Notes under the pieces: model-generated | Told to the model about the DNA's origin: nothing | Database searches by the model: none | Seen by the model: the letters and a program-made list of their open reading frames with translations, nothing else | From: Escherichia coli | GTDB taxonomy: Bacteria; Pseudomonadota; Gammaproteobacteria; Enterobacterales; Enterobacteriaceae | Reading direction: 5' to 3' (one strand) | Assembly: GCF_046105845.1 (NCBI RefSeq) | Contig: NZ_CP151004.1 | Length of the DNA: 64,000 bases | Part shown: positions 1-64,000 of the stretch, in pieces | Layout: each line of letters begins with the position of its first letter | Numbering within the stretch: the first letter of the stretch is position 1 | Made by a program: the position numbers and the translations under genes

Positions 1-177
1 GGTCTGGATAGTCAGCGCATTTGCCGGACAAGCACAGGCGCAGGCACCACAGGCAATACATTGGCTGGGCATCAGGTCCGGTTTCCCGCGAAAGCCTGGG
101 CTGACCTCCAGTGGCGCGAAGGGATATTTCACCGTCGCGGTTCCGGCGCGCATAATAGTTTTCAGTAACTTCAGCAT
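1..177 (-). CDS. hyfH: Hydrogenase-4 component H (HyfH), N-terminal part only; gene continues beyond window start
   Basis: Minus-strand translation from ATG at 177..175 reads [20 protein letters not shown]...[12 protein letters not shown] (4Fe-4S ferredoxin cysteine motif); begins 9 bp after hyfG stop. Confidence 0.85.
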
Positions 178-186
178 CTTCTGTCC

Positions 187-1902
187 TTACTTCAGCGGCG
201 AACGGTTACGATCAATGCCGTAGCGTTCGATCTCTTTATACGGCACGGTTTTTGACTGGCGCTTGCGCACATCAACCAGCGTCACACGGTCGGTACAGGA
301 GTAGCAGGGATCAAGGCTACCGATAATTAGCGGTGCGTCAGAAACGGTATTGCCGCGCAGCATGTAACGCAGCACTGGCCAGTTGGCGTAGGTGGCGGCA
401 CGACAGCGCCAGCGGAACAATTTTTGGTTATCACCGAGCATGCTCCAGTGCACGTCTTCACCGCGTGGCGCTTCAACAAAGCCCAGCGCGAATGCGTGAG
501 GTTTATAGCTAAAGCCTTCGGTCAGCAGTGGGGTATCCGGCATGTTGTCGAGGGCAAATTCCAGCATTGCCAGCGAATCAAACGTCTCTTTGACACGGAC
601 CATCACGCGGGAGAAGACATCGCCGCCGGTAAAGGTAAACAGCGTTTTGGGAATATTGCCGTAGTCGGCGTAGGGGTGATCAAAGCGCAAATCACGGGCA
701 AAACCACTGCCGCGGATCAGCGGCCCGACAGGGCTATAATCACGGGCGATTTGTCGGTCGAGAATGCCAATGCCCTGAGTGCGTTGTTCCATATTCGGCG
801 TGGCAAGCAGCATCTCTACCAGCTCCGACACGTCGGCGCGCATCTCGCGCACCAGTTTCAGCGTTTGCAGACGTTGCTCTTTGAGAATATCGCGGCGAAC
901 ACCACCAATCAGATTCAGACCGTAGGTTTTACGCGACCCGGTCAGCAATTCCGCCATCGTCATCGACTTTTCCCGCACGCGGAAAAATTGCATAAAGCCG
1001 GTATCAAATCCAACAAAATGGCAGGAGAGGCCAAGGTTGAGCAAATGACTATGCAGCCGTTCGACTTCCAGCAGAATCGAGCGAATAGTATGCGCTCGTT
1101 GCGGCACCTCAATCCCCAGTGCATTTTCAACCGAGTTGGTATAGGCCACACTGTGGGCAAAACCGCAAATCCCACACACGCGGTCGGATAAGAAGGTCAC
1201 TTCGTTGTAGCCCATCCGCGTTTCTGCCAGTTTCTCCATGCCGCGATGGACATAAAACAGGCGGTAATCAGCATCGACAATTTGCTCGCCATCCACAAAC
1301 AAGCGGAAGTGACCTGGTTCATCGGAGGTGATATGCAGCGGGCCGACAGGGATCACCCGCGCATCGCTGTTGCCCTCGTTGATAAACGGATACGTTTCGG
1401 TATCAGTCGTCGGTTCTGGGCGCAGTCGATAATCCATCGCGTCTTTGCGCAGCGGATGCATATCTTCCGGCCAGTCATCGGGCAACACCAGCCGACGCTG
1501 ATCCGGCAGGCCAACCGGAATCAGCCCGTACATATCGCGAATTTCTCGCTCGCCCCAGACCGCGGCAGGGACGCGCGGTGTGACTGACGGAAACTCCCGA
1601 CTGTCGGCATCGACCAGTGCCTTCACCACAATCCAGCATTTTTCGGCCCCTTCCATAGAAAGGGCGTAATAAACCGCGTAATGACCGTTAAGTGTCCGCT
1701 CGTCGTTGCCAAACAGGACCGGAAGCCAGCCATCATGTTGATAATAAAGATAATGTACAACGTCAGGCAGCAGATTGATTTTCACCGTAATGGTGACCTG
1801 TTCAGGCGTTTGTCGCTCTTCATCCAGCACCGCGCCGGGGAACTGCGTTTTCAGGGCGGCGAGAATCGCTTCGCCACGATTTGACGATGAATTAACGTTC
1901 AC
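187..1902 (-). CDS. hyfG: Hydrogenase-4 large NiFe catalytic subunit HyfG
   Basis: ORF in track (187..1947); NiFe large-subunit motifs DRVCGICG and C-terminal DPCYSCTDR; start placed at GTG 1902 preceded by GGAGA, overlapping hyfF stop; exact start uncertain. Confidence 0.88.
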
Positions 1903-3472
1903 TGTGTTTCTCCGAAACAGATGCGGTGCCTGAAGGCAAAAAATCATGCCAGGTGCTACGTTGTGCAGGCAGGTCGTGCGTCCCTGAGAGGACTATAGTG
2001 GAAGCGCCTGCCAGGATCCTGATGACAGGTTGTGGAATATGCGTTCCCATCGCCAGCATCATGACCAGCAGAATCACCATTGGCGAGGTGGTCAACCAGC
2101 CAAGTTCACCCCGGTTAACGGCCTGCGGCGGTTTCGCCATTAACACCCGCGCAGCCATCCGTACCAGGCCCGCCAGCACCAGCGTTAACAGCAATAACAG
2201 CAGGACGATAAGCAGCAGATGATTACGCGCCAGTCCGGCGGTAACGGTCATAAATTCGCTAAGAAAAATGTTGAAGGGCGGCATCCCGGCCAGCGCCAGC
2301 GCACCGCCGCCAAACAACACGGCGGTAAATGGCATGATTTTGAGCATCCCACAGACGACGTTGAGATCGCGCGTGCCGTACTTGAGCAGTACATTGCCGG
2401 AACCGCAGAACAACAGCGTTTTGGCCAGACTGTGGTTTAAGGTGTGCAGCAGCGCGGCAAAAATTCCCAGCGGCCCGCCAATGCCTAACGCCACCGCGAC
2501 CAGTCCCATGTTCTCCACGCTGGAGTACGCCAGCAGACGCTTAATGTCCCGCTGTACCAGAATGAAAAATGCCGCCACGGCAACCGACAACATGCCGAAG
2601 ATGAGCAACAACCGGTTGGGGAAATCGCTGCCGATGGCCTGGCAAATAATGATGTAATAGCGAATCAGCACCAACAGCGCGCAGTTCAGCAATACGGCGG
2701 AGAGCAGGGCGCTGACCGGACTCGGCGCTTCACTGTGAGCATCCGGCAGCCAGGCGTGCATGGGAAATAGCCCGGTTTTGGTGCCAAAGCCAATTAGCAC
2801 AAACACAAAGGCCAACAGCATTAATGTTGGGTCAAGCAAGGACGATTGCTTAAGAACCTCGCTCCAGAATATCGCCATTTCTGCCTGCGGCATAACGCTG
2901 GCGGCGTTGGCGTATACCAGCACGGTACCGAACAGACCAAAAGCGACACCAACAGTACAAATAATGATGTACTTCCATGCAGCTTCCAGCGATGAACGCT
3001 GACCGTAAATGCCTACCAGAAACGCCGAGCTTAAGGTGGTGGCTTCGATCGCCGCCCACATCACAATCAGGTTATTGCTGGTAACAACCAGCAGCATGGT
3101 GAACAAAAACAGATGGAAGAAACCGTAGTAATCGCACAGCGTAACGGGTGAAAGCTCGCCGTGCTCCACTTCATGACGCATGTAGCCAATCGAGTAAACA
3201 CCGGTGAGAAAGCCAATCACACCAAGAATGGCGAGGAACAAACCGCCCAGACCATCAATATGAAGCCACAGTCCCGCAGCGAATATTTCTCCCGCATCAG
3301 CGGCAGTTTGGACCACCCAGAGTGCCAGAATCAGCAGCAGTGTGATCCCTAAGCTATGTAATACTGTCACCGCGCAAGTCGCAGAGTGCCCCCGTTTCCG
3401 GCAGGCAAAACAGAGCAGCGAAAAAAGCAGCGGCGTGAGCAGGAGTAAAGCGAACATCACAGAATAACTCAT
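1892..3472 (-). CDS. hyfF: Hydrogenase-4 membrane subunit HyfF (complex I antiporter-like)
   Basis: 526 aa polytopic membrane ORF, position in hyf operon, NuoN/NuoM-like sequence. Confidence 0.92.
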
Positions 3473-3476
3473 CTCA

Positions 3477-4127
3477 TTATCCCTTCAGCGCGGTCAAGTT
3501 GTTCACGTCCAGCGTGCCGTGGGTACGCCATATTTTTCTTGCCAGTAACACCATCACAATGACGGCGAAGATGGCGTCGGTAGCGATACCAATTTCCACC
3601 AGTTCCGGTGCACGCCAGGCTAGAAGCGCCAGCACCAGATGGGAGCCGTTTTCCATCAGGCAGTAACCAAAGATTTGCCGCAGGATATTGCGCTGGCTGA
3701 CAATGCACAGCAGGCCAAGCAGAAAATGACCTAACGCTACCGCCAGCGCCGGTTTCAGCCCGGTAGCCATCGGTAGCTTCACGGGCTGAACGACAAATGC
3801 GCAAAGCAGGACAATTAACGCCGCGAGCAGTGCCATCATTGCCGGACCGAATAACGCTTTTTCCGGGATATTCTGGGGAATATTTCGTGCAGCGTAAGTC
3901 ATGATTAACGGTACCAGCAGCACTTTGGTGATAAAGGCGCTGGCGGACCAGATCAGCAGTTGCTCTGCGGCGAACAGGCACGAGAGAGTGGCGAAAATAG
4001 ACACCAGCACCAGCGACTGGCAGGCGTAAAATCCGCATGACAGGCGATAGCTTTTGACGCTAATCACAAACAGCGATGTCAGCATCATCAGTCCCGCCAG
4101 ATTATTTACGATCATAGAACCGGTCAT
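3477..4127 (-). CDS. hyfE: Hydrogenase-4 membrane subunit HyfE
   Basis: 216 aa hydrophobic ORF between hyfF and hyfD. Confidence 0.9.
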
Positions 4128-4138
4128 TCATCATCTCC

Positions 4139-5578
4139 TTACTGCAACCAGGTCGCGGCGATTACGCTGGAAATCAGCGACATCACAATCAGTACAATCA
4201 ACACCAGGCGCATTGATCCTGGCAGCGGTGCGGCATCGGCGACGGCCTCGCTCGGTTTGCCAGGCACGACGCGACCAAACCAGCGAATAAACCAGGCGAA
4301 ACTGGCGACCGATTCAATCATCAGCAGAATCATGGCGGGCAGCAGGATCCAGTACTCCACTGACAACGCAAAACCGGCGGCAAACAGCGGGAATTTACTG
4401 AAGAAGCCGTTGAACGGCGGTACGCCGGTAATCGCCAGCGCTGCCACGCAGAAACCCACGCCTGGCAACGGCAGGGTGTGCAATACGCCACGCAGACGCG
4501 GCAACAAGCGCGTGCCGCAGCTGTAACTCAGCGCACCTGCTACAAGGAAAAACAGGCTTTTAGCGAACGCGTGGTTGACGATGTAGGCGATGCTACCCTC
4601 CAGCGCCAGCCGCGAGCCGAAGATGGAGAGCGACAAGCCGAAGAACATCCAGCCAAGTTGAGTGATGGTCGACCAGGCCAGCAACCGCTTCATATCCTGC
4701 TGTGGCAAATACATCAGGAAGCCGTAAAGAATGGTGACCAGTGCCATAACCATGCCAACGCCGCCAATCACATGCGGGATATTGCCGCCGTCGATAATGG
4801 CACGGGCAAAAATGTAAACGCCCACTTTCACCATCGATGCGGCGTGGAGATAGGCGCTGATCGGTGTTGGCGCTTCCATTGCGTCCGGTAGCCACGCTTG
4901 CATCGGTAGCTGGGCCGATTTCCCCCACGCGGCAAACAGGATGCCGCCATAAACCAGATAACGTGCGTCGCCGTGTAACTCGCTCATCGCGCTAAGCGCA
5001 AACGTTCCGGTCTGCAAAAACAGCGTGGCGGCGGCAAGATACAACCCCAGCGAACCGATATGAGTGATAAGTAACGCTTTTAGTGCTGAACGCTGCGCTT
5101 TATCGCTCTGGTAATAACTGATCAACGCCCAGGAGCAGCCGCCCGTAATTTCAAAAAACAACAACTGACCGAGCAGCGTCGAGGAGAGTACCAGTCCCGC
5201 CATCGCGCCGATAAAAACCAGCAAAAATGCGTAATAACGATTCGTGCCGTTATGCGGGTGTTCGCGATTTTTATCCGTCAGATAACCCGTGGAGTAGATC
5301 GTGACCAGCAAACCGAGAAACACCACCACAAACAGAATCAGCGTACTCACGCGATCAATGACCAGGCCAAACAACGCCACATCCCCCACGTTGACCAACG
5401 TCAACGTGACGGCAACTTTATCGGCCTGATAAAACGCGGAGATCAGTGACAACATGCACAGCGTGGTCAGCGCGGCGAACAAAACCCCCCATTCGGCGGC
5501 CCGACGTTGTGGCGAAAACGAAACGACCAGTGCGCCGATAAAAGGCAGCATTAACGTCGTCAGAGCAAGATTTTCCAT
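4139..5578 (-). CDS. hyfD: Hydrogenase-4 membrane subunit HyfD (antiporter-like)
   Basis: 479 aa polytopic ORF with NuoL/M-like sequence (WLPDAMEAPTP). Confidence 0.92.
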   Translation of the reverse strand: MENLALTTLMLPFIGALVVSFSPQRRAAEWGVLFAALTTLCMLSLISAFYQADKVAVTLTLVNVGDVALFGLVIDRVSTLILFVVVFLGLLVTIYSTGYLTDKNREHPHNGTNRYYAFLLVFIGAMAGLVLSSTLLGQLLFFEITGGCSWALISYYQSDKAQRSALKALLITHIGSLGLYLAAATLFLQTGTFALSAMSELHGDARYLVYGGILFAAWGKSAQLPMQAWLPDAMEAPTPISAYLHAASMVKVGVYIFARAIIDGGNIPHVIGGVGMVMALVTILYGFLMYLPQQDMKRLLAWSTITQLGWMFFGLSLSIFGSRLALEGSIAYIVNHAFAKSLFFLVAGALSYSCGTRLLPRLRGVLHTLPLPGVGFCVAALAITGVPPFNGFFSKFPLFAAGFALSVEYWILLPAMILLMIESVASFAWFIRWFGRVVPGKPSEAVADAAPLPGSMRLVLIVLIVMSLISSVIAATWLQ

Positions 5579-5594
5579 ATTCCGTCAGTGCTCC

Positions 5595-6542
5595 TTACAG
5601 ACCGGTTAACCAGAAGACCCATGCAAGCGCAGCAAGGCTGAAGCCAAGCCAGGTCACATGGTGAATGAGTAAAAAACGCCCGCGTGCCAGCGTGTTTTCT
5701 GCGATTGAGGCCAGTACAAAAATCAGCAAAACCTTGAGCAGCGTAACGACAAGAGAAGTCAGCAGGCAGGCGAGAGAAAGTTCTTGCGCGCGCCCAAAGG
5801 GCAGAAACAGGGCCACAAACAGTGCTGCCATCACGACCTGTTTCAGCCCCAGCCCCCATTTCGCCAGCGCCAGCCCGGCACCGGAATATTCGGTCAGCGG
5901 GCCTTCCTGTAATTCCTGTTCTGCTTCAGCAACATCAAAGGGAATTTTTCCCATCTCAATGAAGCAGGCAAAACCACAGGCCAGTAACGCCAGTACGGTG
6001 GTTAGCGGCGAGTTCCAGCCCGTCGCCAGCGTCTTGCTGATCATCTCGATATGCGTGGAATCCGCTATCAGCGCCAATACCAGCAGTGAGAGAATGAGCA
6101 TGGGTTCGACCAGAATGCCGAGCGTCAACTCGCGACTGGCACCGACTCCCGCAAACGGGCTTCCGGTATCCAGCCCTGAAAGAGCAAAGAAAAAACGAAA
6201 CAGGGCAAGAAGATAGATAAGGGTGATCAGATCGCCGCCGCCCGCAAAAGGGGAAACGGTAATAAATAGTGGCAGGGCCATCGCCAGCACCAGCATGCTG
6301 CTGATTAATACCCACGGCATCAGGCGGAACATCAGACCTGAAGATGTCGGCGCAACTTCCTGGCGTTTAAACAGTTTGTGGATATCGCGATAATCCTGCC
6401 AGATCCCCGGTCCGCGACGGGAGTGCATTCGCGCGCGTATCTGCCGGGAAATACCCGTAAAAAGCGGGGTTAGCATCAGCAGAATCACGGCCTGTGCTAA
6501 CGCAAAAATGACCAGATATCCGTCGCAAAGAGTTTGTCTCAT
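5595..6542 (-). CDS. hyfC: Hydrogenase-4 membrane subunit HyfC (NuoH/HycD-like)
   Basis: Track ORF 5595..6563; start moved to ATG 6542 (MRQTL...), 315 aa, 11 bp after hyfB stop. Confidence 0.9.
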   Translation of the reverse strand: MRQTLCDGYLVIFALAQAVILLMLTPLFTGISRQIRARMHSRRGPGIWQDYRDIHKLFKRQEVAPTSSGLMFRLMPWVLISSMLVLAMALPLFITVSPFAGGGDLITLIYLLALFRFFFALSGLDTGSPFAGVGASRELTLGILVEPMLILSLLVLALIADSTHIEMISKTLATGWNSPLTTVLALLACGFACFIEMGKIPFDVAEAEQELQEGPLTEYSGAGLALAKWGLGLKQVVMAALFVALFLPFGRAQELSLACLLTSLVVTLLKVLLIFVLASIAENTLARGRFLLIHHVTWLGFSLAALAWVFWLTGL

Positions 6543-6552
6543 GGTGATTTCC

Positions 6553-8571
6553 TTAGACGGCAATAGCGATTAGCAGCACAACCAGTGCGGCGACCACATA
6601 CAGGCAATAGAGACGAAAGTCGCCGCTTTGCAGATGCTGTATTTCTTTGGCCAGCCGTTGGGTGGCGCTCACGATGGGGCGGATCACCCGCTCATCCCAG
6701 AAGGGTTCTGTGCTCTGAGCCCTGGCGGTGACATGCGCAAGACCTTTGTTCAGCCTCAGCGTAGGGTCGAGCTGTTGTCGTAGACGAAATAGCGCACAAA
6801 AGACCACACGCAGCGGCTGCATCACGCCATTGCCTGACGGGGCCATCGCATTTTCCCAGCCGTAGCCGCATGCCCAGGCATCTCCTGTGCGACGAAACGC
6901 TGCGCGGCGCGAACGACACCACAGCCAGTAAAGGCCAGGCAGCAAAGGCATCGCCAGTAGTAACAGCAACAGTAATGAGGGAGTGACCCGTGTATGAAAC
7001 GTGCCGGGTACAAGTGCTATTCCGCTGGCGACAGTGACGGGAGGGGTATTGGTAAACGCATGGGCAATGTGCATTATCTTCGGTGCCAGCCAACTGGCAC
7101 TAAGCGCAATTAATATGCAGAGTGCCGCGAGCAGTAGCATGGCGACGATCATCGTATTTGGCACTTCCTGTGCCTCTTCAGCGTGTGTACTGCGCGGCGC
7201 TCCACAGAAAGTAATACCGTACATTTTGACGAAGCACATTACTGCCAGCCCACCAGTGACTGCCAGCATCACCATAGCAATAGGACCCGCAAGTTGTAGC
7301 GCTACGGCTTCCACACGACTTAGTGAGAACAGCGACTGCCAGGTGTACCATTCGCTGATAAAACCATTCAGCGGAGGAATGGCTGATATCGCGAGGCAAC
7401 CAATCAGGCATGCTGCGGCTGTCCACGGCATACGTTTCGCCAGTGCCCCCATTTTTTCCATGTCGTGGGTATGCAAACGCGAAATAATCGCACCCGCGCC
7501 GAGAAACAGCAGCCCTTTGAACAGCGCATGGTTGAGCAGATGAAACAGCGCGCCGAGCAGTCCAACAACGGTGAGCAGCGGGTCGTGCAGTGACAGACCG
7601 ACCATCGCCACACCGACCGCCAGCAAAATAATGCCGACGTTTTCGACGGTACTCCAGGCCAGCAGCCGTTTGATATCCTGTTCCGCCAGCGCATACAGCA
7701 CGCCCAGGAGCGCGGAGATTGCGCCGATCGCCATCACCAGAATGCCCCACCACAGCGGCAAACCCGTTTGCGCCAGCAGGTCCATCGCTACTTTCAGGAT
7801 GCCGAAAATACCGATTTTGACCATTACGCCAGACATCAACGCCGAAGCGTGCGATGGTGCGGCAGGGTGAGCGCGTGGCAACCAGCTGTGCAACGGCATC
7901 ATCCCGGCTTTCGCGCCAAAACCGAAGAAGGCCAGCAGGAACACCGCCGACGCCAGCCCCGGAGAAAGTGAAAGCGTGCGGAAACTGGCAAAATCGAGGC
8001 TGCCGCTTTCGCGCCACATCAGCAAGAAGGCGATCATAATCAGCACCGATCCGGCGTGGGCGATAAAAAAGTAGAGCATGCCAGCGTTGATCGACGTTTT
8101 ATCCTGCCTGGCAATGACCAGAAACCAGGAAGACAGCGACATCATTTCAAACAGCACGATGAACCAAAAAGCGTTGTCCATCACCAGCAGGGCAACCATC
8201 GATGCGATGAAAATATTCATAAAGAAGCCCATCGCCGCCGCGCCTTTGCCCTCGTATTCGCGCATATAAGTCAATGAATAGAGCGAACAAACTACCACCA
8301 GCAAGGAGATAACCAGCACCATAAATGCCGAGAGGCTATCCATTCGCAGGGTTAAATCGGCAAAGTCAAAAGGGGTTGCAAAACGGGCGACTAAAGTTAC
8401 GCCTGCATGTAATTGCGTAATTCCGCTGATGATGCCAATCACGCCGCCCACCAGCGATGTGATGCCGGAAAGCTTAATAGCCAGTCTGTCCAGACCGAGT
8501 AAAAACAGCGAAGCCAGACTGGCAAACAGATAGAGAATCAGCGACCAGGTTAATAATTGCAGGGCATCCAT
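6553..8571 (-). CDS. hyfB: Hydrogenase-4 membrane subunit HyfB (NuoL/HycC-like)
   Basis: 672 aa polytopic ORF, antiporter-like motifs (WLPRAHPAAPS). Confidence 0.93.
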   Translation of the reverse strand: MDALQLLTWSLILYLFASLASLFLLGLDRLAIKLSGITSLVGGVIGIISGITQLHAGVTLVARFATPFDFADLTLRMDSLSAFMVLVISLLVVVCSLYSLTYMREYEGKGAAAMGFFMNIFIASMVALLVMDNAFWFIVLFEMMSLSSWFLVIARQDKTSINAGMLYFFIAHAGSVLIMIAFLLMWRESGSLDFASFRTLSLSPGLASAVFLLAFFGFGAKAGMMPLHSWLPRAHPAAPSHASALMSGVMVKIGIFGILKVAMDLLAQTGLPLWWGILVMAIGAISALLGVLYALAEQDIKRLLAWSTVENVGIILLAVGVAMVGLSLHDPLLTVVGLLGALFHLLNHALFKGLLFLGAGAIISRLHTHDMEKMGALAKRMPWTAAACLIGCLAISAIPPLNGFISEWYTWQSLFSLSRVEAVALQLAGPIAMVMLAVTGGLAVMCFVKMYGITFCGAPRSTHAEEAQEVPNTMIVAMLLLAALCILIALSASWLAPKIMHIAHAFTNTPPVTVASGIALVPGTFHTRVTPSLLLLLLLAMPLLPGLYWLWCRSRRAAFRRTGDAWACGYGWENAMAPSGNGVMQPLRVVFCALFRLRQQLDPTLRLNKGLAHVTARAQSTEPFWDERVIRPIVSATQRLAKEIQHLQSGDFRLYCLYVVAALVVLLIAIAV

Positions 8572-9188
8572 TAGCGTTGCTCCTGAGTGAGGGAAAGGGG
8601 ATCCTCCTCGCCATTGGCAAACCAGCTTGCGGCAAGGCGCTGTTTTTCTTTCATCTGACGTTGCAGGCTATCGTCGGTGATCAGCCGTAACGCCTGATTC
8701 GGGCAAGCGCGAACGCAGGCCGGACCTTCTGGCAAGAAATCACACAGGTCGCATTTCACCGCGACGGTCTGGACACCCGGTTCCCAGCGCAGCAAAGCAT
8801 GTTGTGTTGGCGCGTTTTCTTCGCCGTCTTTGAGTGAGCCTTCAGCCTGAAAAACATATTGCGCAGGGGCATTCACCGGACGGCTTCCTGAAGCGCTGAT
8901 TGCGCCAAATGGGCAGACCACGGCGCAAAGCTTGCAGCCAATACAGAGGCTTTCGTTGAGTTGGATCGCATCATCCCTCTGGGAGATGGCATTGACCGGG
9001 CAGACCTGCAGGCAAGGGGCTTCCTCACAGTGATGACACACGACAGGGGCAGTGAGTGTTGACGTCTTCGCCAGGGCCAGGCGCGGGTGTTGCTGTAAAC
9101 CTTGCGTTTTATGCACGTCCGAACAGGCAGCGAGACAGGTATTACATCCTGTACACCACAGTGGTTCGGCCACCACAAAGCGGTTCAT
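8571..9188 (-). CDS. hyfA: Hydrogenase-4 ferredoxin-type Fe-S subunit HyfA
   Basis: Multiple CxxCxxCxxxCP motifs (CTGCNTCLAACS, CHHCEEAPCLQVCP, CIGCKLCAVVCP); ATG 9188 preceded by AAGGAG. Confidence 0.93.
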   Translation of the reverse strand: MNRFVVAEPLWCTGCNTCLAACSDVHKTQGLQQHPRLALAKTSTLTAPVVCHHCEEAPCLQVCPVNAISQRDDAIQLNESLCIGCKLCAVVCPFGAISASGSRPVNAPAQYVFQAEGSLKDGEENAPTQHALLRWEPGVQTVAVKCDLCDFLPEGPACVRACPNQALRLITDDSLQRQMKEKQRLAASWFANGEEDPLSLTQEQR

Positions 9189-9229
9189 GTCGGCTCCTTG
9201 AAAATGATATGAAACATTGCATTTCATAT

Positions 9230-9246
9230 TGCATAAAGGATGCCAG
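9230..9246 (-). promoter_or_regulatory. Sigma-54 (-24/-12) promoter of the hyf operon
   Basis: Minus strand reads cTGGCATcctttaTGCA, matching TGGCAC-N5-TTGCA with GG and GC correctly spaced; about 40 bp upstream of hyfA ATG; hyf is known to be sigma-54 dependent. Confidence 0.7.
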
Positions 9247-9340
9247 TCTTATTAATTTAATATATTCAATAAGTTATGAATTAACTGGATTCTGAACGGT
9301 ACAAAAATGATGGTCATTAACGTTCAGCAAAAAATGGATT

Positions 9341-9385
9341 CGACACCCGTGTCGCAGGGGAAAGTGAGAATGTGATCTTGGTCAC
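9341..9385 (-). promoter_or_regulatory. Candidate upstream activator sites (two short inverted repeats) for the hyf sigma-54 promoter
   Basis: cgacacCCgtgtcg (9341..9354) and gtgaTCTTGGtcac (9372..9385), roughly 100-140 bp upstream of the -24 element; inference only. Confidence 0.3.
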
Positions 9386-9440
9386 GAGAAGTGAGGTGTG
9401 CTGACCACAAGCGCAGCCAGCACGGAATGGAGCAAAGTAA

Positions 9441-9911
9441 TCAGGCGTGTTCTTTCAGCCAGTTCAGCACAACGTCGTGGTGATTGCTGGTTTTGAAATC
9501 GTCAAAGACATGTTCGATTTTGCCATCAGCGTCAATCAGGAAGCTGATGCGATGAATACCATCGTAGGTTTTGCCCATGAAGGACTTTTCACCCCAGACG
9601 CCGAATTGTTCGCACACCTGGTGGTCCTCATCAGACAGGAGCGTAAAGTTAAGCAGCTCTTTTTCCGCAAAACGGGAGAGTTTTTCGGGTTTATCGGTGC
9701 TGATACCCAGCACATCAACGCCCGCTTTTTTCAACTCATCCATGTTATCGCGTAAGCCGCAGGCCTGTACGGTACAGCCGGGGGTCATGGCTTTCGGGTA
9801 GAAATAAACCAGAACACGCTGTCCCTGGAAGTCGGTCAAATTAACTTGTTCTCCGTCTTGATCCGGCAAGCTAAATTTCGGTGCGATATCACCGGCTTTC
9901 AGTGGATTCAT
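9441..9911 (-). CDS. bcp: Thiol peroxidase Bcp (peroxiredoxin)
   Basis: 156 aa; MNPLKAGDIAPKFSLPDQDGEQV... with peroxidatic Cys context (PGCT). Confidence 0.95.
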   Translation of the reverse strand: MNPLKAGDIAPKFSLPDQDGEQVNLTDFQGQRVLVYFYPKAMTPGCTVQACGLRDNMDELKKAGVDVLGISTDKPEKLSRFAEKELLNFTLLSDEDHQVCEQFGVWGEKSFMGKTYDGIHRISFLIDADGKIEHVFDDFKTSNHHDVVLNWLKEHA

Positions 9912-10483
9912 TACTTAACTCCATCCTGTTCATCATGTTGGGAATAATTGACGACGTTAATACTGCCTTGTGCATTGAGTTCTGTACATAGGGCTTTGAA
10001 TGCTTGCTCAATATTTGCTGAGTCCGCAGATGCGGGGCTGTGGGCGGTTATCTGAATATGCAACTGCGCAGCCCGTTTATTTTCAGCAGGTTGCGTGCGC
10101 GACACCAGCTCCGCAATGTTCATATGATGCGCGTCGAAAAGTGCTGTGAAGCGTTCAATTAAATGCGGGGAGTCTGCCACATCGACCTGAACCCAGACAG
10201 ATGCTGGCATTGGCGGACGCGGACGCGCCGTCGTGCGCTTCATCACGATTAAAAGATCCAGCTCGGCACCTTTCAACGGTAACGTTGATTCAATCAGAGT
10301 AATGGCATTCCATGAACCGGAAAGCAGCATGATAAACGTGAACTCTTCTCCCAGCATCGCCAGGCGACTGTCTTCAATATTACAGCCGCAACTACTGACA
10401 TGACGGGTGATGGTGTTCACAATTCCAGGGCGATCGGCACCCAACGCAGTGATCACCAGATAATGTTGCGATGACAGTGTCAA
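9911..10483 (-). CDS. gcvR: Glycine cleavage system transcriptional repressor GcvR
   Basis: Start placed at TTG 10483 giving 190 aa (TLSSQHYLVITALGADRPGIV...); the track ORF is an upstream extension. Confidence 0.88.
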   Translation of the reverse strand: MTLSSQHYLVITALGADRPGIVNTITRHVSSCGCNIEDSRLAMLGEEFTFIMLLSGSWNAITLIESTLPLKGAELDLLIVMKRTTARPRPPMPASVWVQVDVADSPHLIERFTALFDAHHMNIAELVSRTQPAENKRAAQLHIQITAHSPASADSANIEQAFKALCTELNAQGSINVVNYSQHDEQDGVK

Positions 10484-10628
10484 ACTGGTTATTCCTTTAA
10501 GGGGTGAGTTGTTCTTAAGGAAAGCATAAAAAAAACATGCATACAACAATCAGAACGGTTCTGTCTGCTTGCTTTTAATGCCATACCAAACGTACCATTG
10601 AGACACTTGTTTGCACAGAGGATGGCCC

Positions 10629-11507
10629 ATGTTCACGGGAAGTATTGTCGCGATTGTTACTCCGATGGATGAAAAAGGTAATGTCTGTCGGGCTAGCTTG
10701 AAAAAACTGATTGATTATCATGTCGCCAGCGGTACTTCGGCGATCGTTTCTGTTGGCACCACTGGCGAGTCCGCTACCTTAAATCATGACGAACATGCTG
10801 ATGTGGTGATGATGACGCTGGAGCTGGCTGACGGGCGCATTCCGGTGATTGCCGGGACCGGCGCTAACGCTACTGCGGAAGCCATTAGCCTGACGCAGCG
10901 CTTCAATGACAGTGGTATCGTCGGCTGCCTGACGGTAACCCCTTACTACAATCGTCCGTCGCAAGAAGGTTTGTATCAGCATTTCAAAGCCATCGCTGAA
11001 CATACTGACCTGCCGCAAATTCTGTATAATGTGCCGTCCCGGACTGGCTGCGATCTGCTCCCGGAAACGGTGGGCCGTCTGGCGAAAGTAAAAAATATTA
11101 TCGGAATCAAAGAGGCAACAGGGAACTTAACGCGTGTAAACCAGATCAAAGAGCTGGTTTCAGATGATTTTGTTCTGCTGAGCGGCGATGATGCGAGCGC
11201 GCTGGACTTCATGCAATTAGGCGGTCATGGGGTTATTTCCGTTACGGCTAACGTCGCAGCGCGTGATATGGCCCAGATGTGCAAACTGGCAGCAGAAGGG
11301 CATTTTGCCGAGGCACGCGTTATTAATCAGCGTCTGATGCCATTACACAACAAACTATTTGTCGAACCCAATCCAATCCCGGTGAAATGGGCATGTAAGG
11401 AACTGGGTCTTGTGGCGACCGATACGCTGCGCCTGCCAATGACACCAATCACCGACAGTGGTCGTGAGACGGTCAGAGCGGCGCTTAAGCATGCCGGTTT
11501 GCTGTAA
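10629..11507 (+). CDS. dapA: 4-hydroxy-tetrahydrodipicolinate synthase DapA
   Basis: 292 aa from ATG 10629 ([17 protein letters not shown]...). Confidence 0.96.
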
Positions 11508-11523
11508 AGTTTAGGGAGATTTG

Positions 11524-12558
11524 ATGGCTTACTCTGTTCAAAAGTCGCGCCTGGCAAAGGTTGCGGGTGTTTCGCTTGTTTTATTACTCGCTGCCTGTAG
11601 TTCTGACTCACGCTATAAGCGTCAGGTCAGTGGTGATGAAGCCTACCTGGAAGCGGCACCGCTTGCGGAGCTTCATGCCCCGGCTGGAATGATTTTGCCG
11701 GTGACCTCCGGTGATTATGCAATCCCGGTGACCAACGGTAGTGGTGCTGTCGGTAAGGCGCTGGACATTCGTCCACCAGCCCAGCCGCTGGCACTGGTTT
11801 CTGGCGCGCGTACCCAGTTCACGGGCGATACCGCTTCATTGCTGGTGGAAAATGGTCGTGGCAATACTCTGTGGCCGCAGGTGGTTAGCGTGCTGCAGGC
11901 GAAAAACTACACCATCACCCAACGTGATGATGCTGGTCAGACACTGACCACCGATTGGGTACAATGGAACCGTCTGGACGAAGACGAGCAGTATCGTGGT
12001 CGTTATCAAATCTCTGTTAAGCCGCAGGGTTATCAGCAGGCGGTTACGGTTAAACTGCTGAACCTGGAACAGGCGGGCAAACCGGTTGCAGACGCGGCTT
12101 CCATGCAGCGTTACAGCACGGAGATGATGAACGTTATTTCCGCCGGTCTGGATAAATCTGCCACTGACGCCGCGAACGCTGCGCAAAATCGTGCCTCCAC
12201 CACTATGGACGTACAAAGTGCAGCTGATGACACCGGTTTACCAATGCTGGTCGTACGCGGGCCGTTCAATGTGGTTTGGCAACGTCTGCCAGCGGCGCTG
12301 GAAAAAGTGGGCATGAAAGTGACCGACAGCACCCGTTCGCAGGGCAACATGGCCGTAACTTACAAGCCGCTGTCTGACAGCGACTGGCAGGAACTGGGCG
12401 CGAACGATCCAGGCCTGGCATCCGGTGACTATAAACTGCAGGTTGGCGATTTAGATAACCGCAGCAGCCTACAGTTCATCGATCCGAAAGGTCATACTCT
12501 GACTCAGAGTCAGAACGACGCGCTGGTAGCTGTCTTCCAGGCTGCGTTTAGCAAGTAA
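11524..12558 (+). CDS. bamC: Outer membrane protein assembly lipoprotein BamC (NlpB)
   Basis: 344 aa; lipoprotein signal with lipobox LLAACSS; immediately downstream of dapA. Confidence 0.95.
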
Positions 12559-12564
12559 AAATAC

Positions 12565-12591
12565 AGGGCTGGAATCATCCGGCCCTTTTTT
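12565..12591 (+). terminator. Intrinsic terminator after bamC
   Basis: agggctgg-aatcat-ccggccct hairpin followed by a six-T run. Confidence 0.65.
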
Positions 12592-12601
12592 CTGATATGA
12601 T

Positions 12602-12617
12602 ACGCAAACGTGTGCGT
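12602..12617 (+). promoter_or_regulatory. PurR operator (pur box) upstream of purC
   Basis: ACGCAAACGTGTGCGT, a 15/16 match to the palindromic pur-box ideal ACGCAAACGTTTGCGT. Confidence 0.65.
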
Positions 12618-12663
12618 CGGCAGGAAAACGCCATTTTAGCGGTAATTCGCACGAAATTTGTTT

Positions 12664-12707
<44 letters not shown>

Positions 12708-12770
12708 ACATCCAGCACACCAGACAGCAAAAGATTTTAAAACGTTAATTCACACCCAGGAGTGATAAAG

Positions 12771-13484
12771 ATGCAAAAGCAAGCTGAGTTGTATCGTGGT
12801 AAAGCGAAAACCGTATACAGCACGGAAAACCCGGACCTGTTGGTGCTCGAATTCCGCAATGATACGTCAGCAGGGGATGGCGCGCGCATTGAGCAGTTTG
12901 ATCGCAAAGGTATGGTGAACAACAAGTTCAACTACTTCATTATGAGCAAACTGGCTGAAGCGGGTATCCCGACTCAAATGGAGCGTCTGCTCTCCGATAC
13001 CGAATGTCTGGTGAAAAAGCTGGATATGGTGCCGGTTGAGTGTGTCGTGCGTAACCGTGCTGCTGGCTCTCTGGTGAAACGTCTTGGAATCGAAGAAGGT
13101 ATTGAGCTGAACCCGCCGCTGTTCGATCTGTTCCTGAAAAACGACGCCATGCACGATCCGATGGTCAACGAATCTTACTGCGAAACCTTTGGCTGGGTGA
13201 GCAAAGAGAACCTGGCGCGTATGAAAGAGCTGACCTACAAAGCGAACGACGTGCTGAAAAAACTGTTCGATGATGCTGGTCTGATTTTGGTCGACTTTAA
13301 ACTGGAGTTTGGCCTGTACAAAGGTGAAGTGGTACTGGGCGATGAGTTCTCCCCGGACGGCAGCCGCCTGTGGGACAAAGAAACGCTGGAGAAAATGGAC
13401 AAAGACCGTTTCCGCCAGAGCCTCGGTGGCCTGATCGAAGCCTATGAAGCCGTTGCCCGCCGCCTGGGTGTACAGCTGGACTGA
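12771..13484 (+). CDS. purC: Phosphoribosylaminoimidazole-succinocarboxamide synthase PurC
   Basis: 237 aa from ATG 12771 ([28 protein letters not shown]...). Confidence 0.96.
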
Positions 13485-13500
13485 TTTTTCTATTCATCAT

Positions 13501-13525
13501 CTTGCCGTGCTGCTGGCACGGCAAG
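13501..13525 (+). terminator. Stable hairpin downstream of purC (terminator-like, no U-tract)
   Basis: cttgccgtgc-tgctg-gcacggcaag, perfect 10 bp stem 17 bp after purC stop; no T-run follows. Confidence 0.4.
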
Positions 13526-13651
13526 ACAACCGCTCTCATAAGATGTGCATTGAACGCTCATTCCTCCGCCATTTCATCCCGCTTTCCTGTGGTAATCTTC
13601 CTCTGAACCACCTACGATCATTTCTATAATGAATATATTGTTGAGGTATCT

Positions 13652-14515
13652 ATGCGTTGGCAAGGGCGACGTGAAAGTGACAATGTTGAAGACAGGCGCA
13701 ACAGCTCTGGTGGTCCGTCTATGGGCGGTCCCGGTTTTCGCCTGCCAAGCGGTAAAGGCGGGCTGATTTTACTGATAGTCGTGCTGGTTGCAGGCTACTA
13801 TGGCGTTGATTTAACCGGGTTGATGACCGGACAGCCGGTTTCCCAACAGCAATCAACACGGTCAATTAGCCCAAATGAAGACGAAGCCGCAAAATTCACT
13901 TCGGTGATTCTGGCAACCACGGAAGACACCTGGGGACAGCAATTCGAGAAGATGGGTAAAACCTATCAGCAACCGAAGCTGGTCATGTACCGTGGAATGA
14001 CGCGCACCGGCTGCGGGGCGGGCCAGTCCATTATGGGACCGTTCTATTGCCCGGCGGATGGCACGGTTTATATCGATCTCTCCTTCTATGATGAAATGAA
14101 AGACAAACTTGGCGCGGATGGCGATTTTGCCCAGGGGTACGTTATCGCCCATGAAGTCGGTCATCATGTGCAGAAACTGTTAGGCATCGAGCCGAAAGTT
14201 CGTCAACTGCAACAAAACGCGACGCAGGCGGAAGTGAACCGCTTATCTGTGCGTATGGAACTCCAGGCCGACTGTTTTGCTGGTGTCTGGGGGCATAGTA
14301 TGCAGCAGCAAGGCGTTCTGGAAACCGGCGATCTGGAAGAGGCGCTGAACGCGGCGCAGGCCATCGGCGATGACCGTTTACAACAGCAAAGTCAGGGGCG
14401 AGTAGTACCAGACAGTTTCACTCATGGCACTTCTCAGCAACGCTACAGCTGGTTTAAACGTGGTTTCGACAGCGGCGATCCGGCACAATGCAATACTTTT
14501 GGTAAAAGCATTTAA
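13652..14515 (+). CDS. ypfJ: Uncharacterised putative zinc metallopeptidase YpfJ
   Basis: 287 aa; N-terminal membrane anchor; HEVGHH zinc-binding motif ([12 protein letters not shown]). Confidence 0.9.
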
Positions 14516-14529
14516 CTTCCGGGGCAGGG

Positions 14530-16545
14530 ATGGCTGAACTGACTGCGCTTCACACATTAACAGCGCAAATGAAACGTGAAGGGATCCGCCGCTTGCTGGT
14601 GTTGAGCGGGGAAGAGGGTTGGTGTTTTGATCATGCGCTTAAGTTGCGTGATGCTTTACCTGGCGACTGGCTGTGGATTTCGCCGCAGCCAGTCGCTGAA
14701 AACCACTGTTTTCCCTCGGCGCTACAAACTTTACTTGGGCGCGAGTTCCGGCATGCGGTATTCGACGCCCGCCACGGCTTTGATGCCGCTGCCTTTGCGG
14801 CACTTAGCGGAACGTTGAAAGCGGGAAGCTGGCTGGTTTTGTTACTCCCTGTATGGGAAGAGTGGGAAAACCAACCTGATGCCGACTCGCTGCGCTGGAG
14901 TGATTGCCCTGACCCTATTGCGACGCCGCATTTTGTCCAGCATCTCAAACGCGTACTTACGGCGGATAACGACGCTATTCTCTGGCGGCAAAACCAGCCG
15001 TTCTCGTTGGCGCATTTTACTCCCCGTACTGACTGGCACCCCGCGACCGGCACACCACAACCAGAACAACAGCAACTCTTACAGCAGTTACTGACCATGC
15101 CGCCGGGCGTGGCAGCGGTAACGGCTGCGCGTGGGCGCGGTAAATCGGCGTTGGCAGGGCAACTCATTTCTCGTATTGCGGGCAGTGCGATTGTCACCGC
15201 GCCCGCAAAAGCGGCAACGGATGTACTGGCACAATTTGCGGGCGAGAAGTTTCGCTTTATTGCACCGGATGCCTTGTTAGCCAGCGATGAGCAAGCCGAC
15301 TGGCTGGTGGTCGATGAAGCCGCAGCCATACCTGCGTCGTTGTTGCATCAACTGGTATCGCGTTTTCCTCGAACGTTGTTAACCACTACGGTGCAGGGCT
15401 ACGAAGGTACCGGACGTGGTTTTTTGCTGAAATTTTGCGCTCGCTTTCCGCATTTACACCGTTTTGAATTGCAACAGCCGATCCGCTGGGCACAGGGATG
15501 CCCGCTGGAAAAAATGGTTAGTAATGCACTGGTTTTTGACGATGAAAACTTCACCCATACACCACAAGGCAATATCGTCATTTCCGCATTTGAACAGACG
15601 TTATGGCGAAGCGATCCAGAAACGCCGTTAAAGGTTTATCAGTTATTGTCTGGCGCGCACTACCGGACCTCGCCGCTGGATTTACGCCGTATGATGGATG
15701 CACCAGGGCAACATTTTTTACAGGCGGCTGGCGACAACGAGATTGCCGGAGCGCTGTGGCTGGTGGATGAGGGCGGATTATCTCAAGAACTCAGTCAGGC
15801 GGTATGGGCAGGTTTTCGTCGCCCGCGGGGTAATCTGGTGGCCCAGTCGCTGGCGGCGCACGGCAGCAATCCACTGGCAGCGACATTGCGTGGACGGCGG
15901 GTAAGCCGGATAGTAGTTCATCCGGCGCGTCAGCGGGAAGGCACAGGGCGGCAACTGATTGCTGGTGCTTTGCAATATACGCAAGGCCTCGACTATCTTT
16001 CGGTGAGTTTTGGTTACACCGGGGAATTATGGCGTTTCTGGCAACGCTGCGGATTTGTGCTGGTGCGAATGGGTAATCATCGTGAAGCCAGCAGCGGTTG
16101 CTATACGGCGATGGCACTGTTACCGATGAGTGATGCGGGTAAACAGCTGGCTGAACGTGAGCATTACCGTTTACGTCGCGATGCGCAAGCTCTCGCGCAG
16201 TGGAATGGCGAAACGCTCCCTGTTGATCCACTAAACGATGCCGTCCTTTCTGACGACGACTGGCTTGAACTGGCCGGTTTTGCTTTCGCTCATCGTCCGC
16301 TATTAACATCGTTAGGTTGCTTAATGCGTCTGTTACAAACCAGCGAACTGGCATTACCGGCGCTGCGTGGGCGTTTACAGAAAAACGCCAGTGACGCGCA
16401 GTTATGTACCACACTTAAACTTTCAGGCCGTAAGCTGTTACTGGTCCGTCAACGCGAAGAAGCTGCGCAGGCGCTGTTCGCACTTAATGATGTTCGCACT
16501 GAGCGTTTGCGCGATTGCATAACGCAATGGCAATTTTTTCACTGA
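14530..16545 (+). CDS. tmcA: tRNA(Met) cytidine acetyltransferase TmcA
   Basis: 671 aa; Walker A RGRGKS; C-terminal GNAT-like region. Confidence 0.93.
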   Translation: MAELTALHTLTAQMKREGIRRLLVLSGEEGWCFDHALKLRDALPGDWLWISPQPVAENHCFPSALQTLLGREFRHAVFDARHGFDAAAFAALSGTLKAGSWLVLLLPVWEEWENQPDADSLRWSDCPDPIATPHFVQHLKRVLTADNDAILWRQNQPFSLAHFTPRTDWHPATGTPQPEQQQLLQQLLTMPPGVAAVTAARGRGKSALAGQLISRIAGSAIVTAPAKAATDVLAQFAGEKFRFIAPDALLASDEQADWLVVDEAAAIPASLLHQLVSRFPRTLLTTTVQGYEGTGRGFLLKFCARFPHLHRFELQQPIRWAQGCPLEKMVSNALVFDDENFTHTPQGNIVISAFEQTLWRSDPETPLKVYQLLSGAHYRTSPLDLRRMMDAPGQHFLQAAGDNEIAGALWLVDEGGLSQELSQAVWAGFRRPRGNLVAQSLAAHGSNPLAATLRGRRVSRIVVHPARQREGTGRQLIAGALQYTQGLDYLSVSFGYTGELWRFWQRCGFVLVRMGNHREASSGCYTAMALLPMSDAGKQLAEREHYRLRRDAQALAQWNGETLPVDPLNDAVLSDDDWLELAGFAFAHRPLLTSLGCLMRLLQTSELALPALRGRLQKNASDAQLCTTLKLSGRKLLLVRQREEAAQALFALNDVRTERLRDCITQWQFFH

Positions 16546-16618
16546 CTCCTTCAATTTTCTCCCATGGTCATTGTGAGTCAGCGGCGTAAAATTAATGACA
16601 TCAGTTAAGGAGTTCGCC

Positions 16619-17317
16619 ATGAAACATGACCATTTTGTTGTTCAAAGCCCGGATAAACCTGCGCAACAGTTGTTACTGCTTTTCCACGGTGTCGGGGATA
16701 ACCCGGTGGCAATGGGGGAAATAGGCAGCTGGTTTGCGCCGCTATTTCCTGATGCGCTGGTGGTGAGTGTCGGTGGCGCGGAGCCGAGCGGTAATCCGGC
16801 GGGGCGTCAGTGGTTTTCGGTGCAGGGTATTACGGAAGATAATCGCCAGGAGCGTGTGGATGCCATCATGCCGACGTTTATTGAAACGGTACGCTACTGG
16901 CAGAAACAGAGCGGAGTAGGGGCTAACGCCACGGCGCTAATCGGTTTCTCACAAGGCGCGATTATGGCGCTGGAGAGCATTAAAGCCGAACCGGGCCTTG
17001 CTTCGCGCGTCATTGCCTTCAACGGACGCTACGCGAGCCTGCCGGAAACTGCGTCTACAGCCACGACAATTCACCTGATTCATGGCGGTGAAGATCCGGT
17101 TATCGATCTGGCGCATGCGGTTGCGGCGCAGGAAGCGTTAATCAGTGCCGGTGGTGACGTGACGCTGGATATCGTGGAGGATTTAGGCCATGCGATCGAC
17201 AATCGCAGTATGCAATTTGCCCTGGATCACTTGCGTTATACCATTCCGAAACATTATTTCGACGAAGCGCTAAGTGGCGGTAAGCCTGGCGATGATGATG
17301 TGATTGAAATGATGTAA
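16619..17317 (+). CDS. ypfH: Esterase YpfH (phospholipase/carboxylesterase family)
   Basis: 232 aa from ATG 16619 preceded by AAGGAG; nucleophile-elbow motif GFSQG. Confidence 0.92.
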   Translation: MKHDHFVVQSPDKPAQQLLLLFHGVGDNPVAMGEIGSWFAPLFPDALVVSVGGAEPSGNPAGRQWFSVQGITEDNRQERVDAIMPTFIETVRYWQKQSGVGANATALIGFSQGAIMALESIKAEPGLASRVIAFNGRYASLPETASTATTIHLIHGGEDPVIDLAHAVAAQEALISAGGDVTLDIVEDLGHAIDNRSMQFALDHLRYTIPKHYFDEALSGGKPGDDDVIEMM

Positions 17318-17325
17318 TAATAGCC

Positions 17326-17390
17326 GGGTAGGCCTGATAAGACTGTATCAGGCATCATGGCCGGATGTGGCGTGAACGCCTTATCCGGCC
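17326..17390. repeat. Composite REP (BIME-like) element between convergent ypfH and ypfN
   Basis: gtaggcctgataagac...atcaggc followed by ggccggatgtggcgtgaacgccttatccggcc (canonical REP). Confidence 0.75.
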
Positions 17391-17397
17391 GCTCAGC

Positions 17398-17598
17398 TTA
17401 CTTCTTCGGTTGATCCTTTTTCGGCCAGTCGTCGTCATCGTCCCACTTATCGTTGAAATCACGATGCGGGGGAAGCTCCGGCTTGTTGGCGAGAAATTTC
17501 TTATGGTCGACGCGCTTGAGATCTTTAATCACGTTCAGCAGGACGCCTACCAAAAAGACAATCACCAGAATCCACCAATATTTAGCCAGCCAGTCCAT
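17398..17598 (-). CDS. ypfN: Small membrane protein YpfN
   Basis: 66 aa from ATG 17598 ([34 protein letters not shown]...); one TM helix then an acidic tail. Confidence 0.88.
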
Positions 17599-17625
17599 GC
17601 TTATTTCCTCTTGCAGAACCACTCA

Positions 17626-18753
17626 TCAGGCGACGAGCTGTTCCATGATACGTTGATACATACGGGCAAGTAGCTGCAGGTCGGCAGCGTTCACACATTC
17701 ATTAATTTTATGAATAGTGGCATTGACCGGCCCGAGTTCCACCACCTGCGCCCCCATGCGGGCAATAAAGCGCCCGTCGGACGTTCCGCCTGTGGTCAGT
17801 AGCTGCGGTTTAATTTCATTATAGTGCTCAACCGCGTTAACGACCGCATCCACCAGTTTACCTCGCGCGGTCAAAAATGGCTGCCCGGAAAGCCACCAAT
17901 CCACCGTATAGCGCAGTTGATGTTTTTCAAGCAGGGCAAGTACCTGCGCTTTGATCATCTCATCAGTCAGTTCGGTACTGAAGCGGAAGTTAAACTGCAC
18001 AAACAGTTCACCCGGAATAACGTTGTTACTGCCCGTTCCCGCCTGAATATTGGCAATCTGCATACTGGTCGCCGGGAAGAATTCATTGCCCTGATCCCAC
18101 TCAATAGCCACTAATTCATTAAGGAAAGGTGCTGCGCGATGTACCGGATTGTCAGCCAGATGTGGGTAGGCAACATGCCCCTGCACGCCATGAATGGTGA
18201 GGTTGCAGGTTAACGATCCGCGACGACCATTTTTCACCACATCACCTACCACTTCGATACTCGACGGTTCGCCGACCAGGCAGTAATCGAGACGCTCATT
18301 ACGCGCCATTAACGCTTCGACGACTTTTACCGTACCGTTGTGGGCACTGGCTTCTTCATCAGAGGTGATCAGAAATGCCAGTCGTCCCGTATGGTTGGGA
18401 TGTTGTGCGACAAAGCGTTCTGCAGCTACCACCATCGCCGCCAGCGAGCCTTTCATATCTGCCGCACCGCGCCCGAATAACATACCGTCACGAATGGTCG
18501 GTTCAAACGGCGGATTGATCCAACGATCGGCGTCGCCAGGCGGCACCACGTCGGTATGCCCGGCAAAGGCCAACGTTTCACCTTGCCCACGCCATGCCCA
18601 AAAATTCTGCGTATCGGCAAAATCCATGCGTTCAACGGTAAAACCGATCGCCTGCAAACGTTCAATCAACAAAGCCTGGCATCCTGCGTCATCAGGACTC
18701 AGGGAAGGGCGGCGAATAAGCTGTTGTGTCAGCTCAATAACCGGGCACGACAT
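17626..18753 (-). CDS. dapE: Succinyl-diaminopimelate desuccinylase DapE
   Basis: 375 aa; M20 peptidase family sequence; start 3 bp after yffB stop. Confidence 0.96.
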
Positions 18754-18756
18754 AGA

Positions 18757-19131
<375 letters not shown>

Positions 19132-19493
19132 CTATGAGAATAAATACTCATTTAAGGGTGAAAACATTTTGCCTGCAAATGATTATCAGGAAATATAACA
19201 TTATCGAAGTATTAAAATTAACAACTATTAAATAATATTAAACATTTTTAACGTAAACATTAAGAATATTCATCTTGTTATCTGTCTGTATTTTAACCAG
19301 AATTAAATCAGTATTAGATGCCGTATGAATATCTCGAAATGTTGCTGTGTATCACATACAAATCATCACCGCAGGACCATAGTATTTACATAAGGTTTGT
19401 CCCCCGGAGGTAGTCATCGCAGCAATCGAGTAAATTAGCTTCACCACGGTATATTGTTTCCGTAGAATACCCATAATTATAAGAGAGGTTGTT

Positions 19494-19553
19494 ATGATTG
19501 AACGTGAACTGGGGAACTGGAAAGACTTTATCGAAGTTATGCTTCGTAAGTAA
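19494..19553 (+). CDS. ypfM: Small protein YpfM (19 aa)
   Basis: ATG at 19494 preceded by AGAGAGG; MIERELGNWKDFIEVMLRK; below the ORF-track size cut-off. Confidence 0.7.
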   Translation: MIERELGNWKDFIEVMLRK

Positions 19554-19613
19554 TTCCTGAGACAAAGTACAAACAGCAAGAACCCGCTGAGCAGGTTCTT
19601 AATCGGAAAGTTG

Positions 19614-19648
19614 AAAAAGGCGACACATTGGCATGTCGCCTTTTTTAT
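19614..19648. terminator. Bidirectional intrinsic terminator between ypfM (+) and acrD (-)
   Basis: aaaaaggcgacacattggcatgtcgcctttttt: GC stem flanked by A-run and T-run, directly after acrD stop (19652). Confidence 0.8.
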
Positions 19649-19651
19649 TGC

Positions 19652-22600
19652 TTATTCCGGGCGCGGCTTCAGCGGGAAGCGGCGGCGCACCAGCACAAAG
19701 AACAGCGGCACGAAGTAAATAGCCAGAATAGTGGCCGAAATCATCCCGCCCATTACGCCAGTACCCACCGCATGCTGACCACCGGAACCGGCACCCGTGC
19801 TGGTTGCCATTGGCAATACGCCGAAGATAAATGCCAGCGAGGTCATCAGAATCGGGCGTAAACGCTGACGGCAGGCGTGGAGCGTCGCTTCAAACAGGTC
19901 GTGGCCTTTTTGGTTCATCTCGTTAGCAAACTCGACGATCAGGATGGCGTTTTTCGCCGATAAACCAATGACCGTTAACAGGCCCACCTGGAAGTAAACG
20001 TCGTTTTCCAGCCCGCGCATCCAGGTTGCCAGCAGCGCGCCGATAACCCCCAGCGGCACGACCAGCATTACCGAGAACGGCACCGACCAGCTTTCATACA
20101 GCGCCGCCAGACACAGGAATACCACCAGCAAGGAAATGGCGTACAGCGCCGGAGCCTGCGCGCCGGAAAGCCGCTCCTGATACGACATCGCCGTCCACTC
20201 CAGACCAAAGCCGTTTGGCAGCTGCTTCACTAACGATTCCATAATATCCATCGCCGTACCGGTACTGACCCCCGGTGCGGCTTCCCCGACAATCTCTACC
20301 GCAGAATAACCGTTATAGCGTTCCAGACGCGGCGAGCCTGTCTCCCAGCGTGAGGTCGCGAAAGCAGAGAAGGGCACCATGCCGCCATCTTTATTTCGGA
20401 CATACCAGAGATTGATGTCATCTGGCAGCATGCGATATGGCGCAGCTGCCTGCACATAGACTTTCTTCACGCGACCGCGATCCATAAAGTCATTCACATA
20501 GCTCGAACCCCAGGCGGTTTGCAGCGTGTCGTTAATATCGTCGATAGCAACGCCCAGCGCCTGAGCTTTACGCTGGTCGATATCGATCTGCAACTGCGGA
20601 CTGTCATCGAGGCCGTTATGGCGCACACGGGTTAGCTCCGGGTTTTCCGCCGCCAGCGCCAGCAACTGGTTACGTGCTGCCATCAGCGCATCGTGACCTG
20701 CCCCAGCGTGGTCCTGCAACTCCATATCAAAACCTGCAGAACTGCCAAGACCGCTAATTGCTGGCGGGCTGCTGGCGATAACGCGAGCTTCTTTAATCTT
20801 GTTAAACGCCTTCGTTGCACGCTCGATAATGGCAAACGAGGTGCCGGTCTTACTGTCGCGTTCGCTCCAGTCTTTCAGGCGGATAAACATTCGCGCCACG
20901 TTTTGCCCGTTACCCCCAGGGCCAGAACCAACGGTGGCAAACACCGACATGATGTTGTCTTTTTCATGGGTGAAGTAATATTTCTCGATTTGCTCAACGA
21001 CTTTCAGGGTCTGTTGTTGGGTTGAACCGCTGGGCAACTGTACCGAGGTAGTAAACATGCCACGGTCTTCAAGTGGCAAGAACGACGTCGGCAAACGCAG
21101 GAACAGGAACACCATGCCGCCAAGCAGCAGGACATAAATCACAATCCAGCGCAGGCTACGGTGGAGAATTTTCGCCACCCCTTTTTCGTAGCGTTCGGCG
21201 TTGCGGTTAAACATCTGGTTAAACCAGGCAAAAAAGCCTTTTTGCCCGTGATGCTCACCCTTTTTCAGTGGCTTAAGTAGCGTGGCACACAGAGCCGGAG
21301 TGAGGATCATCGCTACCAGTACTGACAGCACCATCGCCGCAACAATGGTAATAGAGAACTGGCGATAGATGGCACCGGTGGTGCCGCCGAAGAAGGCCAT
21401 TGGTACAAATACCGCCGAAAGCACCATCGCAATCCCGACCAGTGCCCCCTGGATCTGCCCCATCGATTTACGTGTGGCTTCGCGAGGAGTGAGTCCTTCC
21501 TCACTCATAATACGTTCGACGTTTTCCACCACCACGATGGCGTCATCCACCAGCAGACCGATCGCCAGCACCATCGCGAACATGGTTAAGGTGTTGACGC
21601 TGTAACCGAAGGCATAAAGTACGGAGAAGGTTCCCATCAACACCACCGGCACGGCAATAGTGGGTATCAGCGTGGCGCGGAAGTTTTGCAGGAACAGATA
21701 CATAACGAGGAAAACCAGAGCGATAGCTTCCAGCAGCGTTTTCACCACGTCTTCAATGGAGGCTTTAACAAACGAGGTGGTTTCATACGCCACCTTGTAT
21801 TCCAGTCCATGCGGGAAATACTGCGCCAGCTCGTCAAGACGATTGAGCACCAGCTCCGCTGTCGCCATTTCGTTCGCGCCGGAGGCCAGTTTTACCCCCA
21901 ACCCGGAGGCTGGCTTACCATTGAAGCGGCTAAGATAATCGTATTTCTCCGCCCCCATTTCGACGGTGGCGACATCGCCCAGCCTTACCTCTGAGCCGTC
22001 CTGATTCACCCGCAAGGTGATATCGCGGAACTGTTCTGGTGTTTGCAGCAGTGACTGGGCGTTAATGGTGGCGTTGAGCGCCTGCTTATCGACGGAAGGT
22101 GTACCACCAAGTTGCCCAACCGCAATCTGCGCGTTCTGTGACTCAATGGCATCAGTGACATCTTTAGCCGTCATCTGGAAACTGTTGAGTTTCGCCGGGT
22201 CCAGCCAGATACGCATGGAATATTGCGAACCATAGGCATCGATATCCCCGACGCCATTCACGCGGCTTAACGGATCCTGAATATTACTGGCAACGTAATC
22301 GGCAATATCCTGTTTATCCATCGAACCATCGGTAGAGACGAAGGCAATGGTCAGAATATTGGTATCGCCGGTTTTACGCACCGTCACGCCCTGATTTTGC
22401 ACCGCCTGCGGTAACTTTCGCATGGCTGATTGCAGCTGGTTTTGTACTTGCTGCACGGCTTCGTCCGGATCGGTGCCTGCTTTAAAACTTAAAGTGACAG
22501 ATGCCTGGCCGGTGCCACTGCTCTGAGACGACATATACATCAAATTATCGAGGCCGGTCATATTTTGCTCGATAACCTGGGTCACGGTGTTTTCCAGCGT

Positions 22601-22765
22601 CTGGGCCGATGCGCCGGGATAGTTAGCGGTCACTCGCACATTCGGTGGCGCGAGATCGGGGTATTGTTCAACGGGCAATGAAAAAATCGCCAGGGTCCCT
22701 GTCAGACACAACAGGATTGCCAGCACCCAGGCAAAAATGGGGCGATCAATAAAGAAATTCGCCAT
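19652..22765 (-). CDS. acrD: RND-family aminoglycoside efflux pump AcrD
   Basis: 1037 aa; N-terminus [21 protein letters not shown] typical of AcrB/AcrD. Confidence 0.96.
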
Positions 22766-22835
22766 TAAAAGAGGACCTCGTGTTTCTGCGTATCGTTGTA
22801 GGCTTGACTTGCTTCACTGTAGCGGCAAGGTACGA

Positions 22836-22853
22836 GCCAATCGTGGAGAAAAA
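22836..22853 (-). promoter_or_regulatory. BaeR box in the acrD promoter
   Basis: Minus strand reads TTTTTCTCCACGATTGGC, matching the BaeR consensus TTTTTCTCCATDATTGGC; about 70-90 bp upstream of acrD ATG. Confidence 0.65.
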
Positions 22854-22876
22854 AAGGAGTTAATGTAAATTATCAT

Positions 22877-22902
22877 GCCCTTTTATACTGAACTTTAAGG
22901 GC
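22877..22902 (-). terminator. Weak terminator-like hairpin after narQ
   Basis: gccctt-N14-aagggc stem downstream of narQ stop, followed on the minus strand by an A/U-rich stretch. Confidence 0.3.
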
Positions 22903-22928
22903 CAGTATTCTTTGGTCAGTCGGAGGCA

Positions 22929-24629
22929 TTACATCAGCTGACTTTCCTCACCCTCCGCGGAGCGAAAGCTAATACTCACTAACGTGCCGCCGCCGGAAGG
23001 TTGTGAAAAAGTCAGCGTCCCACCCAGCCGTTCCGCGCGCTCGCGCATGATATTCAGGCCATAATGACCTTCGGGTTCTTTCGGTTCACCGATGCCAATT
23101 CCGTTATCACGGATATAGACCGTGTGATTGCCGTCCGGCGCGGTGACGCAACTGACGGCGATTTCGCTGGCGTTGGCGTGCTTCATCGCATTCAGCACCG
23201 CTTCGCGAATAATTTGCAACAAATGCACCTGCATTTGCGCATCCAGCGCCAGGGTTGGCAGACGGCAGTCGAGGGTCAGTTTGGCGCTGGTTTGATTTTG
23301 TAACGTATCCAGCATTTCCCTCAACGCGGAGGGGAGATCTGCCTGCTGCAGCGTCAGGCGGAAAGTAGTCAACAGCTCGCGTAACTGCCGATAAGCATCA
23401 TTCAACGCTTGGGAAAAATCGGCCATGATACTTTGTGCGGTGGCGTTATCTTCCGGTATCGAACGCTTCAGTAACGTCAACTGGATACGTAAGTAAGAAA
23501 GTACCTGAGCCAGCGAGTCGTGCAATTCGCGGGCGATGGTCGCACGTTCTTCCATCAACAGTAACTGCTGAAAATGCTTCTGCGCCTGATTAAAGTACAA
23601 ACCGCGTCCCAGCATCGACGAAACGCTGTTAAGCAGCGGTTCTGATGATGAAACGTGACTATTTTGCCAGTGCAGTTCGCCGTAAACCGTCTCTTGCATT
23701 GTCACCGGTAAAATCTGCATCGGCAATTCCGGGTTTGGTTGCCCTTCGCTAATCCGCCAGTTTTCACCGACATTTAACTCCAGATATTCAGCCGCTTCGT
23801 TGTCGCGAACAATCTGCAAAATATGGCGGAAACAATGCACATCAATCTGGCTGGTGTTCAGTGCCTGCGAACACTGATACAACACCTCCAGGCGACGCTT
23901 GGCCTCGTGGAGGTCGCGGGTCTTTTCTTCTACTGACGCCTCCAGCGAACGGTACAATTTATGCAGCTCGCTCGACATCTGGTTAAAGGTTTTGGCAAGC
24001 AGGCCAAGCTCATTCGGCAGGCTGGTATCCAGCGGCGGCGAGTCGAACTGCCCGTGTTCAATACGCTGACTGGCGGTAACCAGCTGATTCAGCGGGGCAA
24101 CCACCTGATGGCGTATGCGGCGCAAAGTAAAAAAGACCAGCGTGAAAATACCGATGCCGCCAGCCAGGGAAATCGCCACCACCAGCAGCATTTTGCGTTC
24201 AGCGTAGTGCTGTAAAGCCAGTACGAACAGGTCTATCTGATTAACATAATTATTAATATTGGCCTGATACCACGGTAAATCGCCCTTGCTGAGCCGATTA
24301 TTCATCTCCAGCCAGTTGGCATTCAGATGCGCGTAGCGGGTTTTTACTGCCTCTGGCACATACCAGACGTTGAGATTGGTTAATACCGGTGAATGCAGTG
24401 CCTGCTGAAATAACTGCCGATGTGCATTGAGTTGTGGACTGCCACTTTGCAAGTCGTAGCCCAGGCGGTAACTCTGCATACGCAGCGATCCGGCAATATT
24501 GATAGCCTCAGCGTCGCGCAAACTGCTCGCCAGAGTTAGCAGAGCGATACCCGTGGAAAGAATCGACAGCAGCACAATGTAAAAAAAGGCCCGGGCCAGA
24601 CTGGCCGAGACGGGTCGTTTAACAATCAC
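22929..24629 (-). CDS. narQ: Nitrate/nitrite sensor histidine kinase NarQ
   Basis: 566 aa from GTG 24629 (IVKRPVSASLARAF...); H-box ELHDSLAQ; C-terminal ATPase domain. Confidence 0.95.
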   Translation of the reverse strand: MIVKRPVSASLARAFFYIVLLSILSTGIALLTLASSLRDAEAINIAGSLRMQSYRLGYDLQSGSPQLNAHRQLFQQALHSPVLTNLNVWYVPEAVKTRYAHLNANWLEMNNRLSKGDLPWYQANINNYVNQIDLFVLALQHYAERKMLLVVAISLAGGIGIFTLVFFTLRRIRHQVVAPLNQLVTASQRIEHGQFDSPPLDTSLPNELGLLAKTFNQMSSELHKLYRSLEASVEEKTRDLHEAKRRLEVLYQCSQALNTSQIDVHCFRHILQIVRDNEAAEYLELNVGENWRISEGQPNPELPMQILPVTMQETVYGELHWQNSHVSSSEPLLNSVSSMLGRGLYFNQAQKHFQQLLLMEERATIARELHDSLAQVLSYLRIQLTLLKRSIPEDNATAQSIMADFSQALNDAYRQLRELLTTFRLTLQQADLPSALREMLDTLQNQTSAKLTLDCRLPTLALDAQMQVHLLQIIREAVLNAMKHANASEIAVSCVTAPDGNHTVYIRDNGIGIGEPKEPEGHYGLNIMRERAERLGGTLTFSQPSGGGTLVSISFRSAEGEESQLM

Positions 24630-24834
24630 ACGCGTCTTCTCCACAAAAAATCATTAATGTTCCAGTTCGCTGAAACACAATTTAGTCAGTGATGGGATTA
24701 TTTGATCTGCCACAGTTTATAGCGAAATAGTTACTTATTCTGGGCACATGAACATTGCCGATTCCCCTGTAAGTCGGGTAATAACAACACTCATATAAAG
24801 AATAAGGTTTTTACAACCAAAAAAGAAGGTCGTT

Positions 24835-26814
24835 ATGAATCGTTTTATTATGGCCAACAGTCAGCAATGTCTGGGGTGTCATGCTTGTGAAATCGCCTGT
24901 GTCATGGCTCACAATGATGAACAACATGTCTTGAGCCAACACCATTTTCATCCCCGAATTACGGTTATCAAACATCAGCAGCAACGTAGTGCAGTGACCT
25001 GTCACCATTGCGAAGATGCGCCCTGCGCCCGTAGCTGCCCTAATGGCGCAATCAGCCACGTTGATGACAGCATTCAGGTCAATCAGCAAAAGTGTATTGG
25101 CTGTAAATCCTGCGTCGTGGCCTGTCCATTTGGTACGATGCAAATCGTCCTGACACCCGTCGCGGCGGGCAAAGTAAAAGCCACGGCGCATAAATGCGAC
25201 CTTTGTGCAGGGCGCGAAAACGGTCCTGCTTGTGTCGAGAATTGCCCAGCGGACGCACTGCAACTGGTCACTGACGCCGCACTCTCAGGCATGGCGAAAT
25301 CCCGCCGCTTGCGTACCGCACGTCAGGAACATCAACCGTGGCATGCCAGTACCGCGGCGCAAGAAATGCCGGTAATGAGTAAAGTCGAGCAAATGCAGGC
25401 AACGCCCGCGCGTGGCGAGCCGGACAAACTGGCGATTGAAGCGCGTAAAACCGGTTTTGATGAAATTTATCTGCCATTCCGTGCCGATCAGGCACAACGG
25501 GAAGCCTCGCGCTGCCTTAAGTGCGGCGAGCACAGCATTTGTGAATGGACCTGCCCGCTGCATAACCATATTCCGCAGTGGATTGAACTGGTGAAAGCCG
25601 GAAACATCGACGCCGCCGTCGAGCTTTCTCACCAGACCAACACCCTGCCGGAAATTACCGGACGCGTTTGTCCGCAAGACCGTTTGTGTGAAGGAGCCTG
25701 TACTATTCGCGATGAGCACGGTGCAGTAACTATCGGCAACATTGAACGCTACATTTCAGATCAGGCGTTGGCGAAAGGTTGGCGTCCTGACTTAAGCCAT
25801 GTCACCAAAGTGGACAAGCGGGTGGCGATTATCGGTGCAGGTCCGGCAGGGCTGGCCTGTGCGGATGTTCTGACCCGCAATGGCGTGGCGGTGACGGTGT
25901 ACGATCGCCATCCAGAAATTGGTGGCTTGCTCACTTTCGGCATTCCTTCTTTCAAACTGGATAAATCCCTGCTGGCACGCCGTCGGGAAATCTTCAGCGC
26001 GATGGGGATTCACTTCGAACTCAATTGTGAAGTGGGTAAAGATGTCTCTTTGGATTCGCTTTTGGAACAATACGACGCGGTCTTCGTTGGCGTAGGCACT
26101 TACCGTTCCATGAAAGCGGGTTTACCCAATGAAGATGCGCCGGGCGTTTATGACGCGCTGCCGTTCCTCATTGCCAACACTAAACAGGTGATGGGGCTCG
26201 AAGAGCTACCGGAAGAGCCGTTTATCAATACCGCCGGACTCAACGTCGTGGTACTGGGCGGCGGCGACACCGCGATGGACTGTGTGCGTACCGCGCTGCG
26301 CCACGGCGCGAGTAACGTCACCTGCGCTTATCGTCGTGATGAAGCTAACATGCCAGGCTCGAAGAAAGAGGTGAAGAACGCCCGCGAAGAGGGGGCCAAC
26401 TTTGAATTTAACGTCCAGCCGGTGGCGCTTGAGCTGAATGAGCAAGGTCACGTTTGCGGAATTCGTTTCCTGCGCACGCGTCTTGGCGAGCCGGATGCCC
26501 AGGGGCGTCAGCGTCCAGTGCCGGTGGAAGGCAGTGAATTTGTCATGCCAGCCGACGCGGTGATTATGGCGTTTGGCTTCAATCCACACGGGATGCCGTG
26601 GCTGGAGTCGCACGGTGTAACGGTAGACAAATGGGGCCGCATCATCGCGGATGTGGAAAGCCAGTACCGTTACCAGACCACGAATCCGAAAATCTTCGCC
26701 GGTGGTGACGCCGTGCGTGGTGCGGATCTGGTGGTTACCGCAATGGCAGAAGGACGTCATGCGGCACAGGGGATTATTGACTGGCTGGGGGTAAAATCAG
26801 TCAAATCTCACTGA
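24835..26814 (+). CDS. aegA: Putative oxidoreductase AegA (ferredoxin-like N-terminus plus GltD-like flavoprotein domain)
   Basis: 659 aa; N-terminal 4Fe-4S cysteine motifs; dinucleotide-binding AIIGAGPAGLACA and VVVLGGGDTAMDC. Confidence 0.94.
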   Translation: MNRFIMANSQQCLGCHACEIACVMAHNDEQHVLSQHHFHPRITVIKHQQQRSAVTCHHCEDAPCARSCPNGAISHVDDSIQVNQQKCIGCKSCVVACPFGTMQIVLTPVAAGKVKATAHKCDLCAGRENGPACVENCPADALQLVTDAALSGMAKSRRLRTARQEHQPWHASTAAQEMPVMSKVEQMQATPARGEPDKLAIEARKTGFDEIYLPFRADQAQREASRCLKCGEHSICEWTCPLHNHIPQWIELVKAGNIDAAVELSHQTNTLPEITGRVCPQDRLCEGACTIRDEHGAVTIGNIERYISDQALAKGWRPDLSHVTKVDKRVAIIGAGPAGLACADVLTRNGVAVTVYDRHPEIGGLLTFGIPSFKLDKSLLARRREIFSAMGIHFELNCEVGKDVSLDSLLEQYDAVFVGVGTYRSMKAGLPNEDAPGVYDALPFLIANTKQVMGLEELPEEPFINTAGLNVVVLGGGDTAMDCVRTALRHGASNVTCAYRRDEANMPGSKKEVKNAREEGANFEFNVQPVALELNEQGHVCGIRFLRTRLGEPDAQGRQRPVPVEGSEFVMPADAVIMAFGFNPHGMPWLESHGVTVDKWGRIIADVESQYRYQTTNPKIFAGGDAVRGADLVVTAMAEGRHAAQGIIDWLGVKSVKSH

Positions 26815-26881
26815 TAGCCTGCGCAGACAAACCCGGCTTCACAGCGTAAGATAATTGTTCATTTCGCGCTGTGGAGTCGGT

Positions 26882-27457
26882 ATGACGCAACAAATCACCC
26901 TCATTAAAGACAAAATTCTCTCCGATAACTATTTCACCCTGCACAACATTACTTACGATCTCACGCGCAAAGATGGCGAAGTTATCCGCCATAAACGTGA
27001 AGTTTACGATCGCGGTAATGGTGCAACGATCCTCCTGTACAACGCGAAGAAAAAGACCGTGGTTCTGATTCGTCAGTTCCGCGTCGCTACCTGGGTTAAT
27101 GGCAATGAAAGCGGGCAGCTGATTGAAACCTGCGCCGGGCTGCTGGATAACGACGAACCGGAAGTGTGTATTCGTAAAGAAGCGATTGAAGAGACGGGTT
27201 ATGAAGTTGGCGAAGTGCGCAAATTATTTGAACTGTATATGTCGCCAGGCGGTGTGACTGAGCTAATCCACTTCTTTATCGCCGAATACAGTGACAGCCA
27301 GCGCGCTAACGCCGGTGGTGGTGTCGAAGATGAAGATATTGAAGTGCTCGAGCTGCCGTTCAACAAGGCGCTGGAGATGATCAAAACCGGTGAGATACGT
27401 GACGGTAAGACGGTGTTATTGCTTAACTATTTGCAAATGTCACATTTAATGGACTGA
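26882..27457 (+). CDS. nudK: GDP-mannose pyrophosphatase NudK (Nudix hydrolase)
   Basis: 191 aa from ATG 26882; Nudix box [22 protein letters not shown]. Confidence 0.93.
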
Positions 27458-27582
27458 AAAATAACAATAATATTTCGTTGTTTATTATTGGCTCAATCCG
27501 ATAAATCCGATTGAGCCGCGCTACCTGCGCAACGAAGATACGACTTGTGCTGTTTGTTTGAACTTCTGGGGTCGTACCGTCC

Positions 27583-28626
27583 ATGCGCTATCGCATTTTC
27601 CTTCTCTTTTTTTTCGCTTTGTTGCCGACGTCTTTGGTGTGGGCGGCACCAGCGCAACGGGCGTTTTCCGACTGGCAGGTCACCTGTAATAACCAAAACT
27701 TCTGCGTGGCGCGTAATACGGGCGATCATAACGGACTGGTGATGACCCTGAGCCGCAGCGCCGGGGCGCATACCGATGCCGTTTTACGTATTGAGCGCGG
27801 CGGGTTGAAGTCGCCGGATGCGTCTGAAGGGGAGATAGCGCCACGGCTGCTGTTAGATGGTGAGCCGTTGGCGTTAAGTGGTGACAAGTGGCGGATTTCA
27901 CCATGGTTACTAGTAACCGATGATACGGCAACCATCACCGCGTTTTTGCAGCTGATTCAGGAAGGGAAGGCGATCACCTTACGCGATGGCAATCAGACCA
28001 TTTCTCTGAATGGCTTAAAAGCGGCGTTGTTGTTTATTGATGCTCAGCAAAAGCGCGTTGGCAGTGAAACCGCGTGGATAAAGAAAGGGGACGAACCGCC
28101 GCTCAGCGTACCGCCCGCGCCTGCGCTGAAAGAGGTCGCGGTGGTTAACCCAACGCCGACGCCACTCTCACTCGAAGAACGTAACGATTTGCTGGATTAT
28201 GGAAACTGGCGGATGAATGGTCTGCGCTGCTCGCTTGATCCGTTACGTCGTGAGGTGAATGTCACTGCGCTGACCGATGATAAAGCACTGATGATGATTA
28301 GCTGTGAGGCAGGGGCCTATAACACCATTGATTTGGCCTGGATTGTGTCGCGTAAAAAGCCACTGGCCTCGCGCCCGGTTCGGTTACGTTTGCCGTTCAA
28401 CAGCGGTCAGGAGACGAATGAACTGGAACTGATGAACGCAACATTTGATGAGAAATCGCGTGAACTGGTGACCTTAGCGAAAGGGCGCGGATTAAGCGAT
28501 TGTGGCATTCAGGCGCGCTGGCGCTTTGACGGTCAGCGTTTTCGCCTGGTGCGTTACGCCGCAGAACCCACCTGCGATAACTGGCATGGGCCAGACGCCT
28601 GGCCCACGTTGTGGATCACCCGTTAA
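27583..28626 (+). CDS. ypfG: Uncharacterised DUF1176 protein YpfG (secreted)
   Basis: 347 aa; N-terminal signal peptide (MRYRIFLLFFFALLPTSLVWA); no catalytic motif recognised. Confidence 0.9.
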   Translation: MRYRIFLLFFFALLPTSLVWAAPAQRAFSDWQVTCNNQNFCVARNTGDHNGLVMTLSRSAGAHTDAVLRIERGGLKSPDASEGEIAPRLLLDGEPLALSGDKWRISPWLLVTDDTATITAFLQLIQEGKAITLRDGNQTISLNGLKAALLFIDAQQKRVGSETAWIKKGDEPPLSVPPAPALKEVAVVNPTPTPLSLEERNDLLDYGNWRMNGLRCSLDPLRREVNVTALTDDKALMMISCEAGAYNTIDLAWIVSRKKPLASRPVRLRLPFNSGQETNELELMNATFDEKSRELVTLAKGRGLSDCGIQARWRFDGQRFRLVRYAAEPTCDNWHGPDAWPTLWITR

Positions 28627-28657
28627 ACAAAATCCCAGATGCGGCCCTAAAAAGCGC

Positions 28658-28707
28658 ACGGACCGTCCCCTCGCCCCTCTGGGGAGAGGGTTAGGGTGAG
28701 GGGAACA
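28658..28707. repeat. GC-rich palindromic intergenic repeat (non-REP family; possibly the element known as Box C)
   Basis: acggaccGTCCCCTCGCCCCTCTGGGGAGAGGGTTAGGGTGAGGGGAACA; near-identical copy at 42051..42100; contains self-complementary CCCCTCTGGGGAGAGGG. Confidence 0.6.
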
Positions 28708-28728
28708 TACAGCATCCGGCGATCACCA

Positions 28729-30732
28729 TCAGGCACCTTTCACTCCCAGCACCTTATGCGCTTTTGCCACAATATTCTCGGCGGTTAAGCCAAAGAACGG
28801 GAACAGCTTATCCGCCGGAGCAGATTCCCCATAACCTGTCATCCCGACAATTGCCCCTTTCAGGCCAACATATTTGTACCAGTAATCGGCAATACCCGCT
28901 TCCACCGCCACGCGAGCCGCAACGTTAGAAGGCAACACCGACTCGCGATATTCCTCATCCTGGGCGTCGAAAATATCGGTCGAGGGCAGGGAAACTACGC
29001 GTACATTGCGACCTTCTCCCGCTAATTTCTCTGCCGCTTGCAGGGTGATTTCCATCTCTGAACCGGTGGCAATCAAAATAATATCTGGCTTACCGCCGCT
29101 GTCTTTCAGTACATAACCGCCACGAGCAATCTCTTTAACCTGATCCGGCGTACGTTCCACCTGGGCCAGATTCTGCCTGGAGAGGATCAGTGCCGTCGGT
29201 CCGTTGTGGCGCTCAACCGCCAGCTTCCAGCCCACCGCAGCTTCCACCTGATCGCACGGTCGCCAGGTGCTGAAATTTGGCGTTAAGCGCAGACTGGCCA
29301 GTTGCTCAACAGCCTGGTGCGTAGGACCATCTTCGCCCAGACCAATTGAGTCGTGGGTATAAACCATAATCTGCCGCGCTTTCATCAGTGCCGCCATCCG
29401 CGCGGCGTTACGGGCGTATTCAACAAACATCAGGAACGTCGCGGTATACGGCACAAAGCCGCCGTGGTGCGCAATGCCGTTGGCGATAGCGGTCATGCCA
29501 AATTCACGCACCCCGTAGTGAATGTAGTTGCCCGCCGGATCTTCCTTCAGCGAAACAGAACCTTTCCAGATGGTCAGGTTGCTGGGAGCCAGATCCGCCG
29601 AACCGCCGAGCAGCTCCGGTAGCATCGGCCCGTAAGCGTTAAGCGTATTTTGCGAAGCCTTACGGGTAGCGATTTTCGCCGGATTTGCCTGTAACTCATT
29701 GATATATTTCTGAGTCGTTTTCTCCCAGTCCTTCGGTAAACCACCGCTCATCCGACGGGTAAACTCTTCTGCCAGTTGCGGATGAGCCTTTTTATAGGCG
29801 GCAAACTTCTCATTCCAGCTCTGCTGCGCTTTTTCGCCTTTTTCGCGGGCATCCCAGGCGTGATAAATCTCTTTAGGGATTTCAAATGGCGGATGGTGCC
29901 AGCCCAGTTTTTGCCGTGCCAGCGCCACTTCTTCTTCCCCCAGCGGTGCGCCGTGCGCCTCTTCCTTACCTGCTTTATTCGGCGAACCAAAGCCAATTAC
30001 CGTACGGCAGATAATCAGCGACGGCTTATCTTTCACGCTTTGCGCTTCAAGGATCGCTTCCTTCACCGCCTGCGGATCGTGACCGTCGATCTCGTGGATC
30101 ACATGCCAGTGATAGGCTTCAAAACGTTTTGCCGTATCGTCGGTAAACCAGCCTTCGGTTTCACCGTCGATGGAAATACCGTTGTGATCGTAAAAACCAA
30201 TCAGTTTGCCCAGTCCCAGCGTGCCCGCCAGCGAACAGACTTCGTGGGAAATACCTTCCATCAGGCAACCGTCGCCCATAAACACATAGGTGAAGTGATC
30301 GACAATTTCATGATCCGGCTGGTTAAACTGCGCCGCCAGTGTACGCTCTGCTATCGCCAGCCCGACGGCGTTCGCCAAACCTTGTCCAAGTGGACCGGTG
30401 GTGGTTTCAACACCTGGCGTATAACCAATCTCCGGGTGACCTGGGGTTTTTGAATGCAACTGACGGAAGTTCTTCAGCTCTTCCAGCGGCAGGTCGTAAC
30501 CGGTCAGATGCAGCAAACTGTAGAGCAGCATCGACGCGTGGCCGTTGGAAAGAATAAAGCGGTCGCGATCATACCAGGTTGGGTCGGTAGGATTATGTTT
30601 AAGAAAATCGTTCCACAGCACTTCGGCAATATCAGCCATGCCCATCGGCGCGCCGGGATGACCAGAATTGGCTTTTTGTACCGCATCCATACTGAGTGCG
30701 CGAATCGCATTGGCAAGGTCTTTTCGGGACAT
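28729..30732 (-). CDS. tktB: Transketolase 2 (TktB)
   Basis: 667 aa from ATG 30732 ([27 protein letters not shown]...); thiamine-diphosphate motif GDGCLMEG. Confidence 0.96.
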
Positions 30733-30751
30733 ATAACACTCCGTGGCTGGT

Positions 30752-31702
30752 TTATAGTTTGGCGGCAAGAAGATCTTCCAGTTTGCGTTGATCAACGGCG
30801 AACAGACGAATGCCTTCAGACAGTTTTTCTACCGCCATCGCATCCTGATTGTGCTCCCAACGGAACTCCGCTTCGCTCATGGGAGCTGGGCGTGGGAACG
30901 TCTGAGAAGGTGGGATTAATTTACGTACCACTGGCGAAACTTTTTCCTGCAGCTCCTTCAGCAAATTCGGTGCGATAGTCAGTCGATCGCAGCCGGTTAA
31001 GGCGAGGATTTGTTCGGTGCGACGGAAGCTCGCGCCCATCACAATGGTTTCATAGTGGTGTTGCTTATAGTAGTCGTAGATATTGCGCACCGATTTAACG
31101 CCCGGATCTTCTTCCACCACATACGGGTCCATCGGCTTGCGTGCCTGATACCAGTCATAAATACGCCCGACAAACGGCGAAATCAGAAATACGCCTGCTT
31201 CTGCACAGGCCCGCGCCTGTGCAAAAGAAAACAGCAGCGTCAGGTTGCAGTTAATACCTTCTTTTTCCAGCTCTTCTGCCGCGCGAATTCCTTCCCAGGT
31301 TGAAGCCAGCTTGATCAGAATGCGTGATTTCTCAACGCCTTGTTGCTGATACAAGTCCACCAGATGGCGCGCCTTCTCAATGCTCTTTTCTTTATCAAAA
31401 GAGAGGCGTGCATCAACTTCTGTTGACACGCGACCGGGTACGATTTTGAGAATTTCAGCACCGAAATTGACCGCCAGTTTGTCACATGCTGCGACCACCT
31501 GTTGTTCCTGGGTTTTGCCATTTTTTCTACCCCAGGCGATAGCATCGTCTATTAAATGCTCATATTGTGATAATCCGGCAGCCTTGAGTAACAGCGAAGG
31601 ATTGGTGGTGGCATCCTGGGGATGATAATGGCGAATGGACTCAATATCGCCGCTGTCTGCCACGACAGTGGTGAACTGTTTGATGCCGTCTAACTCGTTC
31701 AT
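30752..31702 (-). CDS. talA: Transaldolase A (TalA)
   Basis: 316 aa; immediately upstream of tktB (20 bp spacer), operon arrangement. Confidence 0.95.
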
Positions 31703-31990
31703 AGGAAATACTCCTTGAAAAGTAAAGTGTTAGATGAGTGCGTTAATTCACACTTCTGAGAAATTTCGCTAAACGCATCAAAAAAGCATAGCAGACAGGC
31801 ATGGTATTGCTGGATTAAGCAGGTAACATCAGTGTTATAGGATTATTACCAAAACATTATATTAATGGTGAGAGTTTGGACTTGCTCAAAGTCTGTAGAC
31901 TCCGGCAAGGTAATAATGTGCGCCACGTTGTGGGCAGGGGCTGTTGCCCACACACTTTATTTGTGAACGTTACGTGAAAGGAACAACCAA

Positions 31991-34270
31991 ATGGATGACC
32001 AGTTAAAACAAAGTGCACTTGATTTCCATGAATTTCCAGTTCCAGGGAAAATCCAGGTTTCTCCAACCAAGCCTCTGGCAACGCAGCGCGATCTGGCGCT
32101 GGCCTACTCACCAGGCGTTGCCGCACCTTGTCTTGAAATCGAAAAAGACCCGTTAAAAGCCTACAAATATACCGCGCGCGGTAACCTGGTGGCGGTGATC
32201 TCTAACGGTACGGCTGTGCTGGGGTTAGGCAACATTGGCGCACTGGCAGGCAAACCGGTGATGGAAGGCAAGGGCGTTCTGTTTAAGAAATTCGCCGGGA
32301 TTGATGTATTTGACATTGAAGTTGATGAACTCGACCCGGACAAATTTATTGAAGTCGTCGCCGCGCTCGAACCAACCTTCGGCGGCATCAACCTCGAAGA
32401 CATTAAAGCGCCAGAATGTTTCTATATTGAACAGAAACTGCGCGAGCGGATGAATATTCCGGTATTCCACGACGATCAGCACGGCACGGCAATTATCAGC
32501 ACTGCCGCCATCCTCAACGGCTTGCGCGTGGTGGAGAAAAACATCTCTGACGTGCGTATGGTGGTTTCCGGCGCGGGTGCTGCAGCAATCGCCTGTATGA
32601 ACCTGCTGGTCGCGCTGGGTCTGCAAAAACATAACATCGTGGTTTGCGACTCAAAAGGCGTTATCTATCAGGGCCGTGAGCCAAACATGGCGGAAACCAA
32701 AGCCGCATATGCGGTGGTGGATGACGGCAAACGTACCCTCGATGATGTGATTGAAGGCGCGGATATTTTCCTGGGATGTTCCGGCCCGAAAGTGCTGACC
32801 CAGGAAATGGTGAAGAAAATGGCCCGTGCGCCAATGATCCTGGCGCTGGCGAACCCGGAACCGGAAATTCTGCCGCCGCTGGCGAAAGAAGTGCGTCCGG
32901 ATGCCATCATCTGTACCGGCCGTTCCGACTACCCGAACCAGGTGAACAACGTTCTTTGCTTCCCGTTCATCTTCCGTGGCGCGCTGGACGTTGGCGCAAC
33001 CGCCATCAACGAAGAGATGAAACTGGCGGCGGTACGCGCGATTGCAGAACTGGCCCATGCGGAACAGAGTGAAGTGGTGGCTTCAGCTTATGGCGATCAG
33101 GATCTGAGCTTTGGTCCGGAATACATCATTCCAAAACCATTTGATCCGCGCTTGATCGTTAAGATCGCTCCTGCGGTCGCTAAAGCCGCGATGGAGTCGG
33201 GTGTGGCGACGCGTCCGATTGCTGATTTCGACGTCTACATCGACAAGCTGACGGAGTTCGTTTACAAAACCAACCTGTTTATGAAGCCGATTTTCTCCCA
33301 GGCTCGCAAAGCGCCGAAGCGCGTCGTTCTGCCGGAAGGGGAAGAGGCGCGCGTTCTGCATGCCACTCAGGAACTGGTAACGCTGGGGCTGGCGAAACCG
33401 ATCCTTATCGGTCGTCCGAACGTGATCGAAATGCGCATTCAGAAACTGGGCTTGCAGATCAAAGCGGGTGTTGATTTTGAGATCGTCAATAACGAATCCG
33501 ATCCGCGCTTTAAAGAGTACTGGACTGAATACTTCCAGATCATGAAGCGTCGCGGTGTCACTCAGGAACAGGCGCAGCGTGCATTGATCAGTAACCCGAC
33601 AGTGATCGGCGCGATCATGGTTCAGCGTGGCGAAGCCGATGCAATGATCTGCGGTACGGTGGGCGATTATCATGAACATTTTAGCGTGGTGAAAAATGTC
33701 TTTGGTTATCGCGATGGCGTTCACACCGCAGGTGCCATGAACGCGCTGCTGCTGCCGAGTGGTAACACCTTTATTGCCGATACATACGTCAATGACGAAC
33801 CAGACGCAGAAGAGCTTGCGGAGATCACCTTGATGGCGGCAGAAACTGTTCGTCGTTTTGGTATTGAGCCGCGCGTGGCTCTGTTGTCGCACTCCAACTT
33901 TGGTTCTTCTGACTGCCCGTCGTCGAGCAAAATGCGTCAGGCGCTGGAACTGGTCAGGGAACGTGCACCAGAACTGATGATTGATGGTGAAATGCACGGC
34001 GATGCAGCGCTGGTGGAAGCGATTCGCAGCGACCGTATGCCGGACAGCCCTTTGAAAGGTTCCGCCAATATTCTGGTGATGCCGAACATGGAAGCTGCCC
34101 GCATTAGTTACAACTTATTGCGCGTTTCCAGCTCGGAAGGTGTGACTGTCGGCCCGGTGCTGATGGGCGTGGCGAAACCGGTTCACGTGTTAACGCCGAT
34201 CGCATCGGTACGTCGTATCGTCAACATGGTGGCGCTAGCCGTGGTTGAAGCACAAACCCAACCGCTGTAA
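31991..34270 (+). CDS. maeB: NADP-dependent malic enzyme MaeB (malic enzyme plus PTA-like C-terminal domain)
   Basis: 759 aa; N-terminus [28 protein letters not shown]. Confidence 0.96.
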
Positions 34271-34287
34271 TTCATTCTTAACTCTCA

Positions 34288-34321
34288 CGCTTACCCTGAA
34301 TATTCAGGGTAAGCGGTTTTC
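34288..34321 (+). terminator. Intrinsic terminator of maeB
   Basis: cgcttaccctga-atat-tcagggtaagcg, perfect 12 bp stem, followed by gtttt. Confidence 0.85.
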
Positions 34322-34562
34322 CTGAAATATATTAGCAAAGTTTATTACTGAGTTTGCGAATAATAAAAAAAGCAGTATATAAATTATCTCGATATTATTT
34401 TATTTATATTCATGCCTCGCATATGAAAGTTTATTCATAACAGTAAATATCTCTCCATTCTTAGTGATCTACCTCACCTTTTAAACGCGCTTGCCGAATT
34501 TTGTTATTTACTCTGACGAAAAATTGTCACGATACACGAAAGTTTTTCACAGGCGGCGACTC

Positions 34563-34898
34563 ATGGATAAAGAACGCATCATTCAGGAATTTGTGCCCGG
34601 TAAACAGGTCACACTGGCGCATCTCATCGCGCATCCCGGCGAGGAACTGGCGAAGAAAATCGGCGTTCCTGATGCGGGCGCAATCGGCATTATGACGCTA
34701 ACTCCCGGCGAAACGGCGATGATCGCCGGTGATTTAGCACTAAAAGCCGCCGATGTGCATATCGGTTTTCTCGACCGTTTTAGCGGCGCGTTGGTGATTT
34801 ATGGCTCGGTGGGTGCAGTAGAAGAAGCGTTATCACAAACCGTCAGCGGTTTAGGGCGTTTATTAAATTATACGCTTTGTGAAATGACCAAAAGTTAA
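34563..34898 (+). CDS. eutS: Microcompartment shell protein EutS (permuted BMC domain)
   Basis: 111 aa from ATG 34563 ([28 protein letters not shown]...); first gene of eut operon. Confidence 0.93.
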
Positions 34899-34910
34899 TA
34901 CGAGGCATTC

Positions 34911-35390
34911 ATGAAACGAATTGCGTTTGTGGGTACCGTCGGGGCAGGAAAAACAACGTTATTTAATGCGTTGCAGGGAGATTATACCCTCGCCAGAAAA
35001 ACGCAGGCCGTAGAATTTAATGATAAGGGCGATATTGATACGCCGGGTGAATATTTTAGCCATCCCCGCTGGTATCACGCCTTAATTACCACGCTACAGG
35101 ATGTGGACATGCTGATCTATGTCCATGGCGCAAATGACCCGGAAAGCCGATTGCCTGCCGGGTTGCTGGATATTGGCGTCAGCAAACGGCAAATCGCCAT
35201 CATCAGTAAAACGGACATGCCGGATGCTGACGTCGCCGCAACGCGAAAGTTATTGCTTGAGACGGGCTTCGAGGAGCCGATTTTCGAGCTAAACAGCCAC
35301 GACCCGCAAAGCGTGCAGCAACTGGTGGATTATCTGGCATCTCTCACCAAACAGGAGGAAGCAGGTGAAAAAACTCATCACAGCGAATGA
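34911..35390 (+). CDS. eutP: Ethanolamine utilisation protein EutP (P-loop GTPase-like)
   Basis: 159 aa; Walker A GTVGAGKTT. Confidence 0.93.
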   Translation: MKRIAFVGTVGAGKTTLFNALQGDYTLARKTQAVEFNDKGDIDTPGEYFSHPRWYHALITTLQDVDMLIYVHGANDPESRLPAGLLDIGVSKRQIAIISKTDMPDADVAATRKLLLETGFEEPIFELNSHDPQSVQQLVDYLASLTKQEEAGEKTHHSE

Positions 35391-36066
35391 TATTCGTGAA
35401 GCACACGCGCGCGGCGAACAGGCAATGTCCGTGGTTCTGCGCGCCAGCATTATTACCCCGGAAGCCCGTGAAGTGGCAGATCTACTGGGTTTTACCATCA
35501 CTGAATGTGATGAATCGACCCCGGTAACGGCGTCCGTTCCCGCCAGCGTGCCAGCCGATAAAACCGAAAGCCAGCGCATCCGCGAAACCATCATCGCCCA
35601 GCTACCGGAAGGCCAGTTTACCGAAAGCCTGGTCGCGCAGCTGATGGAAAAAGTGATGAAGGAAAAACTGTCGCTGGAGCAGGGTGCAATGCAGCCGAGT
35701 TTCAAATCGGTGACCGGCAAAGGCGGCATCAAAGTTATTGATGGCAGCAGCGTCAAGTTTGGTCGTTTCGACGGCGCACAGCCACACTGCGTCGGATTAA
35801 CGGATCTGGTCACCGGAGACGACGGCAGCAGCATGGCCGCTGGTTTTATGCAGTGGGAGAACGCCTTCTTCCCGTGGACCCTGAACTATGACGAAATCGA
35901 CATGGTACTGGAAGGGGAACTGCACGTTCGCCACGAAGGCGAAACCATGATCGCCAAAGCAGGCGACGTGATGTTTATCCCGAAAGGCTCCAGCATCGAA
36001 TTTGGTACGACATCCAGCGTGAAATTCCTGTATGTCGCCTGGCCGGCTAACTGGCAATCCCTATGA
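35365..36066 (+). CDS. eutQ: Ethanolamine utilisation protein EutQ (cupin-type)
   Basis: 233 aa from GTG 35365; overlaps eutP by 26 bp. Confidence 0.92.
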   Translation: MKKLITANDIREAHARGEQAMSVVLRASIITPEAREVADLLGFTITECDESTPVTASVPASVPADKTESQRIRETIIAQLPEGQFTESLVAQLMEKVMKEKLSLEQGAMQPSFKSVTGKGGIKVIDGSSVKFGRFDGAQPHCVGLTDLVTGDDGSSMAAGFMQWENAFFPWTLNYDEIDMVLEGELHVRHEGETMIAKAGDVMFIPKGSSIEFGTTSSVKFLYVAWPANWQSL

Positions 36067-36866
36067 AAGATTTCATCACCGAAGCATGGCTAAGAGCGAA
36101 CCATACGCTCAGCGAAGGCGCAGAGATCCATCTCCCTGCGGACAGTCGCCTGACGCCCTCTGCCCGGGAGTTGCTGGAAAGCCGCCATCTGCGCATCAAG
36201 TTTATTGACGAGCAGGGCCGCCTGTTTGTTGACGATGAACAGCAGCAGCCGCAGCCCGTTCATGGGCTGACCAGTAGCGATGAACATCCGCAGGCGTGCT
36301 GCGAACTGTGCCGCCAGCCGGTGGCGAAAAAGCCGGATACGCTGACTCACCTGTCGGCGGAAAAAATGGTTGCCAAAAGCGATCCGCGTCTGGGTTTTCG
36401 TGCGGTTCTCGACAGCACCATTGCGCTGGCAGTGTGGCTGCAAATTGAACTGGCGGAACCGTGGCAGCCGTGGCTGGCGGATATCCGTTCGCGTCTTGGC
36501 AACATTATGCGTGCCGATGCGCTGGGGGAACCGCTGGGCGATCAAGCGATTGTCGGGCTTTCTGACGAAGATCTGCACCGGCTTTCTCATCAGCCGTTGC
36601 GTTATCTTGGTCACGATCATCTGGTGCCGGAAGCCAGCCACGGGCGCGATGCGGCGTTGCTGAATCTGCTACGCACCAAAGTGCGGGAAACCGAAACCGT
36701 AGCGGCGCAGGTGTTTATCACCCGCAGCTTTGAAGTATTACGCCCGGACATCTTGCAGGCGCTGAACCGCCTTTCCAGCACGGTCTACGTGATGATGATC
36801 CTGAGCGTAACGAAGCAGCCGCTAACGGTGAAGCAGATCCAACAACGACTGGGGGAAACGCAATGA
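36063..36866 (+). CDS. eutT: Ethanolamine utilisation corrinoid adenosyltransferase EutT
   Basis: 267 aa; start overlaps eutQ stop (ATGA). Confidence 0.92.
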
Positions 36867-37879
36867 TTATTGAACGTTGTCGTGAACTGGCGTTGCGAGC
36901 GCCCGCCACAGTGGTTTTTCCGGATGCGTTAGATCAACGTGTGCTGAAAGCTGCGCAATATTTACATCAACAAGGTCTGGCAACGCCCATTCTGGTCGCC
37001 AATCCGTTTGAACTTCGTCAGTTTGCGCTCAGTCACGGCGTGGCGATGGACGGGCTACAGGTGATAGATCCACATGGCAACCTCGCAATGCGGGAAGAAT
37101 TTGCCCATCGCTGGCTGGCCCGCGCGGGCGAAAAAACGCCGCCGGATGCGCTGGAAAAACTCACCGAACCGCTTATGTTCGCCGCAGCAATGGTCAGCGC
37201 CGGTAAAGCGGATGTCTGTATCGCGGGCAACCTCTCTTCCACGGCGAATGTGCTGCGTGCCGGATTACGCATTATCGGCTTGCAGCCAGGCTGTAAAACG
37301 CTCTCCTCCATTTTCCTGATGCTGCCACAGTACAGTGGCCCCGCATTGGGCTTTGCCGATTGCAGCGTGGTGCCACAGCCGACGGCGGCGCAGTTGGCGG
37401 ATATCGCGCTTGCCAGCGCCGAAACCTGGCGCGCCATCACCGGAGAAGAGCCGCGCGTGGCGATGTTGTCGTTTTCCAGTAACGGCAGCGCCCGTCACCC
37501 CTGCGTTGCCAATGTCCAGCAGGCGACAGAAATCGTCCGTGAGCGCGCGCCGCAGTTGGTAGTCGATGGCGAGTTGCAGTTTGACGCCGCCTTCGTGCCG
37601 GAAGTGGCGGCGCAAAAAGCGCCTGCCAGCCCGCTACAAGGCAAGGCCAATGTGATGGTTTTTCCGTCGCTGGAAGCCGGAAATATTGGCTACAAAATCG
37701 CACAACGACTCGGCGGATATCGTGCCGTCGGGCCATTGATACAAGGACTTGCCGCGCCGATGCACGATCTCTCTCGTGGTTGTAGCGTGCAGGAAATTAT
37801 CGAGCTGGCGCTGGTGGCAGCTGTGCCGCGTCAGACAGAAGTAAACCGTGAAAGCAGTTTACAAACACTGGTTGAATGA
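36863..37879 (+). CDS. eutD: Phosphotransacetylase EutD
   Basis: 338 aa PTA-family sequence; start overlaps eutT stop. Confidence 0.93.
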
Positions 37880-37917
37880 ACGGTCCCGTTCTGGACCCTG
37901 ATAAAGAGGAAAGCACA

Positions 37918-38211
37918 ATGGAAGCATTAGGAATGATCGAAACCCGGGGCCTGGTTGCACTGATTGAGGCTTCTGACGCGATGGTTAAAGCTGCGCGCGT
38001 CAAGCTGGTTGGTGTTAAGCAGATTGGCGGCGGCCTGTGTACTGCCATGGTTCGTGGTGATGTTGCAGCCTGTAAAGCCGCGACCGACGCAGGTGCTGCA
38101 GCGGCACAGCGTATCGGCGAGCTGGTATCTGTACACGTTATCCCGCGTCCGCACGGCGACCTGGAAGAAGTCTTCCCGATCGGCCTGAAAGGCGATAGCA
38201 GCAACCTGTAA
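37918..38211 (+). CDS. eutM: Major microcompartment shell protein EutM (BMC-H)
   Basis: 97 aa from ATG 37918 preceded by AAGAGGA; [28 protein letters not shown]. Confidence 0.95.
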
Positions 38212-38317
38212 TCACCCTGTGTGACGTCGATTCGGGCGTCACGCTCTCTCCTTTTTCAGTTTACCTTCCGCGGAGGGTAGGGGGAGCTTTTACCTGAAAT
38301 ACGCCACGGAGGCGGGT

Positions 38318-38605
38318 ATGAAACTGGCAGTCGTCACTGGACAAATTGTTTGTACCGTACGCCATCACGGACTGGCGCATGACAAATTGCTGATGGTGGA
38401 AATGATTGATCCACAAGGTAATCCTGACGGGCAATGTGCCGTCGCCATCGACAATATTGGCGCGGGAACCGGGGAGTGGGTGTTGCTGGTGAGTGGCAGT
38501 TCTGCCCGCCAGGCGCATAAAAGCGAAACGTCACCGGTCGATCTGTGCGTGATTGGCATCGTCGATGAGGTGGTGTCTGGCGGTCAGGTAATTTTCCACA
38601 AATAA
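38318..38605 (+). CDS. eutN: Microcompartment vertex protein EutN (BMC-V)
   Basis: 95 aa (MKLAVVTGQIVCTVRHHGLAHDKLLMVEMID...). Confidence 0.94.
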   Translation: MKLAVVTGQIVCTVRHHGLAHDKLLMVEMIDPQGNPDGQCAVAIDNIGAGTGEWVLLVSGSSARQAHKSETSPVDLCVIGIVDEVVSGGQVIFHK

Positions 38606-38616
38606 GGCAGAACATC

Positions 38617-40020
38617 ATGAATCAACAGGATATTGAACAGGTGGTGAAAGCGGTACTGCTGAAAATGCAAAGCAGTGACACGCCGCCCGCCGCCGTTCAT
38701 GAGATAGGCGTTTTCGCGTCCCTGGATGACGCCGTTGCGGCAGCCAAAATTGCCCAGCAAGGGTTAAAGAGCGTGGCAATGCGCCAGTTAGCCATTGCTG
38801 CCATTCGTGAAGCAGGCGAAAAACACGCCAGAGATTTAGCGGAACTTGCCGTCAGTGAAACCGGCATGGGCCGCATCGAAGATAAATTTGCCAAAAACGT
38901 CGCTCAGGCGCGCGGCACACCGGGCGTTGAGTGCCTCTCTCCGCAGGTGCTGACTGGCGACAACGGCCTGACTTTAATTGAAAACGCGCCCTGGGGCGTG
39001 GTGGCTTCGGTGACGCCTTCCACTAACCCGGCGGCAACCGTCATTAATAACGCCATCAGCCTGATTGCCGCGGGCAACAGCGTCATTTTTGCCCCGCATC
39101 CGGCGGCGAAAAAAGTCTCCCAGCGGGCGATCACGCTGCTCAACCAGGCGATTGTTGCCGCAGGCGGGCCGGAAAACTTACTGGTTACTGTGGCCAATCC
39201 GGATATCGAAACCGCGCAACGTTTGTTCAAGTTCCCGGGTATCGGCCTGCTGGTGGTGACCGGCGGCGAAGCGGTAGTGGAAGCGGCGCGTAAACACACC
39301 AATAAACGTCTGATTGCCGCAGGTGCTGGCAACCCGCCGGTAGTGGTGGATGAAACCGCTGACCTCGCCCGTGCAGCTCAGTCCATCGTCAAAGGCGCGT
39401 CTTTCGATAACAACATCATTTGTGCCGACGAAAAGGTACTGATTGTTGTGGATAGCGTAGCCGATGAACTGATGCGTCTGATGGAAGGCCAGCACGCGGT
39501 GAAACTGACCGCAGAGCAGGCGCAGCAGCTACAACCGGTGTTGCTGAAAAATATCGACGAGCGCGGAAAAGGCACCGTCAGCCGTGACTGGGTTGGTCGT
39601 GATGCGGCGAAAATCGCGGCGGCAATCGGCCTTACAGTTCCGGAACAAACGCGACTGCTGTTTGTAGAAACCACCGCAGAACATCCGTTTGCCGTGACCG
39701 AACTGATGATGCCGGTGCTGCCCGTCGTGCGCGTCGCCAACGTGGCGGATGCCATTGCGCTGGCGGTGAAACTGGAAGGCGGTTGCCACCACACGGCGGC
39801 AATGCACTCGCGCAATATCGAGAACATGAACCAGATGGCGAATGCCATTGATACCAGCATTTTCGTTAAGAACGGACCGTGCATTGCCGGGCTGGGGCTG
39901 GGCGGGGAAGGCTGGACCACCATGACCATCACCACGCCAACCGGTGAAGGGGTAACCAGCGCGCGTACGTTTGTCCGTCTGCGTCGCTGTGTATTAGTCG
40001 ATGCGTTTCGCATTGTTTAA
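38617..40020 (+). CDS. eutE: CoA-acylating acetaldehyde dehydrogenase EutE
   Basis: 467 aa aldehyde dehydrogenase-family sequence with active-site Cys context (NNIICADEK). Confidence 0.94.
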   Translation: MNQQDIEQVVKAVLLKMQSSDTPPAAVHEIGVFASLDDAVAAAKIAQQGLKSVAMRQLAIAAIREAGEKHARDLAELAVSETGMGRIEDKFAKNVAQARGTPGVECLSPQVLTGDNGLTLIENAPWGVVASVTPSTNPAATVINNAISLIAAGNSVIFAPHPAAKKVSQRAITLLNQAIVAAGGPENLLVTVANPDIETAQRLFKFPGIGLLVVTGGEAVVEAARKHTNKRLIAAGAGNPPVVVDETADLARAAQSIVKGASFDNNIICADEKVLIVVDSVADELMRLMEGQHAVKLTAEQAQQLQPVLLKNIDERGKGTVSRDWVGRDAAKIAAAIGLTVPEQTRLLFVETTAEHPFAVTELMMPVLPVVRVANVADAIALAVKLEGGCHHTAAMHSRNIENMNQMANAIDTSIFVKNGPCIAGLGLGGEGWTTMTITTPTGEGVTSARTFVRLRRCVLVDAFRIV

Positions 40021-40030
40021 GGAGTAACCG

Positions 40031-40867
40031 ATGGCGCACGACGAACAATGGCTCACCCCACGTCTGCACATAGCGGCAACGCTGTGTAACCAGACGCCTG
40101 CCGCGACGGAATCTCCGCTGTGGCTGGGGGTGGATTTGGGCACCTGCGATGTGGTGTCGATGGTTGTTGACCGCGACGGTCAGCCGGTGGCGGTATGCCT
40201 CGACTGGGCTGATGTGGTCCGCGACGGCATCGTCTGGGATTTCTTCGGTGCGGTCACCATTGTTCGTCGCCATCTCGACACCCTCGAGCAGCAATTCGGT
40301 CGCCGTTTTAGCCATGCGGCGACCTCTTTTCCTCCAGGTACGGACCCGCGTATTTCCATCAACGTGCTGGAGTCTGCCGGGCTGGAAGTGAGCCATGTGC
40401 TGGATGAGCCAACCGCAGTCGCGGATCTGCTGCAACTGGACAACGCCGGTGTAGTGGATATCGGCGGTGGCACTACCGGCATTGCCATCGTGAAAAAGGG
40501 CAAGGTGACGTACTCGGCAGATGAAGCCACCGGCGGACATCACATCTCTCTGACTCTCGCCGGAAATCGTCGTATTTCGCTGGAAGAGGCAGAGCAGTAC
40601 AAGCGCGGTCACGGTGAAGAGATTTGGCCCGCGGTGAAACCGGTGTACGAAAAAATGGCGGACATTGTTGCCCGGCATATTGAAGGGCAGGGCATTACTG
40701 ATTTATGGCTGGCGGGCGGCTCCTGTATGCAACCGGGCGTGGCGGAACTGTTTTGCAAACAATTCCCGGCGTTACAGGTGCATCTACCGCAGCACAGTTT
40801 GTTTATGACCCCGCTGGCGATCGCCAGTAGCGGGCGAGAGAAAGCGGAGGGGATCTATGCAAAATGA
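40031..40867 (+). CDS. eutJ: Ethanolamine utilisation chaperone-like protein EutJ (actin/Hsp70-fold ATPase)
   Basis: 278 aa; phosphate-binding loops DLGTCD and DIGGGTTG. Confidence 0.93.
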   Translation: MAHDEQWLTPRLHIAATLCNQTPAATESPLWLGVDLGTCDVVSMVVDRDGQPVAVCLDWADVVRDGIVWDFFGAVTIVRRHLDTLEQQFGRRFSHAATSFPPGTDPRISINVLESAGLEVSHVLDEPTAVADLLQLDNAGVVDIGGGTTGIAIVKKGKVTYSADEATGGHHISLTLAGNRRISLEEAEQYKRGHGEEIWPAVKPVYEKMADIVARHIEGQGITDLWLAGGSCMQPGVAELFCKQFPALQVHLPQHSLFMTPLAIASSGREKAEGIYAK

Positions 40868-42044
40868 ATTGCAGACCGCGCTCTTTCAGGCGTTCGATAC
40901 CCTGAATCTGCAACGGGTAAAAACATTTAGCGTTCCACCGGTGACGCTTTGCGGTCCGGGCGCGATGAGCAGTTGCGGGCAGCAAGCGCAAACGCGTGGG
41001 CTGAAACATCTGTTCGTGATGGCAGACAGCTTTTTGCATCAGGCGGGGATGACCGCCGGGCTGACGCGTAGCCTGGCCGTTAAAGGTATCGCCATGACGC
41101 TCTGGCCATGTCTGGTGGGCGAACCGTGCATCACCGACGTGTGTGCAGCCGTGGCGCAGTTGCGTGAATCGGGTTGCGATGGGGTGATCGCGTTTGGTGG
41201 TGGCTCGGTGCTGGATGCGGCAAAAGCCGTGGCGTTGCTGGTGACGAATCCCGATAGCACGCTGGCAGAAATGTCAGAAACCAGCATTCTGCAACCGCGC
41301 CTGCCGTTGATTGCCATTCCAACGACCGCCGGAACCGGCTCTGAAACCACCAACGTAACGGTGATTATCGACGCTGTGAGCGGGCGCAAGCAGGTGTTAG
41401 CCCACGCCTCGCTGATGCCGGATGTGGCGATTCTCGACGCTGCGCTGACCGAAGGCGTGCCGTCGCATGTCACGGCGATGACTGGCATTGATGCGTTAAC
41501 CCATGCTATTGAAGCGTACAGCGCGCTGAACGCGACACCGTTTACCGACAGCCTGGCGATTGGCGCAATCGCGATGATTGGTAAATCACTGCCGAAAGCG
41601 GTGGGCTACGGTCATGACCTTGCCGCGCGCGAGAGCATGTTGCTGGCTTCATGCATGGCGGGAATGGCGTTTTCCAGTGCGGGGCTTGGGTTATGCCACG
41701 CGATGGCGCATCAGCCGGGGGCGGCGCTGCATATTCCGCACGGTCTGGCGAACGCCATGTTGCTGCCAACGGTGATGGAATTTAACCGGATGGTTTGTCG
41801 TGAACGCTTTAGTCAGATTGGTCGGGCGCTGCGAACTAAAAAATCCGACGATCGTGACGCTATTAACGCGGTAAGTGAGCTGATTGCGGAAGTCGGGATT
41901 GGTAAACGACTGGGCGATATTGGTGCGACATCTGCGCATTACGGCGCATGGGCGCAGGCCGCGCTGGAAGATATTTGTCTGCGCAGCAACCCGCGTACCG
42001 CCAGCCTGGAGCAGATTATTGGTCTGTATGCTGCGGCGCAATAA
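40857..42044 (+). CDS. eutG: Iron-containing alcohol dehydrogenase EutG
   Basis: 395 aa Fe-ADH family (GGGSVLDAAKAVA); overlaps eutJ by 11 bp. Confidence 0.94.
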   Translation: MQNELQTALFQAFDTLNLQRVKTFSVPPVTLCGPGAMSSCGQQAQTRGLKHLFVMADSFLHQAGMTAGLTRSLAVKGIAMTLWPCLVGEPCITDVCAAVAQLRESGCDGVIAFGGGSVLDAAKAVALLVTNPDSTLAEMSETSILQPRLPLIAIPTTAGTGSETTNVTVIIDAVSGRKQVLAHASLMPDVAILDAALTEGVPSHVTAMTGIDALTHAIEAYSALNATPFTDSLAIGAIAMIGKSLPKAVGYGHDLAARESMLLASCMAGMAFSSAGLGLCHAMAHQPGAALHIPHGLANAMLLPTVMEFNRMVCRERFSQIGRALRTKKSDDRDAINAVSELIAEVGIGKRLGDIGATSAHYGAWAQAALEDICLRSNPRTASLEQIIGLYAAAQ

Positions 42045-42050
42045 AAGTGT

Positions 42051-42160
42051 ACGGACAGTCCCCTCGCCCCTTTGGGGAGAGGGTTAGGGTGAGGGGAACA
42101 GAGTCGCGCCGGTGCAAACAATTACCCTCACCCCGGCCCCTCGGCTTCCAGAGTGAGGGA
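42051..42160. repeat. Composite GC-rich palindromic repeat in the eutG-eutH spacer (two inverted units)
   Basis: Unit 1 at 42051..42100 is a near-identical copy of 28658..28707; a second unit in opposite orientation (accctcacccc...gagtgaggg) at 42124..42159. Confidence 0.6.
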
Positions 42161-42213
42161 AAAACCCACTTTCAGCATTGGCAATAAATAACAACTAACA
42201 GGGAGTAAAGGTG

Positions 42214-43440
42214 ATGGGAATTAACGAAATCATCATGTACATCATGATGTTCTTTATGCTGATAGCTGCCGTAGACAGGATCCTGTCGCAGTTCGGTGGT
42301 TCTGCTCGTTTCCTCGGTAAGTTCGGTAAAAGTATCGAAGGATCAGGCGGGCAGTTTGAAGAAGGCTTTATGGCAATGGGCGCTCTGGGCCTGGCGATGG
42401 TCGGTATGACCGCGCTGGCACCGGTACTGGCTCACGTACTCGGGCCGGTAATTATCCCGGTTTACGAAATGCTCGGTGCAAACCCGTCAATGTTCGCCGG
42501 AACACTGCTGGCGTGCGATATGGGCGGGTTCTTCCTCGCCAAAGAGCTGGCGGGCGGCGACGTAGCAGCGTGGCTATACTCTGGGTTAATTCTCGGGTCG
42601 ATGATGGGGCCAACGATTGTGTTTTCCATTCCGGTGGCGCTCGGCATTATCGAACCTTCTGACCGTCGTTATCTGGCGCTCGGCGTGCTGGCGGGCATTG
42701 TGACCATTCCGATTGGCTGTATTGCTGGTGGTCTGGTTGCTATGTACTCCGGTGTGCAGATCAACGGTCAGCCGGTGGAATTCACCTTTGCGCTGATCCT
42801 GATGAACATGATCCCGGTACTTATCGTTGCGGTGCTGGTGGCGCTGGGGCTGAAATTCATCCCGGAAAAAATGATCAACGGCTTCCAGATCTTCGCCAAA
42901 TTCCTCGTTGCATTGATCACCCTCGGTCTTGCTGCCGCGGTAGTGAAATTCCTCCTTGGCTGGGAACTGATCCCCGGTCTGGATCCTATCTTTATGGCCC
43001 CTGGCGATAAACCCGGTGAAGTGATGCGCGCCATTGAAGTTATCGGTTCTATCTCCTGCGTTCTGTTAGGGGCGTACCCGATGGTACTGCTGCTGACTCG
43101 CTGGTTTGAAAAACCGCTGATGAGCGTCGGTAAAGTGCTGAATATGAACAACATCGCGGCAGCTGGCATGGTGGCAACGCTTGCCAACAATATCCCGATG
43201 TTCGGCATGATGAAGCAGATGGATACCCGCGGCAAAGTGATCAACTGTGCCTTCGCCGTTTCCGCTGCTTTCGCCCTGGGTGACCACTTAGGCTTCGCCG
43301 CTGCCAACATGAACGCCATGATTTTCCCGATGATTGTCGGCAAGTTGATCGGCGGCGTAACGGCGATTGGCGTGGCGATGATGCTGGTGCCAAAAGAAGA
43401 CGCGACCGCGGCCAAAACCGAAGTGGAGGCACAATCGTGA
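42214..43440 (+). CDS. eutH: Ethanolamine permease EutH
   Basis: 408 aa polytopic membrane protein from ATG 42214 (MGINEIIMYIMMFFML...). Confidence 0.94.
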   Translation: MGINEIIMYIMMFFMLIAAVDRILSQFGGSARFLGKFGKSIEGSGGQFEEGFMAMGALGLAMVGMTALAPVLAHVLGPVIIPVYEMLGANPSMFAGTLLACDMGGFFLAKELAGGDVAAWLYSGLILGSMMGPTIVFSIPVALGIIEPSDRRYLALGVLAGIVTIPIGCIAGGLVAMYSGVQINGQPVEFTFALILMNMIPVLIVAVLVALGLKFIPEKMINGFQIFAKFLVALITLGLAAAVVKFLLGWELIPGLDPIFMAPGDKPGEVMRAIEVIGSISCVLLGAYPMVLLLTRWFEKPLMSVGKVLNMNNIAAAGMVATLANNIPMFGMMKQMDTRGKVINCAFAVSAAFALGDHLGFAAANMNAMIFPMIVGKLIGGVTAIGVAMMLVPKEDATAAKTEVEAQS

Positions 43441-44840
43441 ACACTCGCCAGCTACTGAGCGTCGGTATCGATATCGGCACCACCACCACCCAGGTGATCT
43501 TCTCCCACCTGGAGCTGGTTAACCGTGCGGCGGTGTCGCAGGTGCCGCGCTACGAATTCATCAAACGCGAAATTAGCTGGCAAAGCCCGGTGTTCTTTAC
43601 CCCTGTCGATAAACAGGGTGGTTTAAAAGAAGCGGAACTGAAATCGCTGATTTTAGAGCAATATCAGGCTGCGGGCATTGCGCCGGAAAGCGTTGATTCT
43701 GGTGCCATCATCATCACCGGTGAAAGCGCGAAAACCCGCAACGCTCGCCCGGCGGTGATGACGCTCTCCCAGTCGCTGGGCGATTTTGTCGTCGCCAGCG
43801 CCGGGCCGCATCTCGAATCCGTGATCGCCGGTCACGGTGCCGGGGCGCAAACCCTTTCTGAACAACGGCTGTGTCGGGTCCTGAATATCGATATCGGCGG
43901 TGGCACCGCGAACTACGCCCTGTTCGATGCCGGAAAAATCAGCGGCACCGCCTGCCTCAACGTCGGCGGTCGCCTGCTGGAAACCGACAGCCAGGGGCGC
44001 GTGGTTTACGCTCATAAACCGGGGCAGATGATTGTGGATGAGTGCTTCGGTGCAGGCACTGACGCCCGTTCGCTGACCGGCGCGCAGCTGGTGCAGGTTA
44101 CCCGGCGGATGGCAGAACTGATTGTCGAAGTGATTGACGGAACGCTCTCGCCGCTCGCGCAGGCATTGATGCAAACCGGTTTGTTGCCCGCAGGTGTTAC
44201 GCCCGAAATCATTACGCTTTCTGGCGGCGTGGGCGAATGTTATCGCCACCAGCCCGCCGACCCGTTCTGTTTTGCCGATATCGGCCCGCTGCTGGCAACG
44301 GCGCTGCATGACCATCCGAGCCTGCGTGAGATGAACGTGCAGTTTCCGGCGCAAACCGTACGCGCCACGGTGATTGGCGCGGGTGCACATACCCTTTCGC
44401 TCTCTGGCAGCACAATCTGGCTGGAGGGCGTACAACTGCCGCTGCGCAATTTGCCGGTGGCGATCCCGATTGATGAAACGGATCTGGTGAGTGCCTGGCA
44501 ACAAGCGCTAATTCAACTGGATCTTTGCCCCAAAACTGACGCGTACGTGCTGGCGCTTCCCGCCTCGCTGCCTGTGCGTTACGCCGCGGTACTGACGGTC
44601 ATCAACGCGCTGGTCGATTTCGTCGCGCGTTTTCCGAATCCGCATCCCCTGCTGGTGGTGGCCGGGCAGGACTTTGGTAAAGCTCTGGGCATGTTGTTGC
44701 GCCCACAGCTACAACAACTCCCGTTGGCAGTCATTGACGAAGTGATTGTCCGCGCGGGGGACTATATCGACATTGGTACGCCTCTTTTTGGCCGATCGGT
44801 TGTGCCGGTGACGGTGAAATCACTCGCATTTCCTTCCTGA
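43437..44840 (+). CDS. eutA: Ethanolamine ammonia-lyase reactivase EutA
   Basis: 467 aa from GTG 43437 (NTRQLLSVGIDIGTTTTQVIFS...), overlapping eutH stop. Confidence 0.94.
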   Translation: MNTRQLLSVGIDIGTTTTQVIFSHLELVNRAAVSQVPRYEFIKREISWQSPVFFTPVDKQGGLKEAELKSLILEQYQAAGIAPESVDSGAIIITGESAKTRNARPAVMTLSQSLGDFVVASAGPHLESVIAGHGAGAQTLSEQRLCRVLNIDIGGGTANYALFDAGKISGTACLNVGGRLLETDSQGRVVYAHKPGQMIVDECFGAGTDARSLTGAQLVQVTRRMAELIVEVIDGTLSPLAQALMQTGLLPAGVTPEIITLSGGVGECYRHQPADPFCFADIGPLLATALHDHPSLREMNVQFPAQTVRATVIGAGAHTLSLSGSTIWLEGVQLPLRNLPVAIPIDETDLVSAWQQALIQLDLCPKTDAYVLALPASLPVRYAAVLTVINALVDFVARFPNPHPLLVVAGQDFGKALGMLLRPQLQQLPLAVIDEVIVRAGDYIDIGTPLFGRSVVPVTVKSLAFPS

Positions 44841-44851
44841 GGGAACGACTT

Positions 44852-46213
44852 ATGAAACTAAAGACCACATTGTTCGGCAATGTATATCAGTTTAAGGATG
44901 TAAAAGAGGTGCTGGCTAAAGCCAACGAACTGCGTTCGGGGGATGTGCTGGCAGGCGTTGCAGCGGCAAGTTCACAGGAGCGCGTGGCGGCAAAGCAGGT
45001 GTTGTCGGAAATGACCGTAGCGGACATCCGCAATAATCCGGTGATTGCCTATGAAGATGACTGCGTGACGCGGCTGATTCAGGACGATGTTAACGAAACG
45101 GCCTACAACCAGATTAAAAACTGGAGCATCAGCGAACTGCGTGAGTATGTGCTAAGCGATGAAACCAGCGTGGACGACATTGCCTTTACCCGCAAAGGGC
45201 TGACCTCGGAAGTGGTCGCGGCGGTAGCGAAGATTTGCTCCAACGCGGACCTGATCTACGGCGCGAAGAAAATGCCGGTGATCAAAAAGGCCAATACCAC
45301 CATCGGTATTCCGGGCACCTTCAGCGCCCGCTTGCAGCCAAACGACACCCGTGACGACGTGCAAAGTATCGCCGCGCAAATCTACGAAGGGCTTTCCTTC
45401 GGGGTGGGCGATGCGGTGATCGGCGTTAACCCGGTGACTGACGACGTGGAAAACTTAAGCCGCGTGTTGGACACCATTTACGGCGTGATCGACAAATTCA
45501 ACATCCCAACTCAGGGCTGCGTGCTGGCGCACGTCACCACCCAGATTGAAGCGATCCGTCGTGGCGCACCAGGCGGGCTGATTTTCCAGAGTATCTGCGG
45601 CAGCGAAAAAGGGCTGAAAGAATTTGGCGTGGAGCTGGCGATGCTCGACGAAGCGCGCGCAGTGGGCGCAGAGTTCAATCGTATCGCCGGGGAAAACTGC
45701 CTCTACTTCGAAACCGGACAAGGTTCGGCGCTGTCTGCTGGCGCTAACTTCGGCGCAGACCAGGTGACGATGGAAGCGCGTAACTACGGGCTGGCGCGTC
45801 ATTACGATCCGTTTATCGTCAACACCGTGGTCGGCTTTATTGGGCCGGAGTATCTCTACAACGACCGCCAGATTATCCGTGCGGGCTTAGAAGATCACTT
45901 TATGGGTAAGCTGAGCGGCATCTCTATGGGCTGTGACTGCTGCTACACCAACCACGCTGACGCTGACCAGAACCTCAACGAAAACCTCATGATCCTGCTC
46001 GCCACCGCAGGCTGCAACTACATCATGGGGATGCCGCTGGGCGATGACATCATGCTCAACTATCAGACCACCGCATTCCACGACACTGCCACTGTGCGTC
46101 AGTTACTCAACCTGCGCCCGTCACCGGAGTTTGAACGCTGGCTGGAAAGCATGGGCATTATGGCAAACGGTCGCCTGACCAAACGGGCGGGCGATCCGTC
46201 ACTGTTCTTCTGA
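44852..46213 (+). CDS. eutB: Ethanolamine ammonia-lyase large subunit EutB
   Basis: 453 aa (MKLKTTLFGNVYQFKDVKEVLAKANELRSGD...); starts 11 bp after eutA stop with no intervening insertion. Confidence 0.96.
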   Translation: MKLKTTLFGNVYQFKDVKEVLAKANELRSGDVLAGVAAASSQERVAAKQVLSEMTVADIRNNPVIAYEDDCVTRLIQDDVNETAYNQIKNWSISELREYVLSDETSVDDIAFTRKGLTSEVVAAVAKICSNADLIYGAKKMPVIKKANTTIGIPGTFSARLQPNDTRDDVQSIAAQIYEGLSFGVGDAVIGVNPVTDDVENLSRVLDTIYGVIDKFNIPTQGCVLAHVTTQIEAIRRGAPGGLIFQSICGSEKGLKEFGVELAMLDEARAVGAEFNRIAGENCLYFETGQGSALSAGANFGADQVTMEARNYGLARHYDPFIVNTVVGFIGPEYLYNDRQIIRAGLEDHFMGKLSGISMGCDCCYTNHADADQNLNENLMILLATAGCNYIMGMPLGDDIMLNYQTTAFHDTATVRQLLNLRPSPEFERWLESMGIMANGRLTKRAGDPSLFF

Positions 46214-46233
46214 TGACGCGGAGATAACACATC

Positions 46234-47118
46234 ATGGATCAAAAACAGATTGAAGAAATTGTACGCAGCGTGATGGCGTCAATGGGACAAGCGGCCCCCG
46301 CGCCGTCAGAAGCAAAGTGCGCCACCACCTGTGCGGCACCGGTGACCTCGGAAAGCTGCGCGCTGGACTTAGGCTCTGCGGAAGCAAAAGCGTGGATTGG
46401 CGTTGAAAACCCGCATCGCGCAGACGTATTAACAGAACTGCGTCGCAGCACCGTGGCCCGCGTTTGTACCGGTCGTGCCGGTCCGCGTCCGCGTACCCAG
46501 GCGTTGCTGCGTTTCCTGGCCGATCACTCTCGTTCGAAAGATACCGTACTGAAAGAAGTGCCGGAAGAGTGGGTGAAAGCGCAGGGCTTGCTGGAAGTCC
46601 GCTCTGAAATTAGCGACAAAAATCTCTACCTGACTCGTCCGGATATGGGCCGCCGCCTGTGTGCAGAAGCTGTTGAAGCCCTGAAAGCACAGTGTGTTGC
46701 TAATCCGGACGTGCAGGTCGTTATTTCTGATGGCCTGTCAACTGATGCGATCACCGTGAACTACGAAGAGATCCTGCCACCGCTGATGGCGGGCCTGAAA
46801 CAGGCCGGGCTGAAAGTCGGTACGCCATTCTTTGTTCGTTATGGTCGCGTGAAGATTGAAGATCAGATCGGTGAGATCCTCGGCGCGAAAGTGGTGATCC
46901 TGCTGGTGGGGGAACGCCCGGGATTAGGGCAGTCAGAAAGTCTCTCCTGCTACGCCGTTTACTCGCCGCGTATGGCAACCACCGTTGAAGCCGATCGCAC
47001 CTGTATCTCTAACATTCACCAGGGCGGCACGCCGCCGGTTGAAGCCGCAGCCGTCATTGTGGATTTGGCGAAACGTATGCTGGAGCAGAAAGCATCCGGC
47101 ATCAACATGACCCGATAA
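46234..47118 (+). CDS. eutC: Ethanolamine ammonia-lyase small subunit EutC
   Basis: 294 aa; follows eutB. Confidence 0.95.
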
Positions 47119-47127
47119 GGAGGCATC

Positions 47128-47787
47128 ATGCCAGCTTTAGATTTGATTCGACCGTCGGTAACCGCCATGCGGGTGATTGCCTCCGTTAACGCCGAATTTG
47201 CGCGTGAACTGAAATTGCCGCCGCATATTCGTAGCCTTGGGCTGATTTCTGCCGACTCCGATGACGTAACCTACATTGCGGCTGACGAAGCGACCAAGCA
47301 GGCGATGGTCGAAGTGGTGTATGGCCGCTCGCTGTATGCGGGAGCTGCACACGGACCGTCACCGACTGCCGGTGAAGTGCTGATTATGCTCGGTGGGCCA
47401 AACCCGGCGGAAGTGCGTGCTGGTCTGGATGCGATGGTTGCGCATATTGAAAATGGCGCGGCTTTCCAGTGGGCTAATGATGCGCAAGATACGGCATTCC
47501 TGGCACATGTAGTTTCGCGTACCGGTTCTTATCTCTCATCAACCGCCGGGATCACGCTTGGCGATCCGATGGCGTATCTGGTGGCACCGCCGCTGGAAGC
47601 GACCTACGGCATTGATGCAGCCCTGAAATCTGCCGACGTACAGCTGGTGACCTATGTCCCGCCGCCGTCTGAAACCAACTACTCGGCAGCATTTTTAACC
47701 GGTAGCCAGGCCGCGTGTAAAGCAGCCTGTAACGCCTTTACCGATGCAGTGCTGGAAATCGCGCGTAATCCAATCCAGCGTGCGTAA
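47128..47787 (+). CDS. eutL: Microcompartment shell protein EutL (tandem BMC domain)
   Basis: 219 aa ([38 protein letters not shown]...). Confidence 0.94.
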
Positions 47788-47799
47788 CGGAGGTTGCCG

Positions 47800-48300
47800 A
47801 TGATCAATGCACTGGGATTGCTGGAAGTGGACGGCATGGTCGCCGCGATAGATGCAGCTGATGCCATGCTCAAAGCAGCTAACGTTCGTCTGCTCAGTCA
47901 CGAAGTGCTTGACCCTGGTCGCCTAACGCTGGTGGTGGAAGGCGATCTGGCGGCGTGTCGTGCGGCGCTGGACGCAGGTTGTGCTGCCGCGATGCGTACC
48001 GGGCGTGTCATCAGCCGTAAGGAGATCGGTCGGCCAGACGATGACACCCAGTGGCTGGTTACTGGCTTTAACCGCCAGCCGAAGCAACCCGTAAAGGAAC
48101 CCGACGCGCCAGTTATCGTCGCGGAATCTGCTGACGAGTTGTTGGCGCTGTTAACATCAGTACGTCAGGGAATGACGGCAGGAGAAGTGGCAGCCCACTT
48201 TGGCTGGCCGCTCGAAAAAGCCAGAAATGCGCTCGAACAGCTCTTTTCTGCCGGGACGTTACGTAAACGCAGTAGTCGTTATCGTCTCAAGCCCCATTAA
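47800..48300 (+). CDS. eutK: Microcompartment shell protein EutK (BMC domain plus C-terminal helix-turn-helix-like tail)
   Basis: 166 aa from ATG 47800 with GGAGG 6 nt upstream; MINALGLLEVDGMVAAIDAADAMLKAANV. Confidence 0.93.
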   Translation: MINALGLLEVDGMVAAIDAADAMLKAANVRLLSHEVLDPGRLTLVVEGDLAACRAALDAGCAAAMRTGRVISRKEIGRPDDDTQWLVTGFNRQPKQPVKEPDAPVIVAESADELLALLTSVRQGMTAGEVAAHFGWPLEKARNALEQLFSAGTLRKRSSRYRLKPH

Positions 48301-48311
48301 CCTGTCGGAGG

Positions 48312-48337
48312 TGCCGGGTGTCCTACAACACCCGGCA
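48312..48337 (+). promoter_or_regulatory. Perfect 10 bp stem-loop in the eutR translation initiation region
   Basis: tgccgggtgt-cctaca-acacccggca; GGAGG immediately upstream (48307..48311) and eutR ATG 8 nt downstream (48346). Confidence 0.55.
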
Positions 48338-48345
48338 TTAACATC

Positions 48346-49398
48346 ATGAAAAAGACCCGTACAGCCAATTTGCACCATCTTTATCATGAACCCTTACCCG
48401 AAAACCTGAAGCTCACGCCGAAGGTCGAAGTGGATAATGTTCATCAACGACAGACAACGGATGTCTATGAACATGCTTTGACGATTACCGCCTGGCAGCA
48501 GATTTACGATCAGCTGCATCCGGGCAAGTTTCATGGTGAATTTACGGAAATTCTACTCGATGATATTCAGGTTTTTCGTGAATACACCGGTCTGGCGCTG
48601 CGTCAGTCGTGCCTGGTCTGGCCGAACTCGTTCTGGTTTGGCATTCCGGCGACGCGCGGTGAGCAGGGATTTATCGGTTCGCAATGTTTGGGAAGCGCAG
48701 AAATTGCGACGCGCCCTGGCGGCACCGAGTTTGAATTAAGTACGCCGGACGATTACACGATCCTGGGCGTAGTGCTTTCTGAAGATGTCATCACCCGTCA
48801 GGCTAACTTTTTGCATAATCCGGATCGGGTATTACATATGCTGCGTAGCCAGTCGGCGCTGGAAGTGAAAGAACAGCATAAAGCCGCGCTGTGGGGCTTT
48901 GTCCAACAGGCGCTGGCGACATTTTGCGAGAACCCGGAAAATCTTCATCAGCCTGCTGTGCGTAAAGTGCTGGGGGATAATTTGCTAATGGCGATGGGGG
49001 CGATGCTGGAAGAAGCGCAGCCAATGGTGACGGCGGAAAGCATCAGTCATCAGAGTTACCGTAGATTACTTTCCCGCGCCCGTGAATATGTGCTGGAAAA
49101 TATGTCTGAGCCGGTGACGGTGCTGGACTTGTGTAATCAACTGCATGTCAGCCGCCGCACGCTACAAAACGCGTTTCACGCTATTTTAGGCATTGGCCCA
49201 AATGCGTGGCTGAAACGCATTCGCCTGAACGCCGTACGCCGCGAACTGATAAGCCCTTGGTCGCAAAGCACAACGGTAAAAGACGCAGCCATGCAGTGGG
49301 GATTCTGGCATCTGGGGCAATTCGCCACGGATTATCAGCAACTGTTTGCCGAGAAGCCGTCACTGACGCTGCATCAGCGGATGCGGGAATGGGGGTGA
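48346..49398 (+). CDS. eutR: AraC-family transcriptional activator of the eut operon, EutR
   Basis: 350 aa; C-terminal AraC-type helix-turn-helix region. Confidence 0.94.
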
Positions 49399-49403
49399 GG
49401 GAG

Positions 49404-50306
<903 letters not shown>

Positions 50307-51176
50307 TTACCGCTTTCTCGAGTGTGCTTTCTGGTTGTCAAACCAGTGAAAATAACTGATCACGCCTTCGGCAATCGCTGTGGCGATTTTCTGGCGAAAT
50401 GCCGCCGTGCCTAACAGCCGCTCTTCTTCCGGATTGGTGATAAACGAGGTTTCCACCAGCACCGAAGGAACCGACGGCGATTTCAACACCACAAACGCGG
50501 CTTGTTCGGTGTTGCGGCTGTGCAGTTTATGCACCGGCTTAATCTTTTTCAGAATATGCGAGCCAAGCGTCAGGCTGTTTTTAATAGTATCGGTTTGCAC
50601 CAGATCAAACAGCACTTGCTGCAATAGGTGATCCTTGTCAGTCGCCTTTTTACCAGCAACTTCATCGGCGCGGTTTTCGCGTTCAGACAGGTATTTCGCC
50701 ATTGCGCTACTTGCACCGCGGTTAGAGAGGGCAAATACCGAAGCACCGGCAGCTTTCGGGTTGGTAAAGCCGTCGGCATGAATTGACATAAACAGATCTG
50801 CGCCATGTTTATGGGCGATTTCAACGCGATCGTAAAGTGGGATAAACGTATCGCCAGAACGCGTTAAACGCGCATCAATGCCATGATTACGCAAAATGGA
50901 ACGGACGTTTTTAGCAATCGCCAGCACCACATGTTTTTCTTTCGAACCGTTGCGTCCGATCGCTCCGGTATCAATCCCTCCGTGGCCTGGATCGAGAACA
51001 ACGACACGTTTGCCGCCAGATTTTTTTGCTTTCGGCTTGCTGTGTCCGTTGCTGGTTTTTAAAGGTTCTTCTTTGGCGATGGCTTGCGACATTCCTGACA
51101 ACGTCAGCGCTGCAAGTCCTGCTTTCAGCACCTGGCGGCGCGAAGTGAGTGTTTTTAGTGGTTTAAAAGTGCTCAT
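50307..51176 (-). CDS. amiA: N-acetylmuramoyl-L-alanine amidase AmiA (Tat-exported)
   Basis: 289 aa; twin-arginine signal SRRQVLKAGLAALTL; amidase_3 sequence; stop 3 bp before hemF start. Confidence 0.95.
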   Translation of the reverse strand: MSTFKPLKTLTSRRQVLKAGLAALTLSGMSQAIAKEEPLKTSNGHSKPKAKKSGGKRVVVLDPGHGGIDTGAIGRNGSKEKHVVLAIAKNVRSILRNHGIDARLTRSGDTFIPLYDRVEIAHKHGADLFMSIHADGFTNPKAAGASVFALSNRGASSAMAKYLSERENRADEVAGKKATDKDHLLQQVLFDLVQTDTIKNSLTLGSHILKKIKPVHKLHSRNTEQAAFVVLKSPSVPSVLVETSFITNPEEERLLGTAAFRQKIATAIAEGVISYFHWFDNQKAHSRKR

Positions 51177-51389
51177 ACGGCCTGAGTTGTAATAATAAAG
51201 TTCCAGATGTTATATCGTATCGCGTAATCCGTTACGACCGTTTGCTGTTGAGAATTGTTTTACTTTTCATTTCAATAGTTGACAACTCCCCATTATGCCA
51301 CTTTTTCAACCGATTTTCGTCAGATATTGGCTAATTCGACCGTTCACGCCATAATCAGCCTTTTAACCCGCAAAAAGGTAACGAATACC

Positions 51390-51815
51390 ATGGAGATACG
51401 CGTATTTCGCCAGGAAGATTTCGAAGAGGTCATCACCCTTTGGGAGCGTTGCGACTTGCTGCGTCCGTGGAACGATCCGGAAATGGACATCGAGCGTAAG
51501 ATGAACCATGACGTCAGTTTGTTTCTGGTCGCTGAGGTAAACGGTGAAGTGGTCGGCACGGTGATGGGCGGTTATGACGGGCATCGCGGGTCTGCTTATT
51601 ATCTTGGCGTGCATCCAGAGTTTCGTGGGCGTGGGATTGCCAATGCGTTGCTTAATCGGTTGGAGAAAAAGCTGATTGCTCGCGGCTGCCCGAAAATTCA
51701 GATCAACGTGCCGGAAGATAACGACATGGTGCTCGGAATGTATGAACGCCTGGGATATGAACACGCCGACGTGCTGAGTTTGGGTAAGCGTTTGATTGAA
51801 GATGAAGAGTACTGA
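51390..51815 (+). CDS. ypeA: GNAT-family acetyltransferase YpeA
   Basis: 141 aa from ATG 51390 ([29 protein letters not shown]...); the track ORF is an upstream extension. Confidence 0.9.
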
Positions 51816-52251
51816 GTTTCATCCTGTCCATTATGATGCGCACGGTCGCCTGCGTTTACCCTTGCTCTTCTGGCTTGTGCTATTGCTTCAGGCGCGAACC
51901 TGGGTGCTGTTTGTCATTGCCGGTGCGTCGCGCGAGCAGGGTACTGCACTGCTAAATCTGTTTTATCCCGATCACGATAATTTCTGGCTGGGGTTGATTC
52001 CCGGCATTCCGGCGGTGCTGGCGTTTTTGCTGAGTGGTCGGCGGGCTTCATTTCCCCGTATCTGGCATGTGCTCTATTTTCTGTTGCTGTTGGCGCAAGT
52101 GGTTTTACTTTGCTGGCAACCGTGGCTGTGGCTGAACGGTGAATCCGTTAGCGGTATCGGTCTGTCGCTGGTAGTGGCGGATATTGTGGCGTTAATCTGG
52201 CTGCTGACCAATCGACGTTTACGCGCTTGTTTTAATGAAGAAAAAGAATAA
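51802..52251 (+). CDS. yfeZ: Inner membrane protein YfeZ
   Basis: 149 aa hydrophobic ORF from ATG 51802, overlapping ypeA 3-prime end by 14 bp. Confidence 0.88.
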
Positions 52252-52311
52252 CGGCACTTTTTGGTGAATTTGCACTCCAAGCAACGTTATTGAATAACCA
52301 AAGGAAGTGAC

Positions 52312-52887
52312 ATGAAATCGCTGCGTTTAATGTTATGCGCTATGCCGCTGATGCTGACCGGCTGTTCCACGATGTCGTCAGTTAACTGGTCTGCCGCTAA
52401 CCCGTGGAACTGGTTTGGGTCGTCCACCAAAGTGAGCGAGCAGGGCGTTGGTGAATTAACGGCGTCCACACCACTGCAAGAACAACCCATTGCCGATGCG
52501 CTTGATGGCGATTATCGCCTGCGCAGCGGAATGAAAACCGCGAACGGCAACGTGGTGCGCTTTTTTGAAGTGATGAAAGGCGACAACGTGGCGATGGTGA
52601 TTAACGGCGATCAGGGTACGATCAGCCGCATTGATGTGCTGGATAGCGATATTCCTGCTGACACCGGTGTTAAAATCGGTACACCGTTTAGCGACCTTTA
52701 CAGCAAAGCATTTGGCAATTGCCAAAAAGCTGATGGTGATGATAATCGTGCCGTCGAATGTAAAGCCGAAGGCAGTCAACATATTAGCTACCAGTTCAGC
52801 GGGGAATGGAGTGGTCCTGAAGGGTTAATGCCTTCGGACGATACCCTGAAAAACTGGAAAGTCAGTAAAATTATCTGGCGGCGTTAA
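52312..52887 (+). CDS. yfeY: Lipoprotein YfeY
   Basis: 191 aa; signal peptide with lipobox LTGCS; AAGGAAG ribosome-binding site. Confidence 0.9.
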   Translation: MKSLRLMLCAMPLMLTGCSTMSSVNWSAANPWNWFGSSTKVSEQGVGELTASTPLQEQPIADALDGDYRLRSGMKTANGNVVRFFEVMKGDNVAMVINGDQGTISRIDVLDSDIPADTGVKIGTPFSDLYSKAFGNCQKADGDDNRAVECKAEGSQHISYQFSGEWSGPEGLMPSDDTLKNWKVSKIIWRR

Positions 52888-52898
52888 TTTGCGTCTGA

Positions 52899-53882
<984 letters not shown>

Positions 53883-53906
53883 GCGTTTCTGATTCGATGA
53901 TGAAAG

Positions 53907-53938
53907 GCCAGCCAGTAACATTACTGACTGGCTTTTTT
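53907..53938. terminator. Intrinsic terminator between convergent yfeX and yfeW
   Basis: 9 bp stem with one mismatch (ggccagccag / ctgactggc) followed by a six-T run; 25 bp after yfeX stop. Confidence 0.75.
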
Positions 53939-53939
53939 A

Positions 53940-55241
53940 TTACTGCTTTAACGCCGCATACACCTGATCAACCACCCAACCATAAGTTGCAATCGGTAGC
54001 TGACCGCTTTCGAACATATTGGGATTTTTTTGTGGATCGGCAACTGGCGAATGTGGCTTGTTGCTTAACATCACAATCGCCATATGATTCACCGGATCGA
54101 TAACGGTCACCGTCCCGGTCCAGCCAGTGTGACCGTAGGTTTGCGGGCTTGCCAGCGTGCCAAACGTCGGTGTCATGGTGGCATTACCATTCACGCGCCA
54201 GCCGAGGCCAAAAGTGGCATCTTCCTTAGAGCTGGTGGTGAACATCTTCACCGTTTCTGCATTGAACAGCTGCACATCACCATAGCCACCGCCGTTCAGC
54301 ATCGTTTGCATTAACACCGCAATATCGCCGGTATTGGAAAACAAACCTGCGTGCCCGGAAACGCCGCCCATCGAATAAAAGGCTTTTTCATCGTGCACCT
54401 GACCCCAGAGAGTGGAGGTGCGGATATTCGGGAAATGGATCACGCCATCGCGGGTATTGCCGTTGAGTTCCGTGGCGGCAATTTGTTGCGGTTTAAAGCC
54501 TTTCAGTAGCGGATTAAACACCGTATGCGTCAGGCCGAGCGGGCGATAAATCGACTCTTCAACATAGCGGTCAAGTGGCTGACCGGTAACCGACTCGACG
54601 ATAAATCCAAGCAGCATATAATCGACATCGCTGTAGATATGCTTGCTGCCGGGCTGATACTCCAGCGGCGTGCGCTTGATCATCTCCAGCGTCTGGCCTT
54701 TATCCTGGGAATATAACGCGCCCGCGACCGCTTTATTCGGATATTGTGGGTCCGCCGGGAAACCGCCGCTGTGATGCAGCAGGTCAGAAATCCGCAGCGT
54801 GTTTTTGCCTTTGATGGTGTCATTTGGACTATCGGCAAATCCCGGAATATATTTCGCAATCCGATCGTCAGGATGCAGCTTGCCTTCGCTCATTAGCTTT
54901 TGCAGAGCAAAGTTAGTGGCGTACATCTTGGTATTGGAAGCCAGGTCATACAGCGTCCCGGTGGTGGCTTTGACAGGCTGTTCCATCAATACGCTGCCAT
55001 CGTACTTTTTCGCCGCTCCCCAGGCTTTGCGATACACAATCTGATTATCTTTTATAATCAGCAGGTTTACGCCGGGATAACCGGCGTCCACTTGCTGGCT
55101 AATCCAGCGATCCATCTGGTTAAGCCGTTCGACGTTGAACCCTGCTTTCTCTGGCGAACTTTCTGTCAGTACAGGGTATTTTGCGGCGCTGACGCTACAA
55201 CTAACAGCCAGCAGAGAAAGATAGAGCATTGTCCGTTTCAT
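53940..55241 (-). CDS. yfeW: Penicillin-binding protein 4B (YfeW, beta-lactamase fold)
   Basis: Start placed at ATG 55241 (MKRTMLYLSLLAVSCSVSAA signal peptide); SxxK motif ASNTK; the track ORF is an upstream extension. Confidence 0.9.
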   Translation of the reverse strand: MKRTMLYLSLLAVSCSVSAAKYPVLTESSPEKAGFNVERLNQMDRWISQQVDAGYPGVNLLIIKDNQIVYRKAWGAAKKYDGSVLMEQPVKATTGTLYDLASNTKMYATNFALQKLMSEGKLHPDDRIAKYIPGFADSPNDTIKGKNTLRISDLLHHSGGFPADPQYPNKAVAGALYSQDKGQTLEMIKRTPLEYQPGSKHIYSDVDYMLLGFIVESVTGQPLDRYVEESIYRPLGLTHTVFNPLLKGFKPQQIAATELNGNTRDGVIHFPNIRTSTLWGQVHDEKAFYSMGGVSGHAGLFSNTGDIAVLMQTMLNGGGYGDVQLFNAETVKMFTTSSKEDATFGLGWRVNGNATMTPTFGTLASPQTYGHTGWTGTVTVIDPVNHMAIVMLSNKPHSPVADPQKNPNMFESGQLPIATYGWVVDQVYAALKQ

Positions 55242-55245
55242 GATA

Positions 55246-56670
<1,425 letters not shown>

Positions 56671-56673
56671 GGG

Positions 56674-57570
56674 TTATTCCTTGTCTAAAACCTGACGAAT
56701 AAAGCCGCCGTGTTGATCCAGGCGTTTTTTAGCTTCTGCGGCATCGAGATTTTTCAGCACCATCACAATGGCCGTTTTACAGTTGCGCTCGCAGGCAACC
56801 AATGCCGCTTCCGCTTGCTCTGCGCTACATCCGGTAGCGTTTTTGACGATATTGACCTGGCGCACATGCAGTTTTTCGTTGGTGGCGACCACATCGACCA
56901 TCAGGTTGCCGAACACTTTGCCGGATTTAATCATCAGCCCGGTGGAAAGCATATTGAGCACCAGTTTCTGCGCCGTGCCTGCTTTCATTCGCGAAGAACC
57001 GGTGACTACTTCGGCACCTACAATCGGTGTAATGGCAAACTCTGCGGTGGTTGAAACGGCGCTCCCCGGATTACAGGAAATTCCCACTGTGCGGCAGCCG
57101 AGCTGGCGCGCGTATTCCAGTCCGGCAATCACATACGGCGTACGACCGCTGGCGGCAATACCGACCACCACATCCTGCGCGGTTAAGCCGATATTTTTCA
57201 GATCATTAATACCACCTTCCCGGCTATCTTCCGCGCCTTCCACCGCGTGCTGAATGGCATATTCGCCGCCAGCAATCAAACCAACCACCAGACCCGGTTT
57301 CACGCCGTAGGTCGGCGGGCATTCGCTGGCATCCAGAATCCCCAGACGACCTGATGTTCCCGCACCGAGATAAATCAGACGCCCACCGCCGCTTACCTGG
57401 GCGTGGATAACATCGATCGCCGCGGCGATATCCGGCAGTACGCGCTCAACGGCAAGCGGCACGGTTTTATCTTCATCGTTGATAATCCGGCACATTTCCA
57501 GCGTCGATACGCGGTCAATTTCAGCCGAGGCGGCGTTCGAGCCTTCAGTAATCATCTTTTCAAGTTGCAT
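56674..57570 (-). CDS. murQ: N-acetylmuramic acid 6-phosphate etherase MurQ (SIS domain)
   Basis: 298 aa ([35 protein letters not shown]...). Confidence 0.95.
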
Positions 57571-57662
57571 CGGTGGTGACCTTACTATTTACGATCAAAT
57601 AATTGCAGATGTATGGAATCATATATCCCGAATTGACAGACTTAAAGGAATCATTGAGTCTA

Positions 57663-57689
57663 CACTCGCAGAGTGTGAAGAGCGTCATA
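57663..57689. promoter_or_regulatory. Candidate CRP site and overlapping inverted repeat (possible MurR operator) in the murQ-murR divergent region
   Basis: TGTGAagagcgTCATA (57674..57689) matches the CRP consensus TGTGA-N6-TCACA with one mismatch; overlapping palindrome acactCGCAGagtgt (57663..57677). Confidence 0.45.
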
Positions 57690-57733
57690 AGAACTTAAGC
57701 GGAATTTTTGCTGCCAGCCCAGGAGAGTGGAAG

Positions 57734-58591
57734 ATGTTGTACCTGACGAAAATACGCAATGCGGAAAGTGAATTTACCGGGAACGAGCAAAAAATTGCTG
57801 ACTTTCTGCGGGCCAACGTGAGTGAGCTGAAATCTGTCTCTTCGCGCAAGATGGCGAAACAGCTCGGCATCAGTCAGTCGAGTATTGTGAAGTTTGCTCA
57901 GAAGCTCGGCGCTCAAGGATTTACTGAATTGCGTATGGCGTTAATTGGCGAATACAGTGCCAGCCGGGAGAAAACGAATGCCACGGCGCTGCACCTGCAC
58001 AGTTCGATTACCAGTGATGATTCGCTGGAAGTGATTGCCCGCAAACTGAATCGCGAAAAAGAGCTGGCGCTGGAGCAAACCTGCGCGTTGTTCGACTACG
58101 CGCGGCTGCAAAAAATCATTGAGGTCATCAGTAAAGCGCCATTTATCCAGATAACGGGCCTGGGCGGGTCGGCGTTGGTGGGGCGCGATCTTTCATTCAA
58201 ACTGATGAAAATTGGTTATCGTGTGGCCTGTGAAGCTGACACGCATGTACAAGCCACCGTTTCCCAGGCGCTAAAAAAAGGCGATGTACAAATCGCTATC
58301 TCTTACAGCGGCAGTAAAAAAGAGATTGTCTTGTGCGCCGAGGCAGCACGAAAGCAGGGGGCAACGGTGATTGCCATTACCTCGTTAACCGATTCCCCGC
58401 TGCGGCGGCTGGCGCATTACACCCTCGATACCGTTTCTGGCGAAACCGAATGGCGTAGCTCGTCGATGTCCACCCGCACGGCGCAAAATTCTGTTACCGA
58501 TTTACTGTTTGTTGGCCTTGTGCAACTCAATGATGTGGAGTCATTGAAAATGATTGAGCGCAGCAGTGAGCTAACACAACGCCTGAAATGA
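57734..58591 (+). CDS. murR: RpiR-family transcriptional repressor MurR
   Basis: 285 aa from ATG 57734 preceded by AGGAGAG; N-terminal helix-turn-helix, C-terminal SIS domain. Confidence 0.92.
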
Positions 58592-58719
58592 TGCATAAAG
58601 CAGCGACTGGATTGAGATTTTCCTGAATTAGTGAGCTGATCCGCAGCAATATTTTGTTTATCCTGTATTTTCAGAGGGAATGGAGTGTAACGCTCTGTAT
58701 TAACAAGGAGAGCATTAAA

Positions 58720-59511
58720 ATGGGTAAACTCACGGGCAAGACAGCACTGATTACGGGCGCATTGCAGGGAATTGGCGAAGGAATTGCCAGAACTTTTGCG
58801 CGTCATGGCGCAAACCTAATCTTGCTGGATATCTCCCCTGAGATCGAAAAGCTGGCGGACGAACTGTGTGGTCGTGGTCATCGCTGTACGGCGGTTGTCG
58901 CCGATGTGCGTGACCCGGCGTCGGTAGCCGCAGCTATCAAACGCGCGAAGGAAAAAGAAGGGCGCATTGATATCCTGGTGAATAACGCAGGCGTTTGTCG
59001 TCTGGGCAGTTTCCTCGATATGAGCGATGAAGATCGCGATTTCCATATTGATATCAATATTAAAGGTGTATGGAACGTCACGAAGGCGGTGCTGCCGGAG
59101 ATGATTGCCCGCAAAGATGGTCGCATTGTGATGATGTCTTCAGTCACTGGCGATATGGTGGCCGATCCGGGTGAAACGGCGTACGCTTTAACGAAAGCGG
59201 CGATTGTTGGCCTGACTAAATCGCTGGCGGTGGAGTACGCGCAGTCGGGGATTCGCGTTAACGCCATCTGCCCGGGATACGTCCGCACGCCAATGGCGGA
59301 AAGCATTGCCCGCCAGTCGAACCCGGAAGATCCAGAATCGGTGCTGACTGAAATGGCAAAAGCAATCCCGATGCGTCGCCTCGCCGATCCGCTGGAAGTC
59401 GGCGAACTGGCAGCCTTCCTCGCATCGGATGAATCAAGTTATTTAACCGGTACACAGAATGTGATTGATGGCGGCAGCACACTGCCGGAGACGGTTAGCG
59501 TCGGCATCTGA
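58720..59511 (+). CDS. ucpA: Short-chain dehydrogenase/reductase UcpA
   Basis: 263 aa from ATG 58720; Rossmann motif TGALQGIGEG; catalytic YALTK. Confidence 0.93.
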   Translation: MGKLTGKTALITGALQGIGEGIARTFARHGANLILLDISPEIEKLADELCGRGHRCTAVVADVRDPASVAAAIKRAKEKEGRIDILVNNAGVCRLGSFLDMSDEDRDFHIDINIKGVWNVTKAVLPEMIARKDGRIVMMSSVTGDMVADPGETAYALTKAAIVGLTKSLAVEYAQSGIRVNAICPGYVRTPMAESIARQSNPEDPESVLTEMAKAIPMRRLADPLEVGELAAFLASDESSYLTGTQNVIDGGSTLPETVSVGI

Positions 59512-59523
59512 TTCACCTCTGTT

Positions 59524-59555
59524 TCCTCCCTGCATTTGTGGGGAGGATTTCGTCT
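59524..59555 (+). terminator. Probable intrinsic terminator after ucpA
   Basis: tcctccc-tgcatttgtg-gggagga hairpin followed by a T-rich tract. Confidence 0.5.
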
Positions 59556-59681
59556 TGAACTAAGTTCTTATTCCCTTTTCAACTTCCAAATCACCAAACG
59601 GTATATAAAACCGTTACTCCTTTCACGTCCGTTATAAATATGATGGCTATTAGAAAGTCATTAAATTTATAAGGGTGCGCA

Positions 59682-60698
59682 ATGGCCGTTAACTTACTGA
59701 AAAAGAACTCACTCGCGCTGGTCGCTTCTCTGCTGCTGGCGGGCCATGTACAGGCAACGGAACTGCTGAACAGTTCTTATGACGTCTCTCGCGAGCTGTT
59801 TGCAGCCCTTAATCCGCCGTTTGAGCAACAATGGGCAAAAGATAACGGCGGCGACAAACTGACGATAAAACAATCTCATGCCGGGTCATCAAAACAGGCG
59901 CTGGCGATTTTGCAGGGCTTAAAAGCAGACGTTGTCACTTATAACCAGGTGACCGACGTACAAATCCTGCATGACAAAGGCAAGCTGATCCCGGCCGACT
60001 GGCAGTCGCGCCTGCCGAATAACAGCTCGCCGTTCTACTCCACCATGGGCTTCCTGGTGCGTAAGGGCAACCCGAAGAATATTCACGACTGGAACGACCT
60101 CGTGCGCTCCGACGTGAAGCTGATTTTCCCGAACCCGAAAACGTCGGGTAACGCACGTTATACCTATCTGGCGGCATGGGGTGCAGCGGATAAAGCTGAC
60201 GGTGGCGACAAAGCCAAAACCGAACAGTTTATGACCCAGTTCCTGAAAAACGTTGAAGTGTTCGATACCGGTGGCCGTGGCGCGACCACCACCTTTGCCG
60301 AGCGCGGGCTGGGCGATGTGCTGATTAGCTTCGAATCGGAAGTGAACAACATCCGCAAACAGTATGAAGCGCAGGGCTTTGAAGTGGTGATTCCGAAAAC
60401 CAATATTCTGGCGGAATTCCCGGTGGCGTGGGTCGATAAAAACGTGCAGGCCAACGGTACGGAAAAAGCAGCAAAAGCTTACCTGAACTGGCTCTACAGC
60501 CCGCAGGCGCAAACCATCATCACCGACTATTACTACCGCGTAAATAACCCGGAAGTCATGGACAAACTGAAAGACAAATTCCCGCAGACCGAACTGTTCC
60601 GCGTGGAAGACAAATTTGGCTCCTGGCCGGAAGTGATGAAAACCCACTTCACCAGCGGCGGCGAGTTAGACAAGCTGTTAGCGGCGGGGCGTAATTAA
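59682..60698 (+). CDS. cysP: Thiosulfate-binding periplasmic protein CysP
   Basis: 338 aa with signal peptide ([25 protein letters not shown]). Confidence 0.95.
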
Positions 60699-61531
60699 TG
60701 TTTGCAGTTTCATCAAGACGCGTGCTGCCGGGCTTTACCTTAAGCCTCGGCACCAGTCTGCTGTTTGTGTGCCTGATTTTGCTGCTGCCGCTCTCCGCGC
60801 TGGTGATGCAGCTAGCTCAGATGAGCTGGGCGCAGTACTGGGAGGTGATCACCAACCCGCAGGTGGTCGCGGCCTACAAAGTGACGCTGCTGTCAGCGTT
60901 TGTGGCATCAATTTTTAACGGCGTTTTCGGTTTGCTGATGGCGTGGATCTTAACCCGCTATCGCTTTCCGGGCCGCACGCTGCTTGATGCGCTGATGGAT
61001 TTACCCTTTGCGCTGCCAACGGCAGTCGCCGGTTTGACGCTGGCCTCGCTCTTTTCCGTGAACGGTTTTTACGGTGAATGGCTGGCGAAGTTTGATATCA
61101 AAGTTACCTATACCTGGCTGGGGATTGCGGTGGCGATGGCTTTTACCAGTATTCCGTTTGTGGTGCGTACCGTGCAGCCGGTGCTGGAAGAGTTAGGCCC
61201 GGAATATGAAGAAGCGGCAGAAACGCTCGGCGCAACGCGCTGGCAGAGTTTCTGCAAAGTGGTGCTGCCGGAGCTTTCTCCGGCGCTGGTGGCGGGCGTG
61301 GCGCTGTCGTTTACCCGCAGCCTCGGTGAGTTTGGCGCGGTGATTTTTATCGCCGGAAACATCGCCTGGAAGACGGAAGTGACGTCGCTGATGATTTTTG
61401 TTCGCTTACAGGAGTTTGATTACCCGGCGGCGAGCGCGATTGCTTCGGTGATCCTCGCGGCATCCCTGCTGCTGCTGTTCTCAATTAACACTCTGCAAAG
61501 TCGCTTTGGTCGGCGTGTGGTAGGTCATTAA
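60698..61531 (+). CDS. cysU: Sulfate/thiosulfate ABC transporter permease CysU (CysT)
   Basis: 277 aa membrane protein; start overlaps cysP stop. Confidence 0.95.
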   Translation: MFAVSSRRVLPGFTLSLGTSLLFVCLILLLPLSALVMQLAQMSWAQYWEVITNPQVVAAYKVTLLSAFVASIFNGVFGLLMAWILTRYRFPGRTLLDALMDLPFALPTAVAGLTLASLFSVNGFYGEWLAKFDIKVTYTWLGIAVAMAFTSIPFVVRTVQPVLEELGPEYEEAAETLGATRWQSFCKVVLPELSPALVAGVALSFTRSLGEFGAVIFIAGNIAWKTEVTSLMIFVRLQEFDYPAASAIASVILAASLLLLFSINTLQSRFGRRVVGH

Positions 61532-62406
61532 TGGCGGAAGTGACACAGTTGAAGCGTTATGACGCGCGCCCGATTAACTGGGGCAAATGGTTTCTGATTG
61601 GCATCGGGATGCTGGTATCGGCGTTCATCCTGCTGGTGCCGATGATTTATATCTTCGTACAGGCATTCAGCAAAGGGCTGATGCCGGTTTTACAGAATCT
61701 GGCCGATCCGGACATGCTGCACGCCATTTGGCTGACGGTGATGATTGCGCTGATTGCCGTACCGGTGAACCTGGTGTTCGGCATTCTGCTGGCGTGGCTG
61801 GTGACGCGCTTTAACTTCCCCGGACGCCAGTTACTGCTGACGCTACTGGACATTCCGTTTGCCGTATCGCCGGTGGTTGCCGGTCTGGTGTATCTGCTGT
61901 TCTACGGCTCTAACGGCCCGCTCGGCGGCTGGCTGGATGAGCATAACCTGCAAATTATGTTCTCCTGGCCGGGAATGGTGCTGGTCACCATCTTTGTGAC
62001 ATGTCCGTTTGTGGTGCGCGAGCTGGTGCCGGTGATGTTAAGCCAGGGCAGCCAGGAAGACGAAGCGGCGATTTTGCTTGGCGCGTCCGGCTGGCAGATG
62101 TTCCGTCGCGTCACATTGCCGAATATTCGCTGGGCGCTGCTGTATGGCGTGGTGCTGACCAACGCCCGCGCGATTGGCGAGTTTGGCGCGGTATCGGTGG
62201 TTTCCGGCTCGATTCGCGGCGAAACACTTTCGCTGCCGTTACAGATTGAATTGCTGGAGCAGGACTACAACACCGTCGGCTCCTTTACCGCCGCCGCGTT
62301 GTTGACGCTGATGGCGATTATTACCCTGTTTTTAAAGAGTATGTTGCAGTGGCGCCTGGAGAATCAGGAAAAACGCGCGCAGCAGGAGGAACATCATGAG
62401 CATTGA
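61531..62406 (+). CDS. cysW: Sulfate/thiosulfate ABC transporter permease CysW
   Basis: 291 aa membrane protein; start overlaps cysU stop. Confidence 0.95.
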
Positions 62407-63493
62407 GATTGCCAATATTAAGAAGTCTTTTGGTCGCACCCAGGTGCTGAATGATATCTCACTGGATATTCCCTCTGGTCAGATGGTCGCGCTGCTGGGG
62501 CCGTCCGGTTCCGGGAAAACCACGCTGCTGCGCATTATCGCCGGGCTGGAGCATCAAACCAGCGGGCATATTCGCTTCCACGGCACCGACGTCAGCCGCC
62601 TGCATGCGCGCGATCGTAAAGTCGGTTTCGTGTTTCAGCATTACGCGCTGTTCCGCCATATGACGGTGTTCGACAATATCGCTTTCGGCCTGACGGTGCT
62701 GCCGCGTCGCGAGCGCCCGAATGCCGCAGCCATCAAAGCGAAAGTGACAAAATTGCTGGAGATGGTGCAGCTTGCGCATCTGGCGGATCGTTATCCAGCA
62801 CAGCTTTCCGGCGGCCAGAAACAGCGTGTGGCACTGGCGCGCGCGCTGGCTGTAGAACCGCAAATTCTGCTGCTTGATGAACCGTTTGGCGCGCTGGATG
62901 CGCAGGTGCGTAAAGAGTTGCGTCGCTGGCTGCGTCAGTTACATGAAGAGCTGAAATTCACCAGCGTGTTTGTGACCCATGATCAGGAAGAAGCGACCGA
63001 AGTAGCCGATCGTGTAGTGGTGATGAGCCAGGGCAATATCGAGCAGGCTGATGCACCGGACCAGGTATGGCGCGAACCAGCGACCCGTTTTGTACTCGAA
63101 TTTATGGGCGAAGTGAACCGCCTGCAGGGAACCATTCGCGGCGGGCAGTTCCATGTTGGCGCACATCGCTGGCCGCTGGGCTATACACCTGCGTATCAGG
63201 GGCCGGTGGATCTCTTCCTTCGTCCGTGGGAAGTGGATATCAGCCGCCGTACCAGCCTCGATTCGCCGCTGCCGGTACAGGTACTGGAAGCCAGCCCGAA
63301 AGGCCACTACACCCAATTAGTCGTGCAGCCGCTGGGGTGGTACAACGAAGCGCTGACGGTCGTGATGCACGGCGACGACGCCCCGCAACGTGGCGAGCGT
63401 TTATTCGTTGGTCTGCAACATGCGCGGCTGTATAACGGCGACGAGCGTATTGAAACCCGCGATGAGGAACTTGCTCTCGCACAAAGCGCCTGA
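62396..63493 (+). CDS. cysA: Sulfate/thiosulfate ABC transporter ATP-binding protein CysA
   Basis: 365 aa; Walker [10 protein letters not shown]; ABC signature LSGGQKQR. Confidence 0.96.
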
Positions 63494-63514
63494 TAGGTTG
63501 AGTGAATGTTAAAC

Positions 63515-63548
63515 GCCCGGAGGCGCTTCCCGCGATCCGGGCTTTTTA
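63515..63548 (+). terminator. Intrinsic terminator after cysA
   Basis: gcccgga-N14-tccgggc hairpin followed by ttttt. Confidence 0.7.
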
Positions 63549-63567
63549 ATGGCAAGGTTTGTAATCT

Positions 63568-63603
63568 GTAGGCCTGATAAGACGCGCAAGCGTCGCATCA
63601 GGC
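63568..63603. repeat. REP element between cysA and cysM
   Basis: gtaggcctgataagacgcgcaagcgtcgcatcaggc, canonical REP palindrome. Confidence 0.75.
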
Positions 63604-63626
63604 AACACCACGTATGGACAGAGATC

Positions 63627-64000
63627 GTGAGTACATTAGAACAAACAATTGGCAATACGCCTCTGGTGAAGTTGCAGCGAATGGGGCCGAATAACGGCAG
63701 TGAAGTCTGGTTGAAACTGGAAGGCAATAACCCGGCAGGTTCGGTGAAAGATCGTGCGGCGCTTTCGATGATCGTCGAGGCGGAAAAGCGCGGGGAAATT
63801 AAACCGGGTGATGTCTTAATCGAAGCCACCAGTGGTAACACCGGCATTGCGCTGGCAATGATTGCCGCGCTTAAAGGCTATCGCATGAAATTGCTGATGC
63901 CCGACAACATGAGCCAGGAACGCCGTGCGGCGATGCGTGCTTATGGTGCGGAACTGATTCTTGTCACCAAAGAGCAGGGCATGGAAGGTGCGCGCGATCT
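63627..64000 (+). CDS. cysM: Cysteine synthase B (O-acetylserine sulfhydrylase B) CysM, N-terminal part; runs off window end
   Basis: GTG 63627 then STLEQTIGNTPLVKLQRMGPNNGSEVWLKLEGNNPAGSVKDRAA (PLP-binding lysine context). Confidence 0.92.
   Translation, partial: MSTLEQTIGNTPLVKLQRMGPNNGSEVWLKLEGNNPAGSVKDRAALSMIVEAEKRGEIKPGDVLIEATSGNTGIALAMIAALKGYRMKLLMPDNMSQERRAAMRAYGAELILVTKEQGMEGARD

What the first reader, a model, noticed from the sequence alone, without database searches (positions are those of the whole stretch)
27583..28626. ypfG: secreted DUF1176 protein with no recognisable catalytic motif
A 347 aa ORF with a clear signal peptide and no motif I can assign, standing alone between nudK and the convergent tktB. 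It is one of the few genes in the window whose function is unknown.
Basis: partly seen in the sequence, partly recalled or inferred. Interest (0 to 1): 0.2.

Follow-up and report, generated by a model that had tools for sequence, protein, structure and literature searches.

The report
ypfG: envelope-stress-induced periplasmic protein
This is the known E. coli gene ypfG, which encodes an exported two-domain protein of still-unknown biochemical function that published data show is strongly switched on by cell-envelope damage, so it is a real but ordinary 'orphan' gene and not a new kind of system.

Summary
Window 27583-28626 (+) is a 347-aa ORF: E. coli ypfG, a full-length DUF1176 protein. It is present in 5424 of 5426 complete E. 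coli genomes and lies between nudK and convergent tktB. It is under purifying selection and has a Sec-type signal peptide.

Published transcriptomes place ypfG among the strongest Rcs envelope-stress genes: about 40-fold up with a LolCDE inhibitor, 4.6-fold down in an rcsB mutant, and up with carbapenems alongside ivy.

I found a promoter conserved across Enterobacteriaceae. An RcsB-like box (TCCGATAAATCCGA) abuts a -35-like TTGAGC, with GAAGAT 17 nt further on. The 23-nt box-to-(-10) distance equals that at rprA.

Best reading: a non-catalytic periplasmic protein deployed by Rcs after peptidoglycan or outer-membrane damage; its ligand is unknown. The gene is already known; interest is low to moderate.

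The parts
27494..27515 (+). Conserved upstream operator block CAATCCGATAAATCCGATTGAG. It contains the RcsB-box-like 14-mer TCCGATAAATCCGA (27497-27510).
   Evidence: The block is nearly invariant in a 5-taxon alignment that includes a 50%-identity ortholog. It is present in 29 of 54 orthologous upstream regions, with 95% column identity against 48% in the adjacent spacer. It has one mismatch to the published RcsB box TN(G/A)GAN4TC(T/C)NA.
27511..27516 (+). -35-like hexamer TTGAGC, directly abutting the box.
   Evidence: Read from the sequence. It lies 17 nt upstream of GAAGAT and is part of the conserved block. Its promoter role is inferred.
27534..27539 (+). -10-like hexamer GAAGAT, which keeps A at position 2 and T at position 6. 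The predicted transcription start is near 27546.
   Evidence: An NAxxxT hexamer lies exactly 18 nt after the 20-mer box in 27 of 29 loci (GAAGAT in 23); the other two (L015, L016) have GAAGAT one nucleotide further (19 nt). Column identity is 94%. The distance from this hexamer to the ATG varies from 45 to 80 nt. The 23-nt distance from box to -10 equals that at rprA. The transcription start is not verified.
27583..28626 (+). ypfG coding sequence, 347 aa plus stop codon.
27583..27645 (+). Signal peptide, aa 1-21, with predicted signal peptidase I cleavage at VWA|AP.
   Evidence: Sequence features and the ortholog comparison; low model confidence for residues 1-20; relaxed constraint.
28078..28170 (+). 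Conserved proline-rich interdomain linker, about aa 166-196, with the motif RxGxxPAxxVPxAPxLP.
   Evidence: Consensus. It has the lowest pN/pS of any segment, 0.24.
28171..28623 (+). C-terminal domain, about aa 197-347. It is a helix followed by an antiparallel meander sheet, with cysteine pairs C216/C241 and C307/C331 and the signature KGRG(L/I)(G/A)DCG...W.FDG..F.
28640..28710 (.). Dispersed intergenic repeat with an inverted repeat (28666-28676 / 28694-28704) between the convergent ypfG and tktB genes. It may act as a bidirectional terminator hairpin.
   Evidence: Inverted repeat found. Median of 6 copies per E. coli genome. Fold energy -38.3 kcal/mol with z-score -1.8, which is not exceptional. 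The terminator role is inferred.

Best explanation
ypfG is a stand-alone gene with its own promoter. When the Rcs envelope-stress phosphorelay is activated, RcsB most likely binds a conserved box that abuts the -35 region and activates transcription. Known triggers include mislocalised lipoproteins, beta-lactam or lysozyme damage to peptidoglycan, complement attack and conjugative contact.

The product is exported by the Sec pathway and its 21-residue signal peptide is removed. The 36-kDa mature protein folds in the periplasm into two domains, locked by three disulfides (C35-C41, C216-C241, C307-C331).

In the periplasm it acts as a non-catalytic binding protein, not as an enzyme. My best single guess is that it binds peptidoglycan itself or a peptidoglycan-cleaving or remodelling protein. 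It would then shield or stabilise the cell wall during damage, in the way that the co-induced Ivy and MliC do.

Status of each step:
- Shown here: the gene, export signal features, two-domain model, conserved cysteines, the conserved promoter architecture and the stand-alone context.
- Shown by others: RcsB-dependent and stress-induced expression, and peripheral localisation in Salmonella.
- Inferred: direct RcsB binding, the disulfide pairing, the non-enzymatic nature and the cell-wall-related ligand.

I put about 0.55 on the general statement and about 0.25 on the specific peptidoglycan or hydrolase ligand.
For: Export and fold:
- Signal peptide with a conserved WA|APAQ junction.
- AF2 model with pLDDT 93.7 and pTM 0.90, showing two domains. 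The C-domain modelled alone gives pLDDT 94.7.
- Six cysteines are invariant or >=90% conserved in 95 diverse homologs. No Ser, His or Glu reaches 90% conservation.
- No catalytic family matches in Pfam, NCBIfam or PDB.

Regulation, from published data:
- 37.7- and 44.2-fold induction by a LolCDE inhibitor, ranked 8th among osmB, ycfJ, bdm, wca/wza, ypeC, mliC, ivy and rcsA (PMC5105897).
- 4.6-fold lower expression in an rcsB-disrupted O157:H7 strain, alongside ycfJ and ypeC (PMC5343319).
- Induced by carbapenems together with ivy and ymgD (bioRxiv 10.1101/2019.12.16.878389).
- Induced in serum only when complement is active (PMC4145685).
- Part of a response to RP4 conjugation shared by E. coli and Klebsiella.

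Promoter, found here:
- The box has 95% column identity, the 18-nt spacer 48% and GAAGAT 94%, across 29 loci.
- The 23-nt distance from box to -10 is the same at the direct RcsB target rprA, where the RNA 5' end is annotated, and at bdm.

Localisation: tagged Salmonella YpfG is at the cell periphery and the protein is detected by proteomics (PMC12487888).

Cell-wall hints, all weak:
- The N-domain resembles IalB. An IalB-domain protein, RgsG, is an essential periplasmic protein at the growth pole of S. meliloti (PMC7327166).
- One homolog is fused to an LprI lysozyme-inhibitor domain, at 23.3 bits against a cutoff of 22.
- ampH is the convergent neighbour in Erwiniaceae and in L008.
Against: - No ligand, partner or deletion phenotype is known. 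Nothing here tests binding.
- The family is large: 1518 clusters at 50% identity and at least 583 species. It extends to Xanthomonadales, Betaproteobacteria and Brucella, which to my knowledge lack Rcs. The core function is therefore not Rcs-specific.
- Conserved polar residues (N37, D153, Q156, R158, Y246, R302, D306) could form an unrecognised active site.
- The RcsB box has one mismatch to the strict consensus. One-mismatch sites are common by chance: 22 were found against 46.6 expected in the window. The transcription start is unverified.
- Most Erwiniaceae and Yersiniaceae orthologs lack the box.
- The IalB similarity is not reproduced by Foldseek or by HMMs.
- The inhibitor-like C-domain hits score no better than beta-propeller blades.
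- ampH is convergent with ypfG, not co-transcribed.
- There is no hypervariable domain that would suggest an arms race with foreign enzymes.
Confidence: 0.55

Rival explanations
1. YpfG is a dedicated proteinaceous inhibitor of foreign peptidoglycan-degrading enzymes, such as lysozymes or type VI/IV secretion amidases and muramidases. That would make it a further inhibitor family alongside Ivy, MliC/PliC, PliI and PliG, induced by Rcs when the outer membrane is breached.
For: - It is co-induced with ivy and mliC.
- It is induced in serum only when complement is active, a condition under which lysozyme reaches the wall.
- One family member is fused to a Pfam LprI lysozyme-inhibitor domain.
- It stands alone in the genome, as Ivy and MliC do.
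Against: - No HMM match to Ivy, MliC/PliC or LprI in the E. coli protein or in the 95 aligned homologs.
- The structural scores are at noise level, equal to those of propeller blades.
- The LprI fusion is a single protein just above the cutoff.
- Both domains are evenly constrained, with no fast-evolving interface.
- There is never an adjacent effector gene.
Confidence: 0.15
2. YpfG is a periplasmic enzyme of an unrecognised class that acts on an envelope substrate, for example peptidoglycan, lipoprotein or LPS repair.
For: - Several polar residues are >=90% conserved: N37, D153, Q156, R158, Y246, R302 and D306.
- The most conserved segments (aa 31-45, 151-180, 241-255) could line a cleft between the domains.
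- Peptidoglycan enzymes (AmpH, and a beta-lactamase-family gene in Salmonella that may be PBP4B) lie nearby in some genomes.
Against: - No conserved Ser, His, Glu or Cys nucleophile; all conserved cysteines come in three pairs that look like disulfides.
Confidence: 0.12
3. YpfG is an iron-related, Fur-regulated periplasmic protein. This was suggested by a predicted Fur box in a serum study, and YpfG appears among siderophore-linked proteins in a STRING interaction network shown for Klebsiella pneumoniae SbmA.
For: A Fur box was predicted upstream of ypfG in ExPEC (PMC4145685). YpfG is listed among siderophore-linked proteins in the STRING network of Klebsiella SbmA. The region 27458-27491 upstream of the box is AT-rich.
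Against: - No match to the 19-bp Fur consensus with up to 3 mismatches anywhere in the window.
- The AT-rich stretch is not conserved across genera, whereas the RcsB-like box is.
- Induction in serum required active complement, not iron limitation.
- No metal-binding motif is conserved.
Confidence: 0.04
4. YpfG is an outer-membrane beta-barrel or otherwise membrane-integral protein. The LolCDE study annotated it as a 'possible beta-barrel', and the Salmonella study reported a 'cell membrane' location.
For: The comment in Table 1 of PMC5105897, and the peripheral fluorescence of tagged YpfG in Salmonella.
Against: - The high-confidence model shows two globular alpha/beta domains with four helices, not a closed transmembrane barrel.
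- Three conserved disulfide-type cysteine pairs are present.
- The C-terminus is ...LWITR, without the terminal aromatic residue typical of barrel assembly signals.
- There is no hydrophobic segment after the signal peptide.
- Peripheral fluorescence is equally expected for a periplasmic protein.
Confidence: 0.03

Closest known systems
IalB / IalB-domain proteins (Pfam PF06776; Bartonella IalB, PDB 3dtd; S. meliloti RgsG)
   Different: - There is no sequence-level relationship: profile and consensus searches miss IalB, and only 1 of 95 members touches the IalB HMM, at E=0.02.
- Foldseek does not recover it.
- IalB proteins have a single domain, whereas YpfG adds a conserved proline-rich linker and a second, unrelated domain.
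Rcs-induced periplasmic lysozyme inhibitors Ivy, MliC/PliC and PliI
   Different: No HMM or convincing fold relationship exists. YpfG is two to three times larger and has two domains. Inhibitory activity has not been tested.
Periplasmic immunity and inhibitor proteins Tni2 (6b12_C) and XAC2610 (4qtq)
   Different: The scores are no better than those of generic beta-propeller blades. To my knowledge such immunity genes sit next to their effector genes; ypfG never sits next to an effector gene.
rprA and bdm promoters (RcsB-activated promoters with the box just upstream of the -35)
   Same: The RcsB-type 14-mer ends 23 nt before the -10 hexamer, as at ypfG. The right half-site and its flank are nearly identical: AATCTGATCGA in rprA against AATCTGATTGA in Salmonella ypfG.
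   Different: The ypfG box has C instead of G/A at position 3, so it reads as a TCCGA direct repeat. It is embedded in a longer palindrome, CAATCCGAT-AA-ATCCGATTG. RcsB binding has not been shown.

Membership tests
DUF1176 (Pfam PF06674) | Full-length match to the family HMM above the gathering score | tested here: met
   354.8 bits against a cutoff of 34.8; residues 25-347 cover profile positions 1-322 of 322.
DUF1176 (Pfam PF06674) | Family signature residues: six conserved cysteines and the KGRGxxDCG...W.FDG..F motif | tested here: met
   C35 and C41 are invariant. C216, C241, C307 and C331 are >=90% conserved in 95 homologs. The motif in E. coli is KGRGLSDCG.
E. coli ypfG ortholog | Near-identity to annotated ypfG and conserved nudK-ypfG-tktB synteny | tested here: met
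   98-99% DNA identity to annotated ypfG loci in 5424 of 5426 genomes. Synteny with nudK holds in Salmonella, Enterobacter, Citrobacter and a 50%-identity ortholog.
Sec-exported soluble periplasmic protein | N-terminal signal peptide with a signal peptidase I site, no lipobox and no further transmembrane segment | tested here: met
   MRYR + hydrophobic core (Kyte-Doolittle 2.5) + VWA|AP; the junction is conserved and the core is variable in orthologs. No cysteine lies near the cleavage site. SignalP was not available. Peripheral localisation is published for Salmonella.
IalB family (Pfam PF06776) | Match to the IalB HMM at or above the gathering score | tested here: not met
   No IalB hit for the E. 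coli protein, for N-domain consensus or member sequences at E<=10, or for the family profile against PDB 3dtd. Only 1 of 95 members hits, at E=0.02.
IalB family (Pfam PF06776) | Shared three-dimensional fold with a solved IalB structure (3dtd) | tested here: inconclusive
Rcs regulon | Expression depends on RcsB and rises under Rcs-activating stress | not testable with these tools
   Published data only: 4.6-fold lower in an rcsB-disrupted strain; 38- to 44-fold higher with a LolCDE inhibitor; induced by carbapenems together with ivy.
Rcs regulon | RcsB box TN(G/A)GAN4TC(T/C)NA in the promoter | tested here: inconclusive
   The strict motif is absent from the window. TCCGATAAATCCGA has one mismatch, and such sites are common by chance. 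However, the site is 95% conserved across 29 loci, lies at a fixed distance from a conserved -10, and has the same 23-nt geometry as rprA and bdm.
Known lysozyme-inhibitor families (Ivy, MliC/PliC, LprI) | HMM match to the inhibitor family | tested here: not met
   None of these families is hit by the E. coli protein at E<=1 or listed among the families hit by the 95 aligned homologs. Only the separate fusion protein P0227 carries an LprI domain, in its C-terminal extension.
Fur regulon | Fur box upstream of the gene | tested here: not met
   No match to GATAATGATAATCATTATC with up to 3 mismatches. The AT-rich upstream stretch is not conserved across genera.
Outer-membrane beta-barrel protein | Closed transmembrane barrel and a C-terminal aromatic assembly signal | tested here: not met
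   The model has two globular alpha/beta domains with helices. The C-terminus is ...LWITR.
Anti-phage defence systems (PADLOC) | Match to any defence-protein model | tested here: not met
   No families at E<=0.1.

The most novel reading that the evidence does not exclude
DUF1176 could be a new, widespread family of non-catalytic periplasmic guard proteins for the cell wall. It would combine an IalB-like module with an orphan beta-meander domain, and would bind and neutralise peptidoglycan-cleaving proteins, foreign or endogenous. In Enterobacteriaceae it would have been placed under direct RcsB control. That would make it a fifth kind of proteinaceous peptidoglycan-hydrolase inhibitor, and would give a first biochemical handle on the IalB fold.
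Probability: 0.15. Interest if true: 0.6.

Novelty: already known. Interest (0 to 1): 0.25.

Why it matters
ypfG is a core E. coli gene and one of the most strongly Rcs-induced genes, yet it has no known function. Its family is large, with about 1500 clusters at 50% identity across Alpha-, Beta- and Gammaproteobacteria, and it has no solved structure.

If the protein does protect the wall during attack by beta-lactams, complement or lysozyme, it would matter for antibiotic tolerance and serum resistance. It would also help explain what IalB-type proteins do.

The compact conserved promoter (box, then -35, then -10, within about 46 bp) is a directly testable RcsB target and a possible minimal Rcs reporter.

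As it stands, this is an ordinary orphan gene with a sharper set of hypotheses, not a discovery.

Tried and rejected
1. Sequence routes to a function gave nothing: NCBIfam, PADLOC, PDB by single sequence and by family profile, Pfam at relaxed thresholds on all 95 homologs, and Pfam on domain consensus sequences.

2. Foldseek against PDB gave no significant hit. The AlphaFold-database libraries were not available.

3. I considered a 5'-UTR hairpin that pairs the second conserved block with the start-codon region (inverted repeat I1). I rejected it because the distance from that block to the ATG varies from 45 to 80 nt, while its distance to the box is fixed.

4. I considered the palindrome at 27490-27517 as a nudK terminator. 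I rejected it because the outer stem bases are not conserved as pairs while the core sequence is, and no T-run follows.

5. The Fur box is not supported.

6. I looked for a conserved operon partner in 89 loci. None exists. Only lineage-specific neighbours were found, such as ampH and unknown secreted proteins.

7. The metagenomic contexts of distant homologs were mostly too short to use.

8. The first locus scan with the full alignment failed for lack of a conserved seed. It worked with the sub-alignment that shares the KGRGxxDCG motif.

9. I could not obtain IalB sequences, so I could not run a profile-profile test of N-domain homology.

10. ycfJ and osmB have RcsB boxes at other distances from the gene, and ypeC has no box with up to one mismatch. 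The 23-nt geometry is therefore shared with rprA and bdm but not with all Rcs targets.
Full report
**1. Observation**

The window contains an ORF from ATG 27583 to the stop codon ending at 28626, on the + strand, encoding 347 aa, exactly as reported. It is a full-length member of Pfam DUF1176 (E=7e-106). Megablast of 27300-28900 finds the locus in 5424 of 5426 complete E. coli genomes at 95-99% identity. It is annotated there as ypfG, between nudK (same strand) and tkt/tktB (convergent).

The nudK-to-ypfG arrangement also holds in Salmonella, Enterobacter, Citrobacter and a 50%-identity ortholog. It holds across most Enterobacteriaceae and many Erwiniaceae genomes.

The gene is under purifying selection. 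dN/dS is 0.07-0.13 against three genera, although dS is saturated.

The N-terminus has the anatomy of a Sec signal peptide: MRYR, a 15-residue hydrophobic core, then VWA|AP. In orthologs the core varies while the WA|APAQ junction is fixed. The signal peptide evolves about twice as fast as the mature protein. There is no lipobox.

**2. What the databases and structure searches say**

No database assigns a function:
- NCBIfam has no model and PADLOC has none.
- PDB has no sequence relative by phmmer or by a 95-sequence family profile.
- Scanning all 95 diverse homologs against Pfam at E<=1 gives only scattered single hits. One of these is to IalB, at E=0.02.
- Consensus sequences of each domain hit nothing but DUF1176.

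The family itself is large. There are 1518 clusters at 50% identity with E<=1e-3. At least 583 species-representative genomes carry a relative, including Xanthomonadales and Chitinimonas. A Brucella member is reported in the literature.

**3. Anatomy of the protein**

An AlphaFold2 model built on 95 homologs is confident, with pLDDT 93.7 and pTM 0.90. It has three parts:
- a beta-rich N-domain with two helices (about aa 22-165);
- a conserved proline-rich linker (about aa 166-196);
- a C-domain made of one long helix followed by an antiparallel meander sheet (about aa 197-347). Modelled alone, this domain gives pLDDT 94.7.

Across the family, C35, C41, G308 and F320 are invariant. The following are >=90% conserved: N37, L142, G144, A147, D153, Q156, R158, A164, G169, P177, P183, C216, L230, C241, A245, Y246, R302, G303, D306, C307, W313, G317 and C331.

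The six cysteines form three sequence-local pairs, which suggests three disulfides in an exported protein. This pairing is an inference.

No Ser, His or Glu is conserved, and no known catalytic motif is present. Conserved Asp, Arg, Tyr and Gln residues remain that could form either a binding site or an unrecognised active site.

The most conserved stretches among enterobacterial orthologs are aa 31-45, 151-180 and 241-255. Both domains are equally constrained, at pN/pS of about 0.30.

**4. Fold comparison**

Foldseek against PDB finds nothing at E<=1e-3 and does not list IalB in its top 50. The AlphaFold-database libraries were unavailable.

I therefore treat 'IalB-like N-domain' as a fold-level resemblance supported by one method, not as established homology. 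IalB itself has no known mechanism. An IalB-domain protein of S. meliloti, RgsG, is an essential periplasmic protein at the growing pole (PMC7327166).

**5. Regulation: literature**

The gene is not a blank in expression studies.
- It is induced 37.7- and 44.2-fold by a LolCDE inhibitor. That makes it the 8th most induced gene, listed among the Rcs-regulated genes osmB, ycfJ, bdm, wca/wza, ypeC, yjbEFGH, mliC, ivy, ymgD/G and rcsA (PMC5105897).
- It is 4.6-fold lower (p=9e-9) in an O157:H7 derivative with a disrupted rcsB, together with ycfJ (25-fold lower) and ypeC (24-fold lower) (PMC5343319).
- A DUF1176 gene is overexpressed under all carbapenem conditions tested, together with ivy and ymgD (bioRxiv 10.1101/2019.12.16.878389).
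- It is induced in serum only when complement is active (PMC4145685).
- It belongs to the small response to RP4 conjugation that is shared by E. coli and Klebsiella recipients.
- In Salmonella the protein is detected by proteomics, rises five-fold after ethanolamine induction, and a tagged version is at the cell periphery and not in the cytoplasm (PMC12487888).

**6. Regulation: what the sequence shows**

The 125-bp nudK-ypfG spacer contains a near-palindrome, GGCTCAATCCGAT-AA-ATCCGATTGAGCC (27490-27517).

Aligning five taxa shows a 22-nt block, CAATCCGAyAAATCyGATTGAG, that is almost invariant in an otherwise diverged spacer. A second conserved block, GAAGATAC, lies downstream.

With 54 orthologous upstream regions, 29 carry the box. 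These cover the sampled Enterobacteriaceae genera, apart from two Buttiauxella loci that lack the box, plus one Erwinia.
- Box columns are 95% identical.
- The next 18 nt are only 48% identical, but this spacer is exactly 18 nt long in 27 of 29 loci.
- The following hexamer is GAAGAT in 23 of 29 loci, with 94% column identity.
- The distance from that hexamer to the ATG varies from 45 to 80 nt.

This is the signature of a promoter: an operator, a -35-like TTGAGC, 17 nt, then a -10-like GAAGAT. It is not the signature of an RNA structure.

The core 14-mer, TCCGATAAATCCGA, differs at one position from the RcsB box TN(G/A)GAN4TC(T/C)NA defined structurally and by EMSA (PMC7913699). The strict motif is absent from the window. 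One-mismatch sites are common by chance, with 22 found against 46.6 expected. The motif match alone therefore proves nothing.

What gives it weight is conservation plus geometry. At the direct RcsB target rprA in K-12, the perfect box TGAGACGAATCTGA ends 23 nt before the -10 hexamer TACTAT, which is correctly placed for the annotated RprA 5' end. The ypfG 14-mer also ends 23 nt before GAAGAT. bdm shows the same 23 nt.

ycfJ and osmB have boxes at other distances, and ypeC has none with up to one mismatch. The geometry is therefore shared with some Rcs targets but not all.

Most Erwiniaceae and Yersiniaceae orthologs lack the box and have a different upstream region.

Direct RcsB binding and the transcription start (predicted near 27546) remain inferences. 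The Fur box predicted by others is not supported.

**7. Genomic context and fusions**

No partner gene is conserved.
- Enterobacteriaceae have nudK, then ypfG, then convergent tktB and talA.
- Erwiniaceae and one distant metagenomic locus have a convergent ampH directly downstream (AmpH equivalog, E about 1e-194).
- Salmonella has a beta-lactamase-family gene (PF00144; possibly PBP4B, not checked) upstream of nudK.
- Yersiniaceae and Kosakonia have lineage-specific secreted proteins with no Pfam match next to ypfG.
- Distant loci have unrelated neighbours.

Rare architectures are:
- an N-terminal DUF2127 membrane domain;
- a tandem DUF1176;
- one protein with a C-terminal LprI lysozyme-inhibitor domain, just above the cutoff.

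These are weak pointers towards the cell wall and nothing more.

**8. Mechanism**

The best-supported account is this. ypfG is a monocistronic gene activated by RcsB when the envelope is damaged. Its product is exported, disulfide-stabilised and periplasmic. It works by binding something and not by catalysis.

I place about 0.55 on that general statement. I place about 0.25 on the specific idea that the ligand is peptidoglycan or a peptidoglycan-cleaving or remodelling protein.

The rivals are:
- a dedicated inhibitor of foreign hydrolases (0.15);
- an unrecognised enzyme (0.12);
- an iron/Fur-related role (0.04);
- an outer-membrane barrel (0.03).

The family's spread beyond Enterobacterales, into groups that to my knowledge lack Rcs, means that Rcs control is a lineage-specific overlay on an older and more general periplasmic function.

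**9. Novelty and verdict**

This analysis adds:
- a confident two-domain model;
- the tentative IalB-like assignment of the N-domain and the orphan status of the C-domain;
- three conserved cysteine pairs;
- the collation of expression evidence for Rcs control;
- a conserved RcsB-type promoter architecture with testable coordinates.

None of this is surprising to a specialist. It turns 'unknown' into a short list of experiments. Interest is 0.25, and the novelty class is 'already known'.

Noticed in passing
window 28627-28728: The spacer between the convergent ypfG and tktB genes holds a dispersed repeat with an 11-nt inverted repeat (28666-28676 / 28694-28704). It occurs about 6 times per E. 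coli genome. Only 830 of 5426 genomes carry this full spacer. It folds to -38.3 kcal/mol with z-score -1.8, which is not exceptional. A sub-threshold Rfam hit to Antizyme_FSE is noise.
   Followed up: partly
window 27672-27689: TGGCAGGTCACCTGTAAT corresponds to an intragenic sigma-54 binding site reported inside Salmonella ypfG (TGGCAGGTCACCTGCAAT; PMC3844500). It overlaps the codons for the conserved DWQVTCNN motif. E. coli has TGT where Salmonella has the TGC of the -12 element.
   Followed up: no
L040-L064 (Erwiniaceae) and L008, directly downstream of the DUF1176 gene: A convergent ampH gene (peptidoglycan DD-carboxypeptidase/endopeptidase) abuts the ypfG ortholog in Erwiniaceae and in a 34%-identity metagenomic homolog. 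Salmonella has a beta-lactamase-family gene (PF00144; possibly PBP4B, not checked) just upstream of nudK.
   Followed up: partly
L065-L074, L078 and L080 (Yersiniaceae), upstream and divergent; L018, L021 and L023, downstream: Two lineage-specific secreted proteins with no Pfam or NCBIfam match lie next to ypfG orthologs. One is about 392-415 aa and contains a DCGGAHP motif. The other is about 312 aa and has a cysteine-rich middle region.
   Followed up: partly
P0227, P0220, P0222 (homologs): Rare DUF1176 architectures: a C-terminal extension with a weak LprI lysozyme-inhibitor domain (23.3 bits against a cutoff of 22), an N-terminal DUF2127 membrane domain, and a tandem duplication of DUF1176.
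   Followed up: partly
window 27458-27491: An AT-rich stretch just upstream of the conserved box contains a sigma-70-like match, ATAACA-16-TATTAT, and a small inverted repeat (CAATAATA/TATTATTG). It is conserved only among the closest genera. If it is active, the box would lie downstream of that start site, in a repressor-like position.
   Followed up: partly
L001 4173-4403 (Salmonella): Salmonella carries an extra small ORF of 76 aa between ypfG and tktB; by its position next to ypfG (STM2476) it is probably STM2475. This ORF is absent from the E. coli window. A paper reports that STM2475 has a strain-specific promoter change and, in strain D23580, a transcription start inside ypfG.
   Followed up: no
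L092 (K-12 ycfJ upstream) and L094 (K-12 osmB upstream): ycfJ has a perfect RcsB-consensus box, TCAGACTCCTCCGA, 121 nt before its ATG. osmB has TAAGATGATTCCTG at -219, almost identical to the bdm box and its flank. ypeC has no box with up to one mismatch in its 114-nt spacer.
   Followed up: partly
window 26855-27457 and 28729-30795: The mechanical ORF calls for nudK and tktB start at upstream TTG codons (200 and 688 aa). The likely true starts are the internal ATGs, giving [11 protein letters not shown]... (NudK, 191 aa) and [11 protein letters not shown]... (TktB, 667 aa).
   Followed up: no
L052 and L059: Two different contigs of one Pantoea metagenome-assembled genome each carry a DUF1176 gene in a different upstream context. 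This suggests either paralogs in some Erwiniaceae or a mixed-strain assembly.
   Followed up: no

Follow-up and report, generated by a model that had tools for sequence, protein, structure and literature searches.

Between the convergent genes ypfG and tktB of this E. coli genome lies a G/C-rich palindromic repeat, and an almost identical copy is found next to eutG. The locus raises the questions of which repeat this is, why the two copies resemble each other so closely, and whether the element stops transcription from the genes on either side of it. A preliminary description of the window (the whole stretch of 64,000 nucleotides analysed here) had proposed a dispersed, recently homogenised repeat family and, between ypfG and tktB, a bidirectional transcription barrier. 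The first question can be answered with very high confidence: The element, a solo copy, belongs to the known repeat BoxC (PIT element, TMECO) and is of type A with one mismatch. The finding therefore is a correct rediscovery of a catalogued E. coli repeat and matters little in itself. Two side results are of possible use, namely that one and the same spacer is occupied by REP in some strains and by BoxC in others, and that RNA 3' ends determined by Term-seq are found at BoxC hairpins at several loci.

Identification of the Element

BoxC is a G/C-rich intergenic repeat of E. coli that has been known since the 1990s. The unit has a length of approximately 55-60 bp and is found in enterobacteria; over time, it was named BoxC, then PIT (potential intrastrand triplex) element, and then TMECO triplex motif (Bachellier et al.; Hoyne et al. 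2000; Holder et al. 2015, PMC4666352). As RefSeq leaves BoxC unannotated, it looks unexplained in the raw sequence. All features discussed in the following are collected in Table 1.

The copy at 28658-28707 reads ACGGACCGTCCCCTCGCCCCTCTGGGGAGAGGGTTAGGGTGAGGGGAACA. Both copies in the window match the consensus CCCTCNCCC N3-6 GGGNGAGGG N3 GGGNGAGGG[GTC-] exactly, as established by a regular expression and by block parsing, and the core of the ypfG-tktB copy is parsed as CCCTCGCCC / CTCTG / GGGAGAGGG / TTA / GGGTGAGGG / G. In either copy, blocks 1 and 2 are Watson-Crick complementary at 8/9 positions, while blocks 3 and 2 are compatible with reverse-Hoogsteen pairing at 9/9. The ypfG-tktB copy owes its designation "type A mm" to a single G.A mismatch between its first two blocks; this class is the commonest one in K-12 (PMC4666352).

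The agreement with known copies extends to single letters. The 36-nt core at 28668-28703, with its CTCTG loop, is letter-identical to the K-12 copies TMECO #9, 16, 19, and 22, and the core at 42061-42096, with a CTTTG loop, is letter-identical to #7, 11, and 15. K-12 copy #9 was read directly in the fabI-ycjD spacer, the locus from which the name "box C" originates. Outside the core, an alignment of 15 type A copies yields the flank consensus caAaAa.G.gc.CggaC.GTC + core + GAAcAg, that is, a 5' extension composed of A-run, G, GCAC, GGAC, and GTC, and a 3' tail GAACAG. Both window copies conform to these flanks. The A-run of the family comprises at least four A in 7/15 and at least three A in 9/15 of the type A copies.

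Taken together, the window element has the consensus, the blocks, the TTA loop, the G.A mismatch, the flanking extension, the intergenic site, and the copy number in common with BoxC/PIT/TMECO. Nothing essential differs, except that the ypfG-tktB locus is without BoxC in K-12, where a REP is located. Judged by their sequence, both window copies are ordinary family members; the ypfG-tktB copy stands alone, like 13 of the 23 copies in K-12 (PMC4666352). An Rfam scan of the region 28000-43000 returned no family, the only hit being a sub-threshold chance match to Antizyme_FSE (22 bits versus a gathering score of 40, E = 0.68), and a search of the Holder et al. supplements by gene name for the ypfG-tktB locus gave no matches.

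Table 1. Features of the ypfG-tktB and eutG-eutH loci (window coordinates) and curated RNA 3' ends at BoxC copies of K-12 (last four lines, K-12 coordinates).
Feature	Position	Strand	Basis or remark
ypfG (DUF1176 protein, 347 aa)	27583..28626	+	ORF list, annotation of matching E. coli loci
Conserved hairpin GGGCCAG-ACGC-CTGGCCC in last 40 nt of ypfG	28588..28605	-	sequence; K-12 homologue
ypfG/tktB stop-to-stop spacer, convergent, 102 bp	28627..28728	.	ORF list and RefSeq annotation of matching E. coli loci
Outer imperfect inverted repeat, left arm ATCCCAGATGC, REP-arm-like	28632..28642	+	pairs with 28712-28723 in whole-spacer folds, both strands
Full BoxC unit: A-run, GCGCACGGACCGTC extension, 36-nt core, GAACA tail	28649..28707	+ (G-rich strand)	consensus of 15 type A copies
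A5 on plus strand, T5 on tktB strand, 13 nt 3' of hairpin	28649..28653	-	sequence
Block 1, CCCTCGCCC, pyrimidine arm	28668..28676	+	TMECO consensus parse
Loop 1, CTCTG	28677-28681	+	block parse
Block 2, GGGAGAGGG, purine arm	28682..28690	+	block parse
Loop 2, TTA (defines type A)	28691-28693	+	type definition from PMC4666352
Block 3, GGGTGAGGG, candidate third strand	28694..28702	+	block parse
Outer inverted repeat, right arm GCATCCGGCGAT, common to REP alleles of other strains	28712..28723	+	allele comparison and folds
tktB (transketolase 2)	28729..30732	-	start placed by K-12 gene length and 19-nt gap to talA
eutG	40857-42044	.	borders the spacer of the second copy
Second BoxC unit (CTTTG loop, type A mm), follows eutG stop immediately	42043..42100	+	core equals K-12 TMECO #7, 11, 15
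Blocks of the eut copy	42061-42069, 42075-42083, 42087-42095	+	block parse
Degenerate inverted type B-like copy, CCCTCACTC..GAGGGGCCGGGGTGAGGG, CCG loop	42125..42159	-	sequence and parse
eutH	from 42211/42214	.	borders the spacer of the second copy
lldD	3781065	+	C-rich RNA strand of BoxC; 3' end 4 nt past hairpin
hrpB-mrcB	164636	+	C-rich RNA strand; 3' end 5 nt past hairpin
fepB leader	624567	-	C-rich, type A mm; 12 nt past hairpin, just before GCUUUG
ppiC	3959467	-	G-rich RNA strand; 3' end 4 nt past block 2

Family Size and Relatedness of the Two Copies

Direct reading and alignment agree that the copies at 28658-28707 and 42051-42100 differ at exactly 2 of 50 bases, as the preliminary description had stated. 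One difference is located in the prefix (28664 C versus 42057 A), the other one in the core, where it falls into the first loop (28679 C versus 42072 T). A 37-nt core occurs twice in the window, at 28667-28703 and at 42060-42096, each time on the plus strand. Both BoxC copies are intergenic, and the location of the ypfG-tktB copy between convergent genes is borne out by the stop codons at 28626 (+) and 28729 (-).

A genome-wide count with a 71-bp query found the repeat in 5425/5426 complete E. coli genomes, with 1-29 places per genome and a median of 16, in good agreement with the proposed dispersed repeat family. Recent homogenisation of the two copies need not be assumed: Each window core is letter-identical to several K-12 copies megabases away, and CTCTG versus CTTTG in the loop, the sole difference between the cores, is a standing variant of the family. 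Since each window copy is equally close to distant copies, the similarity of the two reflects family-wide conservation, not local homogenisation. As to the surrounding DNA, positions 20000-44000 of the window are 98.7% identical over 24 kb to the best of 5426 complete RefSeq E. coli genomes.

The eutG-eutH Locus

The eut copy is part of a composite spanning 42043-42168, in which the type A unit (+) is followed by a 28-bp spacer and an inverted type B-like copy. This is the known layout of an inverted A+B pair, an arrangement found at five K-12 loci (PMC4666352); at the eut locus, however, the type B partner is degenerate and fails the strict consensus. The whole composite (query positions 62-179) shares 84-86% identity with A+B pairs found elsewhere in E. 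coli. Between eutG and eutH, the BoxC pair was identified in 304 complete E. coli genomes (approximately 6%), the rest carrying BIMEs, and the matched stretch spans 171-587 bp among strains.

The 3' end of eutG resembles the left flank of the ypfG copy. We treated this likeness as a coincidence, the segment being native eutG coding sequence that is also present in K-12. Elsewhere in the operon, eutB (44852-46213) comes immediately after eutA (43437-44840); the cryptic prophage CPZ-55, which lies beside eutA in K-12, is absent here and the eut operon is uninterrupted.

Alternation of BoxC and REP in the Same Spacers

In K-12, both spacers that harbor BoxC in the window (28627-28728 and 42045-42213) contain REP/BIME in its place (21641-21734 and 8109-8324 of the K-12 comparison stretch). 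With a BoxC allele called at >=90% identity over 181 bp, 954/5445 matching records carry BoxC at ypfG-tktB, corresponding to approximately 17% of complete E. coli genomes, while 4486/5445 records carry REP alleles of several lengths with shared flanks. Among the strains with the BoxC allele are Nissle 1917, ATCC 25922, and 042, which match at 98-100%. On the left, the ypfG-tktB alleles agree up to ...AAACAAAAT, on the right they agree again from CAGCATCCGGCGATCACC... onwards, and the segment in between is replaced, not simply inserted.

In the window, BoxC is enclosed by an outer imperfect inverted repeat, whose arms of 11-12 nt (28632-28642 and 28712-28723) are the only REP-like parts of the spacer. 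A REP palindrome of approximately 35 bp (GCCGGATGCG...CGCATCCGGC type) was not found there, and the REP alleles that occupy this spacer in other strains show no alignment to the BoxC segment. One idea is that the left flank CCCAGATGCGGCC might be a candidate for a REP that was split by the insertion of BoxC.

REP/BIME thus is the alternative occupant of exactly both window spacers in K-12 and most strains, and it shares with BoxC the character of a G/C-rich imperfect palindrome in transcribed 3' spacers. However, there is no sequence similarity between the two, and REP has two arms only, without a third block. REP is linked to the RAYT transposase; for BoxC, we know of no RAYT-like link, nor of one to gyrase or IHF. 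Interactions of REP with gyrase and IHF have been reported (PMC2267715).

Spacers of related bacteria, found through YpfG homologues, reveal further occupants. An Escherichia-like contig, whose YpfG is 83% identical, leaves 18 bp between the stop codons (1745-1762) and represents an empty site; another Escherichia-like relative has a REP, and Citrobacter farmeri a REP array. The Salmonella spacer comprises 422 bp (1745-2166) with a 76-aa ORF that looks unannotated. Because alleles and relatives vary at this position, the ypfG-tktB spacer can be regarded as a permissive landing pad for different repeats. In K-12, 6 of the 12 BoxC loci that were fetched are situated between convergent genes.

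DNA Structure and Instability

In vitro, the isolated G-rich strand of identical sequence stalls DNA polymerase and folds back into an intramolecular triplex of the purine motif, which is very stable. The triplex was derived from CD and NMR on TMECO type A mm oligonucleotides, with a Tm of about 74 C, where the control oligonucleotide was the eut-copy sequence with four G-to-C changes (PMC4666352). The triplex reverts to duplex once the complementary strand is present, and in vivo DMS footprinting did not detect it (PMC4666352). BoxC resembles H-DNA and mirror-repeat triplex motifs in its purine/pyrimidine blocks with mirror symmetry, in polymerase stalling, and in genome instability; it differs from them in its intrastrand three-block design and in that the triplex was not detected in duplex DNA or in vivo.

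BoxC loci have been described as unusually variable (PMC4666352). A comparison of the K-12 yjdP-phnP locus with three shorter alleles revealed deletions of 70, 51, and 112 bp, by which three independent alleles have lost all or part of BoxC. The deletions end in short direct repeats, TCGCCCCTC or CCCTC, which are supplied by the C-rich BoxC blocks, and these end points support putative slippage or microhomology deletion at BoxC as well as the published link of BoxC to instability. Upstream at the same K-12 locus, a second, partial BoxC-like hairpin is present. Instability is not universal within the family, since the zntA-tusA copy is kept in 5147/5426 genomes.

Transcript Ends at BoxC

An intrinsic terminator was defined as a G/C-rich stem-loop with a U-rich tract within 0-2 nt. 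The promoter and terminator consensus scan retrieved nothing, with no terminator site on either strand in 28300-29000. The preliminary description had stated that a T-run is lacking. This is correct for the plus strand but wrong for the minus strand, where a T5 (28649-28653) begins 13 nt after the stem. RNA folding predicts stable hairpins on both strands (-26 and -25 kcal/mol), the energies of which are only modestly better than those of composition-matched shuffles (z -0.4 to -2.3). As summarised in PMC4666352, the assays by Hoyne and Maher assigned to PIT/BoxC neither promoter nor terminator activity and no effect on RNA polymerase.

RNA 3' ends were taken from the curated Term-seq data of K-12 (Adams et al. 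2021, PMC7815308), a strain with the REP allele at ypfG-tktB. Four of the 18 K-12 BoxC loci have a curated 3' end at the element. The lldD end is located in a significant Rho termination region and has an intrinsic-terminator score of 1.3. Other transcripts cross BoxC: The adk mRNA ends 61 nt further at a classical terminator and the ilvC mRNA ends at a hairpin 40 nt further, so that read-through is seen once in each orientation of the element. The gcvP transcript stops at a classical terminator before a BoxC pair. In the fepB leader, a very abundant end at 624680(-) (approximately 10^5 reads) precedes the type B copy by 4 nt.

On the tktB strand of K-12, the 3' end at 2581778(+) is located past the REP spacer and inside ypfG, 6 nt beyond the homologue of the hairpin at 28588-28605; it corresponds to window position 28582. 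As this end maps past the ypfG-internal hairpin, the K-12 tktB mRNA extends, in antisense orientation, into the end of ypfG. Moreover, because it lies beyond the spacer, the spacer element may not set the tktB end at all.

According to the model of Dar and Sorek, stable U-less hairpins, including REP, do not stop the polymerase and instead protect Rho-dependent 3' ends (PMC6061677). BoxC resembles these hairpins, as it is likewise stable and without an adjacent U-tract, and at four K-12 loci the RNA ends within a few nt after the stem, in one case in a Rho region; it differs in that an exonuclease role of BoxC is our own reading of these ends. Since the K-12 ends sit past U-less hairpins and yet transcripts cross the element, the data fit this model and not a polymerase roadblock.

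Alternative Explanations

Could the match of the two loci be a chance likeness of low-complexity G/C tracts? The G+C content is high and runs of G and C are present. Yet the 37-nt core did not occur once in 100 dinucleotide-preserving shuffles, with up to 3 mismatches allowed, and the cores are letter-identical to catalogued copies. The similarity is no plain G/C tract but comprises three 9-nt blocks, kept in order and separated by defined loops. Chance similarity is thereby refuted and retains next to no probability. A non-autonomous, MITE-like mobile element, with the near-identity resulting from recent transposition into the spacer, would account for copies that are nearly identical across the genome, differ in presence and absence among strains, form A+B inverted pairs resembling terminal inverted repeats, occur at 34 places on plasmids, and are missing from the 18-bp site of one Escherichia-like outgroup. 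This explanation is rather unlikely, however, as the allele comparisons revealed neither a target-site duplication nor a clean insertion boundary, BoxC and REP alleles being replacements of each other. The search for a clean empty site led to the 18-bp one only, which belongs to a diverged outgroup, and the "empty" alleles of yjdP-phnP are deletions rather than pre-insertion sites. Furthermore, 95% of genomes share an orthologous zntA-tusA copy, and BoxC has no associated transposase (PMC4666352). With respect to structure, 18 sharp imino signals were seen by NMR with the full oligonucleotide, consistent with a triplex and not with a G-quadruplex (PMC4666352), and block 1 competes for block 2 through Watson-Crick pairing. 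Both observations make it very improbable that the functional structure is a G-quadruplex built from the four G-runs of the G-rich strand, be it as DNA or as RNA of the ypfG strand, even though GGGGAGAGGGTTAGGGTGAGGGG fits the canonical motif (four runs of at least 3 G, loops of 1-7 nt; regular expression matches at 28681-28703 and 42074-42096) and the 64-kb window contains only one such motif besides those of the two BoxC copies. The third motif, GGGCTGGGGCTGGGCGGGG, is located at 39889-39907 on the plus strand.

The remaining alternative is the proposed bidirectional barrier, which would stop RNA polymerase arriving from ypfG and from tktB by a non-classical mechanism. The position between convergent genes, the stable hairpins on both strands, the T5 of the minus strand 13 nt after the hairpin, and the RNA 3' ends at four K-12 loci are all consistent with such a function. 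They have to be set against the consensus scan, in which either strand is free of terminator-like sites, against the published assays as reported in PMC4666352, and against the adk and ilvC mRNAs, which pass through the element. In addition, BoxC also occurs within the operons of pstA-pstB and yihS-yihR as well as in the fepB leader, and the tktB-strand end of K-12 lies past the spacer. We therefore consider a barrier to RNA polymerase unlikely, and the ypfG-tktB BoxC is probably not a transcription roadblock. What stands of the original proposal is that transcripts of K-12 do end at BoxC without a classic terminator, 4-12 nt past the hairpin at four loci.

A Proposed Model for BoxC at RNA and DNA Level

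The best explanation of the locus, and in our judgement a likely one, is a solo BoxC copy in a permissive spacer between gene ends, combined with a hairpin and slippage mechanism. Our confidence in the mechanism as such, an RNA hairpin together with DNA slippage, is moderate. At the DNA level, BoxC would usually be inert; in single-stranded form, its CCCTC/GAGGG repeat blocks may favour slippage or microhomology deletion. At the RNA level, blocks 1 and 2 are predicted to form a strong hairpin without an adjacent U-tract, which would not stop RNA polymerase. The hairpin may stop 3'-to-5' exonucleases and, like REP, could thus fix the mature 3' end of an mRNA after diffuse or Rho-dependent termination downstream. 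Applied to the window, the model predicts an end of the tktB-strand RNA close to 28663 or 28656, or else read-through as far as the conserved ypfG-internal hairpin (end at approximately 28582).

The ypfG-tktB BoxC is best regarded as a structured repeat that is either tolerated or selfish. The Term-seq ends give rise to the hypothesis that BoxC may play a REP-like role in shaping mRNA 3' ends. A more far-reaching idea is that BoxC and REP are functionally interchangeable "hairpin cassettes", transcribed BoxC setting and protecting mRNA 3' ends after Rho-dependent termination. It is based on the observation that 2/2 BoxC sites of the window are REP/BIME sites in K-12, and we regard it as conceivable but doubtful. 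If true, BoxC would have a real role at the RNA level that older plasmid terminator assays could have missed. A search for later functional work on BoxC/TMECO found none in the literature library covered.

Occurrence on Plasmids and in Distant Bacteria

The BoxC-like matches on plasmids include, for example, NZ_AP023208.1 2572-2610; by contrast, BoxC was reported to have no association with plasmids (PMC4666352). The strict TMECO consensus also occurs far outside the enterobacteria. Among the matches listed, it is abundant in Polaromonas, Mitsuaria chitosanitabida, and Contendobacter as well as in MAGs of Hyphomicrobiales and Myxococcales, and the matches listed from these distant bacteria often come, like those of E. 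coli, in inverted pairs with little space in between.

Follow-up and report, generated by a model that had tools for sequence, protein, structure and literature searches.

An Escherichia coli genome carrying a complete, uninterrupted 17-gene eut operon and a vacant attachment site at the eutA stop codon

Introduction

It is known from experiment that uninterrupted eut operons of E. coli let the cell use ethanolamine and form microcompartments (PMC7617246, PMC11334477, PMC6652756), and in other E. coli strains growth was found to depend on ethanolamine and B12, with microcompartments being formed (PMC7617246, PMC11334477). The CPZ-55 insertion of K-12 is a published exception (PMC6379469, PMC6652756, PMC7617246, PMC11334477): the interrupted K-12 operon gives no ethanolamine use, and growth on ethanolamine returns once the prophage has been deleted scarlessly in BW25113 (PMC11334477). 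The 8-bp duplication associated with this insertion has been given as TCAGGAAG (PMC6379469), and the eutA-eutB site has been described as a recurrent hot spot of island integration (PMC6652756). The literature places an inducible promoter, PI, upstream of eutS (PMC7617246).

Here we describe the eut locus in a window of 64,000 nt from an E. coli genome (contig NZ_CP151004.1). Positions 34563-49398 (+ strand) carry, with hardly any room for doubt, a complete, intact and colinear canonical 17-gene EUT1-type eut microcompartment operon with an empty attachment site at the eutA stop. Such a 17-gene operon is already known and is the standard E. coli locus, with nothing new in its content.

Results

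All 17 eut genes are present and intact

The ORF table, compared gene by gene with two annotated E. coli loci, gave the order eutS-P-Q-T-D-M-N-E-J-G-H-A-B-C-L-K-R on the + strand (Table 1). In a profile search, all of the encoded proteins (17/17) scored over the curated NCBIfam cutoffs and aligned to their equivalog profiles over their full or nearly full length, and the ORF listing contained no internal stop in any of the 17 ORFs. Gene lengths match the annotation in both references with the sole exception of EutC (294 vs 295 aa). These results bear out the sequence-only reading, which had described 17 eut genes in canonical order with intact frames; no eut gene carries a frameshift, each being one intact ORF. 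Protein identity to K-12 ranges from 96.9% to 100% across the set, with EutS and EutB at 100% and the lower values found in EutP (96.9%), EutA (97.9%) and EutG (98.0%). The surrounding synteny, maeB / eut / hemF-amiA, is the same in annotated E. coli genomes, and the AraC-type regulator gene eutR is the final gene, ahead of the convergent hemF, which ends at 49404, 5 nt past eutR.

Every functional group of the pathway is represented. Both subunits of the signature enzyme, ethanolamine ammonia-lyase, exceed their cutoffs (EutB by NF011649 and PF06751, EutC by NF003971 and PF05985), as do all five members of a complete shell set, comprising the BMC proteins EutS, EutM and EutK, the tandem-BMC protein EutL (the Pfam BMC domain was found in all four) and the EutN/CcmL-family vertex protein EutN (PF03319). 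The aldehyde and cofactor enzymes EutE, EutD and EutG, the EutA reactivase and the EutT adenosyltransferase are likewise above their curated cutoffs.

Start codons require some care, as the ORF listing begins eutS, eutM, eutH and eutK at alternative starts further upstream. The NCBIfam profiles favour the canonical ones (34563, 37918, 42214 and 47800, respectively): the NF012018 alignment begins at residue 15 of the long eutM ORF, giving a 97-aa form, and that of NF011665 at residue 2 of the GTG-extended eutH ORF. Two genes, eutQ and eutA, start with GTG.

Table 1. Positions of the eut genes and associated features in the window, with NCBIfam scores (bits vs cutoff) and Pfam domains
Feature	Coordinates	Strand	Product or character	Evidence
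maeB-end terminator-like hairpin	34288..34315	+	upstream limit of the eut transcription unit	12-pair stem, then T-rich tail
AT-rich region upstream of eutS	34316..34562	+	putative place of inducible promoter PI	GC drops to 0.47
eutS	34563..34898	+	BMC-domain shell protein	NF012012, 247 vs 123; Pfam BMC
eutP	34911..35390	+		NF012011, 349 vs 258
eutQ	35365..36066	+	GTG start	NF012001, 497 vs 193
eutT	36063..36866	+	corrinoid adenosyltransferase	NF011595, 568 vs 226
eutD	36863..37879	+	phosphotransacetylase	NF007233, 409 vs 310
eutM	37918..38211	+	major hexameric shell protein	NF012018, 212 vs 133; Pfam BMC
eutN	38318..38605	+	pentameric vertex protein	NF011992, 210 vs 118; PF03319
eutE	38617..40020	+	acetaldehyde dehydrogenase	NF011927, 735 vs 403
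eutJ	40031..40867	+		NF011660, 399 vs 182
eutG	40857..42044	+	alcohol dehydrogenase	NF011998, 884 vs 556
eutG-eutH variable insert	42046..42181	none	GC-rich dispersed repeat	imperfect palindromes
eutH	42214..43440	+	ethanolamine permease	NF011665, 872 vs 574
eutA	43437..44840	+	ethanolamine ammonia-lyase reactivase; GTG start	NF007991, 1067 vs 799
Empty attachment core CTTCCTGA	44833..44840	+	core for CPZ-55 / IntZ-family islands	takes in the eutA stop codon
eutA-eutB spacer GGGAACGACTT	44841..44851	+	11 nt	
eutB	44852..46213	+	ethanolamine ammonia-lyase large subunit	NF011649, 665 vs 554; PF06751
eutC	46234..47118	+	ethanolamine ammonia-lyase small subunit, 294 aa	NF003971, 340 vs 230; PF05985
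eutL	47128..47787	+	tandem-BMC shell protein	NF011934, 401 vs 198; two BMC stretches
eutK	47800..48300	+	shell protein	NF012010, 362 vs 218; BMC + C-terminal EutK_C (PF16365)
eutR	48346..49398	+	AraC-family operon activator	NF007522, 790 vs 319; residues 1-350 of 350

Gene overlaps and transcription signals

The five overlaps claimed for the operon, eutP/Q (26 nt), eutQ/T (4), eutT/D (4), eutJ/G (11) and eutH/A (4), were all recovered, at identical offsets in the reference annotations; a sixth, of 4 nt between eutD and eutM, arises only if the non-canonical ATG at 37876 is used. It is reasonable to infer from this arrangement that the overlapping genes may be translationally coupled.

A sigma-70 consensus scan of positions 33900-50400 found no match upstream of eutS or eutR, nor at the eutA-eutB junction, and its single promoter-like site, located within eutN, was fewer than found in shuffled sequence. 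The lack of a match upstream of eutS and eutR is expected of an activator-dependent promoter. Terminator-like sites in the same interval were not enriched in a consensus scan, with the exception of the clear maeB terminator. Across the whole window, neither an Rfam scan at gathering thresholds nor ARAGORN (tRNA and tmRNA genes) returned any match (0 in both), and thus the eut operon and its surroundings contain no known riboswitch or sRNA, and there is no tRNA-type attachment site.

The CPZ-55 attachment site is empty

According to the sequence-only reading, eutA ends at 44840 and eutB begins at 44852 with nothing in between, at a junction filled by CPZ-55 in MG1655. Both statements hold: only the 11-nt spacer GGGAACGACTT separates the two genes in the window, and in NC_000913.3 the interval 2558691-2565480, which lies between eutB and eutA, is annotated as 'cryptic prophage CPZ-55'. 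Aligning the junction with that of a K-12-lineage genome in which the locus has the coordinates of MG1655 placed the CPZ-55 insertion point directly past the eutA stop, with a duplicated 8-bp core, CTTCCTGA, in agreement with the published duplication. In K-12 a copy of this core flanks CPZ-55 on either side, and the window has a single copy; the attachment site is therefore empty, as had been proposed. With 11 nt between eutA and eutB and one CTTCCTGA, there is no integrase, no set of island genes and no flanking duplication; the site is unoccupied and does not belong to the CPZ-55 / IntZ island family.

The uninterrupted state is common. The junction was unbroken in 4964 of the 5426 complete E. 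coli genomes (91.5%), and eutA and eutB were adjacent, with an identical 11-nt spacer, in 35/35 species representatives recovered from at least 8 enterobacterial genera (Citrobacter, Klebsiella, Salmonella, Pluralibacter, Yokenella, Intestinirhabdus, Pseudocitrobacter and other Escherichia), a set ascertained in part through the EutB N-terminus. This outgroup pattern supports the view that the uninterrupted operon is ancestral. As strain context, the junction separates this strain from the K-12 type at eutA-eutB, but the uninterrupted state, being common to 91.5% of complete genomes, tells little else.

A variable spacer and a shortened EutC linker

An alignment to K-12, together with an inverted-repeat search, showed that the repeat in the eutG-eutH spacer of the window stands where K-12 has REP/BIME elements; megablast alignments to most references stop at its borders (42045/42182). 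This spacer allele occurs in 305 of 5426 genomes (5.6%). For marking strains the empty attachment site is uninformative, and the eutG-eutH allele is informative and the better of the two.

Aligned to its K-12 counterpart, EutC lacks one linker residue, Asn33, and is otherwise identical. The deletion falls in a low-complexity linker past the N-terminal targeting peptide, which appears from the sequence to be retained (residues 1-32 are identical to K-12); residues 1-20 have been used in a GFP fusion, eutC1-20-GFP (PMC11334477).

Conservation around the attachment site

The attachment site lies within a block of ~100 nt that is invariant across genera, synonymous sites included, and that consists of the last ~30 eutA codons, the spacer and the first eutB codons (Citrobacter, Klebsiella, Salmonella and other genera, in a species set chosen in part through the EutB N-terminus). 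Conservation at synonymous sites here is unusually strong, going slightly past the textbook account. RNA folding of positions 44755-44880 on both strands was no stabler than in shuffled controls (z +0.88 and +0.45), and stable RNA structure is accordingly not the cause of conservation in this interval. A literature search for a promoter internal to the operon at the eutA-eutB boundary found no report of one. The junction might be a functional element at the nucleotide level, perhaps a cis signal setting EutB translation or mRNA processing, a suggestion drawn from the conservation pattern that we put forward tentatively and consider rather unlikely. Were it correct, the extreme conservation could explain why IntZ-type integrases target the eutA-eutB site, and could also account for the large harm done when eutA and eutB are separated.

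Discussion

The clean eutA-eutB junction could in principle be read in other ways. An IntZ-type island may have integrated in the past and been excised precisely, so that the present arrangement was restored and the site was not always vacant. Precise excision by an integrase would leave exactly the single CTTCCTGA core that we observe, at a site that is a repeated integration hot spot for several different islands (PMC6652756). The sequence fits both histories, but parsimony favours a site that was never occupied, given the vacant junctions in most E. coli genomes and in all outgroup species, and the closest relative over the locus, WP4-S18-ESBL-07, is empty at eutA-eutB as well; we thus regard past excision as very improbable. 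An assembly artefact, such as a collapsed prophage, has a negligible chance of being the explanation: no point in its support was found, and against it stand the 99.8% identity of the junction sequence to finished genomes, the same spacer in 35 other species and the absence of any composition break at the junction.

It is also conceivable, albeit improbable, that the operon is structurally intact yet silent or impaired through a regulatory or missense change. The difference of ~3.3% from K-12 at the nucleotide level leaves space for a regulatory difference, and the proteins carry both the substitutions noted above in EutP, EutA and EutG and the EutC deletion. All substitutions, however, stay within the variation normal for E. 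coli (identity over the operon reaches 98.7% in the best genome), the deletion is confined to the linker, and each Eut protein can be aligned with its equivalog profile from one end to the other. An intact operon with a vacant attachment site remains the preferred reading.

Expression of the operon, microcompartment assembly and the growth phenotype are predicted by homology to characterised E. coli and Salmonella systems. Acting with ethanolamine and adenosylcobalamin, EutR would turn on transcription from the promoter upstream of eutS, and ethanolamine would be imported by EutH. Within a shell made of EutS, M, N, L and K, EutBC would convert ethanolamine to acetaldehyde and ammonia, with EutA reactivating EutBC and EutT providing the cofactor, and acetyl-CoA, acetyl-phosphate or ethanol would be formed from the aldehyde by EutE, EutD and EutG. 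Ethanolamine use is predicted for the source strain; this trait is tied to gut and urinary-tract fitness. The significance of the locus is small, its practical value being confined to annotation.

Comparison with known systems

All 17 eut genes of K-12 MG1655/BW25113 are orthologous to those of the window, flanking genes and overlaps agree as well, and the two operons share 96.7% nucleotide identity. Unlike the window, K-12 has a 6.8 kb cryptic prophage (intZ, yffL-yffS) past the eutA stop, with the CTTCCTGA duplication at its ends. In Salmonella enterica, the eut reference EUT1 locus has ~82% DNA identity to the window across the portion that the two share, and the representative of subsp. 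arizonae has eutA adjacent to eutB with the identical 11-nt spacer. A non-coli Escherichia was rejected as the source, E. whittamii and other Escherichia species having 92.5-95% identity, as compared with 96.7-98.7% to E. coli.

The closest likeness is to the uninterrupted operons of E. coli Nissle 1917, UPEC isolates and eut+ W3110, which agree with the window in all 17 genes and in their order, eutB following eutA directly. Relative to these other uninterrupted E. coli operons, the window has the minority eutG-eutH allele and an EutC that is one codon shorter. In the annotated best-match E. coli genome, gene lengths are identical save for the EutC codon and the DNA is 98.6% identical; among complete RefSeq E. 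coli genomes, the highest identity to the window is 98.7% for the operon and 99.0% for window positions 1-25000.

An unoccupied CPZ-55 attachment site between eutA and eutB

In the window, the eutA stop codon is followed by GGGAACGACTT and then by the eutB start codon; reading the junction sequence showed that the sequence-only reading, which had eutA ending at 44840 and eutB starting at 44852 with nothing in between, was exact. In the MG1655 record, by comparison, the 'cryptic prophage CPZ-55' is annotated between eutB and eutA (2558691-2565480). When the two junctions of a K-12-lineage genome whose locus has MG1655's coordinates were aligned to the window, CPZ-55 proved to be inserted directly after the stop codon of eutA, with an 8-bp core, CTTCCTGA, duplicated at its two ends. 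The target-site duplication in the literature, 5'-TCAGGAAG-3' on the other strand (PMC6379469), agrees with this core. The window has the core once, and it therefore carries the unoccupied attachment site. The MG1655 annotation and this alignment together bear out the earlier claim that the prophage present here in MG1655 is absent from the window.

The uninterrupted state had also been called ancestral. A degenerate pattern for the first 17 eutB codons, searched in a single genome of each GTDB species, picked out 35 species representatives; they belong to Citrobacter, Klebsiella, Salmonella (arizonae), Pluralibacter, Yokenella, Intestinirhabdus, Pseudocitrobacter and several species of Escherichia. 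Every one of the 35 has a EutA homologue immediately before eutB, and the eutA frame closes at TGA followed by the same 11-nt spacer as in the window; in two of the assemblies eutA contains frameshifts, with the junction sequence unchanged in both. In this part of the Enterobacteriaceae, an operon without an insert is therefore the ancestral state.

An empty eutA-eutB site is not unusual in E. coli. When complete genomes were searched with the 500 bp around the centre of the junction, 4964 of 5426 (91.5%) had this stretch unbroken and roughly 8.5% had it split, matching the published prevalence of 8% (PMC6379469). No more than 213 genomes, for the most part laboratory derivatives of K-12, carry CPZ-55 of the K-12 type, while about 200 others matched solely an IntZ-like integrase (80-90% identity to the K-12 integrase gene intZ), the rest of CPZ-55 being unmatched. 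Strain R2 (NZ_CM143107.1, locus L003, 9719-20032) carries at the same site a different island of ~10 kb, encoding an IntZ-like integrase, two HTH regulators, gadC, murI, a decarboxylase pseudogene and IS1, in keeping with a published account that calls the site a 'prophage insertion hot spot' (PMC6652756). In NZ_CP165600.1, a 4.75-Mb genome labelled K-12 W3110, the eut operon spans 14.9 kb, so that CPZ-55 is absent; in this it is unlike the K-12 reference and consistent with the eut+ laboratory W3110 of PMC11334477.

Features of the eut region (window positions)
Feature	Position	Remarks
Second exact copy of 23-nt repeat core	28681-28703	near tktB
Terminator hairpin of maeB	34288-34315	clear; upstream neighbour of eut
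eut operon	34563-49398	17 consecutive ORFs, + strand
Product lengths (aa)		EutS 111, EutP 159, EutQ 233, EutT 267, EutD 338, EutM 97, EutN 95, EutE 467, EutJ 278, EutG 395, EutH 408, EutA 467, EutB 453, EutC 294, EutL 219, EutK 166, EutR 350
Hairpin 3' of eutM	38219-38244	GC-rich, 10 pairs, then T-rich tract
eutG-eutH spacer segment	42046-42181	136 nt, GC-rich, imperfect palindromes
Ultra-conserved block	44760-44951	core 44811-44856
Invariant runs	44760-44874	33, 62, 16 nt (11-species alignment)
Third-position identity 1.00	about 44774-44872	11 species
att core	44833-44840	single copy
eutA stop codon	44838-44840	
eutB start codon	44852	ATG
EutC residue loss	46330-46332 region	Asn33 of K-12 EutC

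An ultra-conserved block at the eutA-eutB junction

The junction lies in a block that is ultra-conserved across enterobacterial genera, with the CPZ-55 att core in its middle. In 30 species outside Escherichia, the 60 nt that precede the eutB start match the window at 98% identity, as compared with 70-92% at the other eut gene starts and an operon-wide mean of 83%; the block's core is the longest run of the operon invariant in all 30. When 11 of these species were aligned over the full length of the operon, identity at third codon positions reached 1.00 within the block, against an average of 0.67. Ascertainment is a caveat: the species were chosen by their EutB N-terminal peptide, which fixes the amino acids of 44852-44901 and leaves the synonymous sites free.

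Shorter invariant blocks mark the start of eutM, of eutE and of eutH, as well as the 3' end of eutB, so that the junction effect is in part the general constraint on translation-initiation regions; conservation reaching upstream into the preceding gene is, however, peculiar to eutA-eutB. Compared with shuffled sequence, the block shows no extra folding stability on either strand, and a consensus scan found no promoter-like site in it. The conservation is real and explained by neither a stable RNA fold nor a promoter match. It is plausibly the reason that integrases target this spot.

Strain context and the eutG-eutH spacer

Judged on segments 1-25000 and 31563-52398, the window is E. coli proper, yet without a very close complete RefSeq genome. 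Among the 5426 complete RefSeq E. coli, the best identity is about 99.0% over 1-25000 (the hyf, acrD, narQ and tmcA region) and 98.7% over the eut operon, where most genomes reach 96.6-97%; other Escherichia species reach 92.5-95%. The best relatives differ by segment (strain 746 and others for the former, WP4-S18-ESBL-07 for the latter), and with no near genome the source would seem to be an E. coli lineage that is either mosaic or sparsely sampled.

The eutG-eutH spacer discriminates between strains better than the empty att site does. Where K-12 has REP/BIME copies, the window has instead a GC-rich dispersed repeat with a 23-nt core, GGGGAGAGGGTTAGGGTGAGGGG. With a query that spans the repeat and matches a median of seven places per genome, the window's allele was found in only 305 of the 5426 genomes (5.6%). 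The repeat had no Rfam match; it resembles the boxC repeat family and may belong to it.

Operon integrity and expected function

All 17 eut ORFs, read from their canonical starts, are free of internal stops, and their lengths equal those annotated in two E. coli genomes, except for EutC (294 vs 295 aa). Each product scored above the curated NCBIfam cutoff for its own eut family, most matching equivalog models end to end; Pfam placed BMC domains in EutS, EutM, EutL and EutK and a EutN/CcmL domain in EutN, and likewise confirmed the EutB and EutC domains. These lines of evidence agree with the earlier description of 17 intact genes in canonical order, and the five start/stop overlaps noted with it are confirmed and recur at the same offsets in both reference annotations. 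The flanks, maeB upstream and the convergent hemF-amiA downstream, are the standard E. coli context, and the system is in all respects a known one.

The 106-nt eutM-eutN spacer contains a hairpin just 3' of eutM, which could act as an intra-operon attenuator or mRNA stabiliser favouring the major shell over the vertex protein; its sequence is poorly conserved among the few outgroup loci covering this stretch.

The one structural difference of the operon is the loss of Asn33 from EutC, which is otherwise identical to the K-12 protein; the missing residue falls in an Ala/Pro/Cys-rich linker that joins the N-terminal targeting peptide to the catalytic domain, and the window's sequence offers no argument against function. 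Homology, together with experiments published for equivalent operons, leads us to infer that the operon is probably functional. Ethanolamine plus B12 supports growth of E. coli Nissle 1917, which also forms microcompartments, whereas BW25113, which carries CPZ-55, neither grows nor forms them and leaves eutB uninduced (PMC7617246); once the prophage had been removed scarlessly from BW25113, growth with ethanolamine as nitrogen source was restored (PMC11334477).

Follow-up and report, generated by a model that had tools for sequence, protein, structure and literature searches.

A conserved two-hairpin spacer between the shell genes eutM and eutN of the Escherichia coli eut operon, with a possible role in unequal shell protein expression

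The DNA analyzed here (hereafter the window) is a stretch of 64,000 nucleotides of an Escherichia coli genome (contig NZ_CP151004.1), which contains the E. coli eut operon. The open reading frames (ORFs) near the region of interest are eutQ, eutT, eutD, eutM, eutN, eutE, eutJ, and eutG. On the plus strand, eutM (37918..38211, with its TAA stop codon at 38209-38211) encodes the major shell hexamer, a BMC-H protein of 97 amino acids, and eutN (38318..38605, plus strand) encodes the vertex pentamer, a BMC-P protein of 95 amino acids. Both genes were assigned from the ORF list and from RefSeq annotation, which was taken from a 99.7%-identical strain and from MG1655. They are separated by an intercistronic spacer of 106 nt (38212..38317, plus strand) that carries no annotated feature and corresponds to positions 2572051-2572156 on the minus strand of MG1655; a previous sequence-only reading of the window had given its length correctly. 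Of 5426 complete E. coli genomes, 5407 contained the spacer in a blastn search (word size 11), each at a single place, and the 721 bases from eutM to eutE were matched in 5408 of the 5426 with 95-100% identity. No covariance model of Rfam 15 matched positions 37500-39000 on either strand up to E = 10, and our literature search found no discussion of the eutM-eutN spacer.

The eut operon consists of 17 genes, and only two of its junctions are long, namely eutM-eutN (106 nt) and eutG-eutH (169 nt). The remaining neighbors overlap or are 9-45 nt apart. A long gap after eutM was also found in other organisms: the distance from eutM to eutN in 42 loci was at least 52 nt, with a median of 110 nt, whereas the eutN-eutE and eutD-eutM gaps in the same comparison measure 11 and 38 nt, respectively. 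The eutG-eutH gap of E. coli carries a dispersed repeat, which is full length in only 1564 of the 5426 genomes.

The single-sequence fold of the spacer and the RNAalifold consensus of 19 related spacers (see below) agree on four helices. The first hairpin (HP1, 38219..38244, plus strand) begins 7-9 nt past the eutM stop codon and is predicted by RNAfold to form 10 bp in E. coli (-16.2 kcal/mol), including a conserved 8-bp core in which GUGACGUC (38221-38228) pairs with GGCGUCAC (38235-38242) around the loop GAUUCG. It is abutted by a composite second hairpin (HP2, 38243..38287, plus strand; 8 + 7 bp, -17.9 kcal/mol), which was obtained with both RNAfold and RNAalifold. The lower stem of HP2 pairs GCUCUCUC (38243-38250) with GGGGGAGC (38280-38287), in a register that is ambiguous by about 2-3 nt because the CU/G arms are repetitive. 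An internal loop of 11 nt on the 5′ side (38251-38261) separates it from the upper stem, in which UACCUUC (38262-38268) pairs with GAGGGUA (38273-38279). The terminal loop (38269-38272) reads CGCG in the window and UGCG in most relatives; the latter, a UNCG-type tetraloop closed by a C-G pair, occurs in 13 of the 19 aligned sequences. A run of five U residues (38252..38256, plus strand) is part of the HP2 internal loop rather than a tail directly following HP1.

Directly 3′ of HP2 lies UUUUACCUGAAAUA (38288..38301, plus strand), the only single-stranded A/U-rich stretch between HP2 and the last, small hairpin. Weak terminator tail, RNase E entry site, and ribosome standby site are all candidate roles for this stretch. 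The small hairpin, CGCC-ACGGA-GGCG (38302..38314, plus strand), has 4 bp (CGCC at 38302-38305 with GGCG at 38311-38314) and covers the 3′ half of the eutN Shine-Dalgarno (SD) sequence GGAGG (38308-38312). The fold of the whole spacer has a predicted energy of -42.7 kcal/mol (z = -2.64), and only 1 of 200 shuffled sequences folded as well. The energy of HP1 is within the top 0.03% of all 26-nt windows, and the block formed by HP1 and HP2 (38219-38287, -33.9 kcal/mol) is within the top 0.16%. The HP1 pattern GTGACGYC-N4-30-GRCGTCAC is expected 0.01 times in the window. A candidate pseudoknot of 5 bp between 38254-38258 and 38295-38299 (UGAAA) is paired in 100% of the alignment, where only one-sided changes were found, and it is absent from more distant genera.

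The sequence-only reading had described three features in this spacer. Direct inspection of the sequence located two of them as claimed: inverted repeat arms gtgacg (38221-38226) and cgtcac (38237-38242) around a gap of 10 nt, and a C/T-rich tract ending in ttttt at 38252-38256. The third, the 8-bp palindrome TCCGCGGA, is present, but at 38267-38274 rather than at 38266-38273, one base away from the place given for it. MG1655 (K-12) and most relatives read TCTGCGGA at this site, so the palindrome is not conserved; the conserved part is a 7-bp stem (UACCUUC/GAGGGUA) that encloses a YGCG loop. On comparison of these sequences the palindrome is incidental. As first described, the features are weak and not unusual against the background of the window, which contains 25 perfect 6-bp inverted repeats with a 10-nt loop and 176 perfect 8-bp palindromes, TCCGCGGA itself occurring twice. 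The hairpins predicted here are larger than those of that description.

To compare the spacer among species, we scanned one genome per species for loci with EutN, which yielded 48 loci, and 42 eutM-eutN gaps were extracted. The enterobacterial gaps fall into two kinds. Type A gaps, which resemble that of the window, were found in Escherichia species, the Citrobacter freundii complex, Citrobacter sp. R56 and its relatives, and Klebsiella spallanzanii; more diverged forms, in which HP1 is kept, are present in Buttiauxella, Entomohabitans, and Yokenella. Type B gaps contain one or two REP/BIME elements, which may point either way and carry the canonical …CTTATCCGGCCTAC motif. They were observed in Salmonella, K. 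pneumoniae/oxytoca/michiganensis/grimontii, C. koseri/amalonaticus/sedlakii, Pseudocitrobacter, and Pluralibacter. The two types have only the eutN ribosome-binding site in common. Three loci from outside the enteric bacteria (Pseudomonas and two Rhodocyclaceae) have long G+C-rich gaps that belong to neither kind, and the gap of Intestinirhabdus holds a different G+C-rich palindrome.

The consensus alignment comprised 19 type A spacers from Escherichia, Citrobacter, and K. spallanzanii. Standard base pairs occupy 98.9% of the pair cells in this alignment (100% in HP1 and 98% in HP2), compared with 50-67% when the partners were slid. Compensatory double changes were found at three HP2 pairs, one at the base of the hairpin (columns 51-95, G-C/C-G) and two in the upper stem (columns 71-86, A-U/G-C, and columns 73-84, C-G/U-A). 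The eight core pairs of HP1 are kept without exception in ten distinct versions from six genera; one pair changes from G-C to A-U in Yokenella and another passes through the series C-G/U-G/U-A, while the length of the loop ranges from 4 to 20 nt. In Entomohabitans, an unrelated sequence still forms a second hairpin in the position of HP2. As these changes represent few independent events among closely related sequences, in which most stem positions are invariant, the covariation is supportive rather than overwhelming evidence for HP1 and HP2.

The identity of the spacer between E. coli and Citrobacter/K. spallanzanii is 79-84%, whereas that of the four-fold degenerate sites of eutM and eutN is 64-68%. 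At greater distances it drops to a background of about 45-55%, with HP1 persisting. Several short segments are especially well kept. TTTTACCTGAAA, within 38288-38301, does not vary in the 19 aligned spacers, and GGAG at the top of HP2 is likewise invariant; Buttiauxella and Entomohabitans also have UACCUGAA (38291-38298) 18-19 nt upstream of the eutN AUG, despite their diverged surroundings; and all six genera share an unchanged TGACG/CGTCA core in HP1. For this core and for UACCUGAA, the degree of invariance exceeds what a passive hairpin needs. The comparative data support a genuine structured element that is maintained by selection.

We also considered a relationship between the two types of gap. 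The E. coli spacer lacks the REP motif …CTTATCCGGCCTAC and occurs at one place per genome, so it does not belong to the REP family, and its single copy speaks against a dispersed repeat. The REP motif, in contrast, is dispersed even within the window (four matches versus 0.28 expected). REPs are known to stabilise upstream mRNA and to attenuate transcription mildly, as reported by Newbury and Higgins in 1987 for malE-malF and by Espeli in 2001. By analogy, the exchange of type A hairpins for REPs in sister lineages would fit a generic hairpin function. The presence of REPs may instead reflect a tolerant gap that attracts them, rather than functional equivalence.

Published protein levels bear on the role of this junction. 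In E. coli W3110 grown with ethanolamine and B12, label-free proteomics gave relative abundances of 100 for EutQ, 96 for EutM, 39 for EutL, 37 for EutB, 27 for EutE, 24 for EutC, 11 for EutS, 10 for EutD, 8 for EutK, 7 for EutG, 7 for EutP, and 1 for EutN, iBAQ values being imprecise for a protein of 95 amino acids such as EutN (PMC11334477). EutE, which is encoded 11 nt past eutN, is 27 times as abundant as EutN, and EutE, EutB, EutC, and EutL together span a range of 24 to 39 times EutN. The same four proteins are 2.5 to 4 times below EutM, and proteins encoded far downstream reach 24-39% of its level. Since genes past eutN are expressed at 24-39 times the level of EutN, a polar drop at the spacer could be at most about 3-fold, and since EutE and EutL are high beyond eutN, the approximately 100-fold deficit of EutN must be specific to eutN. 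The non-monotonic levels along the operon indicate gene-specific translation. The low values upstream (EutD 10, EutP 7, and EutS 11) mean that any stabilising effect on the upstream segment would be masked by such gene-specific translation.

The predicted structure around the eutN start is consistent with a low rate of initiation on this gene. Its initiation region (-18 to +13) has an opening energy of 11.9 kcal/mol, the highest among the 12 quantified eut genes, compared with 5.5 kcal/mol for eutM and 3.9 kcal/mol for eutE. Over these genes, opening energy and abundance are inversely related (rho = -0.59, p = 0.04, n = 12), although such energy predictions are crude. The SD hairpin (38302-38314) has a pairing probability of 0.76, and the eutN AUG is predicted to pair with codons 12-15. 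A partly closed start is also predicted elsewhere: whatever the type of gap, pairing of 40-72% was calculated for the start of eutN in every enterobacterial lineage examined, although the partners vary.

Starting from the observed structure, conservation, covariation, REP substitution, long gap, predicted occlusion of eutN, and published protein ratios, we tentatively favor a model, to which we would give a little less than an even chance, in which the spacer is a passive two-hairpin module that stabilises mRNA and uncouples translation within the polycistronic eut message. The model adds three proposed steps: an exonuclease barrier, a site of cleavage or termination, and translational uncoupling. 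HP1 and HP2 would form a stable 3′ cap that shields the segment ending with eutM from 3′-to-5′ exonucleases. The 3′ end itself might be made by cutting within 38288-38301 or by occasional termination at the U4 run after HP2, and the cap would raise the eutM message relative to the distal genes. Like known stabilisers, the element places a stable and conserved stem-loop in the gap that follows the more strongly expressed cistron, here eutM. The folded 106-nt gap would also separate eutN from the heavy ribosome traffic on eutM, with neither coupling nor re-initiation, so that eutN would rely on its own, partly paired ribosome-binding site. It is this translation step, and not termination, that would yield the approximately 100-fold lower level of EutN. 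In addition, folding may hide the C-rich untranslated tract, allowing RNA polymerase to continue into the genes from eutE to eutR. REP/BIME hairpins would do the same job in the corresponding gap of Salmonella, most Klebsiella, and several Citrobacter.

The main competitor is the proposal of the sequence-only reading that a partial terminator or attenuator after eutM, taken here as Rho-independent, sets the ratio of hexamers to pentamers. Its site would be HP1 and the following C/U tract or, more plausibly, HP2 followed by UUUUA. Part of this proposal holds up: a structured spacer under selection does lie right after the most abundant shell gene, and a hairpin-based expression step after eutM is plausible. 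HP1 and HP2 are both G+C-rich stem-loops of the kind (about 5-14 bp) found in intrinsic terminators, and HP1 with its tail TCTCTCCTTT is flagged as terminator-like by a simple consensus scan. Intrinsic terminators have a run of about 6-8 U that adjoins the stem on its 3′ side and is U-rich at the positions nearest to it. By comparison, the tail of HP1, UCUCUCCU, makes a poor U-tract, with four U in eight positions and C's interspersed, and it doubles as the 5′ arm of HP2. The HP2 tail UUUUACCU has four consecutive U, and the UUUUA directly after HP2 (38288-38292) is invariant, but only in the Escherichia/Citrobacter/K. spallanzanii group. A d'Aubenton-Carafa-type score was about -20 for both hairpins, on a scale that did not cleanly separate control terminators. 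In Buttiauxella, U-rich tails such as UUUCUUUAAC come after HP1, and one of them scored positive. Hairpin and U-tract are not conserved together, as HP1 of Yokenella is followed by CCCAGAUU and REP-type spacers have no U-tract. Given the short distance between HP1 and the eutM stop codon, a terminating ribosome on eutM would probably cover the 5′ arm of HP1. In E. coli Term-seq data from cells with eut uninduced, no sense-strand 3′ end falls in the spacer. Transcription of eutR, the last gene, comes mainly from the promoter ahead of eutS (PMC10433801), and eleven downstream genes, including eutBC (the lyase) and the autoregulator eutR, require read-through past the spacer. The lower levels of EutE, EutB, EutC, and EutL relative to EutM are compatible with modest attenuation, but EutE at 27 and EutL at 39 against EutN at 1 contradict the idea that the ratio is set in this way: a terminator cannot set the EutM:EutN ratio. 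If any termination occurs, HP2 with UUUUA appears a better candidate site than 38245-38260, and weak termination there is possible, though not as the principal determinant of the ratio. As an explanation of the spacer, we consider partial termination unlikely.

The spacer might also have no function, being leftover palindromic DNA, such as a decayed mobile repeat, in a gap that tolerates insertions. REPs do come and go in the eutM-eutN gap, the other long gap of the operon holds a dispersed repeat, and the many invariant stem positions say nothing either way about structure. Against this, conservation of the spacer exceeds that of four-fold degenerate sites, its pairing is kept by compensatory changes, its hairpin architecture outlasts sequence identity in Buttiauxella and Entomohabitans, nearly every E. 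coli genome has it in a single copy, and the gap is at least 52 nt in all 42 loci; a functionless spacer is quite unlikely in our judgment. The extra invariance of UACCUGAA and TGACG suggests specific recognition. In this vein, the spacer might be a regulated translational operator for eutN, on which an RNA-binding protein such as CsrA or a small RNA acts through GGA hairpins to tune synthesis of the vertex protein. Ribosome-binding sites repressed by CsrA carry at least two GGA motifs, one of them over the SD and preferably within hairpin loops. The CsrA/RsmE core is CANGGANG, which the context of the eutN SD fits, and candidate sites are the SD hairpin (CACGGAGG, 38305-38312), whose loop is ACGGA (38306-38310), and the GGA in the loop and stem of HP2 (38272-38274), where GGAG is invariant. 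Across genera, the N of the context CA-N-GGAGG may be C, U, G, or A, whereas its flanks are kept. Binding of CsrA has been shown for the leader of eutS (PMC10433801), and CsrA controls eut in Salmonella (PMC10433801, PMC6347204). However, any strong SD preceded by CA would match, about once per 4 kb per strand by expectation; CC or CG replaces CA in Yokenella, Buttiauxella, and Entomohabitans; and eutN, eutM, eutE, and eutS do not appear in the Salmonella CsrA CLIP-seq supplements examined. We consider an operator improbable. A bolder version, which we regard as decidedly improbable, would make the spacer a dedicated stoichiometry device for a protein organelle. In this sequence-specific structured RNA, the TGACG core of HP1, an HP2 with a pseudoknot, and UACCUGAA at its constant distance from the AUG would be read by a factor such as CsrA, or by a nuclease, to fix the ratio of vertex to facet proteins, and REPs would be independent replacements in other enteric bacteria. 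Finally, the 3′ region of eutM could be released as a stable, trans-acting small RNA of about 75-80 nt comprising HP1, HP2, and the U4 run, in the manner of other small RNAs that derive from 3′ UTRs or operon interiors. It would end in a hairpin followed by UUUU, as in an Hfq-type 3′ module, its CU-rich tract is complementary to SD sequences, and the element is conserved. Yet the CU tract would be sequestered in the lower stem of HP2, REPs replace the element in Salmonella and Klebsiella, no small RNA is annotated here or matched in Rfam, and the literature search found no evidence for one; we consider such an RNA very improbable.

Under the favored model of a stabilising and uncoupling module, the spacer has several known counterparts. 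The REP/BIME stabilisers, as at malE-malF, likewise place one or more hairpins in the gap right after a gene needed in excess; the E. coli spacer differs from them in being single-copy and in having its own conserved TGACG/CGTCA, a CU/G-rich composite stem, and UACCUGAA. In the puf operon of Rhodobacter capsulatus (pufBA versus pufLMX) and in papBA of E. coli, a structural protein made in excess is encoded upstream of a hairpin cluster, and a single promoter yields unequal stoichiometry through the different stability of mRNA segments. Processed species and half-lives have been measured for puf and papBA, whereas the eut spacer is described here from its sequence and predicted fold, and the largest step in eut, from EutM to EutN, appears to be translational, the genes downstream being abundant. 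Leaky terminators within operons, such as those in rpsU-dnaG-rpoD and the rplL-rpoB attenuator, combine a hairpin with a short U-run between cistrons whose expression needs differ, and HP2 with UUUUA resembles a weak one. The U-tracts of the eut spacer, however, are short or interrupted and are absent in Yokenella, and protein levels argue against attenuation of more than about 3-fold. By these likenesses, the element is probably best filed as an uncharacterised relative of the REP-type, puf, and pap stabilisers and of leaky terminators, which is neither a REP nor a member of an Rfam family.

Microcompartment shells need hexamers in large excess, and wrong ratios lead to elongated or open shells. 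To our knowledge, no description exists of how one promoter of the eut operon yields a ratio of about 100:1 from neighboring genes. From our analysis, the step from hexamer to pentamer seems to be made in the eutM-eutN gap and to consist mainly of translational uncoupling and mRNA protection, not of termination. In Salmonella, deletion of eutN produced elongated structures (PMC12487888). When eutSMNLK cassettes are transplanted or redesigned, the spacer should be kept or replaced deliberately, and the natural exchange for REPs offers a ready-made comparison for experiments.

Several other readings of the spacer were considered and rejected. A consensus scan revealed no internal promoter in the spacer. 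HP1 contains TGTGA…TCAC, but with a spacing of 14 nt in place of the 6 nt of the CRP consensus, and a site for a dimeric DNA-binding protein with fixed spacing is unlikely at a palindrome whose loop varies between 4 and 20 nt. Two small ORFs, one of 19 codons on the plus strand (38221-38280) and one of 34 codons in antisense (38242-38138) preceded by AAGGAGAG, were dismissed because both cross the HP1 loop, which changes by non-multiples of three. In MS2, translation of the coat gene opens a helix that controls the replicase gene (the Min Jou interaction). A comparable helix between the nucleotides after the eutM stop codon and the eutN start is not supported by the pairing probabilities, as the first 18 nt after the stop account for at most 11% of the start region's pairing probability in most loci. 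The 5′ arm of HP1 could also pair with CGUCAC in eutN codons 5-7; the same codons are present in REP-type species, which makes this pairing uninformative. With regard to a boxA-like antitermination signal after HP1, E. coli matches GCUCUUUAACAA at 6 of 12 positions, and the Buttiauxella sequence CUCUUUAAC is probably a chance resemblance.

The region just upstream of eutN contains a conserved motif and candidate CsrA sites. The motif UACCUGAA (38291-38298) lies at a fixed distance of 18-19 nt before the eutN AUG, and this position is kept in Escherichia/Citrobacter, Buttiauxella and Entomohabitans despite diverged flanking sequences. The SD context of eutN, CACGGAGG (38305-38312), whose flanks are constant across genera while its N position is variable, matches the CsrA/RsmE core, CANGGANG, and is a candidate site. 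A second GGA (38272-38274) is located at the junction of loop and stem in HP2, the second conserved hairpin of the eutM-eutN spacer (38243-38287).

In published Term-seq data (Adams et al. 2021, supplementary file 1), a 3' end with a low count lies on the strand antisense to eutM. It maps to position 38151 on the minus strand (MG1655 2572217, + strand), 61 nt past the spacer, which implies that, without induction, the spacer is transcribed to some extent in the antisense direction. On the sense strand, this data set, which was obtained from uninduced cells, lists no 3' end at the spacer (Adams et al. 2021).

The longest open reading frame of eutM encodes 111 aa (37876-38211), its upstream ATG start overlapping the eutD stop. 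The form annotated in both RefSeq and K-12 has 97 aa and starts at 37918, and it is to this start that the ribosome-binding site AAGAGGA belongs.

The other long gap of the operon, between eutG and eutH (42045-42213, 169 nt), has a fold z-score of only -0.81 and contains a dispersed palindromic repeat, CCCCTCGCCCCTTTGGGGAGAGGGTTAGGGTGAGGGG … CCCTCACCCC, which resembles the BoxC-type repeat family. By blastn, the median number of places at which this repeat occurs in an E. coli genome is 15; at the eutG-eutH site it is full-length in only 1564 of 5426 E. coli genomes. Matches to the REP consensus CTTATCCGGCCTAC (≤2 mismatches) were also found in the window outside the spacer, at 12671, 17328, 29140 and 63568 (4 observed vs. 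0.28 expected).

When complete E. coli genomes were searched with the eutM-spacer-eutN-eutE region, just 26% of the query was matched in strain EC931 (NZ_CP049118.1, match H20), and the features annotated beneath the match are "BMC domain-containing protein | aldehyde dehydrogenase". These observations suggest that a deletion has removed both the spacer and eutN in this strain. Relative to strain AST215, the window has a 3-nt indel between eutC and eutL (47121-47131), and coordinates carried over from AST215 are offset by 3 beyond eutC.

In the EutN scan of one genome per species, three loci (L020, L034 and L045) carry an enterobacterial eutN (87-100% identity) on very short contigs (269-466 bp) of assemblies labeled Gemelliphila palaticanis, Prolixibacteraceae and Caballeronia mineralivorans; these contigs are probably contamination.

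Follow-up and report, generated by a model that had tools for sequence, protein, structure and literature searches.

A BoxC repeat pair in the eutG-eutH spacer of Escherichia coli, most likely a dispensable passenger in a slot usually held by REP/BIME elements

We analysed a 64,000-nt stretch of the Escherichia coli contig NZ_CP151004.1 (assembly GCF_046105845.1), hereafter the window, and found that the spacer between eutG and eutH is filled by a double BoxC element consisting of an intact type-A unit, a linker of about 28 nt and a degenerate type-B unit in inverted orientation. This pair replaces the BIME found at the same place in other strains and is carried by about 6 % of E. coli. We consider it most likely to be a dispensable passenger and not a dedicated regulator of the eut operon. 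To a known repeat family the finding adds a polymorphic locus that is new or, at the least, not one of those in K-12, and our literature search found no paper on a repetitive extragenic palindromic element at eutG-eutH.

Results

Layout of the spacer

The eutG-eutH spacer spans 42045-42213, as read from the sequence and from the eutH start that PGAP annotates in identical alleles, which bears out both the position and the 169-bp gap given in the initial annotation (Table 1). That annotation also regarded it as the only large spacer within the eut operon. It is indeed the largest, but it is not the sole sizeable one, since 106 bp separate eutM from eutN (38212-38317). The eutM-eutN gap contains a short inverted repeat, GTGACG...CGTCAC, with a T-run about 10 nt later. 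Further downstream (43437-46213) eutA is followed directly by eutB, and the eut operon of the window strain is therefore uninterrupted; the alignment to K-12 breaks just after eutA, at the CPZ-55 prophage site.

Alignment of the window with the other alleles of the slot shows a common left flank running to GCAATAAA (42045) and a common right flank resuming at AATAAATAAC (42183), and the allele-specific segment is therefore what lies between these two points. The first bases of its right tail match the right flank of BoxC pairs, while the end of the tail, GCATTGGC, resembles the terminal REP arm of the BIME allele, GCATCCGCC, a likeness read by eye. The common right flank is the same in BoxC and BIME alleles except at position 42212, where the window has T (GGTGATG) and the other alleles examined have C (GGCGATG); the T gives rise to a GTG that is in frame with the eutH ATG and one codon upstream of it. 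In BoxC and BIME alleles alike the variable segment is bracketed by CAATAAA, at 42039-42045 and 42182-42188, a 7-bp direct repeat that is absent from Citrobacter sequences with a short spacer (e.g. ATACACATATGACAGGGAG).

Table 1. Coordinates of the features at eutG-eutH and of the second BoxC copy in the window
Feature	Position	Strand	Basis
eutG CDS (TAA stop 42042-42044)	40857..42044	+	ORF list; eutG annotation of E. coli records that are identical or nearly so
Allele-specific spacer segment, differing from REP/BIME alleles	42046..42182	.	Allele alignment
BoxC unit 1, type A ('A mm')	42046..42101	+	Core identity to K-12 TMECO; flank kept in K-12 pairs
Linker between BoxC units, GAACAGAGTCGCGCCGGTGCAAACAATTA	42097..42124	.	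Homologous to linkers of K-12 BoxC pairs (alignment)
BoxC unit 2, degenerate type B, inverted	42125..42159	-	Fuzzy motif match; colinear with K-12 B units
Right tail of allele-specific segment, AAAAACCCACTTTCAGCATTGGC	42160..42182	.	Alignments to alleles and to K-12 pairs
Common right flank with eutH ribosome-binding site GGGAG at 42201-42205	42183..42213	+	Alignment and sequence read
eutH CDS	42214..43440	+	ATG start as PGAP annotates
Second BoxC, single type-A unit (core 28668-28703), between convergent ypfG and tktB	28650..28707	+	93% identity to unit 1

Both units belong to the BoxC family

BoxC is the name given in the 1990s to a repeat that Holder et al. (2015) list as TMECO, with 23 copies in K-12, and equate with the PIT elements of Hoyne and Maher (PMC4666352); the HPG1 and HPG2 motifs of Kaplan et al. 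(2016) are BoxC as well (PMC5100583). The family shares with the window a three-block core, CCCTCNCCC / GGGAGAGGG / GGGTGAGGG, and an intergenic, dispersed and multi-copy distribution. The core begins with a C-rich block, a loop and a complementary G-rich block, followed by a second loop, TTA in type A or CCG in type B, and a second G-rich block GGGTGAGGG. Positions 42061-42096 match this pattern exactly. They read CCCTCGCCCC-TTT-GGGGAGAGGG-TTA-GGGTGAGGGG behind a conserved left flank AGTGTACGGACAGT, and are identical at 36 of 36 positions to K-12 TMECO nos 7, 11 and 15, all of type 'A mm', in the published list (PMC4666352). The core identity to these listed copies, together with the published equivalence of TMECO and BoxC, establishes that the name Box C, offered tentatively in the initial annotation, is correct. 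Conservation extends beyond the core, and the unit measures about 56 bp (range 51-59); the flanks AAGTGCnCGGnCAGT and GGGGAACA are common to the K-12 copies.

The window has exactly two occurrences of the 36-nt core pattern CCCTCGCCCCNNNGGGGAGAGGGTTAGGGTGAGGGG, for an expectation of 0.00 from 100 shuffles. The other occurrence belongs to the second BoxC copy, of which unit 1 (42043-42100) is a direct copy over a 58-nt match with 93 % identity, in agreement with the near-identity to an element at 28658..28707 noted initially. A third GGGTGAGGG word, at 49393 inside the eutR coding sequence, is a chance 9-mer. Both BoxC copies are intergenic by comparison with the open reading frames.

Unit 2 contains CCCTCACCCC...GAGTGAGGG and reads CCCTCACTCT-GGAA-GCCGAGGGG-CC-GGGGTGAGGG on the minus strand. 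It was recovered by a fuzzy motif scan as a minus-strand BoxC match with 3 edits and has a type-B-like GCC/CCG loop. The unit is degenerate (CCCCTCGGCTTCCAGAGTGAGGG, with CCCTCTCCCTGGAAGGGAGAGGG as the consensus) and no longer fits the triplex/G-quadruplex pattern. The two cores thus lie on opposite strands less than 50 bp apart, with 28 nt between 42096 and 42125.

Inverted pairs of a type-A and a type-B unit are known in K-12 (PMC4666352, PMC5100583), and we compared five of them (fepB-entC, ygfF-gcvP, alx-sstT, hrpB-mrcB and lldD-trmL). The composite in the window is colinear with the fepB-entC, ygfF-gcvP and alx-sstT pairs, each an A unit, a linker of about 28 nt and an inverted B unit, with a homologous linker (AACAG..GGTGC.AA..TTA) and a left flank AAGTGCnCGGnCAGT and right flank GAGAAAAC in common. 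Like the window pair, the K-12 pairs can be folded as one long hairpin; the window pair differs from them in lying inside an operon. K-12 has no BoxC in the eutG-eutH slot, where it carries two BIME units instead, and no TMECO between 1.35 and 3.04 Mb (PMC4666352). The survey of Holder et al. covers 63 TM loci in 56 strains (PMC4666352).

The spacer lacks the marks of a REP or BIME, namely an imperfect palindrome, about 35 nt long, whose arms are GCCGGATG ... CATCCGGC: neither these words nor ATCCGGC occur in 42045-42213, which upholds the earlier description of the element as not REP-like. The GCCGGATG / CATCCGGC arms are present in the alternative alleles of the slot. Elsewhere in the window, two REP-type palindromic arms (CGGATAAGGCGTTCACGCCGCATCCG) at 12677-12702 and 17362-17387 are 96 % complementary to each other and are ordinary REP elements. 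An Rfam 15 scan of 41500-42800 in E-value mode yielded no family match but chance hits below threshold, the best scores in the spacer being 17-19 bits against thresholds of 40-94, from eukaryotic or viral miRNA and antizyme models.

In K-12, BoxC is counted in the literature either as 23 core motifs or as 32-33 annotated units of about 56 bp. BoxC matches are found in 4,802 of 5,426 E. coli genomes. The median number of places per genome, 6 by megablast, is an underestimate. A genome-wide count, which the initial annotation had suggested, hence shows a dispersed family with 23 to 33 copies in K-12 and not a motif of two loci only. K-12 TMECO 9 was re-located beside fabI in NC_000913.3 at its published position, 1,351,204-239. 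The RefSeq record of K-12 has no repeat features in the stretches that we examined, and gives the BoxC name no support from annotation there.

Alleles of the slot among E. coli

A search with the whole spacer found the BoxC pair in 303 of the 5,426 complete E. coli genomes, 5,392 of which have the flanking eutG and eutH sequence. A query restricted to the left junction returned the same 303 genomes, and the allele is therefore unitary, with no hybrids of BIME and BoxC. The other alleles are REP/BIME elements with one to at least five units. Their spacers grow in exact 100-bp tandem steps, measuring 116 bp with one unit, 216 bp with two (K-12 included), 316 and 516 bp, and shortened forms have spacers of 99 and 115 bp. 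In a systematic, rank-spread sample of 39 chromosomes drawn from the genomes with eutG-eutH flanks, the 216-bp form was the commonest (n=19), followed by 115/116 bp (n=11), the BoxC pair (n=3), 515/516 bp (n=3), 316 bp (n=2) and 99 bp (n=1). None of the 39 has an empty slot, which could reflect selection for a structured element at this place.

The REP/BIME elements and the BoxC pair occupy the same place just after the eutG stop, form GC-rich hairpins and vary between strains. Their palindromic units are unrelated in sequence, and BIME alleles vary in copy number while the BoxC allele is fixed in length. Part of the BoxC linker (42105-42120, AGTCGCGCCGGTGCAA) matches the long linker of the BIME in the K-12 slot (AGTGGCGCGGTGCAA) at 14 of 16 positions (p ~0.004, uncorrected), a better match than the linkers of the other K-12 BoxC pairs give. 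This likeness may be a relic, a trace of gene conversion or chance.

The slot in other taxa and the origin of the allele

One genome per species was scanned for the same junction. From the 50 eutH loci recovered, 48 had a readable junction, and none of these 48 has BoxC in the slot. A spacer of 27-45 bp holding only the ribosome-binding site is found in C. braakii, C. amalonaticus S646, four unnamed Citrobacter, Pluralibacter, Yokenella, Buttiauxella, Hafnia, Entomohabitans and Morganella. REP/BIME elements fill spacers of 116-578 bp in E. whittamii and other Escherichia and of 119-163 bp in several Citrobacter; two Escherichia-labelled genomes other than E. coli have BIME-array spacers of 474 and 578 bp. 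The slot of Klebsiella has its own CCCGG-type palindromes (170-216 bp). Salmonella had been expected to lack the element, and this holds for the single representative recovered with its junction, S. enterica diarizonae, where the 67-bp spacer has one REP and no BoxC. The record DXKH01000140.1 (Citrobacter sp. MAG HRGM_Genome_0066) encodes an EutH 100 % identical to that of the window behind an E. coli-type one-BIME spacer and, by its sequence, looks like an Escherichia genome labelled Citrobacter.

On this distribution, the ancestral state would be a 27-45 bp spacer with the eutH ribosome-binding site alone, and the junction would have gained repeats repeatedly across Enterobacteriaceae. BIME would be the older occupant in Escherichia, and the BoxC pair a derived replacement swapped in as one unit, which homologous recombination of a short tract may then have carried from lineage to lineage. 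We compared three carriers in detail, the window strain, strain 702/18 and CUVET21-1780. They differ by 0-2 SNPs in the 137-bp segment, with 14-36 mismatches in 501 bp on the eutG side and 14-17 in 532 bp on the eutH side, a divergence of about 3-7 % in the flanking genes, and the nearly mismatch-free tract extends from about 41937 to 42211. The pattern in these three genomes fits one origin followed by short-tract recombination. Relative to K-12 there is no introgression peak at the junction, divergence being about 3-4 % throughout eut.

RNA folding and transcription signals

In the sense of the eut mRNA, unit 1 is predicted to form a hairpin of -23.7 kcal/mol (z -2.1) and unit 2 one of -16.4 kcal/mol (z -2.6), while for the composite the prediction is a single long hairpin of about 30 bp with -49.8 kcal/mol (z -2.65). 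The RNA of the one-BIME allele reaches -44.4 kcal/mol (z -2.71). The predicted folds are similar, and in both kinds of allele a structure of comparable stability therefore follows closely on the eutG stop, beginning 16 nt past it with BoxC and about 3 nt past it with BIME. For the full 177-nt spacer fold the z-score is only -1.15. Pairing of the C-rich block with the eutH ribosome-binding site was considered and rejected, since it appears only in a minimum free energy structure with a frequency of 0.3 % and is absent from the centroid.

The promoter scan found no promoter-like site in the spacer. There is no terminator-like site in it either, and the sole two matches of the terminator scan (41500-42700) lie inside eutH. 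The hairpin is followed by AAAAACCC, not by a U-tract, and as judged from the sequence the BoxC pair does not act as an intrinsic terminator. As summarised in PMC4666352, reporter tests of PIT elements were negative for promoter and for terminator activity and showed no influence on RNA polymerase; the tests in that summary used other, single BoxC copies and not the pair in its eut context.

The second copy in the window and other BoxC loci

The core of the second copy is identical to K-12 TMECO 9, 16, 19 and 22. At the ypfG-tktB site the place of the window's BoxC is taken by a REP in K-12 and most strains, and the BoxC allele is found in 830 of 5,426 genomes. A right-hand REP-arm repeat, CAGCATCCGGCG, is kept beside the BoxC at this site.

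Alternation between REP and BoxC was examined at four K-12 BoxC loci and is not general, as none of them (fabI-ycjD, ygfF-gcvP, zntA-tusA and pstA-pstB) shows replacement of a REP. The border segments on the ycjD side of fabI-ycjD and on the ygfF side of ygfF-gcvP are absent in roughly 40 % of complete E. coli genomes, and most genomes conserve the BoxC at zntA-tusA. At pstA-pstB, K-12 and strain MINF_2E differ by the clean presence or absence of a 92-bp segment with the BoxC, beside a REP that both alleles keep; this BoxC is absent in 17 of 29 sampled genomes. The insert has an 8-bp direct repeat, ACACGGTT, on both sides and a third copy within, and the repeat could be a target-site duplication or the mark of deletion by slippage. 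Like the eut pair, the pst copy is polymorphic between strains and lies inside a polycistronic operon; unlike it, the pst copy is a single unit and an indel next to a retained REP, without REP replacement. TMECO loci are known to be unusually variable between strains (PMC4666352), and the variability at the K-12 loci tested here agrees with this.

Discussion

The predicted structure raises the question of what the pair does to the eut mRNA, in which a long GC-rich hairpin of about -50 kcal/mol would begin 16 nt past the eutG stop. REP hairpins can stabilise upstream mRNA against 3' exonucleases; where a REP lies no further than about 15 nt from a stop codon, the output of the upstream gene can fall. 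The BoxC hairpin is similar in predicted stability to that of the REP allele, which makes a generic REP-like influence on mRNA decay possible: the hairpin could give the eutS-G part of the transcript modest protection by slowing 3'-to-5' exonucleases. The initial annotation went further and took the placement inside a polycistronic operon as a sign that the element is an mRNA stabiliser, partial terminator or processing site separating the dosage of eutSPQTDMNEJG from that of eutHABCLK. We consider it unlikely that the pair is such a selected functional RNA element, for example an RNase III substrate that uncouples the two gene sets. The hairpin of about 30 bp possible in the mRNA sense would suit this idea, as would the effects of REPs on upstream mRNA and on translation near a stop codon, the stable hairpins that every E. 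coli slot occupant examined forms just past the eutG stop, and the lack of an empty slot among the 39 sampled chromosomes. However, partial termination finds no counterpart in the spacer, with its lack of a U-tract or terminator-like site, nor in the negative PIT reporter tests as PMC4666352 summarises them. A separation of eutS-G from eutH-K dosage is likewise unsupported, if conceivable: 94 % of E. coli have a different element in the slot, and many genera that carry eut have only 27-45 nt between eutG and eutH, with several having no element at all. The B unit is degenerate, and surveys of BoxC report no positional or functional trend among the neighbouring genes (PMC4666352). Placement in an operon is also not special, since K-12 has BoxC inside operons between pstA-pstB and yihS-yihR as well (PMC5100583).

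Two further explanations place the cause at the level of DNA. The G-rich strand could form a triplex or G-quadruplex, or the inverted pair a cruciform, that stalls replication or promotes recombination and so makes the junction a rearrangement hot spot with diverse alleles. Positions 42073-42096 read as a canonical G-quadruplex, with four G3-4 tracts and 3-nt loops, and we expect the G-rich strand of unit 1 to adopt triplex or G-quadruplex structures in vitro because its sequence is identical to motifs tested as oligonucleotides (PMC4666352, PMC5100583); unit 2 is without the required blocks. Triplexes seen in vitro and a variability that is significantly raised around TMECO loci (PMC4666352), switching between G-quadruplex and hairpin in vitro (PMC5100583), the missing border segments at fabI-ycjD and ygfF-gcvP and the presence/absence polymorphism at pstA-pstB would all agree with such a role. 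But a stable triplex in vivo is unsupported in the account given in PMC4666352, and the diversity of the slot consists mostly of BIME copy number in strains without BoxC there, so the hot spot is independent of BoxC; among carriers, the BoxC allele shows almost no variation. On balance we regard a role in DNA structure as improbable, if not negligibly so. We give still less credit to the idea that BoxC is a small non-autonomous mobile element that inserts in a transposition-like manner and possibly favours REP-bearing spacers. Its discrete, conserved ends are common to unrelated loci, the 92-bp pst difference is flanked by ACACGGTT, CAATAAA flanks the variable eutG-eutH segment, and both copies in the window sit where K-12 has a REP, with REP-arm-like remnants, while the pst copy adjoins one. 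However, no transposase or mobile-element association of BoxC is known (PMC4666352), CAATAAA surrounds the BIME alleles too and is therefore not specific to BoxC insertion, the 8-bp repeat at pst would be equally expected from a slippage deletion, with its third copy inside the insert, and fabI-ycjD, ygfF-gcvP and zntA-tusA show no alternation with REP.

We thus favour the reading of the BoxC pair as a passenger. It is conceivable that BoxC does not land at random and replaces REP/BIME elements, or inserts beside them, whether through integration targeted to REPs or through gene conversion among structured repeats. This proposal starts from two REP-to-BoxC sites within 14 kb, each with a REP-arm-like remnant, from the BIME-like linker of the eut pair and from the pst copy adjoining a REP and its 8-bp repeat, and we think it very doubtful. 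If true, it would offer the first handle on how BoxC spreads since the description of the family in the 1990s, and the two REP-to-BoxC swaps in one window are a small lead in that direction.

BoxC, alias PIT and TMECO, already has a name, a literature and negative functional tests, so it would be wrong to present the element as a novel regulatory signal, and the value of the present finding is mostly that of a correct annotation. Beyond that, eutG-eutH offers a natural allelic series among related strains and genera, whose members are an empty 27-nt spacer, a single REP, one to six BIME units and the BoxC pair. This series is a ready-made system for asking whether structured repeats inside an operon alter relative gene dosage.

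Follow-up and report, generated by a model that had tools for sequence, protein, structure and literature searches.

A covarying RNA hairpin lies between the Shine-Dalgarno sequence and the start codon of eutR in Escherichia coli and related Enterobacteriaceae

EutR is the activator encoded at the end of the 17-gene eut operon, which contributes to gut colonization and to the virulence of Salmonella and pathogenic E. coli. In the window (the whole 64-kb stretch of E. coli DNA that was analysed), eutK (47800..48300, + strand) is followed by eutR (48346..49398, + strand) after a spacer of 45 nt. The eutK gene encodes 166 aa comprising a BMC domain and an EutK_C domain, and ends with a TAA stop at 48298–48300; EutK residues 108–166 are matched by PDB 3i71, and Pfam EutK_C is listed for EutK orthologues. 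The eutR gene encodes an AraC-family activator of 350 aa (annotated EutR in RefSeq) with its start codon at 48346–48348, and comparison with orthologues shows the N-terminus MKK... to be conserved from this ATG. The spacer contains, again on the + strand, a GGAGG (48307..48311) starting 7 nt downstream of the eutK stop; eutR has no other Shine-Dalgarno-like motif on its 5′ side. The GGAGG adjoins the 5′ base of a hairpin, H1 (48312..48337), whose stem starts 11 nt after the eutK TAA and consists of the 5′ arm TGCCGGGTGT (48312–48321), the loop CCTACA (48322–48327) and the 3′ arm ACACCCGGCA (48328–48337). An A/U-rich single-stranded tail of 8 nt, TTAACATC (48338..48345), leads from the stem base to the AUG, and a second hairpin, H2 (48344..48389, + strand), which contains the eutR AUG, is predicted by RNA folding. 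A preliminary description of the locus had placed the GGAGG, the perfect 10-bp stem with its 6-nt loop, the 8 nt and the ATG at exactly these positions. It had also stated that the 8 nt before the ATG hold no purine-rich motif, in agreement with the best anti-Shine-Dalgarno duplex 2–10 nt upstream of the start, which reaches only −1.7 kcal/mol.

The junction is a constant part of the E. coli chromosome. A region of 250 nt around H1 was matched in 5416 of 5426 complete E. coli genomes, nearly always at ≥ 99% identity and with the annotation eutK/eutR, at a median of one place per genome. The curated MG1655 record has no annotated feature, and so no repeat, in the eutK–eutR spacer. Scanning 47800–48800 against Rfam at a permissive threshold gave sub-threshold chance matches only (best 14–16 bits, compared with gathering scores of 37–50), and a consensus scan of 47700–48700 on both strands found no promoter and no intrinsic terminator. 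According to the published model, eutR is subject to autoinduction: there is a main promoter, P1, and a weak constitutive one, P2, EutR drives its own synthesis in a positive feedback, and EutR and ethanolamine ammonia-lyase compete for adenosylcobalamin (PMC5821096). A relaxed sigma-70 scan of the 600 nt upstream of eutR in 11 species gave no candidate for P2 at a conserved position. A full-text literature search returned no description of the H1 hairpin or of eutR translation; older eut papers lay outside its coverage, and a prior mention is possible.

As RNA, the 48-nt stretch that holds H1 has a predicted folding energy of −23.6 kcal/mol (z = −4.43), which none of 200 dinucleotide shuffles equalled. 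A minor detail is that the minimum-energy fold allows two additional G·U pairs, between the final GG of GGAGG and the UU that opens the tail. In the window, perfect hairpins whose stem is ≥ 10 bp and whose loop is 3–8 nt are limited to four distinct cases (7 raw matches versus a shuffle mean of 0.48). For comparison we assembled the eutR loci of 63 genomes and of 12 further contigs picked by EutR identity. The H1 architecture, with differing stem sequences, is present in Escherichia (including E. whittamii), Salmonella enterica and S. arizonae, the Citrobacter freundii, amalonaticus and sedlakii groups, Klebsiella oxytoca, michiganensis, grimontii and spallanzanii, Pluralibacter, Pseudocitrobacter, Phytobacter and two further Enterobacteriaceae. 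The stem begins 4–13 nt after the eutK stop in all lineages that carry a hairpin. The stems are GC-rich, with energies of −17 to −24 kcal/mol. We define the core clade as EutR ≥ 84% identical to that of E. coli plus ESL0689 at 77%.

Because the lengths of stem and loop differ between lineages, MAFFT alignment of whole spacers followed by RNAalifold recovered just the 7 outer pairs, and we therefore set the register by the stem base and used 12 nt on either side, gap-free. This was done for 20 distinct hairpin sequences from Escherichia, Citrobacter, Klebsiella, Salmonella, Pluralibacter, Pseudocitrobacter, Phytobacter and other Enterobacteriaceae; a 17-sequence version was also run. Standard pairs occupy 93.2% of the cells across the 20 distinct sequences, as against 35–43% when the partners are slid by 1–3 columns, and two-sided changes occur at 6 of 11 pairs, in 35 cells. 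The covariation score is 0.473, compared with 0.216 for shuffles, and was reached in 0 of 500 shuffles. Pair 7 is seen as U-A, A-U, C-G and G·U, and pair 10 as C-G, G-C and U-A. Even the near-invariant base GCCGG/CCGGC changes in a compensated manner, to GUCGG/CCGAC in Phytobacter and to GCCGA/UCGGC in one further lineage (L071). Differences within Escherichia are either confined to the loop (CCTACA, CATATA, CGTACA) or compensatory (T-A to C-G in E. whittamii). Covariation across the Enterobacteriaceae had been named in the preliminary description as a check on the stem, and the outcome favours it: the stem is both conserved and covarying. Conservation of pairing together with covariation excludes chance as the origin of H1. 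Among the non-Watson-Crick cells there are 30 G·U but 3 A·C; the selected object is therefore the sense (+ strand) transcript, and the same 30 to 3 excess rules out a DNA-level palindrome or an antisense RNA as the identity of H1. Selection acts on the structure of H1 in the sense-strand RNA.

The best duplex with the 3′ end of 16S rRNA was then calculated for every distinct eutR upstream region. In E. coli, GGAGGUG forms an anti-Shine-Dalgarno duplex of −10.6 kcal/mol that ends 34 nt before the AUG. Throughout the core clade the best duplex 2–10 nt before the start is worth only −0.9 to −3.0 kcal/mol, in all core sequences, and the distal GGAGG, adjoining the 5′ base of the stem, gives −9.5 to −10.6 kcal/mol. 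Two core lineages (L067 and L071) have GGAG only as the distal motif, at about −6.6 kcal/mol. Outside the core clade (Buttiauxella, Hafnia, Morganella, Pluralibacter gergoviae, Brenneria, Dickeya, Pectobacterium, Lonsdalea and Samsonia) eutR has a proximal Shine-Dalgarno sequence in every case, with duplexes of −3.9 to −10.7 kcal/mol, the weakest belonging to L048 and L032. In the alignment CGGAGG is invariant in 25 of 25 distinct core sequences, and GGAG is kept in 31 of 31; this invariance of GGAG holds while neighbouring spacer positions, the loops and the distal parts of the stems vary. As a side observation, the start of Klebsiella-type eutR is mis-placed by gene callers, which we attribute to the hairpin-displaced Shine-Dalgarno sequence.

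The distances on either side of H1 vary little. GGAGG is separated from the stem by 0–1 nt and the stem from the start codon by 8–11 nt, with hairpins of 20–28 nt between them. The linear distance from the Shine-Dalgarno sequence to the AUG is 32–37 nt in relatives and 85 nt in L028. In Intestinirhabdus alba the hairpin has grown to 77 nt (−50 kcal/mol) and the linear distance from GGAGG to AUG to 86 nt; GGAGG still lies directly at the base of the helix, with a 9-nt tail on the other side. The Shine-Dalgarno sequence of eutR is displaced in the core clade, and its spacing is constrained. Fixed flanks around a hairpin of variable size fit the pattern expected if a closed helix juxtaposes the Shine-Dalgarno sequence and the AUG.

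Outgroup operons with a full-length eutK combine a related GC-rich hairpin with a proximal Shine-Dalgarno sequence. GGAG stands on both sides of the hairpin in Yokenella (L030) and in two further lineages (L069 and L072), and on the proximal side only, with no distal GGAG, in L068; Entomohabitans (L070) has a different hairpin and a G-rich proximal motif. In Buttiauxella-type operons EutK_C is present and the spacer is 19–22 nt long, with an ordinary Shine-Dalgarno sequence and no large hairpin. The coexistence of hairpin and proximal Shine-Dalgarno sequence in the outgroup implies that the hairpin predates the split arrangement and that a primary function unrelated to bridging is possible. 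The hairpin at the eutK–eutR junction may thus do more than bridge.

The second hairpin, H2, would pair UCAUGA.AAAGA, which includes the AUG, with UCUUU.AUCAUGA in eutR codons 11–15 (HLYHE), with a predicted folding energy of −9.7 kcal/mol (z = −4.1). It is predicted in all core species except two (L066 and L067), in which both arms are altered. Codons 11–15 form a run of five nearly devoid of synonymous variation, where only about 20% of eutR codons are so invariant; a similar run of low variation is found at codons 48–52. No compensatory change was seen in H2 across the core sequences, and the support for H2 is weaker than that for H1 for this reason. The suggestion that H2 would sequester the eutR start codon is therefore only that, a suggestion. 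The preliminary description had made no mention of H2, the predicted hairpin that holds the AUG itself. Predicted unpaired probabilities are about 0.8–1.0 for the central nucleotides of the tail and about 0 for the eutR AUG, which is paired in H2. In thermodynamic folds of 200 nt the GGAGG is often paired, with partners that differ in every species and in several cases lie inside the translated eutK. Since the partners differ between species there is no conserved sequestering helix, and we rejected a conserved helix that would sequester GGAGG. The E. coli H1 also contains a mini-ORF of 7 codons, which begins with GTG at 48318 and ends with TAA at 48339–48341. We rejected coupling through this mini-ORF as an account of all species, since Salmonella lacks a start codon at this place and the start-like codons of the Citrobacter loops are as frequent as chance predicts.

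These features resemble the split ribosome-binding sites of bacteriophage T4. The hairpin of T4 gene 38 shortens the distance from Shine-Dalgarno sequence to AUG from 22 to 5 nt, and that of gene 25 from 27 to 11 nt. The latter site is intercistronic, was confirmed by mutagenesis (lacZ fusions) and DMS probing, and has its hairpin only in close T-even phages (PMC3014915; PMC7297116). As in these two genes, the Shine-Dalgarno sequence of eutR is linearly too far from the start, with a stable hairpin in between whose folding would reduce 34 nt to 8 nt. As at gene 25, the eutR site is intercistronic, the hairpin shows compensatory changes within a derived clade, and distant relatives have ordinary sites. 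At the sequence level, the eutR spacer has every property expected of the T4 type: a distal Shine-Dalgarno sequence more than about 15 nt away, an effective spacing within 5–13 nt, no Shine-Dalgarno sequence at the canonical spacing, and conservation through compensatory change. In contrast to genes 25 and 38, eutR is a cellular, chromosomal regulator gene whose split site is a prediction from sequence; its stem is also longer (10–13 bp, with one 77-nt version of the hairpin) and its start codon is predicted to lie in a second hairpin.

We suggest that ribosomes bind eutR at a split site like those of T4 genes 25 and 38, a reading to which we give a probability of roughly 55%. H1 would be a sense-strand RNA hairpin inside the eutR translation initiation region. 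When it is folded, the Shine-Dalgarno sequence and the AUG would flank one closed helix, at an effective spacing of about 8–11 nt instead of 34 nt. The strong Shine-Dalgarno sequence would anchor the 30S subunit and the AUG would be within reach, with the folded H1 protruding from the ribosome. The 30S subunit could arrive de novo or could have just terminated at the eutK stop; as the Shine-Dalgarno sequence begins 7 nt after this stop, ribosomes terminating on eutK may feed the eutR site. The AUG would itself be held in the weaker H2 (about −10 kcal/mol) and be reached when H2 opens. Given the predicted position of the AUG inside H2, eutR is probably initiated inefficiently, in the standby manner; EutR would thereby stay scarce compared with the shell and enzyme proteins that the same transcript encodes. 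We infer that ribosomes use the Shine-Dalgarno sequence across the folded H1 and that this sets EutR output. The expected result would be a low, structure-dependent synthesis of EutR in proportion to operon transcription, and such an output fits the autoinduction logic of an operon with a main promoter P1 and a weak constitutive promoter P2 (PMC5821096).

The split site had been proposed in the preliminary description, and the proposal is strengthened by the covarying stem, the invariant GGAG that abuts it, the lack of a proximal Shine-Dalgarno sequence in the clade and the tail of 8–11 nt; it is weakened by the outgroup hairpins of Yokenella, Entomohabitans and the lineages L068, L069 and L072, which coexist with a proximal Shine-Dalgarno sequence. 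Several other observations count against it. The A-rich tail and first codons (AAAAGAUCAUGAAAAAGA) could support initiation that does not depend on a Shine-Dalgarno sequence, H2 is predicted to bury the AUG (unpaired probability about 0), and the Shine-Dalgarno sequence is often paired in the 200-nt fold, although with inconsistent partners. The stems, at 10–13 bp, exceed those of the T4 examples in length, and common descent could account for part of the constancy of the flank lengths.

REP and other intercistronic hairpins stabilize upstream mRNA segments, as at malE–malF, and H1 could be mainly an intercistronic element of mRNA stability or processing. It would then block 3′-to-5′ exonucleases and protect the eutS–eutK message after cleavage in the A/U-rich tail, or uncouple eutR from it; eutR would be translated independently of the distal GGAGG, whose displacement would be a side effect. 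Retention of the junction hairpin in lineages with an ordinary proximal Shine-Dalgarno sequence, which have no need of bridging, speaks for such a role, as do the GC-rich stem (−17 to −24 kcal/mol) followed by an A/U-rich single-stranded tail and the position of H1, with abundant structural genes on one side and, on the other, a regulator of which little is needed. A stability function would leave unexplained why GGAG is invariant and abuts the stem, why a proximal Shine-Dalgarno sequence is missing only where the distal one exists, and why the distance from stem to AUG is held at 8–11 nt. We regard it as rather unlikely to be the main role of H1, but it may well coexist with a split site. H1 also shares with REP elements and other intercistronic stabilizers that it is a GC-rich palindrome in a transcribed intra-operon spacer near a stop codon, and its head TGCCGGGTG resembles the REP head TGCCGGATG. 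Unlike REP, the H1 region is single-copy per genome (250-nt query) and has neither the REP consensus nor flanking GTAG/CTAC, and its stem varies by compensation rather than following a family consensus. A REP element was rejected as the identity of H1: the 250-nt region occurs at a median of one place in each genome, and MG1655 has no REP annotation here. The possibility that H1 acts on eutK instead, by stalling the terminating ribosome near the stop and so keeping EutK a minor shell component, appears improbable. Liang, Rudd and Deutscher reportedly found (Mol Cell, 2015) that ribosomes terminating at a stop codon are stalled by a stable hairpin (REP) ≤ 15 nt away, with reduced expression of the upstream gene, and the H1 stem, at 11 nt from the eutK TAA in E. 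coli and 4–13 nt in all hairpin-bearing lineages, lies within this range. However, so short a distance follows from the small spacer and the room that the Shine-Dalgarno sequence takes in it. A ribosome that has the eutK stop in its A site would, judged by the size of its footprint, extend forward only to about 48309–48311, so that the stem need not melt, and neither the displacement of the Shine-Dalgarno sequence nor the constraint on tail length would be accounted for.

Like an intrinsic terminator, H1 is GC-rich and stable and closes a block of genes, in this case the structural ones, and the preliminary description had considered a termination point here; as an intrinsic one, or as an attenuator that would limit read-through from the main promoter into eutR, H1 is most improbable. 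In every species the stem lacks a following U tract (tails AUUAACAU, UUAAAAGA, AUAAAAGA and AAAAAGAU; the first 8 tail nucleotides contain 1–4 scattered U across species), and H1 has none on either strand; for want of a U tract it is not an intrinsic terminator. The empty terminator scan of 47700–48700 on both strands agrees with this, and the published autoinduction model needs eutR to be co-transcribed from P1 (PMC5821096). Very unlikely, too, is a protein operator that modulates eutR translation, for which the C-terminal helix-turn-helix of EutK would be the candidate binder. The stem base GCCGG/CCGGC and the flanking CGGAGG are nearly invariant, the junction hairpin is found only in operons whose eutK carries EutK_C, and the positively charged C-terminal domain of EutK has been proposed to bind nucleotides (PMC12487888; PDB 3i71). 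However, the co-occurrence of EutK_C and hairpin is confounded by phylogeny, Buttiauxella-type operons have EutK_C without a large hairpin, and the base pairs change by compensation (GUCGG/CCGAC, GCCGA/UCGGC), which speaks for shape rather than sequence. In its specific form the idea would be that H1 and the adjoining CGGAGG are the nucleic-acid ligand of the EutK helix-turn-helix, and that free EutK, not in microcompartments, binds its own transcript and tunes translation of the activator. We consider this a long shot; if true, binding of EutK to H1 would link organelle assembly to the eut positive-feedback loop.

Long hairpins in the path of the ribosome have a precedent in E. coli itself. 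At the split sites of thrS and rpmE, as at eutR, a long stable hairpin is tolerated in the ribosome mRNA track and arranges the elements of the site. At thrS and rpmE the Shine-Dalgarno sequence is at a normal distance from the AUG, and the hairpin, a protein operator, stands between it and a single-stranded enhancer further upstream; at eutR, by contrast, the hairpin lies between Shine-Dalgarno sequence and AUG.

On the split-site reading, H1 probably sets the amount of EutR regulator that is made. The amount of EutR per operon transcript has so far been treated as a matter of transcription only (P1 and P2), and a conserved structure in the eutR initiation region would add a post-transcriptional control point. 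If the split site is real, eutR would provide a chromosomal, phylogenetically supported case of a Shine-Dalgarno sequence working across a hairpin, which is otherwise documented mainly for two T4 genes, and a long distance between Shine-Dalgarno sequence and AUG need not imply Shine-Dalgarno-independent initiation.

The start codon of eutR itself lies in a second predicted hairpin, H2 (48344-48389), in which UCAUGA.AAAGA, spanning the start codon region, pairs with UCUUU.AUCAUGA from codons 11-15. The folding energy of H2 is -9.7 kcal/mol (z = -4.1), and synonymous variation is nearly absent from eutR codons 11-15 across the clade of core Enterobacteriaceae that share the split arrangement, where a hairpin separates GGAGG from the eutR start. 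No compensatory changes in the two arms were seen in the same clade comparison. The invariance of the TC that precedes the eutR ATG is accounted for by its pairing within H2; both lineages in which H2 has been lost carry TT at this position. Directly 5' of the ATG, most species carry GATC, a Dam methylation site, and E. coli has CATC (48342-48345).

In the E. coli window a GTG (48318) is found in the 5' arm of H1, the hairpin of the eutK-eutR spacer, 6 nt 3' of GGAGG. It opens a mini-ORF of seven codons (MSYNTRH, 48318-48341) whose TAA stop is 4 nt upstream of the eutR ATG. The mini-ORF is not conserved, Salmonella having no start codon at that position. The N-terminus of a protein cluster with 129 members (P0001) fits the loss of 1 nt from the 3' arm of H1, by which the mini-ORF GTG would be fused in frame to eutR. 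The eutK TAA and the eutR ATG share one frame with 15 sense codons between them (48298-48348). A few EutK-EutR fusion-like products are present in the database (P0057, P0078). Salmonella, with a spacer of 47 nt, does not keep the shared frame.

In two Klebsiella-type loci (L066, 801-821; L075, 801-824) the hairpin stem is merely ∼6 bp, and gene callers place the eutR start at a TTG or GTG within the loop; the presumable reason is the presence of GGAGG 8-13 nt 5' of these codons. The called proteins are 357 and 356 aa long respectively, with the conserved MKK start 7-8 codons downstream of the called one. Intestinirhabdus alba has an enlarged hairpin (L028, 1412-1500), a 77-nt extended stem-loop of -50 kcal/mol whose inner helix, TCAGGCAA/TTGCCTGA, gives the impression of an insertion within the original loop; the flanking GGAGG and 9-nt tail are unaltered. 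The hairpins of Yokenella (L030, 1459-1502) and of loci L069 and L072 (about 756-800) have GGAG or GGAGG on each side. This resembles a duplication around an inserted palindrome and may be a record of how the split arrangement originated.

Besides H1, three hairpins with perfect stems of 10 bp or more occur in the window, at 13500-13526, 34288-34315 and 19614-19645. The last (AAAAAGGCGACAC...GTCGCCTTTTT) has the look of an intrinsic terminator acting in both directions. No obvious terminator separates eutR (+) from the convergent hemF (-), the 3' ends of the two genes being just 5 nt apart (49396-49406; stops at 49398 and 49404). Transcription of each gene would extend antisense into its neighbour.
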